DNA of 64,000 nt, taken from NCBI GenBank assembly GCA_050273025.1, contig CP158635.1, forward strand, positions 13,578,001-13,642,000. Direction: 5' to 3'. This document shows positions 1-64,000 of the stretch, piece by piece. How positions within the stretch are numbered: the first letter of the stretch is position 1; each line of letters opens with the position of its first letter. The notes beneath the pieces are model-generated. The model made no database searches. It saw only the letters and a program-made list of their open reading frames with translations, and was not told the origin of the DNA. The translations under genes were made by a program, and so were the position numbers. Source of the DNA: Cenococcum geophilum (lineage: Eukaryota).

Positions 1-1330
1 CCTATAGTAGGGCATTTTAGCTATATAAAGACCTATAAGATTATATAACGAGTATACTACTAGCCTATAATGCACAACTATGTACGAAAATACGTCTAAG
101 TATACAGAATGTGCGTATATAGGAAGACCTCTTATATAAAGAAGTAAGGAGTACTTTAACCGTTACTAATTCTAATGCAAAAATGGCGAGATATCTTAAT
201 TAACTTTGTAGTTAACCTACCTAACAGTATAGGTTTACGAATGTTATAGTAGTTGTTAACTATCTTACGAAAATGCAACATATAATTTTTATGGACTTAA
301 TTAATATAATATTAGTAGCCGAATGTTTTATTAAGCACGTCTTTAAGCTATATAGACTTCCTAATTTGATAATATCTGACTGCGGAAGCTAGTTTATTTT
401 AAACTTTTAGTAAGCCCTATATAAACGATTAAGTATATAAATATAACTCTTAACTATATTTTATCTAGAGATAGATAGTTAAACCAAAATTATAAACGCG
501 ATTATAGAATAATACCTATAAATATACTACTCCTACCTGCAAGACGACTGGGAGAAATGGCTACTATTAGCTAAGTTTACTGCGAATAATATAAGAAACA
601 AATTAATAGGCGTAACACCGTTCTACGCAACCTACGGACAAGACCCTTAACTTAGATTTAAACTATAACCCGAAATTAATATAATAGGACCTATAATTAA
701 GAGGATTTAACTAATTAACATATATAACTTTGCTAATTAAATAAAGTAGTTAACGGAATTATTATAAAGTAAATTAGCGTACGCTTAAATAGTATAGGAA
801 TAGTATGTAAATAAAGAACGAGCTCCCGCGTGGGACTTTAAGGAAGGTAATATAGTTTACCTAAATTCACGAAACCTAAAGACTTAACGACCTTTAAAGA
901 AACTAGACTAGAAGTTTACGGGTCTATACTAAGTTAAGAAGAAACTAAGCCTATACGCTTATAAACTTAAACTACTAACTAAGATAAAAATATATCTAAC
1001 GTTTTACGTAAACTTGCTGTAACCCTTAAAGGGTAAACCTATAACTTACGAAGTACCACCACTACCTCCTATAGTTATTAATAATGGCAACGGTTCTTAC
1101 TTTATTAACTTAATTAACGATATATAATAGAAGATATAATCTAAATAATTTAAACTTCTCGTTAAATGGGAAGGATATAAAACATAAACTTAAGAAACCT
1201 ATAACTAGATTAAGACCGATGCGCCTTCCCTAGTAAAAGAATTCTATAAGGACCATCCTTTACGGCCTACTCTGGCTAAATGGACACGATATAAAAGCAA
1301 ATAATTGCCACCTAATATAAATACATAAAA
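1..1330 (+). pseudogene. pol: G1 pol C-terminus (integrase + chromodomain), RIP-inactivated
   Basis: Manual translation with TAA/TAG stops; end approximate. Confidence 0.85.
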
Positions 1331-1680
1331 CACGATAGTAAGAAGCTTAAAATTAAAAAAGACTTAAAATATATTACAACGTTTGTAATATAATTACGTA
1401 ACATATAAGATATTAAGGAACTTTAACCGCTGGTTAAAGTTGTCTAATTAGTTAGATCCGCCTTGCCAAGACCTACTATAAAGATATTAGTTCTGCTTAC
1501 CGCCTTAACTAAGCTAATAGCAATTTTCTATCCTAGGGATGGAAAATCCTAATTAGTCCATTTAACAATAGAATTGGTAAAACCCTACACTGCCACCTGA
1601 CGCGAAAATATAACACATGATAAGTTATAAGTCTTAACTAAAATTAAATTATTTAGACCTTTGGCTAAAAGGGGGGGTAC

Positions 1681-1983
1681 TATAACGGGACTAGCCTAGT
1701 TATAGTAGGAATGTCTTAGTAAAATACTTAATAGATAAATTCTAACGCTTTAACCAAAATCTGCCAGATTAATTAAATTACCGAAGTCCGTCGAAGACCG
1801 CGTGCGCACATGCGCACGCATCGACCACTAAGCCCCTAACTATTTAATTATATAATTCTCTTGTTATTCCTTTCTCTTCTTTACGCAACGTCTTGTTCTT
1901 AGCGAGAGCTATATACCCTTAGATTTAGATAGAATTTATATTATTCCTTCAAATCTTCCCCAAAGTCTCTCCGCGCCCTTACA
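1681..1983 (+). repeat. G1 3' LTR (~303 bp)
   Basis: Starts tataacgg (RIP of TGTAACGG) right after the PPT and ends cttaca. Partner LTR is not in the window. Confidence 0.7.
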
Positions 1984-2095
1984 CTTACCTTCCTATTTAC
2001 TAGGTTTACTTTTCTTATCCTTAAGTATTTAGTTAATTTTATATAAGCTAGTTATAAAAGTAATAGTATTAGGCTAGACTAAGTTCTAGTATAAT

Positions 2096-5000
2096 AGGAG
2101 AAAACCCCTATATCGAGATAGGAGAAAAAGGTCCCCTAGTCTCTCTAGAAGATTCCTATAGACCTAGGGATAGAAGCTTAAGTATATTAGTAGATAATCT
2201 AGTAATAGATCTTACTAGAGGTATAAAGCTAGCAGTAGAGAAAGCTATCCCTAGATTTAGAACCTGCGAATTCTCTAAACTATAGTGGAATAAAGAGCTT
2301 CTAAAGAAAAGACAAAAAATGGCAAAACTAGGGAGACTTTAAGAAGAATAACCTACTAGAAGTTCTAGACTAGAAGCCTATAAAGAAGCCAAAAATTAAT
2401 ACTTCTACGCAATAAGAGAAGCTAAGACTAGCTGCTAGAATAGCTTCCTAGAAAAAGCACAAGGAAAGGAAGTTTTTACTACCCTAAAATATATAAAGGA
2501 GAGAACATTGCGAATAATCCCTAGTCTATAGTATAGCAGACGGGACTACTAGACTAGTAGAAAGCTTTAAGGACCAGTATAAAACTTTTATAACTACTCT
2601 ATTCCCTAAACCCCCCCCTTCTACTAGCCCTATAGAGTGGAAGGACTATATAATAGACAATAAATAGGAATAGGCAGAACTAGAGAAAATAGAAGTTAAA
2701 TAAGCAATTTTCTTTAGCTCTAATAAAAAGGCTCTAGGACCAGATAGTATATCTTTTATAATTCTATAAAAGGCCTACCCTACTATAGAAGATCTTCTAT
2801 ATAGAATCTATAGGATTTTGTTTATCCTAGGCTATTAGCTAAAGGTCTAGAGAGAAGCTTAAGGAGTTATTCTCCCTAAAGTAAATAAGGAGGACTATTC
2901 CTTACCAAAGTCCTATAGACCTATCTCCTTACTAAACTGCCTAGAAAAGACTTTAAAAAAGATCTTTACTACTAGATTAGAATATCTAGCTAGTACTACT
3001 AGCTTGCTTCAAGATTCTTAACTAGGAGGAAGAAGACAGCGGTCTATAATAGACGCAGTTTTATTACTTCTAAATAATATCCAATCTAAAAATAGTAGGA
3101 AAAAAGCTAGATAAAGGATAGCCACTACGTTATTTCTAAACGTAAGAGGGGCTTTTAACCATGTCTCTAAAAACCAGCTTTTATCTATCTATAAGGAACT
3201 AGGACTACCTATAGCGTTTATACAATAGGTAGCTACTTTCCTTAGCAATAGAAAGCTATAGCTCTCCTTTAATGGGTAAATATAAGAAAAGGTAGAACTA
3301 GAAATAGGGATACCATAGGGATCGCCTATATCTCCTATTTTATTTCTATTATATATACGCAATATCTACAGCATATAGATAGAAGGAGCCTACTCTCTTA
3401 GCTATATGGACGATTTTATAATTACGGTTACCTTAAATTCAGTCAAGTCTAATTGTAAAAAGCTAGAGAGAATAGCGCTAGAGCTAATGTCTAAAGCTAA
3501 GGAAGCTGCTATTAGTTTTAATATTAGTAAAACAGAGCTTATATACTTCTATAGTAAACGCACTACTATAGAAGAAGGGTTAAAGCTAGGAGACGTAGAA
3601 ATATCTCCTAAACCCCTAGTTAGGTGGTTAGGGATATTTTTAAACTCTAAGCTTACTTTTAAATAATATATAAAAATACAAATCTCTAAAGCAAAAACAG
3701 CCTTCTATTTAATTAGAAGACTAGGTAATATATAAAGAGGTCTATCTCTATAAGCCCTACGACAGCTCTATATAGCTTACGTTACCACTATAGCAGACTA
3801 CGGTGTATAATGCTAGTGGAAAAGCAAATTTAGAGACTACCTACTAAATAGGTACCAATCTCTATAAAATAAGGCCCTAAAACTAGTTCTAGGAGCGTTT
3901 AGAGGATCTCCTAGCCAAGCTATAGAGATCGAAGCCTCTATTCCTCCTCCTAGAATTAGATTTAAAAAGCTTTACAATAACTACGCATTAAGAATCCTAA
4001 AATTTAAGGAAAACTACGTAATTAAGAAGGTCTATATAGAAGAGATTAACAAAGATAGGGACGAATTAGCAGCTAATTCTAGCTCTAGTTCTAGCCCTAA
4101 AAACTCTACTATAAAGTACCTCCTATAGCCAAAGACATAGCTACTATCTTTAGCCTCTAGAGTTTAGCAGCTAATTTAAAACTAGAAAATAGAGAGAATC
4201 TCTCTAGAATAGCAAAAACCGTGGTCTCCTCCTATCTCTACATTCTTTTCTATCTTAAGGGGTAGTAAAGAAGAAGCTGTATAAGAACATCTAAAACTAG
4301 TAGAAAATTTATAAGAATCCCTAGAGTGGAATCTAGTAGATATATACTATATAGATGGCTCTAAAGACAATAAATTAAATATAGCTGCTATATGTAAAAT
4401 AGGGGAGAGAAATAGGATTAAATATGCAACGAATTGGAATCTAGGACCCTATATGGAAATTATAAACGTAGAGCTTTATACAGTCTATAGGGCCCTAGAA
4501 CACCTAAAATAATAAAAACTAGAAGAAAAATAAGTCTATATCTTTATAGATAGCTAAGCGGCTATTAAAAGATTATAGCTTGATTCTTTTATAGGGGGGT
4601 AAGAACTAGTCTTTAAAATTACGCAAAGCTATTCCTATTTAGCTAGTAAGGGGATCTCTATTAACTTCTACTGGGTTCCTAGCCATTTAGAAATCTATAG
4701 GAACGAAATAGTAAATAAGCTAGCAAAAAAGGGCCTTTCTAGAAGAAAACTATAATCTTCTTATACCTCCTTAGCCTATATAGGGAGAGCGGCAAGAGGA
4801 GAGATACTAGAATAGTAGAAAAACAACTAGCAGCAGAATAAGAATAAAGGAAAACACTATACTAGGATCTGTAAAGGAAGCCATTCCTTTTCTCTTAAAG
4901 CCCCTAAGGATAAATATCCTAAAAGGCTATAATCGGCTTTCTACTAGCTAAAGCTAGGAAAAGGCTATTTTAAATCCTTTACTAAAGTAATAGGAGAGGA

Positions 5001-5565
5001 TAAAGAAGGTAGATGCTTTAGGGAATATAGAGTACTATAAACCCCTAGACATTTACTACTAGACTGTAATCTATATAGGGAAGAAAAAAGAGAAATGCGA
5101 AAGAAACTAGGCTCTTCTCTCTCTCTAAAGAAGCTATTTTGTACATAAAAAGGAAAAGAGGCGCTTTTTCTATTTCTAAGTAGAATAGGGATAGCTACTA
5201 AAAAGTGGCTAATAACAGCAGGATCTATAGGAGGTAACTCCTACTAAGCTCCTAGAAAAGAGATATTAGTAAGTAAAAGGATAGAAATAAATTATAAAAG
5301 GATAGGGAAAGGCGTTAGGATTTTTTATTCTTTATAGTTTTCTACCGTTTTCTTATTCCCTAGTAGTTGCTTATAACTTAGTATTTTACTAAGGAACTGT
5401 AAACCCCTAGTTTAGGGGCTTGTAAACTATTAGGACATAGTTACTAGTATATATTAAGCTGCCCTAAGGGATTTATATATATAGGACTATAGCGCCATAG
5501 CCTAGAGGCTGCATACGCAGTATTGTACGTAGTATAATATAATGGATATATATTTAAAAAAAAAT
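2096..5565 (+). mobile_element. 5'-truncated Tad1-like LINE (ORF2: RT, RNase H, CCHC)
   Basis: SYRPISLLNCL (~2911), GSPISPILFLLY (~3320), SYMDD (3400-3414), RNase H motifs YIDGSK and WVPSH, C-terminal Cys/His motif. A-tail at 5556-5564. 13-bp TSD gttctagtataat at 2083-2095 and 5566-5578. Confidence 0.93.
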
Positions 5566-6476
5566 GTTCTAGTATAATTGTTCGGCGCTAATATAGTAAA
5601 TATTAACTAGTAGGAGGTCTGTAGGTTTTCTTATAGCCATTTACTAGACTATACTTTATAGTTTAGAGTTTATAATCTTTTTTAGCTTCTACTTTATCTT
5701 TTATAAGTTATCCCTTTAATTTATTAGTTTAGTATAGCGTCTAATATCCCTTACTATTCTTTATAGCTATATAGGGCCTAAGCTCTCTATAGGGAGCTTA
5801 GCTAGCTTATTACTAACTTCTTTAATTTTTAGTATAGGTAGTATAATATAGGTAGTTTAGAGGCGGTATAGTATATAGATCCGTTACGGGTTAAGCTATA
5901 TATCTTTTTTAAAAGTCTAGTGCCTTTATATAGTATTAGCCTAATAAATTATATTTATTTATGGCTATATAAAGTTCTCTATTATAATACTAATTTCTTT
6001 TATAAAAGAAGGTATTAGGCGTATAGTTTTAGGCCAGATAAGCTATTTATTCTATATATTAAGCTATAAGCCTAAATAGGCTAGCCATTTTCTTTTTAAG
6101 ATTATATTATAATTTTTAAGGTCTATAATAAGAAAGGGGATATTATATTACCTTTATCTATTAACACGGAGGTAAATTCGCAAGATAGTTATAATAGGTA
6201 GCTCTATTTATCTATTATATCCTTAAATAAAAATTGGTTTAGGCAGTTATTTAAAAAGTTAACTAGTTTTATAGCGTACTTTATAGTAATTAAGGTAAAA
6301 GTATTTACCCTTAAGTTAGCTAAAGTAGAGGTTAAAACTTAATATTTATTATAGAATAAAGTATAAGGGATAGTATAGCTTTTTTTATTAATTAGCTGAC
6401 CTAGATTAATATATAATATTTTAATCCCTTTTAACCCTAAAGAGGAGTCTTCCTCTAAGGTTCCTCTTTTTCTAAT

Positions 6477-6703
6477 TATATAATTATAGTATATAGTATA
6501 CTAAACACGTAACTACGCGTTTAGTATACTAACTACTTATTTATAAAGTGCTAACTAATTAGGGGGGAGGCGCGTTAGTATATAGACTATGTAGTCTACC
6601 TTAATAGAATTAACAGTTACTATTATCTAAAAGAGTATACGATACTATATATATTTTATGCCTCTGGATATAACTTACTTATATTATTAAGTTAATATAA
6701 ATA
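6477..6703 (+). repeat. Co1 5' LTR
   Basis: Direct repeat of 12144-12370, differing mainly by transitions. Confidence 0.93.
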
Positions 6704-7079
6704 TTAATTAGTAAGCGCGTATAAATTAGTAATTACTTAATACCTCCCCTAAGCAATATATAATAGTAACTACCCGTTTATATCCTAGTACAACCTATTA
6801 AAAGGTTAGAAGTTAGGGATTACGGACTATTACCAACTCTATATACTTATTTAAGTCTTAGTACGGTTTACTAAAATTTTATAAACGCGAATATAGACCT
6901 TTACGGAACCTTTTACCCTTTTACGAACTATTATAGACCTATTAATTGCCTTTACGGACTATTATAAGACCTCCTCTACCCGCTATATGCTACTACTACC
7001 CATTATAGCTTATATAAATATACTATACTATATAATATAGTATATATAAGTAAGTAAATTAATAAAGGTTAAAAGAAGT

Positions 7080-10000
7080 AGAGTTAGGGAGTTAACCTTA
7101 CGTCTATGAATGGTGTTAATAACTATATTAATTTTAAAATCCTTAAATATGGATACTTTAAGCTTCTATATAACGATCTATAGGAATAATATAAGGAAGA
7201 CTTTGCGGACTTTATGGAAGCTATCTTTAAGGCTTATAACCTTATAGCTACCTATAACCTATAAACCCTCTTATATTACTAAGGTGTATAGGTTAAAAAG
7301 GATAAATAAGTTACTATTGCATAATCTCTATATAATATATTACGTAAGAAGGACTAAACAGAATAGACTAAAGAGTAGATTTTAGATTATATTAAAACCA
7401 GCGGACTCTTTACCTCTTTTAAACTTAATAGGATCTTTAGTTTTATAGACGACCTATTTAACTAAATTTGTTCTATAGACTAAAGAGATCTTAAAATTAA
7501 TCTTATGGGCTAAAGTATACCTAGTACTTAAGTTATAGACTATAATACTCCTATAAACTAAAATATAGACTAAACCTTTTTATTACTTAAGTTATAGATC
7601 TATAAACTACCTAAGTAAAGACCTATAGTAAGGAGCTAGCTAACCTAGCTAAGCTCTATACCAACGAATCTAAGTATAGTAAAAAAAACGATCACTTTAA
7701 CTTTAAACTAACTATTTTTACGGACCTCTGTTAGAAGGCTGATATTCCTAAATAGGAGTTTAGCTAAGCCTACTCTACTATACTGCGCGGCCTAGCCCTT
7801 AACTACTATTATACTAACCTTAAAAGTAACCCCCTTAGTGTTCCCTTTAATAAGCTATATAAAGCTATATATAACTACTTTAAAGGGCTAGAATATAAGC
7901 GTAATATCCTTATATAATAGAATGTAATTAAGTTATAGACTGTAATTAATAAGAATACCAAAAAATCGACTATAGAGTGCCTGTAAATTCTTATTAAAGA
8001 CCTTTGGCACCTATAGCACGGCCTTAATACTAAGCTTTAAATAAATGACTTCCTATATAATAAACTTATTATAGCTTACTAGGAAGTAGAACCCTATAAA
8101 TACGCCTATTATAAGCCTAAAGACACCTTAACTGGCCTTATTAACGATTTACGGTCCTCTATTATAATGTATAAAGTTTTAAACCTACTAGGCAGTACTT
8201 AAGCCTTTATTACGGATCTGTAAAACCTATAAACTAACTTAGATACCTACTTTATAGACCACTACTACTACTAGCAGTATCCGTACTAACTAAGTCCTAC
8301 CTATAACCCCTATAGCAACCCCCGTATAAAAGTATACCCCTATAAACAAACTAGCTAAAAGTGCTTTATATGCGGTAAGGAAAAATATTAGTCTATAAGG
8401 TATACCTAGAAAGAACGTAATAAGTCTAAAAAGAGATTTAATAGTTAAATTAACTAGTTTATCTTAGACTATAAAGAAAAGGAAGTAGAGGAGTCTCTTA
8501 ATAAGTTAATGGAAGCCCTTATAATTAACTTTAACTTAAATATTTAGAAATAGGAGACCTTAGAGACATTTTTAACTACTTTTAGACCTTTTATGGACGG
8601 CTAAGCCTTTAATATTACGACTATATTAGCCGACTGCTCCTTTATATACTTAATTACACCCAAAAACTAACCTATAAGTATATCTATTAAACCTATTACG
8701 GACATTACGGACTATAAACAGAACCTATTTATATATATTATTATAAAACGCTATACCCCTAAAGAATTCTATAGCGTTATAATTAATATAGGTGCCTATA
8801 AGAAGTCTACTATAGGTTATAGATAATATGTTATATATAAGACCACTATAAATAATAATACGGACATTAATACTATATAAACTAAGGCCGTAAACGTCTA
8901 ATTTAGCATTATCTTAACCGCATTAATTAGATTAGTTATAGTTAAGACTTTAATTAGCCTAGTTAACTTCTATATAGTAAAAGCGGATACCCCTTTTCTA
9001 CTTTGCCTCGCGGATATAAATAGGCTATAAGTTTACTATAATAATATTACGGACACCTTAATTGGCCCCGTAACTGCCCTAGGAAGTAAGTATATTACCT
9101 TACCAATTATATAACAATTTAGACACCCATTCCTTATATAGGGAGAGACTTTATAGACCTATATTTAGGAATCTTTTAACTATAACCTATACTACCTTGC
9201 TAGTACAAAAATCTACCGCCTATACTACTGTTTCGGCTACCTGTTAACCGAAAAGCTGTATAGAGTCCTTAAACGCTCTAGATATAACGACGTTAATAGG
9301 AAGGCAATTGACTACCTAATTAAATATTGCTCCTTCTGCTGGAAATACGGACGTTCCCTAGGCTAATTTAAGTTTACTCTTTATAAAGACCTTAATTTTA
9401 ACTACTTAGTGTATATAGATATTATATATTAACGGCAACCTAATATTATATATAATTAATAAGGCAACCTACTATTAAGCTACCTGTTAGTTGCAAAATA
9501 TATCTATATAATATACTTAGGATATTTTACAAACCTACTAGATTAATACATATATTAAACACCCTAAGTATATTACCTACAACGCTAGTAGGAACTTTAT
9601 TAGTAAGGAATTCTAATAGTATGCTATAGCTATAGCTATTTTAACAAAAGCCGTTCTAGTTAAGGTGTACTAGTCTATTAGGCTTATTAAGTGAGCTTAC
9701 CTAGCTCTATAAAGAGCTTACTAGATTATTATAGATAAGTATAAGGATATCTAAAAGGAACTAGCTTTATAGATAGCCGTAAAAGCTATTAATAACACCG
9801 CTAGCCCTAACGGACTAGTACCCACCCTTTTAGTTTATAGATCCTACCTAAGGATAGGTAAACCAGACCCTCCTGCCCCGTCTATTATAGATTAAGTAGC
9901 TATAATACAGAAGGTAATAGTTAAAATAGTTAAGTTACGGGCTAAATAAACTATTAATAGCGCTTTATACTACTGTAACGGACCTAATATAACCTTAATA

Positions 10001-11925
10001 TATAACCTCCCGCTTAATTCTAAAGTCCTTATATAGCGTAAAAGCGGCAATTAGACTAGACCTTATTATTTATTAGCTATAGAAGACGAAACGTACCGCG
10101 TATAACTCCCTAGCGGACTAACTAGCTTTAGAAGCACATCCGTAAAACCCTATTTTCGGTCTAAAAATACCTATAACATTAAACTAGATAAACTAAAAGC
10201 ACCCTTACCTACCCTAAAAGTCCCCTATAAACCTACTAAACCTATTAAACCTGCTATAAAGCGTGGCTAAGGATGCCCTTAAAAGTACCCTATAACTAAG
10301 AACCCTATAACAGAAAATTACTTAACCCCTATAGGCGCATTTATAAGACAACCCCTATCTATAGATATATTAGTTCTAGTATAGGAAACCCCTTTTACGG
10401 ACTTATAACGTAAAGAGATTAACGGACTATTTAAAAAGGGTATCTTTATAGTTATAACAGAGAGAGACATTCCGTAAGGCGTCCGTATATTTAACTTACG
10501 CTTTATTAATAAGATTAAGCACCCTAGTATTAATAAAGCCTTTAAGAAATTAAGGCTTATTATATAAGCTTATAACAACTAGGGAAAAAATTTAATCTTT
10601 ATATAATTGCCTATAATCTAATAAGTTAGTTAATAGATTATACTTATACTTACGCCTAGACTATAGTAAACTAAACCTATAGCCCTTTATTTACGGGATA
10701 TTTTGTAAGCCTATATATTGTCTAATATCTACCTAAGTAAAGACATCTTTATATAACTACCCCTTAAGCTTAATTTATAACTAGGAATAATTTTATAGGT
10801 TATAAAACCCTTTTATAGAGTACTAGAAGCTAAAAACTACTAATTTAAGACGTATTACTAGCCTTACGTCTATAAACTTAAGATAGAGCAGTTAATATAT
10901 AACCCCTGCCTCCTATATACCCTATTAAACGGCCTTAGTATTATTAGACTTTAAATAAATAATACCCTTTTTTTAGTAGACTAGACTTTTGCGGATACTA
11001 AAGAGACTAAACTATAAGAAGCTAAGTTCCTAGTAAAGCTATAAAAGTAATTAACTAAGTAGACTCTAATTAAGTTTAATAAAGGTTTAATTATATAAAA
11101 GGGTAACCTAATCTAGCTAACTTAGGAACGCTAAGCTTAAAACCTAAAGCTTATTATAGTAAAGCCTATAGACCTTACTAGCTCCTATAAAGAGACCTAT
11201 AAAACTGTAATTATAAAGGACTAATATATTATATAGTTTATAAGGGGAGCCTATATTACTATAGTCTGTTAACCTAAATCTACTTATAATTTATCCTTTG
11301 TGGCCTAGGTAATAGATTTATAAAAGGAAAATATTAAGTAGCTTAATAAATATATTTAGTAGTAAATTAATAATGCAATAAAAGGACTTACTTTTGTGCC
11401 ATTAGACCTAAATTCCCTTAGCTTACTAGTATTTATAAACGCCTCCTTTGCTAATAATAGGGACCTATTATTATAAATCGGCTTTATAATTGTACTTACG
11501 GACCATAATTAGGATATAAATATACTCTATTAGTCTTTAATTAAATATAAATAAGTAACCCGCAGTATACTAGCTTCTAAACTATATATACTAGCTTATA
11601 GCTCTAATATAGCAGCCGCAATTAAATTAATAATCTAGAAGATTCTATAATTAGAGCAGTTACCCCTAGTCTTATATATTAATTTAAAGTCCCTCTATAA
11701 CTGCCTAGTCAAATTAGGTATAATATAAGAGAAGAGGCTTATAGTTAACCTAATATGCTTATATTAGGCCTATAAACAACGTAAAATTATAGAGGTTAAA
11801 TAGACTAGCAGTAAAGATAACTTAGTAGATACTATAACTAAGGCAAAACTATGTTAAGCTTTAAAGACCCTAATTAATATAAATAAGCTTAATCTAAAGG
11901 TTATAAAATAGGTAGAACGAGACTA
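7080..11925 (+). pseudogene. Co1 gag-pol polyprotein, RIP-inactivated
   Basis: Motifs as listed for Co1; limits approximate. Confidence 0.85.
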
Positions 11926-12143
11926 ATGGAGCACTTATAGTTTATTTACGGCCTATTAAAAGGCCGTATGGTTTATTTTGCGGACCGTAAATAGGGCTTA
12001 TAGCTAGCTTAAAGTACCGCTTAGAAGGCAGCCCAGAAGGCACCTTAGGAGGGATTTCCTATATATTTCTTTTATATTCTATAGTTCTATTTAAGCAATT
12101 ACGGGGGCTATATATAAGTGGGTCTATTTTTAAGTGCCGCTAG

Positions 12144-12370
12144 TATATAATTATAGCACGTAGTATACTAAACGCGTAACTACGCGTTTAGTACACTAAC
12201 TACTTATTTATAAAGTACTAACTAATTAGGGGGGAGGCGCGTTAGTATATAGACTACGTAGTCTACCTTTATAGAATTAATAGTTACCACTATCTAAAAG
12301 AGCATATAATACTATACGTATTTCGTGCCCCTAGATATAACTTACTTATATTATTAAGTTAATATAAACA
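12144..12370 (+). repeat. Co1 3' LTR
   Basis: Ends aaaca, followed by TSD ctaat. Confidence 0.93.
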
Positions 12371-13058
12371 CTAATTTTATACTATTCTTCTAAATTAATA
12401 AAACCTTATTTATCTTTACTGCTATTAAGTAGTCCTTTATAGAGTAGTCTTCCTAGCTATATAAAAAGTAAGCTTTTTAATTACTAAGGGCTTATTTATA
12501 GGGGCTGCTATATATAGGCTAAGTATATACTAGACCTGTAGTAGGACTAGCTATATAACTAGTTACGAGATTAACGGTAGGCTATATAGTAGGAGATATA
12601 GGAGTTATAGATTATACTAGGGTACTATAAGCCGTTTTTATAGAGCTTATAGTTTAGTTTAAAGAGCTTCTAGCTTTATACTACTTAGCTTATACCTTAA
12701 TTTAATAAAAGCCTTAGTTAATAGCTAAGTAGTAGTCTATAAGTACCTTTAACGTCTATATAATAGTAAAAACTAGTAGTATAACGCGCTATAGGTCTAA
12801 AGTAAGCTTATTAAAGAGGTCTAGTATTAAGTCTTTATAGGAAATTTAGGCTTAGCTAGCTAGGTCTAAAAAGTAGGTCTAAAAAGCTAAAAAGGTCTCT
12901 ATTGTTTTTATATTTAGACTTTTATAATTAAGGCAGGTATTTTATATCTTAAAGAGGTCCTTATAAATAAAGGTAATTTCTAGTAGTTTCTATTAAGGTT
13001 CTATTCTTATAGTCCTATAAATAGTATTTTAGTCTAATTTTATATTCCTATTCTATTT

Positions 13059-13436
13059 TGTAAGAGGCCAGCCTAACCAGAACGTATAATTATCTAATCG
13101 ACAGTGTCACCAGTAAGTAAAAGGTAAGTCAAAGGTAAATAGAAGGTAAGTTAAAGGTAGAATGAGTTTCACGTATTGAAGAACAAATGCTTCTGACCAC
13201 TTCTATTTAGAGACTAATCGCTGGTTCTTCTCTAGAGGAGAACCAGCTCCCTATATGATCTTTCTAAGACGCCAGCAAAACCCTTTGCCCCTTATCTGTC
13301 TGACCGTGTCTTTTGGGACGTAGATAGAATATAGGTGAGACCTCCTTCTGGAATATAGATGAGACCTCCTTCTAAAACATAGATGAGACCTCCTTCTATC
13401 TCATCTAATATGTACCTTCTAGGGAATTCCGTTATA
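13059..13436 (-). repeat. G2 3' LTR (contains three ~23-bp tandem atagatgagacctccttct units)
   Basis: Direct repeat of 20413-20790; termini tgtaag...gttata. Confidence 0.95.
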
Positions 13437-13973
13437 ATTGCCTCCCCTTTAAGGGTCTTAGTCCTCTAAGACTTTGCCTCTACTAAGCTTTTATAGAGTT
13501 CCGGCTAAAACCACTGGGGAAATTCTTAGTGGAAAGGTACTCTATAATGCGGCTTATAGCTAGTTCTTCACTAGCGTAGAACTTTACTTTGTCCTTAATT
13601 CCTCTACTCTTTTCCCACCATAGTTCCCTTTCTTATTATAAGAGTTTGTTATGAGTTAATCTAGAGGTTGTCCTATACAACGCGTCTACGAGCCACCATC
13701 CCCATTCACCTAAAATGGATTCTAATAATAACGTCTTTATTTTAATTTTCTTCTAGTTTATAAGCTATCGCCTCTTACGCGTCTTTTTATCAACAACACC
13801 ATTTGTCTCATCTTTTAGCAGACTGTTTCCTCTATATCTCTGCTTTCAGCTTCTATGTCTCCAGCTGTTCTTTTACAGCTGCTTTATTCTCTTCTCGTAA
13901 CACGTCTATAAGCAACAGGATCCCTACCTCATCTTCTTGTAACAATGCTAACTTCTCAAAGTATTCTCTTATA

Positions 13974-14836
13974 ATAGCTCGTGGTCTCTAGACCGGCGGC
14001 AGTGTCGTTAATCTCCCGGTAACGCCCCAGACAGCGTCTATTACTCCTACGGCAGTTTCCCTAAAATGCTGTCGTCGCTGCGTTTATACTCTCACGCAGG
14101 ATCCTTCCCACGTCTATAAGATGCCTCGCTCCGGCGAAAACAAATCCAAGTGCTCCTATTGTCGCAGCAGGAGAAAGACCTGCGTTCTGGTATTTCCCAT
14201 TCCGTCCTATTCTAGATTTCGCTAATTGTGCTAGATCCCTGCTATCTATATGTATAAGACTTATAGGCTCTAACGCGCCATCCAAGATTTCCGCCGATAT
14301 CCTAATAGTAATAGGTGGGGATAGAAGGTGTCTTCCCTTACTTGCAAACTCTTCAATTCCATAAGGGTTTCCACCGCTGTAGAGACGCAACGTTCTCAGA
14401 CACACAGTGTCTAGGAGCGTATGTGTGAACAGCTCGTCCTCATTAATGATAATATTTATACTCTTATGCGGGCTACTCTGGCCAGGTGAGTTTCTCTAGT
14501 GACTCGCTTAGGAACTATGCTAACTCCTTTAGCTAATATCTCTTTAATCCCTGCTTAGACGCCGATTTGGAACCTAGGGATACTAAGGATAGTGACGACG
14601 GTTAAGATAAACGTTCTCCTCGCTAGTCTCCCGCCTGTGCTGGTCCTTCTAGTACCCGTTATTCTAAGAAGAATGTTAGTAGAAGTGCTAATGCTTCTGG
14701 GGATGGAGGAGCCGATAATACCGTCGATAATAACGTTGAGATGGAAGAGAAGGCTCCTATTACTGCTGCCGATATTTAAGTTGTTACCTAGCTCTTTCCT
14801 TCTTTTTGTAGAATAGCTTTATATAGTGCCTCTTAG
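13974..14836 (+). pseudogene. Three-exon gene antisense to G2 gag-pol, encoding a Cys-rich (Zn-cluster-like) protein of roughly 240-260 aa
   Basis: Exons 13974-14189, 14235-14485, 14533-~14780/14836. Introns GTATTT..GCTAAT..TAG (45 nt) and GTGAGT..GCTAAC..TAG (47 nt) join the frame. Motif CCRRCVYTLTQDPSHVY(C)KMPRSGENKSKCSYCRSRRKTCV. Start ATA is inferred as a RIPed ATG; true stop uncertain. Confidence 0.75.
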
Positions 14837-15279
14837 GTGCCTTTAGGATGCCCTATTATTGGAAATTGACTTTATACTTTAGGGATGCCTTTATTCTAAG
14901 CTTTAGTAACAATCTATATAAACGCAGTGCACTATTATAATCCCTATATATAATAAACGGGTGGTGTTCCTATAGGTGCCTTATAATTCCTTAAAATTTC
15001 TAATTCTTTATAGGCTGTTCTTTTGCTCCTCTTTGTACTATTGACTTTGCTATATATCTTTGGTGCCAGGCCGAATACTCTCCTTTTATTTCTAGGGGAT
15101 CTTTCTAAATCCCTAAGGCCACTTCTTATAGTGCTACTACTCCTTCTTATACAGCGTCTTCTTTAAACAGTATCCCTGGTAGTTCTCCTGTAGGTCCCTA
15201 TAGGCTTCTTCTTATAAGATTCTAGGATCCCTGTTATAATAGTAAAATGTTTCTGTTCTTAATGCCTATACTTACTTCT

Positions 15280-18200
15280 ATAGTTTTAATTTACGGGGTC
15301 TTCCCTATTGCTTTACCTATAGTATATCCGGAACTATTTCTAAGTCTTTACCTTTAGTTCTCAGGAAGGTTTTAATTGCAGTGTCACATCCCGGCTAAAG
15401 GTACTCCTTAGGTTCCCAACTATTATACGCCTAAAAGTATCCTTCCTAACGAACTAAAAATTCGCGCTTCTTTTGGCGCCATCTTTAGTCTAAAATGTCT
15501 TCTACATTCCATTCCAGTTCCCTATCAATTTCGCTAGGTAGGGGCGGTTCCGCACCATCTCTTCTCCGGTATAGCTCTAGTAAGGAAATATAAAATATAG
15601 GATATATTAGATAAGATTTTGGTAATTCTAATTTATAGGCTTGGTTTCCTTTAATTTTCTTAACTATCTTAAAGGGTCCGAGCTACCGGTAATCCAGCTT
15701 CTTCTTAATGTGTTTTATTTGGATATTTTTTATAGATAGTAAGACTTCGTCTCCTATCTTAAATTCTTTTAGCATATGTTTTTCGTTATAGTACCTTTTT
15801 TATACGGCTTGGGCGTCTAGTAAGTGCTTTTCAAGTTCCTCTCTGCGAATTCTCATTTACTTAATTCTTTCAGACGCCGCCGGTGCCTTTCTTTCGGGAA
15901 TAATGTCCTTAACGTTCCAGGGATCATTTGCTTTTACCCCAAACAATGCTTTATAAGGGGTTATTTTTATGCTGCTGTGGATGCTTATATTATATATATG
16001 CTGCGCTAGAGCCAACCACAATATCCAATTATCCTATTAATAATTAACATAGCAGCGGAGGTAGTATTCCAACAACGCATTTAAACGCTCTATTTGCTTA
16101 TCTATTTATAGGTAAAAGGCAGTGCTTATCCTTTACCGTATTTTTAATAAGAGACAAAATAAAGACTAAAATGCACTATTAAATACGGTGCCTTTGTTAG
16201 ACATAATTCCCCTTAGTATACTAAATAAGAGCCACTATTCTAAAAACAGGTCTGCTAGTTCTACTGCTGTGATCGTTATTATAATAGCAAAGTATCCTAA
16301 AAACTTTATATACCTGTTGACGATTACTAAAATAGCGTTAGTAACCTCTTTAGTTCTTGTCTTAGTAGGGGGTAAGCCTATAATAAAATCCATTATTAAT
16401 TCTAATATAGGTCCCTGCAGAATAGGAAGTACTAATAACTTACCGTATAGGCGATACCTGGATATCTATATCCTTTGGCACGTATCACACCTTAATATAT
16501 AGTCCTTAACCTCTTTAGACATTCCGTCTTAAAAGTATTTCCTTTAAACAGCCTTAAGGGTCCTATTGGCACCGTAGTAACCCCTAAGAGGGTTGTTATA
16601 AAAGACCTTTAGAATTTTGTCTTAAATTGCTTAGTCCTTTAGGATATATACAGTACCCTTAAAGCGTAACAGACCCTTTTAGTCTTGCTACTATAGCTTC
16701 TTAGTAACTCCGGCCAAGTTAGTCTTTACTATATCTTTCTACCTCTTTCTAGAGGCAAAGGCGTCCTTTTATTAAGCTTAAAGGAGAAGATCTGGAAAGG
16801 TTTTGTATAGATCGCTTGCTTCCATTTTGCCTACTACTATTACGGACTTAAGGCATAGCACGAGACGTTTTAAACTATTAGTGCCAGCAGATTCTTCTGC
16901 CGTTGTGCAGTATGCTATACTGCGAATAGGTATCTCGCCTATCCCCCTTAGATCCGAGAACTCGTAGCTGATGCGCCGTTAAGTTGAAGGTGCCGCGATA
17001 CCTTTAGCACATCCCGCAGAATTCTCGCTAATTCTAGGGTACGCCAACTTTATAATATCTGCTTGGTCTATAACCTAGTCTATAACTATATTCTACGGCT
17101 CTATAATTGTGTTGCTTCGTAGCTGCATTGCCAGGACCTCTACCCTGTTGTAAAATTCTATAGTTCTAGGGAAAGAGTCTTCTTTCTTCCTGAGTAAATT
17201 TTGCAATGTGGGGATTATTTCCCCTATACTGTCCTAGATTCTCCCTATCTCGTAATCCGGACGTTTTAATAACCTATTAATAAGATTTATCTTTTTTAGG
17301 CGGTATGTAATCTTAAAATCATACTATAATAGTGCCTCTGCCTACCTGGCTTGTTAACCGCTTAATACCTTTATAGTTATAAAGTATTCTAGGTTGTTGT
17401 GGTCTGTAAGGACTTTAATAGGATAATTGCTTCCCATATAATAATGTCGCTAGTGCTTTATTGCTGCGATTATCGCGAGTAGCTCCTAGTTATACGTTAT
17501 ATAACGCTGCTCTATAGGGGTTATTTTCCTTAACTAAAACGCCACAGGATGCCATTTTCCGTCTTTTAATTGAGATATAATTGCCCCTAGGGCAAAGCCG
17601 GATGTATCCGTTTTAAGGTATATATATAGCTCCTAGCAGAAGTATATTAGAATAGGCGCCGACGTAAACAAATCCTTTAACTAGTCTATAGCCTGCTTAG
17701 CAGCTTCCCTAAATATAAAGGGTCCTAACTTCCTGCCATTCTTAGATCCTTTTAGTAGATTAGTAATTAGGAGTATTACTTATAAGTAGTAAACAATGAA
17801 CGTTTGGTAGAAGTTCGCTGTGCCTAAGAAAACCTGTACTTCTCTAAATGTCATAGGGTAGGGCTATTCCCTAATAGCGTCCACCCAACTTTTCTCTATT
17901 GATACTCCGTTGACGCTGATAATAAAGCCTAAAAAATCAATACTAGTAGTATGGAATGTGCACTTTTTTAGGTTTATATAGAGCTTATATTCCCGCAGTC
18001 TTTCTAGTACTATTTATATGTGGTGCGTATGTGCTTTATAGTTATTAGAGTAGACTATAATGTTATTAAGGTAGACTATATATATCGTGTCTAATAGGCC
18101 TGATAATGCCTTATTGATATAGGCCTAAAATGTCGCTGGTGCGTTGGTGAGCCTAAATGGCATCACTAGGTACTTAAAGTGGCCGTACCGTATTCAGAAC

Positions 18201-19170
18201 GCCGTTTTCTACTTATCGCCGGCTTTAATCCGGATTCAATAGTATGCATCTTTTAGATCCAATTTTATAAATATCTTCGCGCCTAATAGCCTGTTGATAA
18301 GCTCCCCTATTAAGAGTAATAGGTAGCAATTCTTTATAGTAATCTTGTTTAGCGCCTAATAGTCGACACAGAGGCGAAGGGTCCCGTCCTTTTTGGGTAT
18401 AAATATAATCGGCGCCCTTGCCGGGCTTATAGAGGGCCAAATCTATTCTCTCTAAAGATTATCTACTATATATTGACGCAGTACCGCTAGCTTATTTTCT
18501 GATAGGTTATACAGCGGTCTAAAAGGAGGTTATTTGTCCCCTGTGTCTATCTTATACTCAACTAATATAAGGTCGGGTAAGGTTTGTGTAGCCTCTTTAC
18601 TAGAAATATCCTTTAAGTCCGCATATTCTTATAGAATCTTTAGTTCCTTAACTATGTATAGCCGGACATCCGAAAATGAATATCCTATGTCCCTGTTCTT
18701 GGTGTTAAGAGTGGTATACATAGCATATACCCACCCTTCTTCTTATATATAGTTTAAGAAAGTCTCTTAATCTTTAACTATAATGTACGGTTAAGACTTC
18801 CGATGTTAATATAAGGCTGAAGGCCAATTAATGTCCGGATTGACTTGGCGAAGCTATGGGTATCCCAAAATAAGGTCGTACCCCTTGATTTCTGCGGCAT
18901 AGAAGCGTATCTCCTGCGTGTTCTATAGACCATCGCGGTCCTAGCTGGCTACGGAAAAAGCTTGTTCCCTGTAGTATGGAATCTAGTAGCCTCCGATGCT
19001 TTAAATAGTGCGCACCTATGAGCCGCTAAGGTCCAAATCTAATTCTTTCACCAGTAATTGAGAAATAAACCCTATACTCGCGCCGCTGTCTATAAGGTAG
19101 TCTCGTGTTACCTATTTGTTATTAACTTAAATAGAGACAGGAATAACTATATAGTAGTTTACTCCCTCCT
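15280..19170 (-). pseudogene. pol: G2 pol (PR-RT-RH-IN-chromodomain, terminal GRPRK AT-hook-like motif)
   Basis: MPFRLTNAPATF, VYLNN (RIP of YLDD, ~18065), WHPVAF, EWNVEDILD..FLVR.EGY..SWEP, GRPRK at ~15290-15305. Confidence 0.9.
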
Positions 19171-19199
19171 TCTTTTACTAGCCTAGTGTAAGGGAGTAA

Positions 19200-20367
19200 A
19201 GATCTACTAGGCTGTCTCTTTTTCTAATTAGGCCGACTTTTACTTCTTCTACTAGCAGAAGCGGCTTATATAGCCCTTCTTGCTATAGTTATAATAGGTA
19301 TATGTCTTCCGGTTCCCCTCCTACAAATTAGGTCTCTGCCTATTATTATTTTAGGGTTAACCAGCGTTACTCTAGGGCTGTGAGGCCTACTCGCGTTATC
19401 CTTCCGTAAAGCGGTTAGGTTAAAATCTGCCCCTGTTGTTAAAGCTAAGTCTAGTCCTACGCTCTTCATCATTGGCGTCTTGTTCCTTTCGCTTACCTAG
19501 ATGGTCTCTTTTAGCACTCTTAATTTGAGTAGCTTTAGAGATAAGCTTTTCTTAAAAGGTAGGAATTTCGCCCTTCTCTTATATGGCCTATTAAATCTTA
19601 GGTTATAACTTAGCGAGTAGCTAGTGAAGTTGTATAGCGTTATCCTATAAATCCGAGTAGGGTATATTGTCTTCTAGTTCTTCCAAGTAGTTTATAAACT
19701 AGACCACAGTCTAACCATCTTGCTGTTTAGCGTTGTGGTATCGCTGGTTATAGTCCATCCCTTAATTAGTAGGGTCTTAGACCTAATCAACCAACTAGGT
19801 CCTAAGTTCGCTAAATTTAAGGGGTATAGTAAGTTTTTTCTTATAACGTGTCTATAAACTCTTAATGGTGCTACGTAGGAAGGTAAAAGCAATTAGTGTC
19901 TAATTATACTTATTAGAGTAACGTTTTGGATCCAGCCGAAACTTAGTTTTGCATTATCGGATAAAATAATTACAGTTCTAAAGACTATTACTATAATACT
20001 TATCAGGTTCCTTTATACGGAATTTAGGTTTTTCTGACGTTATAGCATAGTATAGCGTTACCCCTTTAAGTCCACTTCGTGTCTGGGGTATTTATACTTC
20101 CCCTAATTATCCTTACAATTGTTCTTAGTAGTCTTAATATACTTATCTCAATTATATCTTTAACTCCTTTATTTTTTATAAGGTCTTATATAGCGACCGC
20201 TCTAATAACTCCCTAGCGGTAATCGTTCCTAAAGGTCTTGCAAGGTTAGACGGACCAGCTGTGGCTTCTTCGTAGAAAGAGGGAATGTGCTCCTCTGGGG
20301 AGACTCTTTAAGCCTCTTGCGGTAAGGGCGTTGCTTTATAGGGTACAGGAGTATAGTTTATTATCAT
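19200..20367 (-). pseudogene. gag: G2 gag
   Basis: Position between the 5' LTR and protease; RIP-interrupted frame with a degraded knuckle near 19300-19345; limits approximate. Confidence 0.7.
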
Positions 20368-20412
20368 CGATTAATAGCCGTACGTTCCTAACGGATTATA
20401 AGCGATTAGAAT

Positions 20413-20790
20413 TGTAAGAGGCCAGCCTAACTAGAACGTATAATTATCTAATCGATAGTATCACTAGTAAGTAGAAGGTAAGTCAAAGGTAAATAAAAGG
20501 TAAGTTAAAGGTAGAATAAGTTTTACGTATTAAAGAACAAATGCTTCTAACCACTTCTATTTAGAGACTAATCGCTAGTTCTTCTCTAAAGGAGAACCAG
20601 CTCCCTATATAATCTTTTTAAGACGCTAGTAAAACCCTTTGCCCCTTATCTGTCTAACCGTGTCTTCTAGGACGTAGATAGAACATAGGTGAGACCTCCT
20701 TCTAGAATATAGATGAGACCTCCTTCTGGAACATAGATAAGACCTCCTTTTATCTTATCTGATATATACCTTCTAGGGAATTCCGTTATA
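20413..20790 (-). repeat. G2 5' LTR
   Basis: Direct repeat of 13059-13436, followed by TSD tattt. Confidence 0.95.
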
Positions 20791-20929
20791 TATTTATAGT
20801 TTATTAATTAATTAATATAACTTTATATAAATAAAATATAGTTAAAGAAATTTAAAACTTTTAGTTAAGTAATTCTCTAAATTTTAAGAGACTACTTAGG
20901 TACTATATAAGTGCTATAAACTAAAGGTT

Positions 20930-22430
20930 TGTTAGAATATCCGAGAAAATAAAAGGGGGTATTAAAATTTTCGATAACCACTAACGCTGGGAAAAGAACC
21001 CCAATTTTGCAGATTATATAGGAAAATCCTCTAGGAATCTTAGAAAATCTAAGAAATCCTCCTTAAATAAACTAAGGCAAATTATAACCAAATAAAAAAG
21101 ACAAAAAACCCCTATAATCTCGGTATATTTAAAAATTTAAGTTAGAAATATAGAAATATCCGGCTACTAATTAGAATTAGAATCTTTTAGAAATTTATAA
21201 GGAGCTAGCAAGATTTATTAGTAAATTCTAGGAAAAAGAAGCTATTTTACGTACCTAGTTAAAGACCACCTCTAGATTTAAATTTTAAAACCTTCTTTAA
21301 TGCAGCCACGCACGCACCATTAATATTAAGCATCTTAATAGAAAATCCGAGAAATTAGCTAATTTTACTTATAAAAGAATATGTCGGAAAAAATGAGAAT
21401 TAAATACCCTTTTAACGGAGAAAGTACTAAAAAGAATCTTAAAAAAGGAAAGTAGGCAAGATCTATGTCTCCTAAATGCCTTAGGCATTCTTTTATTTTT
21501 ATTTAAGTCAGAATTACCCTAAAGAAAGTTAGTTTTATTAAAATATACAAGAAATAAACTAGATTTCTTATATCCTAAAGACCCTTCTTTGCATACTATA
21601 GCTCCAGAATTAATTCCTAGGTAAAGTAAGAAATTAAATTACTAATATTAGAATTTTTAATAATATACTTCGTAATTATAGCCATAAGGAAGTTTCTTAA
21701 CCTCCTTAGTGCTATTAATCTTACTATCAGCAGGCATTTTCTAAAAAAATATTAAATTGGTTTTATTTATCGAAAAAATAGTAAAATTATATAGTATTCT
21801 AGATGCGATAGGTATAGCGCCTAAGATCTACGTCTTTATGCCCCTAGAAACCAGCCCTAAAATATTAAAAAAACTAAGAAAAAATAGAATATTTCTTACC
21901 TTAATTTCTCCTTAAGGTCTTTGTCTTGTTCTTTTTAGATAGAATTAGCATATTTTTAAAACTACTAAGAAAAAAATATACCTTTAACGGCTTTCTAGAT
22001 AACTATCTTTTTTAATATACTGCCTTTTTGGCAGTAAGGACGGTAGTAGCACTAGTAGATCTAATACCCAAAATTTAAAATAATTCTCGGAAAAAATAAG
22101 AAAAAATAAAAAGAAAATAGGAAAAACTATAAGTCTATTAAGCAAGAGGCTGTATATAGAATAATTCTTCCTAGCGAGAAAGAAAGCCTAAAATATTGGA
22201 AAATCCGATAATTAAGTTATCGCTATAGTAAAAAACCGAGAAAAAATTTCCTAAAAAAAATTAAAGTTATTAATTTAAAGCCAATATGTTAGAATAATTA
22301 AGAAACTGGTAAGCGATATAATATAAAACCGAGAAAGGAAAAAAGAGATCTCCGTAAATTTAAAAATATAGTTCTAAAGGACTTTTTTTTCTAAAAATAT
22401 ATAAAAATCACATAACCTTAAAACTACTTA
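20930..22430 (-). pseudogene. Decayed multi-intron gene of unknown function
   Basis: Minus-strand fungal-type introns: GTACGT..ACTAAT..CTAG (21254-21205), GTAAGA..TTTAG (21899-21857), GTATAT..GCTAAT (from 21981). Exon-like peptides KEQDKDLKEKLRAGF.GHKDVDLRRYTYRI and MPADSKINSTKEVKKLLMAIITK. Confidence 0.5.
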
Positions 22431-23373
22431 CTTAGGAGGCATTTTTGAAGCTCTGGAAGAGCTAGTGAATTGGAAATCTAGTATATAAGTTAGTATATAA
22501 CGTATATAGCTAATATAGAGCTCTAGCTTACTTAATTTTTGCTTATTAATTAAGCGTTAAGGTATTTGAGATTAAAGAGCTTAATTAAGAGTGAAGTTAT
22601 CTGGGGCGCCAAGACCTCGTATATACTAGGCCGTTTCGGGTCTAGCGCCCCCGACCGTCCGCGCCTAGACGGTTACTATCTAAGAAGAAGTTAACTAAAC
22701 GTCTCCTTAACCCTCTCGCCTATTTAGGTAAAAGGAGTAAATTACACTTCTTTTTTAACTAACTTAAGAATAAGCTAAATAGTAATATTAATCGCTACCT
22801 AACTCCTAATAGTTAGTTACGTTACGCTATAAGCCGCCTAATAGGAGACGCCGCAGAAACTATATACCCGTTTTAGCTAAGTACTATAAAAGAACTAGTT
22901 ACTATACTAGAAGTATCTTATAGCGACCCTAACTAAATTGCTATAGTATAAAGAAAACTAAATAAGATAATATAAGGCTCTAAGAGCTTTCTATTATACT
23001 TTGCGGAATTTTACCGCTATGCTAAAAAGATTAAATAGAACGAACCCGCTTTAATTAATCGCCTAGTGGAGTTTCTAAACCCTAAACTAAAGGCTTCCCT
23101 TATAGAAGTTAAGCTGCTAAATACCCTTACCGCCCGTGCTAATGTTATTAATAGCTTATATAACGATATACTACGCCTTGCCCTAAAATATATATCTTAA
23201 TATTCTGCCCCTTAGCCGCCTAGGACCTGTAAGGACTTAAACGTTATAAATATTAACGCCGGAACCCTCTCTTACGCCCTAAAAAGATCTGCTAAATGTA
23301 AACAACGCATTAAATATAGCCTTTGTTTTAAATACGGAAGCGACACTTATATCTCAAGTTACTGCTTTATCCC

Positions 23374-23578
23374 TGTTATGGAACGCCACCGCAGGAGCCT
23401 TTATAGGAGACTCCCTAGCGGAATCCCGTGCCCTCGCGTACGCTTCGCGTACAGCTTACGTCAGCTACGCGTAGTATATCACCTTCCTACGCCCTCGATC
23501 CTTACGATTGATCGCGTAACGTCTTGTAGACTCCTAGAATACATACGTTTAGCAGCCACTGTTCCGCGCCCCGTAACA
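23374..23578 (+). repeat. C 5' LTR
   Basis: tgtta...taaca; direct repeat of 41582-41786. Confidence 0.95.
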
Positions 23579-26299
23579 TTATATTGCGCCTTTTTTACTA
23601 CTAATACCTAGCCTATAACCAATTCTACGTCTCTATAATACTATAGGCGCTGCTAGAAGCAGCGTATCTATAAGCAACCTTTACACTATAATAGTAAGAC
23701 GAGATTCTTTACTAGCCACTATATTAAGCCTAAAGAGCAACCTAATACCCTAATCTAACCTACGACGCAAATTAACCCTAGGAGAATTTAATTTATTAAC
23801 CCTAGCCTTAACCCCTAAGGGTAAGCCTAGCGGCTTAAAAGAGTTATAACTATAAGTACCCCTAAGCACCTAGCACTACCTTAAAGACAATAAGAGTTAA
23901 CTAGCCTAGCAGGATAGGCATACCCCTATTGGTATAGGTGGCTATAGTAATAACCTTAACGAGATAGACACCAGCGATATCTTATCCTTTATTAATTATA
24001 TAGCTACGGAAAAGTAACTAGAAGGGTAGCTACCTATTAAGATTAAAATATAAGACGCTAAGATGTTTATATAAATGGTAGCAAGAGAACCTAATAAATA
24101 CTACTACCTTTTATAGAACTGCTACTTAAAGCTTACACGAGCTGAACTGCGTGCTGCCTAAGACTATAATATTACTTAAGACTTATAAGCTAGCGAGGCA
24201 CTTACTAATAATATACGCTAAAAGACTAAGATAACCTCCGTATATCTAAGCGCGACGTTTAATAATTAAAGAAAGCTAAGATTATACTTATTGCCTAGGT
24301 TACTAAAAAGGAGGGCATAATTAAATACCTATAGTCTTAGCTTAACAAGCACATCCGTAATAATGCTAAGCACTTTCTTACTACGCACTATACTACCTAA
24401 GTCTTTACGCCTCCGGCAACCTTACCCACCCAATACTTAGCTAAAAGTTAGCGTTAAGCAGCTTTACCTAATAGGGATAACCCCTATAATAGCAACCGAA
24501 CTTAAGCTATAATTATAGGGTCTAATATATAATACCTTAATCCCTTAGTCTTTTAGGGAGACCGTAAGGAATACAGCTACTGGAAGATGTAAATCTGTAA
24601 GAAACTAACCTAGAGCGCTTACCTTTTTCCTAGGGAGGATACTAAGATTGGTTACATTATTAGGCGTATAAAGGGTACCCTATTTAACAGACTTTTCGCC
24701 TAATAGGAGACCAATAGCCCCTAGAAGTGGTAGTCCTACTATAAGGTCCTTAATAATCTTAACCTAATATATCGCGACTACGACCTAGTGGCTACCAGTC
24801 GAGCTAAACTATGCGCCCTAAAGATAAGTCCTACTAAGTTATTTGACGAGTTCTATGTTAAGTTCTAGGAATATACTAGAGTCCTCTTTTAAGACGACGC
24901 TAAAGACCAGGAAGACCTCCTTAAAAAGGTCACCTATTATCTTAGTTACGCTACCGCTAGTTATAATTATAATAACGTTTATAATATAGTGGCAGCCCTA
25001 TAGAAGATTAAACGACGGCTAAATTAGATCTCTACTACTAACCCTTGCCTAAAGGCTCCTATATAAAAGCCCTCTGGGCCAACTACACCTATATATACTA
25101 GGTTACTAACGCCTACTACTAATAATATTACCGGAGCCAATATTAACCTCTCTATACTAACCTTTTTATATAAACTCTTAAACGGAGAGCGTAAGCTACT
25201 TTAGAAGCTAGGGCGCTGCTATAGATACCGTTAAGAAGGCTGTTATTGCGAAAACCCGAACTACCTAATGGTTAGGTTTAGTAATCGCCGCCTAACACCT
25301 AACTTTATACCTTAAACACTAAATACCTCGCTATATACCGTTACCGTATAAGATAAAGAAGCAGCAGCAGCGGAAGTAGTGGGAAATACTTAGTCCTAGC
25401 CCTAAGTTGCGAGCTGGGACACCTTAATAATAGAGGGATCTATATATCGGCCTGCTTAATAGATAACTTAGTAAGAATAGACGGACGGAAATAGATAGTT
25501 TTACTTATAATAGGAACAACTGCTAAAAAAATAATATAAAGACCGTTTTATAATTAACTGCGAAGCTATTAATAAATTTATAGATACCTAATTTATGCGT
25601 AAACATAACCTATTAACCTTACCCCTTACTAAAGCCCGCGCCCTATAACTCGCTAACGGTAGTTATACTATATAAAAGATTACTTATATGGTATAACTTT
25701 ACCTAGATATAAACGGACACTAAGAAGAGCTTTGGGCCTATATTATACCACTTACTAATTACCCTATTATCTTTAGAATAAACTAGCTTAAGTAGTATAA
25801 CCCCATTATTGACTAGAAGAAAAGAAAAGTGACCTTTAACTCTAACTACTATAGAGAGACCTGCTTAGGGCATAGCCTAGCCGCCTCTACCTACTCCCTA
25901 AGATATTAACCTAAAAAACCTCTAATTACACCACCCACGACTAACTATTACCACGTTAGTGCTATAGCCTTTTATCGCATAGCACGAAGGAAAAGCTAGG
26001 TTATTATAGCGGCCTCCTGCTTATAGCTATAGAAACTTAATAAAGAATAGGATTACGTCCTCTATAGTAATAGAATAGATCTAGTAGACCTCTTAAAGGA
26101 CGATACGCCTATAAAACTTAATAAACTCTTAACCTTGGACTTTAAGAAGTTTATAAAGCTTAAAAAGGGACTTACTACATCAGCAAAATGTTTGTGCCTC
26201 CTGACAGTACTGACAGCTCCTGACAGCTCCTATCAGGGCTGTCAGGAGCTCCAGAAGACACTCACACTCGGCATCCTGTCAGGAACCTATCAGGAGGTC

Positions 26300-26388
26300 A
26301 CCCGGACCACCAGGACCACCAGGACCTCCAGGACCTCCAGGACCTCCAGGACCATTAGGACCATTAGGACCATCAGGACCATCAGGAC
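26300..26388. repeat. 9-bp tandem repeat (approx. ccaggacca/ccaggacct), ~9 copies
   Basis: Directly visible. Confidence 0.9.
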
Positions 26389-27280
26389 AACAATAAAAAT
26401 TCTAGATTTAAAAATAAGGTATATTAAAACTCCAGTATTTTCAGCTAGTCAAAAAATACAAAATTAATTTAATTATATATAATCTAAATAATCCAAATTA
26501 ATATCTCCTGTCTACCGCCTGTGTCTGTTATGGAGCTCTACGATCGCTCGGGCGTCGGGCGATCGACTGAGGAGCCTCTCGCGGAGGCTCCAAATCGTCG
26601 ATCGGCGGTGTTCCCGATGATCCGCCGGCCGTGTACTGATTTCCTAACTAGGCCTAGTGCCTGCCTGCCTGCCTGCCTGTCTGTCCTACCTGTCTGTGCC
26701 TGCCTGTGCCTGTCGTGCCTACCTGTCTATGCCTACCTGTCTGTATCTGTAATTTGGGGGAGAGGTCGGCCCGATTGAAGGCTCTACTTGATTCGAATCG
26801 TTCTCCATAGGCGTTCGTTGGCTATACGTTTAAACGGTGGTCGTCTGGGGTGCCTCCCTAGGAGGCCTTGATTCGATTTAATTCGGTAATAGGCTGATAT
26901 CAAGGCTCTGGTTCGATTCGATCGATCAATCGAATCGATCGTGGTGTTCGCTGGCTGGTCGTTCAAACGATTATCGTCTGGTTCTGACGACGGTCCTCTC
27001 CTACTTGCCTGCCTACCTACCTACTTACCTACCTACCTACCTGCCTGCCTGTGTTAGTATCTGATTAATTTAGGGGAGAGGTCGGCCCGATTAAAGGCTC
27101 TAATTGTTCTCTATGGCCGTTCGCTAGCTGTACATTCGAACGGTAGTCGTCTAGGGTGCCTCCCTAGGAGGCCTTGATACGATTCGGTAATGGGCCAATA
27201 TCAAATTTAATTAATCGATCAATTGAATCGTTCGTAGTCTTCGCTAGCTGGTTGTTTGAAAGGTTGTCGTCTAGTTCTTG

Positions 27281-27430
27281 TAACGGTCGTCTGGTTCTGG
27301 CGACGGTCGTCTAGTTCTGGCGACGGTCGTCTGGTTCTGGCGACGGTCGTCTGGTTCTGGCGACGATCGTCTGGTTCTGGCGACGGTCGTCTAGTTCTAG
27401 CGACGGTTGTCTAGTTTTGGCGACGGTCCT
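27281..27430. repeat. 20-bp tandem repeat cgacggtcgtctggttctgg, ~7.5 copies
   Basis: Directly visible. Confidence 0.95.
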
Positions 27431-29406
27431 CTGCTAGCTGCCGTTCTAGTGCCTTCTAAGGGAGGATATAAGGAAGGGTAAAGAATGGGGTGACTACAAA
27501 GGGGGTAACTTGGCAGAGGCACGTGTAGGCTATTAGGAATATAGCGGGGACCTGATAGCACTGTGTGTCGCGCGCACGCGTACATAGGGTCGTGTCGCAT
27601 TAGGGGGAAGGTATCCCATTAGGGGAGGTATCACAGTGGGGAGGGTGTCGCATTGGGGGGGGTGTCTTGAGGGGTGTGTATAGGAGGTGTCGCTTTAGGG
27701 GGGGGGGGGGGGGTTAGGAGGGATATCGCTTAGGGGTATCCTGTCAGGAACCTGACAGGACGATCAGGAAAATTAAGATCCTGCCAGGAGCCTATCAGGA
27801 ACGATCAGGAAATACTAGTTTCCTATTAAGACCCTAACAGGACCGTAAGAGGACGATCAGGAAATCAAAGATCCTGCCAGGAGCCTGTTAGGACGACCAG
27901 GACGATCAGGAAAATCAAAATCCTGCCAGGAGCCTGCCAGGAGCCTACCAGGACGATCAGGACCTCCAGGAAAGTCAAAATCCTGTCAGGAGGCCTCCAG
28001 GATCTTGGCACCCCAACAAAATGCTGATGTAACAAGGAACTCCGCAAGCTCCTCCCTAAGAGGTACTATAACTTTATTAATATGTGCTTATAAAAGGGCG
28101 TAGATATACTCCCCCTATATTAACCTAACGACTATACTATTAATATTAAATAAGGAAAAATGCTACCTTATAGGAGACCCTACCTAATATTAAAAGACGA
28201 ACTTTTAGTTATAAAAAAGTATATTGACGAGCACCTTAATAAAGGGTTTATTCGTCCTAGTATATTACTAGCAGCCGCCCCTATCCTTCTTGCTAAGAAG
28301 CTAGGAAAAGGTATTTAATTCTACGTTAACTATAGAGGACTTAACGCTATTATAATTAAGAACTAATACCTAGTACCGCTTATATGTAAGACCCTTAAAC
28401 GGCTTAGTTAAGCCAAAATCTATACTAAGCTTAATATTATCGCCGCCTTTAATTATTTTTAAATATAGGAAGGTAATAAATGGAAAACCGCATTTATATC
28501 GCGCTTCGGCCAATTTAAATATACTATTATGCCCTTTAGTATATGTAACGGCCCAGGCACCTTCTAAAGCTATATTAATAACGCCTTATAGGACTACCTT
28601 AACGACTTCTACTCGGCGTACCTAGACGATATACTTATTTATAGCAATAACCCTTCTGAGTATACTAAGCACGTTTAAAAGGTCCTATAGCGCCTTAGGG
28701 AAGCAGGACTCTATATTAATTTAAAGAAGTGTGAATTCTTAGTTATAGAAGTAAAATACCTTAAACTAATTGTTACTACTAAGGGTGTCCGTATAGACCC
28801 TAAGAAGGTATATATAATTACCGAATAGCAAGCCCCTAACTGCATTAAGGACGTATAAGCCTTCCTTAGTTTTGCTAACTTCTATTAGAAATTTATATAC
28901 AACTTTTTAGGCGTAGTAGTACTACTTATAGTAATAATATAAACGAAGGGCCTTTTTATAAAAGGAAGAAAAACGTACCTACGCTTTATTTAGACGCCTA
29001 ACTATAAGAAGGCGTTCTAAGACCTTAAAAATGCCTTTACTAAAGCACTTATCCTAGCTCACTTTATACTAGGATAATAACTCTATCTTAAAACCGACTC
29101 CTTAGACCACGTTAACGTAGGCGTTCTTTCTTAGATAGGTAATAACGGTTTCCTCTATCTAGTTGTATTCTACTTATCTAAGCTTATACTATAAGAGTGT
29201 AACTATAAAATCTATAATAAAGAACTCCTTACAATTATATAGAGTACCTCCCTACTCCGTGCACGTTCCCACTCAATGCACGGCATTTTCCATACAAAAT
29301 CCCTAACTTTACACCCTTATAATATAACCACTATTAAAGCTATTATTATAAATTTTTATAATTAGAATATTTATAACTATATAAATATATTTTTAGCTTT
29401 ATATTA

Positions 29407-29627
29407 TGTTGGGAATAAAGGCAAATGGTCACCATATGAGGCATATTGCCGTCACGTGTGGCAAGTTGCCGTTACGTGCGGCAAGTTGCCATCACGTGCC
29501 GCCGCGGCACTAGCGTGGTGAGGAACCTTAAGTTCCTCACCCCTTTCTTCAAGAAGAGAATAGAACAGAACAATTATCATACTATCTACGAACCGTAGCT
29601 ACGTGATATCCCCTTGTGAGTCCAACA
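29407..29627. mobile_element. Solo LTR (221 bp), little RIP
   Basis: TGTTGG...CCAACA termini, TSD tatta on both sides, internal ~20-bp tandem gccgtcacgtgtggcaagtt. Confidence 0.92.
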
Positions 29628-30404
29628 TATTATATAAATTAATTATTTTTAGCTAATTATATAGCTTTAAATTTAAGATATTTAAAAAATATTAAAAATA
29701 TTTACTAAATAGTTTATAATAAATTTAATATTAAAGCTATAATAATAAAACTTTAAATATATAATATTTAATTAATATAAAATATAATAATAGTAAATTA
29801 ATATATATAAATATTACTTATACTAAGTTATAGTTAATTAAAATATATTAATTTACTATAAAAAATATTAACTAAAAAATACTAATTGCTAAGTATATTT
29901 TTATATTATTTTATATTATTTTATATTATTTATATTTAGTAATATATATTTTTAAATATTATATATTTTTTATTAATTATTGTTAGTATAACTCTCTTTA
30001 TTAACGTGCACGAATATTACTTATAGTGGTACGTATACGGTATTGAAGTTAGTAGTTAATTGTTGTCTAGAAGAAAGGGGTTGCTCTAAGGTTAGACAGT
30101 TAGTCTCGCTTTGTAGTCCCATAACTATGTCACGTAATTAATATTCTAATACTAGAGCAACTCTAAAAAGAAGGCTAATCTATACTCCAAAGTTAAGTTT
30201 TCTAGACTACTCGTAACGTATACGCAATAGCGACTTTCTACTAAATTCTGCCATATTACTAAATTCTGCTAAATTCTGCTATATTACCGAATTCTGCCAA
30301 ATTCTGCTAAACCTAACTTCTGCCAACTAATTAGGATTTTCCATCCCCGGGATAGAAAATTACTATTAGCTCGCTTAGTACTAGCGCCAACGCTAAACTA
30401 AAGT

Positions 30405-33400
30405 TGAATCCGTTCGCTTAACCCACCCTATAGCCCGTAATTTAACTTAATTCGTATTAATAAGCTGTAATAGTGCCGTATAGGGCTTACCCTTTATTAT
30501 AACGTCCGTAGGGTTAGTATCTCCATTAATCTACTTAACTTTAGTAATCTGTCTTTATTTATAAGCTTAGCAAAGGCATATTATATTAATTATTAAGCGT
30601 TTCTCTTGCGTAGTTTCTAGTTGGACGAGATAGTTATATAAAGACTTTGAATTAGTATAGAGGATAAATAGTAGGTTAACCTATAGGACCTTATCTAGCG
30701 TAGATTTAATTATAGCGCCTATATCGAAACCATGCGCTATACCGTATAGCTTTAAGGCTAATACACTCCTAGTAACTCTTTTACACTTAATTAAGGACTA
30801 GTAGACAATATTTGCCTTATTTAAGGCGTCTGCTAGTATAAGTACGTAGCCAATTTGCGAAGATAGGTCCTTATTATTAGTAAAGGAAGCGTCCGTAAAT
30901 ACCAGGAGTTATAAGGTGTTAGCGTTTAGCTTAATAAACTTTAGGCCTTTATTTACGTTCTTAATCTGCCAGCTTAATCGCCTATTAAGACTCTTTGCAT
31001 TATCTTTAACTAGGTTAATTACCTAAGTAGTAAAGGATAGGTTATATAAGGCCTTTAGCTAACAGACTAAGGCGATATAGACTCCTTTAGCGCGTTAAGC
31101 GATATACTAGTCCTTTAGTATAAGCAGGCTATGCGTAACTCCTCTAGAGCTAGTGCTGTTTGCTAGCGTAGTATTAACCACACTAAGGTTCTTATACTAG
31201 CGCCTTTGCGTTAGCGTAATGCTCCTATCTTATATTAATTAAATAAGTCCTCTATTAAACTTAATTGGTATATTAGCGGTTAGTTACTCTCGCTCCTTAG
31301 CTATAAATTCGGCCTTATATAGTTCGCTTTATTTAGCCTCTATAAAGGTGTCATCTATAAGGAATAGTGTATTATTAGTCTATAGGCTAACAATTCCGAA
31401 AGGCTTATTGCTGTAAAGTAAGCAAGGGTCGTACGTGGACTGGTCCATTCGTAGCTAATTAACGTGGTATAAATGGTAGGTCTTAAACCAGTGGTTTCTA
31501 GCTTTAGGTACTCTATAAAGTGGCTTTATAACCTTTAGAATAGAGTCCGTATTAATTCCCAATTATTTATTTAGCTTATATAGTGGTTGTATATAAAACT
31601 CGCGGTTTAGGTTCGTAGTAGACTAGATATAGGCTTATAAGATATCTTAGAGGTAGAGTTATATCTACGGTAGCATAGCAGCAATATAGAGAATTAGCCG
31701 CTAACTAACTCGTTAAATTATTGGTAACTAAGTAAGAACTAGCTCTTTCTCCAAATTGTTATAGGCCTATACGACAAGTTATAATTTCTTAAAGGCTTTA
31801 TTAGTTCCCTTATTCTTAATCTCGTTAATAAACCGTAAATTAAAGAGTCTAACCCCCTTTGGTATATTATATAGCTTAATAATCTCGAAGACGCCTTTCT
31901 TAAGTAGGCCTATGACCTCCTTTTGTCGTGAAGCGCTGAATTGGGTGTTGCTATCGTTCTGTAAGTAAATAGTAGTGTTAGCCGTATCTGCGGTATCATT
32001 GTCCTGTAAGTAGATAGCGATATTAGCAATATCTATAATGTTCGCAATATCCGCCATAGAAGTGCCTATATCTATTATAGTATCTATAACAGCTGCGTCT
32101 ATAACGGCCGTAAGTAATAGGTATTTACGGGGGCGACCTCTACCCCGCTTTAGCGGTAGCTGTGGTTTAGCCTTAGGTAACGATTGAGGTTTGGCTGGTA
32201 AAGGTACTGGTTTATCTAGTTTAACAGACTTTCGTAGTTCAACTAGGTCTTATGGGTCTAGTAGGTAAGGTTTTACAACCGTAGAGCGGAAGGTTATAGG
32301 CCCATTTAGTAGCTTTACGGTATAGGTCTTACCGTTAACGGCAAGTAGTATATATAGCCCATCCCAATAACCACTTTGGCCAGTATTGCCTTCTCTTTAG
32401 ACTAAGACAGGCGAACTAGGTAGAAGGCCATAAATGGCGTTAGTTTGTGGTCCGTTTCGCATTTTAAGAGCGTTAGCGATCTATCGTTTAGCTTATAGCT
32501 TCTAGATTTCTACCATTACTTTCTTAATAGCCGCAGCTCGCTGTGTGACTAAGGGTAATGGCGCGTCCGATTTAACCATTTGGGGGTAGGCTCCAAAGAC
32601 TAGGAGTATAGGGACTAGGCCCTCTGGGCCAGCCGTGTCATTAATGGCTTTAAAGGCCATTTATAGGGCTATCTCCTTACTAATTTTAGGGATTTCAGTC
32701 GTAATAATTTGGTAGGCTCGTTGTAGCGGACCATAGTAGCGTTCTACCATTCTAATAGAATTATGTGATTCGACTAGAACTAACTTTATAGTTGCTCCTA
32801 TAGTAGCAGCGTAGTACTTAAACTCCTTACTAACAAAGTTCTTCCTAGCGTCTGTGGTAATTAGGTTTAGTGGTCCTAAATAGCTGTTAATCTAGCACAT
32901 TCGTAGAACGTCCTAAGTATGCTTAGCGCTAATATCTTATAGCCATCTGCTAGCTTAAAATCGAGTTGCTTTATTAACTATATATAATAGCGGGGAGCCG
33001 CTAATGTATATAATATCGATAACGATATTATAATTAAAATTAACGTTATCTTGTAAGGTAAAGCGAAATCTACCTAGAGATCTACTAAACTTCTAGCAGT
33101 AGTGGTAGAGTTTAGTTAGCTCTTTAATAGCAGATCTATTAGTATTATGGCCGTAGCCAGCCTTATCAAGAAGCTTTTGCAGTCTATTAACTAACGGGTA
33201 ACTAAATCGACGGTGTAGACGTCGTAGTTCTACGTCAGTTAAGTAGCAAGGGTTTATATTAAAAGACTCAACCAGATAAGACTATAAGGAGAAGCTCTAT
33301 AGGAGAAATAGGTGGCCAAATCGTCTAACTACTGGCACCTTTTTAGTGCGAGTAATAATAACGTCTTTTAGGTTATCGTATTTGATATAGAGTCTATCTA

Positions 33401-35557
33401 TATCTGCTAAGCAAAGTAGGAAAGAAGTATCTGCTTTAACGATGTGGAATTATACCTTACCTATAGGGCTGTTAACGTCTATAGTTCCGATAGACGTAGA
33501 GGCTCCGATTCCGAATTGGACAGTTACTTAGCCCTTAGTTGACGTGTTAAGGCTTATAGACTTATCTACGGCCTATAGAGCTTAGAATTGACCATAGCCA
33601 GCTATAGACTTGCGCGAAGCACCTATATTAATTATAATTCCTATAAAGACCGTCGAGGTGTATCGTGACGCTATGGCTGTAGCCGTACTGTAAGTAAATG
33701 GGTTGGTCTCTATATAAAGTTCCGTAGTAGACTCTATAGTGAGTTTTAAAGCCGTAAGCAGGTATATATAAGCCTTATTAGCTAGCTCTACGCTTATAGA
33801 GGTAACTTCCTCCGTAGTAAGTGTTCCAAAAGTAGTGATATAGGTAGAACTATTGTTAGGTTCTCCAGTATCGCTCCTAGAGTCGTTAGCGTCTTATATA
33901 TAGGCTTCAAAGTCTAAATTATTATCTTTATCTCTTTCGCAAGCAGCGACGTATTGCTTAAAGTGGTTATTAAAGTTACCCTTATTACGGCCCTTAATAT
34001 TAATAAAGCGTCTCTTATAGTCGTCTCTAGACCGACTACGCTTATTCTCTATATGTTTCTATAAACGGCAGTTCTCCTTCTTACAGACGTAACACTTAGC
34101 CTTTAGTCTGCCGTTAGTTCCGTGGGGGCGATTGCTGCCGTAGCAATTGGTGCTTCGGTCTCGATTCTGGTTATTTTAATAGTAGCGTCAATCCGTAAAA
34201 AAAGCTTAGTAAGATAGTCTTATTAAGGCCTATAGGTGTTCTTTTTCCTACGCGATAATAGAGGATTATAGCTTACTAATTAACTAAGAAAGGTCTTCTA
34301 AAGGGTTAGAAACAGCAATACGGCATGCTAGCACTTCCTAGCAAGCAGTGACTAACTTATTTATAAGAATGCGGTTTGTATAAAAGTCTAGGTGTAGTCT
34401 ATAACGTTGCTTTAGCAGTTTATCTATAAGCAGTTAGAAGTTCTAATAGATTAACTTATTAGGGTTTTTATCTATAACTCTATAAGGTTCTTGCGGTAGT
34501 ATTCTAGCCCTTTAAAGAACTATTGTATATAGTTACAGGCTTTAGTAAAAGGTCTTAACTCAAGGTTACTGTTATAGTAGTGGTCCTAAGCAAGCCCTTT
34601 TAGCATACTAGGGAATGCTACTATATAGCCTTCTAGTAGTAAGCTAGATCTCTTACAGATATTATAGAAGATAGTTAGCTTAAAGTTAAAGCTATTATTA
34701 ACTCTATTGTACTTTTGGTCGTCTATATAAATCTTTACAATTATAGCCACCTCCTTACTATATCTAGGTCCTTGCTTAGGTTCTTACTTAGGTCCTTACT
34801 CTACGCTAGACATAGCTAGTTTAGGTAGTGTATATATATATAGCTGCTACGGCTGCTGCGGCTGCTATAGCTGCTGCTTTTTTAGCTATAGCAGTTAATT
34901 AATAAAAGCGTGGATTTGGTTATAATTGGAGGGTTAAGGACCGGGAGGGGTAGTAGGGGTAGTAGGGGTAGCGATTGGAGTGGCTGGCGGTGTAGCGGTT
35001 GGAGTAGATCTAGGGGGGGTAGTAGGGGTAGCGGGGGCAGCGGCCGAAGTAGCTAGTGGTGTAATAATTGGAGTAGATCTGGGGGGGGTAGTAGGGGTAG
35101 CGGGGGTAGCAGCCGGAGTAGCTAGTGGTGTAGCGAGCTTGTCTAAGGTTGAATTAAGTTAGTTCCGTAGAGCCATAGTAATTATTAGCCCGATCTTAAT
35201 AAGGGCTAGGTTAATTTCTTTATCCGTCTATTTATAAGGCTCTTCTTTATTAGTAATATCCGTTAGTACTTTACTAAGGGAGTATCTCTTATCTTGCTTA
35301 ATAACGTATACTCCTCTTTTAACTAGGTAGTTACGGATTTCTAATCTAATACTAGATAGTACTTATTTAAAGGTCTCTAGCGTAAAGTCCTTAAAGTCTT
35401 CCTAAAACGCTGTCCACAATAAAAAGTCTATAAGGTTAGATCGTGTGTATTAGTACATCTTAGTCTCCACGTACTCCGCTAGATTGTTATCTATAGCTGT
35501 CTCCATGTCGATTCTATAGCCGTATTTAGCAATTCTCTTCTTCTAATCAATTTCCAT
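30405..35557 (-). pseudogene. Co2 gag-pol polyprotein
   Basis: ATG at 35557 (MEID.KKRIAKY); motifs as for Co2; includes ORF-track entry 31779-32057. Confidence 0.85.
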
Positions 35558-35784
35558 ATTGTCGTGTTTTTTTTTTTTTTTTTTTTTTAAGGGTAGGTAT
35601 AAGGGTAGGTATAAGGGTAGGTATGAGGTTTATAGTTAAGGTTGAGGTTTGAGGTTAAGATTAAGGTTAAGGTCGAGGTCGAGGTTATAGAGGTAAGGGT
35701 GTAAAGGTGAGGGTGTAAAGGTGTGTACGTGTCCTATTGACGAATCTATAGTTCTTAGACACTGTAGACGATTTTAGTAAAGAT

Positions 35785-36085
35785 ATGGTCCTCTAGGCGA
35801 TCTAACGCGTTAACAGTTAAGTTAATACGTGGTTTTAAGCTTTAAGGGTCCTCTAGGCGATCTAACGCATTAGTAAGCTAATACGTAGGTTTTAAGCTTT
35901 AAGGATAACGTAGCTCTTTTTAAGTAAAAATACAATTCTCTAGGCGATCTAACGTATCAGCAAGCTAATACGTGGTTTTGAGCTTTAAGGGTAACGTAAC
36001 TTTCTCCTTTAACTGAAATAGGGCGATAGCTCTGCGATCTAACGCGTTAGCAGTTAAGCTAATGCGTGGTTTTAAGCTTTGCTAT
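35785..36085. repeat. Four ~55-60-bp repeats (gcgatctaacgcgttagcag..gctaatacgtggttttaagcttt) in the Co2 5' leader
   Basis: Copies at about 35790, 35850, 35938 and 36030. Confidence 0.85.
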
Positions 36086-36569
36086 TGCGTATTTCCTAAT
36101 CTGTACGTCTACTAATTAGTGTTGGTATAACTCTCTTTATTAACGTGCACAAATATTACTTATAGTAGTACGTATGCGGTGTTAAAGTTAGTAGTTGATT
36201 GTTATCTAGAAGAAAGGGGTTGCTCCAAGGTCAGATAGTTAGTCTCACTTTGTAGTCCCGTGACTACGTCACGTGATTAATGTTCTGACAATTATTTAGT
36301 TAGTAAATAAAGGTTATTTTTAATAAAAATATAATTACTTTAAAAAATATTATATTAATTAGGAATTTTTTATACTATTATGTTATTTAGATAAAATGTA
36401 GTATATTAGAAAATATTATTATATAGATATACTTATTATATAACTTTTTAACTAAGTTATTTTTATTAAAATAATTAAAGGTTTAAAAGTATTATAATAT
36501 TTTAACTATAATAATTATATATATATTTTAACTATAAAAACATTTTATATTAGTTAAATATTATATATT

Positions 36570-38910
36570 ATTATTAATTCTATTTATCGCCCGATTTGGT
36601 CCCTTTTTAGGTCCATGCAGGCTTCTACCTTCTATATATAGGAAAAACCCCCTAGGGGGGAAAACCTAGGTATATCCTTTTAGCTAGTCTTACGCGCTCC
36701 GCCTTCGCCTAGCCTATATACCTTTATATAATATCTGCCTTATATACTATACTTTCAAGGTGTCTTAGAAGATCTAAGGGGTAGTAAAAGGGTTTGGTAA
36801 TTCGCTAGCGTACTACCTTTAACTAGGTAGGGGGTGTCCAGTCTTTAAGGGACTAAAAGGGGGCGTATCCTTTAGTGTCCTCCTGCTGGATCTCATTTGC
36901 TGTCTAGAACTGCTAAAGGACTCCTTAGCTTATAAGCCATTGTACTACTTTATATAAACCCCTGCTTATAAAGAGCATTTAGGTAATATTATTTGTGCCT
37001 GCTCTAGCGAACAACTAGTCTCTTACAGTACGTTAGTTGCAGAATAGTAGTACGTAGCGTACTAACTATATAGGCCATCCGCACGTACAGTGTGGCGTAA
37101 TATTTAGGACATGGATGCTTACTAGCTATATATTTAGCCCTAAGACCTCTATCCTTAATAGGAAGGCGGCTATAGATTCTGCCTTCGTCTATCCTTCGTA
37201 TAAGGGGAGAGTTAGTATCGTCCATAGGGTGATCCATATAGCTACCCTCTATGTTTTTGCCGCCTTCTTCTATCGTTAGTTCCACTTAATATCTGCCCAT
37301 CTTGCGATGCATATAATAAATCTCCACTTATACTAGTGGCCTCCTATCCTCTACTACTGTAATAGCACTCCGCCAGCGTAGCGCTGGGTCTCCGCTTAGT
37401 ATTATAGTAGCTCCCGTATTTCCTATTCTTTCTTTACCGTATATAGGCGGAGGGCTTCCTAGCTTATAAGCTTGGGCGCGTTGCCCCTTTAGGGGGCCCT
37501 TACTCCTTATATACAATTAAGTGTTTAGCATATATCCTTCTCCACTAGGTAGTCTTGTACTATAGCTGCTCTTTATATAGCAATTGTGTCTATATATATG
37601 TCTAGTAGAGGTACTACTACTTCGCGTTCTAGTACGGCACGTGGTATCCTCTTATAGGCCCCTATAATTCTATATAGGCATTAGTTTTATAGTTTAACTA
37701 ATAGCTCTAGGGAGCTTTTTGCTAGTGGCTTGCCTTTTAGGTCCACGCCCTAAATCTAGGCGCCGTATAGCATTATTAGCCTTACTACAGCTGTGTATAG
37801 TAGTCGTATACGTCTACTAGGATATATTTATATTATAAAGCTATAAGAGTTATATATAAAGTAGAGTTACAGAGGCCCTCTTGCCAGGGCCCTCTACTAT
37901 AGTTTTCTACTTTAGACGCCTATACGCCTATCTACTTCTATAGCAGCCAGCCAACCAAAACTAGCTACTGCCTATATGCACCTAATTTGCTCCATAAGCC
38001 TATCCTTATAGCCTACCCCTACCTAAATAAACCAATACGCGCGTCTGTCCTTTTAGGCTATACAGACAGTGTTGTTAACAAGGTGTTAATCCTTCCTCTA
38101 AAATAGGTCCACTAGGAGTTAGAGCCTAGTAAAGGGGTAAGGTTCCTAGAGTTGTCCGTTACTACTATTATATACCACGCCCCACAGCTATCGCTGCTTC
38201 GCGTTACCTGTGACGCTCTTATAATAATAGGCCGACCGTATCTTATAGGCGTAGGCCCATAATAACTTAACGCCGCGTAGCTATTATCCCTTAGCCACCT
38301 ACTAACCAAACTTGTTATCCTCTTATTTTAACTAATACCTGCATCTAAGTCCGTTCCAGCCTATCCCGTAGGTCCGTTCCAGGTCCGTTCTAAGTCCGTT
38401 CCAGGTCCGTTCTAGAGGATTAACGTCATAGGATTAACGTCGTAGGATTAACGTCGCCTTATTAACAGGTGGATTAACGTCGCTAAATGTAGTTAACGGT
38501 GTTAAGATTCTTCCTATACCCTTACTGCTGTAGCAGTCTTAGAGCAGAACAAGTATAGAGGTGCCCTGTCATCCCCTTAGACCTATTACTTCTACCAGTA
38601 AGTATAAGCGCTAGCTTATAGCCCTAGATCGGTCGTCTAGGTAGAGAGACGTCGGGTAGTTTTTAAAACGACTCCTTTGTTCTTCTATGGTGTTTTTTAA
38701 GTCTTAGCACGCCAAGACCCGCGAAAACTCTGCTGTTCTAACGGCGTTAAGGACTGAGCATTCAAAAGCGCCCTCTAGCTACGACGTAACGCTGCTGCAT
38801 CAGTAACAGACAAGATCCTCACTCTCAGCTTAACCGTACGGACAAGATAAGACGGAAAAGAACCCCTATAGGACAGTATGGGTCGGGTCTCGATTTTAGT
38901 GTTCTTTTTT
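36570..38910 (-). mobile_element. Short LINE-derived insertion: ORF2 3' end plus ~1 kb of unassigned 5' sequence
   Basis: RLLYTAVVRLIMLYGA..CLYRIIGAYKRIPRAVLERE (~37810-37620) and CTCGWPI..VRYVLLFC (~37090-37040). AAT-like tail at ~36570-36585. 16-bp TSD ttaaatattatatatt at 36554-36569 and 38912-38927. Confidence 0.82.
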
Positions 38911-41581
38911 ATTAAATATTATATATTTAAAGTTTTATTATTATAGCTTTAATATTAAATTTATTATAAACTATTTAGTAAATATTTTTAATATTTTTTA
39001 AATATCTTAAATTTAAAGCTATATAATTAGCTAAAAATAATTAATTTATATAATGTAAACCTAAAAATATATTTATATAGTTATAAATATTCTAATTATA
39101 AAAATTTATAATAATAGCTTTAATAGTGGTTATATTATAAGGGTGTAAAGTTAGGGATTTTGTATGGAAAATGCCGTGCATTAAGTAGGAACGTGCACGG
39201 AGTGGGGAGGTACCCTAAGCGTTTAAAGAATTCTAACCAGAACTCTTCTTAGTAGAACCTAACTAGCTAACTAAAGTCCTTACGGATTATCGCAACCTTA
39301 AGTACTTTATAACTATAAAGTAGCTAAATTAACGCTAAGTATATTGGAATAATAGTTTTAACTTTAAAATTATATATAGGCTAGAAGTATAAGGTATAAA
39401 ACCTAATAGCCTAACACGCTATTTGCAAGATCTTCCTTAGTTAAAGAACGACCCTCGTAATTAGTTCTAATAGTAGATAATCCTAAAAGTAAGGAACCTG
39501 GCCCCTGATATACTACCTATAACAAAACTATTCGCACCCTAGCTTTACGCTATAGACTTAGAGCCGCCCCCCGAAATTAATAAGCTTATTGCTGCTGTAT
39601 ATAATATCTCTATTAACCTATTATTACACTAACTTATTGCCGCGAAAACTGCTAGCGTCTGTAAGCTACCTATTAGCCTCCGAAACTTAGGCCAAATTAA
39701 TATAATAGCCTTAAAAGTAAAGGAGAATAAACTCTATTATAGAGGCCGTCTATTCGTCCCTAATTTAGAAGACCTATAACAGTAACTAATTTAAATGGCC
39801 TATAACCTCTAGTTAAGCAGTTACCTAGGCAAAGGAGAAACGTACGAACTCCTTAGCCGATATTACTTCTGGCCTAAGATAATAGACTTAGTTAAACGCT
39901 TTATAAGCGCCTGTTACGGCTATAAGCGCGCTAAGGCCTTTCGCACTAAGTACTAAGGACTACTACACCCGCTACTAATTCCTATATAGCGGTGGGCAGA
40001 TATAGCTATAGACTTCGTTACTAACCTACTACCCTATAAACGGCACGGTTGTACCTATAAGAACATCTTAATAATAATATGCCGACTTATTAAGGAACGT
40101 CACTACGTCCTAACTAAAGGCATAGCCGTAAACGACGTCGTAGACGCTTTTCTTTACGAAGTTTACTAACTATATGGGATACCTAACTCCATTACATCCG
40201 ACTAGGGCACGTAATTTGACTTTGACCTATGGAGACGGATCTATTAACGTCTTAGTATCTCTATTAAGATGTCTATATCCTTTTACTATAAGACTACGGG
40301 ATAGTTAGAAAATGCTAACGCCAGTATAAAGGCGTACTTACAATAGGTCGTTGCCTATGGCCAAGACAACTAGGTAGATTACCTCCTACTAGGCGAGTTT
40401 ACAGCTAATAACTACGTCTTAGCCACTATAGGACTTACTCCGTTCTTTATAAATAAGGGTTATTACCCCTAATCTGGCATAGAGCTACCAGAACCTATTA
40501 ATAAGAAACTACTATATAGAAAACGCCTTAAGATGCTACTTGCTAACTAGTATATAGACTATATAAAAAATCTACTTAACTACTATAGGGGAGAAATGGC
40601 CTGGGCTTAAGTAAAGTAGGCCTACTTTGCCGACTGTTATAAAACGCCACTACCAGAGATGCGTGTTGGCGACTAGATATAGCTAGATATACGTAATATC
40701 TCTATATAGAGGCCTATAAAGTCACTTAATTATAAGAATCTCGGCCCCTATTAAATTAAATAAGTTATTAATAAGGGAGCCGTATATAAGCTAAAGCTCC
40801 TACCTACCCTAGCTACCTACGGGATATAGCCTATATTTTACCTATAGCTACTATACCTTTACTAGCCTAACCCCTTATTGGGATAGATATAGCCTAAACC
40901 CCTACTAATACTAATCCGAGACAAGAATAAGGACGAGAACTATAAGGAGTGGACTGTTAAACAAATTATTAACTCTAAATACTTTAGTAAAGGTAGAGGA
41001 CGGCGGCTCTACTACAGAGCTATCTATATAGGATTTGATATAGATTAGCCAGAATGGCAGCTATAGAAAAACTTTAAAAATGCAAAGGACCTAATTAGCG
41101 ACTTTTACTACGCGAACCTATAGAAACTAGGCTTAAGCAAAGATTTCATGCATAATCCTCTATAGGAGCCCTTATAGAGTTTAACCGTTATACACTGCCA
41201 CGTAAGGGCAAATTGCCGTTAGATTGCCGTAGATTGCTATTATATAACCGAAAAATTGTTAAGATGGTTAGGAACTTTAACCGCCAATTAAAGTTATCTA
41301 ATTAGTTAAATTCTTAGGCGCTAAGCCTTATTATATAATATTGCTGCGGACTGTAAAGATGTTAGTTTAGCTTACCGCCTTCCACTAAGCTAATAGCGAT
41401 TTTCTATCCCGGGGATAGAAAATCCTAATTAGTCTATTTAACGATTAGAGCTAGCAGAACTCCACACTACTAACCCCTTTAGCGTTATTTATTTTCCTTC
41501 TCTATACCTTAAGCGTTCCTTTTATATATATATAGTAACTATAGCGTCGCCAGAGCTCCGCCTCTATAAGAGGGGGGGTAG

Positions 41582-41786
41582 TGTTACGGAACGCCGCTGT
41601 AGGAGCCTTTATAGGAGACTCCCTAGCGGAATCCCGTGCCCTCGCGTACGCTTCGCGTATAGCTTACATCAGCTACGCGTAGTATATCACCTTCCTACGC
41701 CCTTAATTCTTATAATCGATCGCGTAACGTCTTATAGACTCCTAGAATACATACGTTCAGTAGCCACTATTCCACGCCCTATAATA
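41582..41786 (+). repeat. C 3' LTR
   Basis: Direct repeat of 23374-23578, followed by atccc. Confidence 0.95.
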
Positions 41787-41993
41787 ATCCCCCTGCCTAA
41801 AATAAATATTTAAATAACTAGTATAGGCGGTGTACCGCTGTCCTAATTATATAAAAGGATAACTAGTATAAGTAACTAATCGCTTCCGTTAAGCCCTACC
41901 TACTAACCCTAATTATTATCTAATTTCGGTTTAGTATCTAGTAAGTACTACTTATAAGGACGAAGCTATAATTAACACGCTATAAGAACTCCG

Positions 41994-42181
41994 TGTTATA
42001 GTACGTGCTAACTATTAAGGTACGATATACGAGGTAACTGTATATAATTAACAAACGATATTATATAAGGATCTATGTATAGAGGTAAGGCGGTATATAT
42101 GCGTGTCGCTCAGAGGTTAGGTCTATACTCGTGTTACAGTAACGCCAAGTTATAATAATGTGTTAGGTTAGTGCCGTAATA
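41994..42181. mobile_element. Solo LTR (188 bp)
   Basis: Termini tgttatagtac...gtgccgtaata (RIPed TGTTACGGCAC/GTGCCGTAACA); flanks ctccg and ctcta. Confidence 0.75.
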
Positions 42182-42186
42182 CTCTA

Positions 42187-45100
42187 TATTACGGAGTAAG
42201 TATAAGCGGCGATAATATATAGCAAGGTAGATATTATTAAGCTATATATATAAACTGTATAAGAAGTTAAGACGTTATATAAGGAAAGAAGGTAGGAAAA
42301 TAGGAAGAAAGGGTATATATTATAGACTTAGTTGCTTAGTTAATACGTACACGGAGCAGAATAGGATTTAGATAGTAGTCCTGGCAGAACTTAGTAGGAT
42401 TTAGTAAAACTTAGTAGAATTTAATAGAATATGGCAGGATGCGGCAGATTGCTAATAGATTGCTATATATTGCGGCAAATTGCGGTTTTATAGTTAGTCT
42501 TTAGTTACTAAGTTAGTGGAAATAGGTAGATATATGCAAGGTGTTACGGGGGTGTCCTATAATAGTACCCCCCCTTTAAACTCAAGCTTCTATAAGATAG
42601 GGCTATAGTAGTTCTAAGTAAAGTTTATAAAAGTCTTTTACGGCTTATATAAGTCCTATAGAGTTAACGGGTTCCTATAAGGGCTTAGTATAGCCTCTTT
42701 ACTTTATAAGATATATATATTGGCGTTTCCGTTTATTATACTTAATATTATTAATTCTTTTAATAAAGTACTTATCTTTACCATCCACCTTAACTAGTGG
42801 GGGAGGGTCCTATATTTATCTAGACAGGGCGTTTAATATAGGGGTAGTAGGGTGGAGGACTAACGTATAGAATATGGGGTAAATTTTAACCGTATTAGGG
42901 AGCTTTAGTTAGTAGGCATAAGGAAAGATAACCTTTTTAACCTTATAAAGGCCAGCGTTCTTCTAATTAAGTTTCTTAGTAGGTTATTTTATATTTAGAT
43001 TTCTTATATTTAGCTAAACGAAATCACTAATTTAGTAAGCCAGTACTGGGGTTTATTTCTTATTCGCTGCGGCTTTATAAATAGATTAAGCCTATATTAT
43101 CTTATTAGTAAAGAACTATTATAGTTCCTCTATCTTCTTTATAAATTTATTTACTTCTATAACTTATAAGGCGTAATAAGCGGGGTAAGAAATATTACTA
43201 AAGGGTTTAAACCCCATTTATAGGTACTAGCCGTAATTAGCTAGAAATAGAGAGACTTTTATAGTTTCTAAGATAGAATTATTTATAGTAAACTTAGTAA
43301 ATATAAGCTAGTTAATCTAGTTATTTTATAAATATAACATATATATCTAAATATACTGTTCTATTATAGCATTTACGCGTTTTATTTAACTATCCGTTTC
43401 TAGGTAATATGTAATAAACAGTAGTGCTTTAATATAGAGTTAAGTAGTAAGTTTTTTCTAGAATACTAAGATAAACTAGCTGCCTTTATTAGAGATTATT
43501 GTTTTAGGGAGTCTATAAAGTTTCTATATATAATCTAAGAATAGTTAGGCAACGGTAGGCGTTAATATATTAGGGCAGGCAATTAAGTATCTTATCTTAA
43601 ATAGTTAGTCTATAACTACTATAATATTTATATAGCCTTTACTCTTAGGGAGGTTAATAATAAAGTTAATTAAGATATTCTTCTATCTTTAGTCTAGAAT
43701 AGGCAGCGGCTTTAAAAGGCCATTATATGTCTTATATAAGGCTTTAGCTTACTAGTAGGTATAGTAGCTAGAGATATACCTTCGTATAATATTATATATA
43801 TTTAGCTAATAATACTCCTATTAGAGTAGTTTTAGGGTCTTTCCTTAGCCTAGGTGGCTGGTAACAGGTAAATTATATACATGTTTAAGGAGCTTAAGCT
43901 TAAGCTTATTATAATTAGGGATAACTAGACGGTTTTAGTAATATAAACGGTTTCTATAGGCTTTATATTTACTTAAAGAAATCTTTTTAGAGCGTCTAAT
44001 GCTATCTTATATTAGCTTAAGCGTCTCTTAAATAAACTCGTTATTCGGGTATTTATTAACTATAATTTAATTAATTAATTAATTAGTTATTTTAAGGACG
44101 TGTACTATAAGATCTTTAGTAGGAGGGTTAAACAGTTTAGGGTAAAGTAGGGTCTAATTTTAGTAAGAGTGCGCTTTTTTTTAGGGCTGGCGCGTCTTAC
44201 AAGTATTAGGTTAGGGTATTAGGCTTCTAACCTTAGACGCCTAGGTAGTATATAATTAAAAATTAGAAGTGTAATAAATATTCTAACTAGTAAGCCTAAT
44301 AATAACTTAATTGTTTTATAGTTGTAAAGTATTATAGGTTCTTATAGTCGCTAAGGACCTTAATTAAAAATCTAGCGCCTTTTAGTTTAGGTCGCCATTG
44401 CTTAAAGCATCTAATAATAGCTAATAATTCTTTATTATAGATCTTATAATTATATTTAGTAGGGCTTAGTTACTTTAAGAAGTATACTATAAAGTATAAT
44501 ACTCCTTTTTTATTATATTAAGACAGAATGCCTCTAGTAATATAATTAGATAAGTTGGCTTTTATAACACTTATTTATTTTAGGTTAAAGTATTAGAGTA
44601 TAGGTATAGTAGTAAATATAACCTTTAGATAAGCAAAGGCCTTCTTATATTCTTTATTAAAGATAAAAGCTTTATTCTTTTAGGTTAGAGTAATAAGGAG
44701 TAAAACTAGGGCGAAGAAGTTATTAATAAACTATTAGTAGAAATTAGCAAATCCTATAAAGGCTTTTATATCCTTAACGTTCTTAAGTTCCTGCTAATTT
44801 ATAATTACTTTGACTTTCTTTAGGTCTATTTATATACTATTTATAAAAATAAAAAGTTTAAGGTATAGGACTTCCGTTTTATAGAATTTATATTTATTTA
44901 TATTTAATTATAGACTAGCTCTATATAGGGCTTATAAAATAAGATTAACGTATTTCTAATATTTGGTTAAGTTATTACTATATATTAAAATGTCATTAAT
45001 ATAAGTAGTATAGAAGATGTTTAGGTAGGGATATAGGGTATTATTTATATAATATTAGAACGAGCTCGGAGTATTTATAAGGCTAAATAGTATTACTAAG

Positions 45101-48100
45101 TATTTAAATAATCTATACCGAGTACGGAATATAGTAAGCTATTTATCTCCTTTTGCTATATAGAGGCGGTTAAATATAGAGATAATATTAAGCTTTATAT
45201 AGTAGCGAGCCTTACTTAATTAGTTTAGTGTCTCCTATATTAATAGGATCGGATATTAGTTCTTAACGGTAACGGCGTTAAAAGCTTAGTAGTCTACATA
45301 GAAGTATAAACCGCTGCTAGGTTTTTTAATAAAGATTACTAATACGGCTATAGGCGATAAGCTCGCTCTAATAAATCCTTTACTTATATTCTTATCTGGA
45401 TACTTCTATAGCACTTAGTGTTCGTTTTAAGACATCCTATATAGGGGTTTAAATCTAGGCTACTTTCCGTCTTTAAGTATAATCTTATAGTCGTACAATT
45501 ATTATTCCGGTAGCTTATTAGCTTCCTTTTAAGAGAATACCTCTAGGCGGTTATAGTACTCTACTAGTACCTTTATAGCAGGGTTAGTGTACTTTTTCGA
45601 TGCTAAGGCCTTCTTAATATTAGCTATAGTAATAGCGAAGATCGTATATTTAGGTTTCTTAGTAAGTTATACTAACGGAGTAGCTCTAATTATATGGATA
45701 TTTAGGGTGCTGAGCTCGCTTAGATTGTCTATAGTTTCTTATTTAGGTTTAGGTTTAATATTAGGTATAGAGTTAGTATTAGATTTAGGTTTGGGTTCTT
45801 TAAGAATCCTTTTTATAGTAGTATACTAGTCCTTCTAGTATTTTCGTGTATTAAGCTTAAGCTTCTACTTAGCTTAGGGCGGTATAGTACTTAGTAATAA
45901 CTTATAGAATTTAGTAGAGTTTTTAGATCCTTAGTGGATGTCGGTAGAATTCTTATATTAGTGAAATTTGGTAGATTCCTTAGGTATAGGGTGGATAGTC
46001 GTAGAAATTTTAAACTAGTGGATCCTGATAGATTTTTTAGATTTCAGTTCTAGGTCTAAGCAGCGAGTATTAATGCACTTCTACTTGTAATGGGAGGCGG
46101 TAAATAAAAGCTTAAGGTTGTTCTAATTAATAGTTACCTTATATAGCTTTATCTAGGGCTGTTTAAGGATTACTAGGTAACCTAGGGTAGTAATAAAAAG
46201 CTTAATTAGTTCTTTATAGTTTAGGTATTAGAGTCTTAGGGCTACTATATAGGTAATACGGCCTAAGACGATGCGTTTGCTATTAAATCTAAATACGTTA
46301 ATATGCCGGTTAAGGGGGTTAAGGTAAAACTATTATTTTATATAAAGATCTTATTAATAAATCCTATGCCGCTAGCTCCTGTATTAATTAGGATTTAAGT
46401 ATTAGCCTATTAACTATTCTGCTAAAAACAGCAGTTAATAGTTATACTACGGTCCTAAGAGTTAGAGTTTATAACATTAAATGCGTTTAATAAGATCCTA
46501 TAGTAGAGCTGTCTTAAAGAGCGACTTAACTCTAAGACCTTTCTTTTAGAGGCGATTAGGGCGGGGTTCTTATAGGACGTTAGTTGGAGCTTCGTCCTTA
46601 TAGACGGTGCTTACTAGATAAAGGGCTGGAACCGGACAATAAGGGCCGCAATTAATAGCTTAAGGTTAGGCGCGATAAATAGTTGCCAACATTAGCCGTT
46701 TATAAATTATTTTAGGGTGTAGGTAAGGAGACGAGATAGTATTTTAAGATATAGTCCTTACTTCCGCATTTAAAGCAAAGGCCTAGCTTAATACGTCTTT
46801 CTTATTTAGGGGACCCTAGTAGGGCGTACTTTAGGGTTTTAGTGTTAATATCCATGGCGTTAGGGTACTTAGGCTAAAATAATAACTTAGTAGACGTTTA
46901 TGGGGTTACCGTATTATATTAGGGGGCTAGCTTTAGTATTAGGCGTAATATATTATTATACCGTTTATTAATAATATTTATATAGGCATTAAGGGCTCCT
47001 AATAGGTCTACGCCTATTAGGGAGGTTTTTAGTTTAGGACTTAGGGATTTAATAAGGCTGTTAACTAGTGCAGAGTTATTCCAGCCAGTCTCCCTTACGT
47101 AATAGTTAAATTTGGAGAAGTATATTAAGAAACTTTTCGTTCCTTAAGCTATATAGTTTATCTTTCTCTAAGTAGTAGCTTAGCGGTTTGGGTTACCGTA
47201 TATAGCTTTAAGAAGTACAACTAGGCTTTATATTAAGTTTGGTTAAAGGGGTTTAATAAGGTTAGCTACCTCTCCTCCTAGTTAACTTAGGGCGTAATAG
47301 AGTTAGTTAGCTTTAGTTAGGTAACAGTTAATATTACCGGTTAGCTTATTCTTAAGCTAGCTTAGAAATAATTAGAGCTCTTACTGTTTACCAGTAAATA
47401 CTAGAGGGTTAGGTAGCTTTTCGGATTATTATAATATAGTAGTTAATTTAGGGTGGACAGCTATTATAGGTTTAGGGCTTATATTCCGCGTATTTATTTC
47501 TAAGGATAGTGTTTAGTCTTAGGGCCCTAATATAGGCATCTTAAGTGTACGGATTTCTTCTTAAAGGTCCTTAATTAATTGCTAGTATCGAACTTCTTAT
47601 TCAGCTTATTATTAATTTAAAGTAGCTTAGTTTTATATAAGGGCGTCTATAAAAGACTTTTATATTTTTACTAGTTGTTTTTAAAGTATAAATATAATAC
47701 CGGCGGCCATTACGGGGGCTTTAGGGTTGTTTTATATTTTAGAGGTAGTATATAAAGTTAACGTAATATAGTATTATAGAGTAAGTATAAGCGGCGATAA
47801 TATATAGCAAGGTAGATATTATTAAGCTATATATATAAACTGTGTAAGAAGTTAAGACGTTATATAAGGAAAGAAGGTAGGAAAATGGGAAGAAAGGGTA
47901 TATATTATAAACTTAGTTACTTAATTAATATATATACGGAGCAGAATAGGATTTAGGTAGTAGTCCTGGTAGAACTTAGTAAGTATAACGGCTTGTATAA
48001 ATGCCTCTAAACCAAAGCTTGTAGAATGCTATCTTACAAAGATACTAAGCTAAAGAGAAGGAAAAGGGGTCGCTAGGACTAATGTAAACAAATATATAGG

Positions 48101-51100
48101 GTAAGCCGCTAAGGCGCTAGCTTTGGGCGGGCCAATTATAGGTTAGCAGAACATAGCAGAATTTAGTAGGTAACGTGCAATAGCGCCGTTACATCACCCC
48201 CCTCTTTAAAAGAAAGCCTACCTTTAGGCTTAGTTAGAAATAGGGTAGTACTAGGCTTATAAACGTAGGATTATATAATATAAGATAAGGAGATAAAGGG
48301 GATATAAGTACGTCCAAACTAAGTATAAAGGGCAATTATAGGCTAAGTAGAAGCACTAGGCTAGAAAAAATAGCCGCTAAAAGTCTTAGCACAGATTTAA
48401 CTAATTAGATAACTTTAACCAGCGGTTAAAGTTCCTAGATATTTAAAATTTTACAGTACTGGTAGAAAACGGCAGAATTTGGCAGATAGCTGTGTTAGGA
48501 CTTTAGGGCGTTTTTGTCTCTATATTCTTCCGGTAACTTATTATCTTTATTATACTAGTATTCTATCTATTTATCTAGGTACTTTAGGGGTCTAGGTATA
48601 TTAGGGTATTAGTTATAAAATTCTTTAAGCTTTTAGGGGTAGCCTATAAAGTTCTACGTAGGGTACTAGGTTAGGTTAGGATTGTAGCCCTTTTATTAGA
48701 TAAGGTATTTTAGCGTTTCCTATACTATCTTGCATACTAGTATTTTATTAACCTCCTATTTATTATTAACGTTTACTTAAACTAGTAGAGGAGGCTTGTT
48801 CTTTTGTCCAGGCAATAAGTTATTTATAGCTTTCCGTAACTTATCTGGCGAAAAAATAGGGTAAACCCTAATTAAATCTGAGAGCTTTATCTTATATAAG
48901 TTACCTATCTTCTTAAAAACCTTATACAGTCCTACTATCTAGTAGTCTAGCTTACGGCTAGGTTATTTAGTCCTCTAATTCCTTATTATAACCTAGACTA
49001 TATCGCCAGGGGCAAAATTAGGCTCTTAATGGTGTTTGTTTGCCTACTGTTTTATTAACCTTTAAGCTTTTTCTAGGTTCTTATAGGCTACCATCTAAGC
49101 TTCCTCCAATTATTTAGTATACTATTAGGCCTTAGTATAGGATAGCTTCTCTTATATAGTTTAGGGTTTTTCTAGCCTTTTCTAGTTAAAGCTTATATAG
49201 GGTAAGTATCCTATTTTTAGCTAAATTAGGGCAAACCCTGTAGAGTTATAGGGTAGGGTTGCTTGCGCGTAGTCTATTAAGGGTAGTAGTTTAGACTAGT
49301 TATCCTAGAAATAGTTAATAAAGGGCTTAAGCCTCTAGTCTAGGTACTAATTTATAATCTCTGTCTAACCGTCTGTCTAGGGGTAATAAGCCGTAAAAAG
49401 CTTTAGCTTAATACCTAGGATTTAGGTAAACTTATTTTAGAAGGCTAATATAAACTATAGCTTATAATTAGATATAATAGTATCTAGTAGTTTATAGATT
49501 TAGTAGACGTAATAGATATATAGCTAGGCTGCCTCTTTAGCATTAATGTCTTTATAATAGGGAATTAAGAACGGGCGTTTACTAAAGCGGTCGACTATAA
49601 CTATAACTATATTATATCCGTTACGGTCCCTAGGTAGTTTATAAAAGTCTATAAAGATATACTACTAAGGGCGCTCTAGTATTAGAAGTGGCTTAAGTAG
49701 TTTTAGGGTCTTATCCCGTGGGATTATAGCTCTTTAGCAGTCTTCGCAGTTCCGTATATATCAATTAATATCCACAACTATTCTTAGCTAATAATAGTAG
49801 TAGTTAATAATTTTATGGGTCTTATTTTTACTAGGGTATACCGTAGAGACTTAGCAATAAGCTTCGCGGATTAGTTTAGTCTATAAATTATTAACGTTAG
49901 GGACTATAAGCCGCTCCTAATATAGGAGTAATCCTTTCTCTATCTTAAAATTAGGGTCTCCTTTTATAGCTTGTTCGCGGAGGGCCCTTAGGGCATTAGC
50001 TATACAATTTATAGTTAAAAGGTAGTTAATTAGCCCTATTAGCTTATCTAAGGACTTCTCTATTAGTACTAGCTCGTTTTACTAGGAGTCTAGCTCCTTA
50101 AGGATCCGTAGGTTAAGCTATTCTAAATAGAGGAGGGCGCGCGTCTAATATTAGGTCTTTAGCTTATTCTAGGGTTCTATATCTTATTCTCTTTAGGTTA
50201 AGGTATTAGCCTTAGAGTTTTACTTACTAGAATAATATATAATTATAAAAAAGAATTAGGAGAGTATTTTAGCTTACTAGGCTTATTATTTAGTAAGCTG
50301 CTTTATAGTTATAAAGTACTCTAGGGCTTTATAATCTATATATATTTTAATCCGGGAGTTCGTACCTTTAAGCTCTACGTACTATTAGGAAAGTAATTAA
50401 ATAATAAATAGTATTTCTTTATTATATACTTTATAGTTATACTTAGCCGGGTTTATTATCTTTAAGAAGAAAGCTATAGGGTATTATTTACCGTCTAGAT
50501 GTAACTGTAATAGGATTCCCGCTATAACCCTATTAAAGGCGTCCGTTTCTAGTATTAATTTAAGATCTAGGTTATAGTAATAAAGAATTAGGGAAGAGAT
50601 AAGCCGATCTTTTATCTTTTTAAAGGCTTTTATATAGCTATTATTAAAGATAAAAGGCGTGTCCTTTCTAGTTAATCGTATAAGAGGTTTTACTATAATT
50701 CTATAGTTATAGATAAACTAGTAGTAGAAGTTATAAAAGCTAAAAAAGGATTAGATTCCTTTTATTATATAAGGGGGCTTTTAGTTACGGATTACCTCTA
50801 CCTTTTTAGGGTTAACTTTAATTCCTTTTATAGTTATAATAAACCTAAGGTATTTTATATATTTTACCCTAAACTTGTATTTCTTAATATTAACTTATAA
50901 GCCCGTGTTCCGTAATCTCTCTAAAACCTTTTTAATATAAACTTAATACTTAAGTTTGTTATTTAAGTATATAAGAATATCGTCTAAGTATACTGTATAG
51001 AATTTATTAAGGTAATTAAAAAGGACGTTATTTATATACCTTTAGTATATAGCTAGTCCGTTTATTAGTTTAAAAGGAAGAACTTTATATTTATAGGAAC

Positions 51101-54100
51101 TATAACAGGTCCGGAATATTGTTAAATCTTTAAATATAGGGTTTATTCTAATTTAGTAGAAAGCTTAGCAGATATTAAGTTTAGTAAAGATTTTTACCTA
51201 GCTTAGACGTATAAGGGTCTTATTAATTAAAGGAATAGGATACTAGTCCCTTTAAGTAATAGCGTTTAGCTTTTAATAGTTAATACAAAAATTAAGGCCT
51301 CTATTAGGCTTTTTTATAAACAGAATAGGGAAAGTAAAAGGGACTTAACTTAGCTTAATAAACCCTTTATCTAGGTTATTAATTAAATACTACTTTACTG
51401 CTTTTAGCTTATCCGTTAATTAATAGTAGAGGGGGCTATAGCCTAGTAAGTTATTAGCTTTTAATTAAATCTTATAATTATACGTCTAGTAGGGGGGTAA
51501 CTTATTTAAGGCCGCCTTTAAGAATGTATCCTTATAGTCTGTATAAATAGTAAAAAGAAGGCATTTAACTAGTTCCTTATTAGTTTCCTTAGCTAGCCTT
51601 TCCTCTCTATTATTAATAATTCGGTTAATTTTATATAGGCTTATTATAAAGACCTTATTGTCCTTCTAGTATTTATTAAAGTGGAACGCTATAGCGCTAA
51701 TTGCGGTAATGTCTATAGTAGGGGGGTTACCTAATAATAGAGGTATATATAACTTTAGGGACTTCCGGGGTACTGGCGTTATTATTACTTCTTTTAGCTC
51801 CTATTACATCTTTTGGAGGTTATCCCTTATATCCTATTAATACGTTCTTTTCTATACTAGTTAAATCTATACAATTTAGACGTTATCTATATTACTATTT
51901 ATCCCACTTTTATATATAGAGTCCTCTTTAAATATAGCGCTTTAGGAGAGTATCTTTATTAGTATAAAGTTCTTTCCAGCTTTACGGCGGGCGTTTTTTT
52001 AGGTAAAGGCTAGGTTATAGGCCCGGATATCCTACTAGTAGATAGGGTTAGCCTTTACGGCTAATATCTTACGGTTAGTTTAGATCTCCCTAATAAAGGA
52101 GGGTAATTTTAGTTTATCCTCTAGCTAGATAAACCGTCTTTATTATATATTTAACTAAATATTAAAATAAAACATCTATTTTTGTTTAAGGATTATATTA
52201 TAGGACCCTAGGTCTAGGATATAAAAGGGGATACCGTGTTAGTGTTATCTATTAAGAGTAATATATAACTTTAAGACGTAGGTAACGGGCTAACTGGCTT
52301 AGCCGTTATAGCCTTTTACCTAAATAGGCTTCTCTAGTTAGATAGCTTCTGTATTTAAAAACTTGGTAACATTATTTATATAGGCAGTATTTATAAAGGC
52401 GAAGCTATTTGCTCTAGTGTTAATAAGGGCGGTTATATTAACTCTATATTTATTTTAAAATACTATATATAGAACTATAAAATACTTTCTACCCATTAAC
52501 TAATTAAGATTAATCTCTTTAAGATTAATAGGGTACCCTAGGGGGGAGTCTTTCCCTAGGGTTCTTCTTTTCCTAACTTATTAGACGTTTTTCCTTCCTC
52601 CATCTCCTTAATATCGCCTATATCCTTTAGCTCCGGGCAGGATAAGGTAAAGTAACCCTACTTATTATAGTTAAAGCACGTAGTTAAGGTAGGGTTAATT
52701 AGAGTATTACGGCGAATACTAGTTAATAGTGTGATATATAACTAGTCGGGCGAGGCTTACTGGTGTATAGTTATAACCGCCTTTAGTATAAGAGTAGTTA
52801 TAACTTATCTTCCTGCTCTAGCTTCTATAGGTATAGCTAGCGAGTTCTAATTATTATGGAGTTGCTTCTACTAATTAGGGTAGGTATTAATTTGCTTTAG
52901 TTTTAAGTCTAATAATAGGTAATAAGCTACGAGTTTTTTATGGGTTAGTAGGTTATTTAAGGTTACGGTAATCTTTTCTTATAGCTGGATTATTAACTTA
53001 TTATATAGGTCTAATTAGTAGTTCTTAAGGGGAACCTAGCCTTCTCCTATAAGGTATAGAAATTAAGTCTAAAATTTAGTAAAGGGTTAGTTTAGTTTTA
53101 TTATTAGGCAATTATAGTTATAACGGGCATTCTATACTTTATTTAGGTTAATATAAATAGCTGCTAGGTGCTATATTATCTTATTAATAGATATAAATTA
53201 GATAGGGGAGTCGTCCTTAAACTTAGCTTAAAGGTGCCGTTAGGCGTCCCTAGTGGTTCGACTAAAGAGGTAGAGTATTTTAGCTTCTTTAGGAAGGAAA
53301 TAGTTATAGTTAACATAGAGCTTTTCTTATACTTAAATCCTCTAATTCTTAAAGGTAGGGTCTATCCTATTAGATAGTAGTAGGGGGTTAAAGAGCTTAA
53401 CGGACTTTAATTGCTTTATTATTATATCCGTACTCCCCAGTATATTATGTTTAGTGGAGTTAATAGGTTGGCTAGGGCTTTAAGAAGGGGAAGCTGGACT
53501 ATTTTATAGGGCTATAAGGCTTTTTAGGATCTCTTATAGGGTCTCTTATATATTTCTCGCTTTAAGACGATTGGCTTCCTAGCTAGCTATAAAGGCGCGA
53601 ATCTGCTCGCGTACATCTACGACGTTATTATTATCTTTAATTTCTAATCCTAATTAGATCTTAGGTTCCTCTTAGGTAGAGATAGCTCTCTTAAATAAGT
53701 TTACTTTAGGTGCTATTATTAGCTTTCTAAGGTTCGTTAGTATTATACGCTTTAGTTTTAATTCTAAGGGTATAGGTTTAGTCCTATTTAGCTTATAAGG
53801 TAGGATATTATCTAGGCCTTCCTAGGCAATATAGAGTTATTTTAGTGTCTAAGTATAGCGCGTTAATGCGTCGTTGCAGACGAAGTTTCTTTAGGATGGG
53901 ATATTATTAAGGCCTTCCCAGGCAAGGTAGGGTGAGCTTAGTATAATATAACGGCTCGTATAAATGCCTCTAAACTAAAGCTTGTAGAATGCTATCTTAC
54001 AAAGATACTAAGCTAAAGAGAAGGAAAAGGGGTTACTAGGACCGATGTAAACAAATATATAGAGTGAGCCGCTAAGGCGCTAGCTTTGGGCGGGCTAATT

Positions 54101-54327
54101 ATAGGTCGGCAGAATATGGCAGAATTTGGTAGGTAATGTACAATAGCGCCGTTATAGTAGGATTTAGTAAAACTTAGTGGAATTTAGTGGAATATAGTAG
54201 GATGCGGTAGATTGCTAATAGATTGCTATATATTACGGCAAATTGCGGTCTTATAGTTGGTCTTTAGTTGCTAAGTTAGTGGAAACAGGTAGACGTGTGC
54301 AAGGTATTACGGGGGTATCCCGTAACA
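42187..54327 (-). mobile_element. Full-length Gypsy D (same pol/LTR family as B), its 5' LTR split by E
   Basis: LTR at 42187-42564 and split LTR at 47772-47983 + 54157-54327; flanks ctcta/ctccg; reverse PPT gtacccccccttt at 42565. gag ~47740-46560 and pol ~46520-42590. Confidence 0.92.
47984..54156 (-). mobile_element. Full-length Gypsy chromovirus E inserted in the 5' LTR of D
   Basis: 210-bp LTRs at 47984-48193 and ~53947-54156; TSD gtaag/gtagg; reverse PPT at 48194. Protease ALINTRANSFAF, RT VYLDD (~50980), IN and chromodomain. Confidence 0.93.
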
Positions 54328-56040
54328 CTCCGCCCTAATCTCCTCTAAAAGGAAGGTTTTAGAGCTAAGTCGCTCTCTAAAACAGCTCTGCCTTAGGATC
54401 TTATTAAATACTTTAGATGTTATAAACTCTAACTCTTAGGACTATAGCATAACTATTAACTGCTGTTTTTAGCAGAATAGTTAATAGGCTAGTGCTTAAG
54501 TCCTAATTAATACAGGAGCTAGTAGTATAGGATTTATTAATAAGATCTTTGTATAAGATAATGGTTTTACCCTAACCCCCCTTAACTAGCATATTAATAT
54601 ATTTAGATTTAATAGTAAACGCACGGTCTTAGGCCGAATTGCCTATATAGTATACTTAAAACTTTAATACCTAAACTATAAAGAACTAATTAGGCTTTTT
54701 ATTACCACCTTAGGTTACCTAGTAATTCTTAAACAACTCTAGATAAAGCTTTATAGGTAACTATTAATTAAAACAACCTTAAGCTTCTATTTACCGCCTC
54801 CCGCTATAAGCAGAAGTACCTTACAACTTACTACCTAGACCTAAAACTAAAATTTAAAAAATTTACTAAAATCTACCCTATACCTAAGAAGTCCACCCAA
54901 TTTTACTAGCCTAGGAATTTTACCGAATTCTACTAATATAAGACTTCTACCAATATCTATTAAGAATTTAGAAATTCTACTAAACCCTATAAACCGATTC
55001 TAACTACTATACCGCCCTAAGCTAAGTAAAAGCTTAAGCTTAATATACAAAAATACTAGAAGGACTGGTATTTTACTATAAAAAGGATTATTAAAGAACC
55101 CGAACCCAAATTTAATACTAACTCTATACCTAATACTAAACCCAAAGCTAAATAAGAAGCTATATAAGAAACTATAAATAATCTAAACAAGTTTAACACC
55201 CTAGACATCTATATAATTAGAGCTACTCCGCTAGTATAACTTGCTAAGAAACCTAAATATATAATCTTCGCTATTATAATAGCCGATATTAAGAAAGCCT
55301 TAGCACTAAAGAAGTATACTAACCCTGCCATAAAGGTACTAGTAGAGTATTATTACCGCCTAAATATATTCTTATAAAAGGAAGCTAATAAGCTACCGGA
55401 ATACCGACTATATAACTATAAGATTATACTTAAAGAAGAAAAGCAGCCTAGATTTAGACCCCTATATAGGATATTCTAAAATAAACTCTAAGTGCTATAA
55501 AAGTATTTAGGCAAGAACCTAAGTAAAGGATTTATTAGAGTAAGCTTATCGCCTATAGCTATACTAGTAATCTTCGTTAAGAAACCTAGTAGTAGTTTAC
55601 GCTTGAATATAAACTACCAAGCTTTTAATACCATTACCATTAAGAATTAATATATAATCCTATTAATATAAAAGACGCTAAACTAATTAAGTAAGGCTCG
55701 CTACTATACAAAGCTTAATATTATCTCTATATTTAACCATCTCTATATAGCAAAAGGAGATAAATAGCTTATTATATTTCGTACTTAGTATAGATTATTT
55801 AAATACTTAGTAACGCTATTTAGCCTTATAAATGCCCTAAGCTCGTTCTAATATTATATAAATAATACCCTACGTTCCTACCTAGACATCTTCTATACTA
55901 CTTATATTAATAATATCTTAATATATAGTAATAACCTAACCAAATACCAAAAATACGTTAATTTTGTCCTATAAGCCTTATATAGAGCTAGTCTATAATT
56001 AGATATAGATAAATGCAAGTTTTATAAAATAGAAGTCCTA

Positions 56041-57815
56041 AGCTCGGACCCCTAGAACTCGTTTACCCCCCGAACTCGTTTACCCCACCAAATCGGCCAC
56101 ACCACTTTGGAAGCTATTTACACTCAACGAAATCAAATCGATTATTTGCTCTTATATGTTATTTAGTATATCGACTTCGGGCTTTCTATCTAGCGCATTT
56201 TAAAGCTTTGATTTTGGCTACTTTACCCTTATTTTAGCCTTTTTCCCCTCTGTCTCCACTATAGCTTAGTTAATTAAATCTATATATTTTAATATTATAT
56301 TTAGATCTACCATTATCTATTTATAAAAATTTAGACTTTTAAGGTCTTTAAGTTGCAATTAAAAGCTATATATTTAAGCGTCTATATATATAGCTTTTAT
56401 AATAACTCTATAAAGTTGTTAACTTATTTTTTATAAAAGTGACTAAGTCTTTTAATTAAGTATATACTTATTGTAAAGGCCTTAAGCTACTTAATTATAT
56501 TATAAGGCTTCTTTAGGGTCGTTATAATATTAAATTACTTACTATTAGCTTATTTAAAGCTTAATCCTATTATTAAAGCCCTATTTTTAACCTAAAAAGA
56601 TTTATAGCCTTTATATAGATTTTATAAGTAAATACTAAAGATATACTAGCTAAATTTAATTATTTTTATTATAAGGCCTTATTTTAGGTATTATAGTAAT
56701 ACTTAATAAATTAATACTTTATAATTAGACCTATATAGTTAAGATATATATACTTTATAATTAACTAAAAATATCTTAACTTAATAGAGGAGGAATAAAA
56801 TAGATTTAAGGGTTATAATATTAAATAAAGTAACTAAAAATAAGCCATATATGATATATTTTATATTTTAATAAAAATCTAACTATATCATGGCCTATCT
56901 AGCTATTAAGGAAATATAATTAAGCTTTATTATTAAATAATTTAGTTTTTGGTATAAAAATAATAATAATTAGTCCAAATATAATATAACTAGCTATTTA
57001 ACTATTCTTTTACGTTATATATATTGAATAAAGTACCTTACTTTAGTATACTTATATTAATTAAGGGTATATTCCTTTAAAATAAATTCTTTCGCTAAGG
57101 GTATATATTGTCTTTATAATAAATACCTATTTATAATTATTAAATAACTTTATAAATAACTTTTTTTTAAAGATATATCCTATAGTAATTAAATTTATAT
57201 ATATGCTTAATATAGCTCTGAATTTGTCTAAATTTTAGGTGTTTTTTTGCCTATATATTAACCTTTTTTACACCCTTTTATAAAGGCTATAAAACTTTTA
57301 AATTTACTTTAGTTATACCCTATTAATTTATATACCTTCTATTAATTAGGTATATATAAATTTTATTTAAAGATTTTATTTAAAGTAGCTAATTACATAT
57401 ATTTTACTAAGGGGCTTAGTATTACTACCCTAACCAAAGACCTAAGCTGTTATTTTTTTTATAATTACGTATATAATGGGAATATTTTTAATAAACCCTA
57501 TTTAAATACCCAATTAGTAAGGAAGGCCTACTATATAGGAGTTAATTGCTATTCGCATTGGTGTGTAAATTGTTGTAATAGCCTGCCATTTAATTGGTCG
57601 CTTAAAATTAATAAAGGAATACCGTATACAAGTATAGCTTTTCGCGCATACTTATAAACACCAGATTTGAAATCTACGATGGTCATTTATAAGTTCTGCT
57701 TATTTTTGTCCATATTAATCGATTCGTTGTGGAGAAAATTGGTTGACAAATTGGTAGTTTGATTTTGGTTGGGTCGCCGAGTTCGGGGGGTCGCCGAGTT
57801 CTAGGGGTCCGAGCT
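56041..57815 (-). mobile_element. Tc1/mariner (Fot1/pogo-type) DNA transposon, 1775 bp
   Basis: 21-bp TIR agctcggacccctagaactcg with subterminal repeats; TA TSD; removal restores the B RT frame EVL-YL. Confidence 0.93.
56200..57713 (-). pseudogene. Fot1/pogo-type transposase, heavily RIPed
   Basis: ATG at 57713; N-terminus MDKNKQNL.MTIVDFKSGVYKYARKAILVYGIPLLILSDQLNG resembles the psq-type HTH. 3' limit approximate. Confidence 0.8.
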
Positions 57816-60097
57816 TATACCTTAGACTTCTTATCTTTATAAATGACATATAAATAGACCTAAAGAAAGTTAAAGTAATTATTAACTGGCAAAAACCTAA
57901 GAATGTTAAGGACGTAAGAGCCTTTATAAGATTTGCTAATTTCTACTAACAGTTTATTAATAACTTCTCCGCCCTAGTTTTACTCCTTATAGCCTTTACC
58001 TAAAAGGATAACGCCTTTATCTTTAATAAGAAATGTAAAAAGGCCTTTACCTATCTAAAGGTTATATTTACTACTGCGCTAATACTCTAATACTTTAACC
58101 TAAACCAAATAAGTATTATAAAAGCCGACTTATCTAACTACGTTATTAAAGGTATCCTATCTTAATATAACAAGGATAGAGTATTATACCCTATAGTATA
58201 CTTCTTAAAATAACTAAGCCTAGCTAAATATAACTACAAGATCTATAATAAGGAATTATTAGCTATTATTAGATATTTTAAACAATGGCGACCCGAACTA
58301 AAAGGCGCTAGATTTTTAATTAAGGTCTTTAATAACTATAAGAACCTATAGTACTTTATAACCATAAAACAGCTAGGCTACTGTTAGGCCTGCTAGTTAA
58401 AATACCTATCCTATTTTTAATTCTTAATTACGTACTATCTAGGCGTTTAAGGCTAAAAGCCTAATGCTCTAACCTAATGCTTATAAGACGCGCTAGCATT
58501 AAAAGAAGCGCGCTCTTACTAAAATCAGACCCCACTTTATCCTAAACTATTTAACTCTCCTACTAAAGACCTTGCGGTATACGTCCTTAAAATAACCGAT
58601 TAATTAATTAAATAGATTATAATTAACGAATATTTAAATAATAAGTTTATCTAAGAGACGCTTAAGCTAATATAAGACGGTATTAGACGCTTTAAAAAGA
58701 TTTCTTTAAGTAAATGCGAAGCTTACGGAAACCGCTTATACTACTAGAACTGCCTAGTTATACCTAACTACAACGAACTTAAGCTTAAGCTCCTTAAACA
58801 TATATATAATCTACTAGTAGCTAGCTACCTAGGCCAAGAGAAGACCTTAAATCTACTCTAATAGGAGTACTACTAGCCGAATATATATAATATAATATAA
58901 AGGTACGTCTCTAGCTACTATATCTACTGACGAGCTAAAGCTTCGCATAAGACGTATAACGGCCTTCTTAAGCTACTACCTATTCCGGACCGAAGATAGA
59001 AGGATATCTTAATTAACTTTATTATTAACCTCCCTATAAGTAAAGGCTATATAAATATTATAGTAGTTATAGACTAACTATCTAAGATAAGATATTTAAT
59101 TGCCTACCCTAATATATTAATACTTACCGTCGCCTAATTATTCCTAGACTATATATAAAAACTCTATAGACTTCCTAAAACGATTATCTCTAATAGAGGC
59201 AGCTAGTTTATTTCTATATTTTAGAAAGAACTAACTACCTAACTCCGTATTAAAGTACTGCTATCTATTATATACTACCGAGAAATAGACAGCTAAATAA
59301 AACGCGTAAATGCTATAATGGAATAGTATATTTAAATATACATATTATATTTATAAGATGACTAAATTAACTGGCTTATATTCGCCGAGTTTACTATAAA
59401 TAATTCTATCTCGGAAACTATAAAGGTCTCCCCGTTTCTAGCTAACTACAGTTAGTATTTATAAATAGGTTTTAAACCCTTTAGTAATGTTCCTTACCCC
59501 GCTTATTACGCCTTATAAATTATAAAAGTAAATAAATTCGTAGAAAAGATAGAGGAAATATAATAGTTTCTTACTAATGAGATAATATAGGCCTACTCTA
59601 TTTATAAAGCCGTAGTAAATAAAAACAGAACCCTAGTACCGGCCTACTAGACTAGTAACTTTGTCTAGCTAGATATAAGAAATCTAAACACGAAACAACC
59701 TACTAAGAAACTTAATTAGAAGAATGCTGGCCCTTATAAGGTTAAGAAGGTTGTCTCCTCTTACGTATACCAATTAAAGCTCCCTAATATAGTTAAAATC
59801 CATCCTGTATTTTATATATCAGTCCTTTACCCTACTACCCCTATATTAGACGCCCTGTCCAGATAGATCTAGAACCCCCCTTTACTAGTTAAAGTAGATA
59901 GTAAGAACAAGTACTTTATTAAAATAATTAATAATATTAAGTATAATAAAAGGGAACGCCAATATATATACCTTATAAAATAGAGAGGTTTTTCTAAACC
60001 CTTATAGGAACCTATTAACTCTATAAGACTTTTATAAACTCTACCTAGAACTACTATAGCCCTATCTCACAGAAGCTCGAGTTTAAAGGGAGAGTAC

Positions 60098-60466
60098 TGT
60101 TATAGGACTTCCCCATAACACTTTATATACGTCTACCTATTTCTACTAACTTAGTAACTAAAGACCGACTATAAGACCGTAACTTGCCGCAATCTATAAT
60201 AATCTAACAGTAATCTGCCGCATTCTGCTATATTCTACTAAGTTTTACTAAGTTTTACTAAGTTTTGCTAGGACTACCACCTAAATCCTATTTTACTTCG
60301 TATATATATTAACTAAGTAACTAAGTCTATAATATATACCCTTTCTTCCCGTTTTCCTACCTTCTTTCCTTATATAACGTCTTAATCTTATTATACAGTT
60401 TATTTATATAGCTTAATAATATCTACTTTGCTATATATTACCGTCGCTTATACTTACTCCGTAACA
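60098..60466 (+). repeat. B 3' LTR (369 bp)
   Basis: tgtta...gtaaca; reverse complement of the D LTRs. Confidence 0.92.
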
Positions 60467-62785
60467 CTTATAGATAAGCTCTACCCTACACTACTAAACG
60501 CAAACCTACATAAGAAATAGTAGCCGAAAATTCTTATCTCTATTATAAAAATCCGCAACTATAGCCCTAGCGCTTATATTAGAAAAACACCTTATAAAGC
60601 CTAGTATAGTAAGAAGCCAGACTTATCCTTTATCTAAGTACTAGGAAGTAACTACCTAGTACTAAAACCTAAAAAGAAATGGTAAAAACTTACTAATATA
60701 AAAACAATACTATATAAACTCCTTAGCTTTAAAGGAAGTTAGAACTACCATATCTTAACAAAAAATAGCATAATTACTCGCTCCGCAAACGTTATATTTA
60801 TAGAAAAAAGACCTTATCTAGGCGCCCTAAGTACTAAAGGGGAGACATAAAAACGGTTAAATAAGTAATTAGCTAAAGACCCTATAGGTCCTAGTAGGAC
60901 TTCTAAATAACTAAGAGTGCCTTACGTAGAAGATTTATACCCTACTAATAGGGAAGATGGAAATCTAGTAGATAAGTCACTAGCTTGGCTAGAGAACCTT
61001 AAACCTTTTAAAACCTTTAAAAGGGAAAATACTAGCAAGACATTACCTAAAAAAAAGGGCGGCGTAAGCCCCTTAACTACTGCTAGCAGTAATATACTAA
61101 AAAGAAATAATAAAATAGACCTATAAAATATAGGCAAATTATTAAACTAAACTAACCCTAAAAATAGGGAACCGCCGTCTAAAATAGAAAATGTATACTT
61201 AGTACCTAGCAAGATACTTTAAAGCTACCCTAAGCTATAAATATTAATAAGAATAACTAAAGGCTAATACTTAAAGGATTTAATAAGGAGGTATATATTT
61301 GTAGTAGCGCTCCTAGAAGCAGTAAAAGCTATAACGGAACATTTTAAACTAAAAACACTGCTATAAGCTAGGGCTAATATCTCTTAAAAATAATAGCTCG
61401 TAGCTATAAAGGATAAACACAAGTCCCTACTTAACAATATCACGTAGATCCTAGTTAACCCCCCTCTAAATAAACGGGTCTTACGAGGCAAATAGGTCTA
61501 TAAACTAAAAAGAGGACTAAATGGTAAAATATTACAGTATAAAGCCCGCTAGGTTATACGCGGATTTAATTAACAAAAAGGCATTAACTATAATGAGATA
61601 TTTATATTAGTAGTTAAACCAATAAGCTACAAGATAATCTTCGCCATTGCCACAGCAATTAACCTTAAAATTAAATAAATAGACGTTAAGATAGCCTTTC
61701 TATATAAAGCAATTAATAAAGAAATATATATTAAGCAACTAATAAGGCTAAAAGATAGGATAAAAAGAGTCTGGTAACTAAATAAGGCACTTTATAGACT
61801 TAAACAATCGCCACAAATCTAATATTATACCCTTGCCCTCTTCCTAAAAACCCTAGGATTTTTACCGCTCTTATCCGACCTTAGTATATTCGCAAAAGGT
61901 TATATCTACCTAGCAGTTTACGTAGACAACCTACTAATAGTAGGCCCCAATAAAAACAATATAAAAGATTAAAGACGCCCTTAGTAAACGTTTCTAAATA
62001 ACCAACTTAGGGCCTTATACTTACTACCTAGAAATATTAGTACGCAGAAACCAACTAACACACTCCCTTTAGCTTTACCAAAAAGGGTATATTAAAAAAG
62101 TACTACGGGAATTTAATATATGGGAGTATAAACTAGTTATAAACCCTATAAATATAAATAAACCAAAACCCTTTAAAGAAGGCTTTATAGCTATAAAAAT
62201 AGACTAGAACTAGTACGCTAGGGCAATTAGGTTACTAATATACGTCATACTAGAGACTAGACCAGATATTATATACGTAGTATTAGTCTATAGCCGTTAT
62301 ATAGCTAACCTAAAAAAAACCCTATATTAAAGCTATAAAACGCATCTTCTAATACCTTTAAGGCACTATTAACCTAGAGTTAACCTACTCTAGTTTTTTT
62401 AGAAAAAGTAGTTAAATATATTAACCTAAACTAAGCGGGAGATATTATAACTAAACGCTCTACTATAGGGTATATCTTTAATATTAAAAGTAGAGCAATT
62501 AGCTGGTTATTAAAAAGGCAGCCTATTATTACCCTATTATCCTATAAGGTAGAATATATAGGAGAAACATAGGCTACTAAGGAAGCCGTCTAGCTTAGAA
62601 AATCTCCTATCAGAACTACTTAAGTTAGAAAAAGATCCTATAGCAACTATAATCTACGAAGATAATTAAGGAGCTATAGCCCTAGCTAAGAACCCCTAAT
62701 TCCACTTTAGGATAAAGCATATCTTAATTTAACACTATTATATGCGAGAAAGACAGGCTAAAGGGGACGTAAACCTATCCCTTAA
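60467..62785 (+). mobile_element. Canonical Copia fragment Co3 (post-integrase linker, RT, RNase H)
   Basis: RVLRGK.VYKLKR..YKAR.VIRGF, IDVKIAFLY, LAVYVDNLL, RSTIGYIF..AISWLLKRQ. Confidence 0.92.
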
Positions 62786-64000
62786 CCCACCGGCGTCCAT
62801 CTAGTAGATAGTCCGTGTAGAACACCAGAATTAAAACTACGCGTATAGCCTATATAGATTTAATTAATACATTACCATTAACTATGCCTTTATATTGTAC
62901 TTCTAATAATATAGACCTTATTTAGCCGACTTAATATAATGTTTAACCAAATTAGGTAGCTAAAAAAACTACCCCTAAAGCTATAAGAACTGCCCAATTT
63001 TAAGCCTTTATATATTAACGATTTTAATAACTATAGCACCCCAAATTTACCTCCTACCCTTAATAGAGGCAATCCGTTTACTATATTTAGTTAATTCTTT
63101 ATAGATAAGATTATAGATAAGCTAGTAGAGTGGACAAATAAATACGTAGAGCTATACCTGTTAGACGGCGAAAGACTATAAGTACGCCTATGGCAGCCAA
63201 TATATAAGGATAAACTCTAGGCGTATTTTAGTGTGCTTATTTATATAGGCCTTACGCATAAATTGTCTATTAAGGACTACTAGGGCTCTTTAAACACTAC
63301 TAGCTTAGAGTATATTTTTAAAAAAAAGCCGGGTACAATTTAAACAGCTTAATTGCTACTTTTAGTGTATAGAACTATGGCTAGATAATAATTCTATACT
63401 ATAATCTATATTTAATAGAGTTAGTAAGCTTACTAAATACATTCGGCTTACCTATAGGAAGCTTTATAGCCCTAGCACGCACCTAACTATTAATAAGACG
63501 ATTAAACGCTTTATAGGCTGTGCTTCTAAAATAGTTAATATTTCTTTTAAATTAATGCCCAAAGGCTTTAAAATATAGGTCCTAGCAAACGAGGGCTATA
63601 TACTTAATTGGCTCTAGTATATAAGAGGTAATAAGGCAGGTCCAGTTAATCTAAATAAGATATTTATAGAGGAAGGCCTTTTAAAGACGTAGGCAGTAGT
63701 GCTTAATTTACTTACTTAGCGTAATATAGAGTTAAATAAGCCTCTCTATTCTCTAGGAAAGCACATTATTTAGCTTAATAATTTATTTATAAGCGTTAAG
63801 CTTCTTATATAACTTTAAGGGCTTAGTATTAGAGTAGAAACTATCCGGACTACTAAAACAAAGTAGAAAAAGAAGGGAGGAGAGGAGGGCAATATATTGG
63901 TAAATTTAGGGAGTAGAAAAAAGGTTAAAGTTACTGTAGAGCAAATTAACTATAGGCTCGCTAACCTTAAATTAACTTACGCAGCTTAAATAGAATGGGG
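62786..64000 (+). mobile_element. piggyBac transposon (left end and RIPed transposase), runs off the right edge
   Basis: TTAA at 62782-62785 followed by CCC. HLTINKTIKRFIG..PKGFKI.VLANEGYILNW and LNNLFISVKLL match piggyBac DDD motifs after reversing RIP changes. Confidence 0.88.

Follow-up and report, generated by a model that had tools for sequence, protein, structure and literature searches.

Evidence for a spliced antisense protein-coding gene between pol and the 3' LTR of a RIP-degraded Ty3/Gypsy chromovirus

G2 is a retrotransposon within the window (the whole stretch of Cenococcum geophilum DNA that was analysed, 64,000 nucleotides). The spacer that separates its pol from its 3' LTR is best explained as an antisense transcription unit whose product is an accessory protein of 240 residues belonging to the element. 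We consider it very probable that this is a real spliced protein-coding gene, lying antisense to gag-pol and maintained by the element.

G2 is a RIP-degraded Ty3/Gypsy chromovirus on the minus strand. The assignment is based on a pair of LTRs, the order of the gag-pol domains, a C-terminal chromodomain and a polypurine tract beside the 3' LTR. The two LTRs are 92.6% identical and form one direct-repeat pair in self-BLAST of the window. In a Pfam scan, one minus-strand frame contained an aspartic protease, RVT_1 (E = 5e-30), two RNase H models (RT_RNaseH, 7e-25), an integrase zinc-binding domain (Integrase_H2C2, 2e-11), SH3_Tf2-1 (1e-13) and Chromo (2e-7). The parts of the element are as follows.

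13058..13436, minus strand: 3' LTR of G2, 379 bp, paired by self-BLAST with 20412-20790
13441..13450, minus strand: polypurine tract AAAGGGGAGG (minus-strand letters), adjoining the 3' LTR, read directly from the sequence
15279..20410, minus strand: gag-pol, a single RIP-degraded frame, from the Pfam scan of the read-through translation and the de-RIPed consensus of the pol tail
20412..20790, minus strand: 5' LTR of G2, 379 bp, from self-BLAST

The chromodomain occupies about 15365-15511 on the minus strand, with its end near 15365, and the pol stop was placed near 15279 by the de-RIPed consensus of the pol tail. Given these positions and those of the polypurine tract and the 3' LTR, a spacer is left for which gag-pol offers no explanation. 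The initial annotation had estimated about 1.85 kb between chromodomain and polypurine tract, in agreement with the 1.8-1.9 kb obtained from the LTRs, the chromodomain end and the purine tract. The whole window is AT-rich in a RIP-like manner, and the TpA/ApT ratio across G2 ranges from 1.16 to 2.13. No second copy of G2 was found in the window by self-BLAST, and tblastn with the three exons of the antisense gene matched G2 alone. A Pfam scan of 12 read-through frames from the spacers behind three other Gypsy elements of the window returned nothing relevant, and no clear ORF was seen in the GC-richer stretch at 26-28 kb of the window.

On the plus strand, the spacer was resolved into the following features, for which the tallies refer to an alignment of 81 copies.

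13451..13973, plus strand: presumed promoter and 5' UTR of the antisense gene, placed by its position upstream of the start codon
13974..14189, plus strand: exon 1, coding, with a proline/alanine-rich N-terminus and a seven-cysteine motif, from sequence reading and codon tallies
14067..14183, plus strand: cysteine motif CC-x2-C-x11-C-x11-C-x2-C-x6-C, from codon tallies over 81 copies
14190..14234, plus strand: intron 1, 45 nt, GT..AG, branch site CTAAY (CTAAT) at 14222-14226, skipped exactly in RNA-library contigs
14235..14485, plus strand: exon 2, coding, very basic, with two long predicted helices, from the consensus and an AlphaFold2 model (pLDDT 55-72)
14486..14532, plus strand: intron 2, 47 nt, GT..AG, branch site GCTAAC at 14519-14524, skipped exactly in RNA-library contigs
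14533..14779, plus strand: exon 3, coding, an acidic serine-rich tail with the stop TAA at 14777-14779, from the consensus and codon tallies
14780..15300, plus strand: probable 3' UTR of the antisense transcript, suggested by RNA-library contigs from related copies that cover 14709-15300

The initial annotation had joined the three exons into one frame through the phases of the two introns, and this layout stands: 13974-14189, 14235-14485 and 14533-14779 together give 714 nt. A detail at the end of exon 1 had to be corrected, which reads ...KTCVL (CTG before GT) and not ...KTCV. At the start codon, for which a methionine had been proposed, the window has ATA, whereas 51 of the 81 copies have ATG; the stop codon of exon 3 is TAA in 71. 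The joined frame of the window copy contains 7 internal stops (4 TAG and 3 TAA). Their attribution to RIP proved sound, because other copies carry CAG, CAA, CGG, TGG or similar codons at the same positions.

Splicing was examined in public sequencing runs, four of which (out of 24) were aligned to positions 13058-15700 at 80% likeness. X13 is a metatranscriptome, X14 stems from organism A and is RNA by guess, X5 is a DNA run of organism B, and X21 consists of raw RNA reads of organism B. For intron 1, a joint from 14188 to 14234 was present in one contig each of X13 and X14 (45 nt skipped, GT..AG with the cut moved by 1), with a depth of 8 and a shorter side of 61 nt. The joint of intron 2, from 14483 to 14531, likewise occurred in one contig of each library (47 nt skipped, GT..AG once the cut is shifted by 2; depth 4.8, shorter side 62 nt). 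Both plus-strand introns with CTAAY branch sites are thus skipped exactly at 14190-14234 and 14486-14532, where the initial annotation had predicted them. The contigs of X13 and X14 are near-identical and may derive from one data set. They carry neither strand nor transcript ends, and the strand of the antisense transcript was deduced from the GT..AG borders of the joints only.

The 182-nt contig with the intron 1 joint matched the window at 14068-14188 with 0 mismatches over 121 nt. Because copies of G2 differ by 10-30% overall through RIP, this contig must have been templated by the copy in the window or by a twin. The G2 copy of the window is therefore still transcribed and spliced, though it has been killed by RIP. 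Joined, intron-less forms were absent from the 5553 contigs of the DNA run X5 of organism B. In both X13 and X14, coverage extended over the gene and on to about 15300, and depth was zero over the end of pol at 15372-15700, which speaks against DNA carry-over, with the reservation that a coverage hole alone proves nothing. The X21 reads covered the LTR only.

Further copies were collected by scanning metagenome contigs with an alignment of exon 1. This yielded 123 relatives, from which 80 loci were kept; since the loci were fetched by their similarity to exon 1, copies without the gene could not turn up in this set. All 80 loci aligned to the spacer of G2, and the majority keep colinearity with it from LTR to pol. 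Region 13700-14900 was then represented by 81 rows (80 loci and the window), of which 29 including the window were assigned to subfamily g2 and 41 to subfamily g3, and 11 outliers were excluded from the group analyses. In all copies examined, and in both subfamilies, the antisense gene occupies the same place. Together with the RNA-library joints, this bears out the earlier proposal of an element-encoded gene with a spliced transcript on the strand opposite gag-pol.

The splice sites are largely retained among the 81 copies. A GT donor was present in 76 copies for intron 1 and in 72 for intron 2, an AG acceptor in 64 and 72, respectively, and the non-canonical letters are mostly of the RIP type, G to A. 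Intron 1 was retained in every one of the 81 DNA copies, and intron-less DNA copies were not seen. Intron 2 measures 47 nt in the window and 46 nt in subfamily g3. GT..AG borders, a CTAAC-type branch site, removal in RNA and a change in length by a number of nucleotides that is not a multiple of 3 were thus all observed, as in short fungal spliceosomal introns. The transversion distance between the window and the 10 copies closest to it is at most 0.33%, and because these distances are so small, nearly all of the divergence among the copies is due to RIP. An intact copy of the antisense gene was not present among the 81; full-length copies carry 4-14 stops. The protein discussed below is therefore a reconstruction.

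For the reconstruction, de-RIPed consensus sequences were used, in which columns with both C and T were set to C and columns with both G and A to G. In the consensus of the 41 g3 copies, the spliced plus-strand frame consists of an ATG, 240 codons and a stop, with 0 internal stops; a stop in the same frame precedes the ATG by 5 codons. An open spliced frame in such a consensus was what the initial annotation had named as a check. The longest open run of this frame in the g3 consensus is 244 codons, compared with at most 160 in the other five spliced frames and at most 148 in the unspliced ones; this comparison between frames serves as the control, because de-RIPing deletes stops in every frame by construction. 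The same treatment of pol left 5 stops in 678 codons.

Selection was assessed by comparing the g2 and g3 consensus sequences. Indels in the exons are of 3 and 6 nt only, both in exon 3. One 1-nt indel lies in intron 2 and four 1-nt indels lie in the 5' flank, and because of the latter 13451-13973 was taken as non-coding. Substitutions at codon positions 1, 2 and 3 numbered 28, 19 and 68, corresponding to a pN/pS of 0.23. For a pol segment under identical treatment, the codon positions gave 34/28/95 and the pN/pS was 0.19, and the shifted frames of the antisense gene (two plus, two minus) had values of 1.15-1.75; since the NG86 estimate is biased low under an excess of transitions, only this comparison with pol and the shifted frames is safe. 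Absolute rates in the antisense gene are about twice those of pol. Divergence was 0.155-0.169 in the exons versus 0.13-0.19 in introns and flanks, so that the exons overall are not less diverged and the signal of selection lies only in the distribution over codon positions.

The distribution of RIP sites does not account for the third-position excess. Within the groups, RIP polymorphism, which is neutral, is distributed as 220/120/183 over the codon positions, and this pattern differs from the one between the groups, 27/18/69 (chi-square p = 2.5e-6). The GC content at third codon positions is not higher. With transversions alone, the bias over codon positions is not significant (12/7/15, p = 0.24). 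Judging from these substitution patterns, purifying selection evidently preserved the antisense spliced frame, at about the strength seen for pol, while the two subfamilies diverged. On the points at which the initial annotation had considered itself vulnerable, the 81-copy alignment thus displays conserved GT/AG sites and cysteines, presence of the region and conservation at the codon level.

At the protein level, exon 1 carries the cysteine motif. The window keeps 6 of its 7 cysteines, and the fourth is replaced by a tyrosine at 14115. Over the 81 copies, cysteine was counted 58, 46, 54, 6, 49, 14 and 23 times at the seven motif columns. These columns contain cysteine or tyrosine only, save one phenylalanine at the first and one histidine at the second, and tyrosine at these columns is the RIP product of a cysteine codon (TGY to TAY). 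Position 14115 is cysteine in 6 of the 81 copies, from both subfamilies. The ancestral motif therefore had all seven cysteines, CC-x2-C-x11-C-x11-C-x2-C-x6-C, and the earlier reading of the tyrosine as a mutated cysteine was correct. The consensus has a pI of 9.9 for exon 1 (7 Cys), 12.0 for exon 2 and 4.4 for exon 3. Going by this composition, the seven-cysteine part probably binds zinc, and a nuclear, nucleic-acid-binding protein is plausible. A role as a nucleic-acid-binding regulator is put forward tentatively, as possible rather than probable.

Searches for relatives of the protein were performed at several levels. HMMER against 1.84 billion representative proteins returned 3 matches, all of them short ORF fragments of other RIPed copies, and a word-indexed protein search with exon 1 returned a single match, again one of those fragments. 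A profile of 22 read-through translations found 0 relatives among 1889 candidates. No consistent family was obtained from Pfam with 5 + 16 translations. DUF7637 appeared on exon 2 of the window (E = 0.042) and was dropped as a chance match, being absent in 8 other exon-2 translations. PF12511 (DUF3716), a cysteine-cluster family whose cysteine spacing is presumably similar to that of the antisense-gene motif, was not matched by the window or by other natural translations in the Pfam scan. In the ESM Atlas, the best score was 0.76, to an unnamed cluster, which is below the level of a lead. An AlphaFold2 model was calculated from the natural read-through L029 (exon 1, intron 1 and exon 2) with a 22-row alignment. 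It was poor, with a mean pLDDT of 47; exon 1 remained below 40, and exon 2 formed two long helices at 55-72. A heptad scan of the exon-2 helices gave no convincing leucine zipper.

A likeness to fungal Zn2Cys6 clusters had been proposed in the initial annotation, and this part of it found no support. PF00172 (Zn_clus) was matched neither by exon 1 of the window at E<=10 nor by 6 other natural exon-1 translations at E<=1, in searches whose sensitivity is lowered by RIP damage. A PDB sequence search gave two chance matches with E ~1 and no Gal4-type chain at E<=10. The Zn2Cys6 signature is C-x2-C-x6-C-x5-12-C-x2-C-x6-8-C. Like the Gal4-type proteins of PF00172, the G2 protein has at least 6 cysteines and a basic helical segment downstream of them. 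Unlike in the signature, its first triad is spaced by x11 in place of x6, the halves stand in the other order, and an extra cysteine is found in front. Its second triad, C-x2-C-R-x-R-[RK]-x-x-C, is the part that we take to resemble the first triad of Zn2Cys6.

Four other explanations of the spacer were weighed. An intron-bearing gene in antisense orientation is the expected look of a captured host gene, and the gene could accordingly be a fragment that one element acquired by transduction, possibly long ago, and has since carried as a useless passenger. However, all 80 loci and the window carry it in the same position, across both subfamilies, and purifying selection acted on it during the divergence of the element lineages. 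In addition, no host paralogue was detected among the 1.84 billion representative proteins, and none by profile search. We regard a useless passenger as improbable.

The antisense transcript could also be a spliced non-coding RNA that, for example, pairs with the genomic RNA, feeds RNA silencing or limits copy number, so that the frame would be incidental. Every sampled copy has at least 4 stops, yet the window copy is transcribed and spliced, and PMC7264820 discusses, for plant elements, a regulatory role that antisense transcription would have in itself. An incidental frame, however, would not yield a consensus of 240 codons, exon indels confined to 3 and 6 nt and a pN/pS so near that of pol, which makes a purely non-coding role improbable.

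A coding function of the minus strand would rest on the 144-codon open frame at 14061-14495, as a third ORF in the sense of gag-pol. No other stop-free stretch in the window copy of G2 is as long, and this frame shares wobble positions with the plus frame, with a pN/pS of 0.36 between g2 and g3. This value is above that of the plus frame, however, and 4 codon pairs contain stops. The open run in the consensus amounts to 148-178 codons versus 244 in the spliced plus frame, and it is on the plus strand that the joints in RNA have GT..AG borders. Real genes commonly have a long open frame on the opposite strand as a by-product, and we give the minus-strand frame hardly any credence. Finally, a chance pattern in a non-coding spacer, which the 7 stops of the window frame and the missing database match might suggest, is refuted by RNA-library contigs from which both predicted introns are exactly missing and by the comparative evidence from 80 other copies.

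For the preferred explanation, a protein-coding antisense gene that belongs to the element, the following mechanism is proposed. The introns run antisense to the genomic RNA and therefore cannot be removed from it by the spliceosome, so that they survive and are copied faithfully at each retrotransposition. Retrotransposition reporters with an antisense intron use the same logic. A separate plus-strand transcript would start from an own promoter, located in 13451-13973 or in the 3' LTR, and would be spliced to an mRNA for a small, presumably nuclear protein with a seven-cysteine part, a basic helical part and an acidic tail. By analogy with plant antisense proteins and with HBZ, this protein may act in trans on the expression of the element itself or on host silencing. 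Since selection kept the frame, the product was useful to the element. All sampled copies have been killed by RIP, and the present-day product is therefore a spliced RNA that is non-coding in effect.

Extra antisense genes in LTR retrotransposons are a known and poorly understood phenomenon, and among fungi only brtn has been described. The closest precedent of the G2 antisense gene is this brtn gene of Boty (2011, Virology 417:248), an antisense extra gene between pol and the 3' LTR in Boty-like elements of Botrytis and Sclerotinia, as described in PMC8365987, PMC7264820, PMC4227169 and PMC5987419. The two cases agree in that a fungal chromodomain-bearing Gypsy element has an extra gene on the opposite strand between pol and the 3' LTR, in that the gene is carried by the family and not by one copy, and in that standard genome annotation missed it. 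BRTN is present in NCBI, yet no annotated protein was returned by the HMMER, word-indexed or profile searches. A full-text literature search gave no further antisense ORF of a fungal retrotransposon besides brtn.

In plants, the antisense ORFs termed aORF-3R are carried by Ty3/Gypsy elements, among them gene 23 of maize Grande, rice RIRE2 and Silene Retand with a TRP28 domain (PMC7264820 and PMC11963269). According to these papers, the encoded proteins either are nuclear or have been predicted to bind DNA, and a regulatory role has been proposed and is unproven; PMC11963269 also mentions HBZ of HTLV-1. The coding sequence of the G2 gene (13974-14779, plus strand), lying between the pol stop and the 3' LTR, has the position and orientation of an aORF-3R. 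The likeness extends to the presence in most or all copies of the family and to a conservation about equal to that of other element proteins. Unlike the plant aORF-3R, which as described there belong to non-chromovirus lineages and to TRP28 and other families, the G2 gene is fungal and much shorter, has two confirmed spliceosomal introns and is inactivated by RIP in all sampled copies.

HBZ is an antisense, spliced, nuclear bZIP protein that is transcribed from the 3' LTR of HTLV-1, and it is the best-understood model for the working of such an antisense gene. It shares with the G2 gene a spliced antisense transcript at the 3' end of a retroelement and a small basic protein of nuclear type, a property that is predicted in the case of G2. 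Unlike these features, sequence and domains show no relation between the two proteins. A wider class may be considered, in which cysteine-cluster, zinc-binding regulators that bind DNA are encoded antisense behind pol in many fungal LTR retrotransposons, too diverged or RIP-damaged to be linked by ordinary searches, and the G2 gene is one member of this widespread and unrecognised class. We consider this rather unlikely at present. If it were true, every family of elements would come with a transcription or anti-silencing factor of its own, as the fungal equivalent of HBZ.

The G2 antisense gene is unusually well supported, yet it is not new in principle, as its kind is already known from brtn and the plant aORFs. 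What it joins together are splice junctions in RNA, a comparison of 81 copies, pol-like selection at the codon level and an explanation for the persistence of the introns. Gene finders and ORF tracks miss such genes completely in RIP-mutated genomes. The case of G2 shows that antisense genes of this kind are functional parts of their elements and not debris.

Opposite exons 1 and 2 of the plus-strand accessory gene of G2, the RIP-degraded Gypsy chromovirus, the minus strand carries an open frame of 144 codons (14061-14495), and no longer stop-free stretch was found anywhere in the G2 copy of the window. The two frames have their wobble positions in common. The minus-strand open frame was judged to be a side effect of the gene on the plus strand.

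Organism B carries the G2 family in extremely high abundance. When contigs from the public DNA sequencing run X5 of this organism were compared with the segment 13058-15700 at 80% likeness, 5553 contigs were placed, and their depths added together ran into the thousands. Most of the variation along the segment was of the C>T and G>A types, seen at 123 and 121 places, respectively. Some copies among the metagenome loci appear to be rearranged or to carry insertions. In L027, exon 3 passes into unrelated GC-rich sequence at ~5700-5811, after the residues equivalent to ...SKKN, and an insertion or rearrangement is likely. L060, L068, and L071 have their pol end shifted by 1.3-3.8 kb, which points to inserted sequence within the 3' part of the spacer, the region between the pol end and the 3' LTR.

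Besides G2, the window holds at least four Gypsy-type pol remnants of other families, with 28-39% identity to G2 pol.

Stretches with further Gypsy-type pol remnants (both strands)
453-1067, pol remnant
28157-29314, pol remnant
40065-45576, pol remnant
48852-51545, pol remnant
55330-59968, pol remnant

Some of these seem to be nested or convergent. In the spacers downstream of three of them, the read-through frames gave no relevant Pfam match. The stretch 26000-28200 forms an island with a GC content of 0.47-0.52, compared with 25-40% in the rest of the window; it contains simple repeats (TRT/SRT-type runs) and no clear ORF of at least 90 amino acids with a recognizable product. Just outside G2, self-BLAST revealed a 233-bp repeat pair (12144-12376 and 6477-6709) with 90.6% identity, which may belong to another element, either as its LTR or as a fragment of it. 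Next to the first Gypsy remnant, inspection of the read-through translation of the plus strand at ~2000-5000 pointed to a reverse transcriptase together with a segment resembling RNase H; the two look like a LINE (non-LTR) element.
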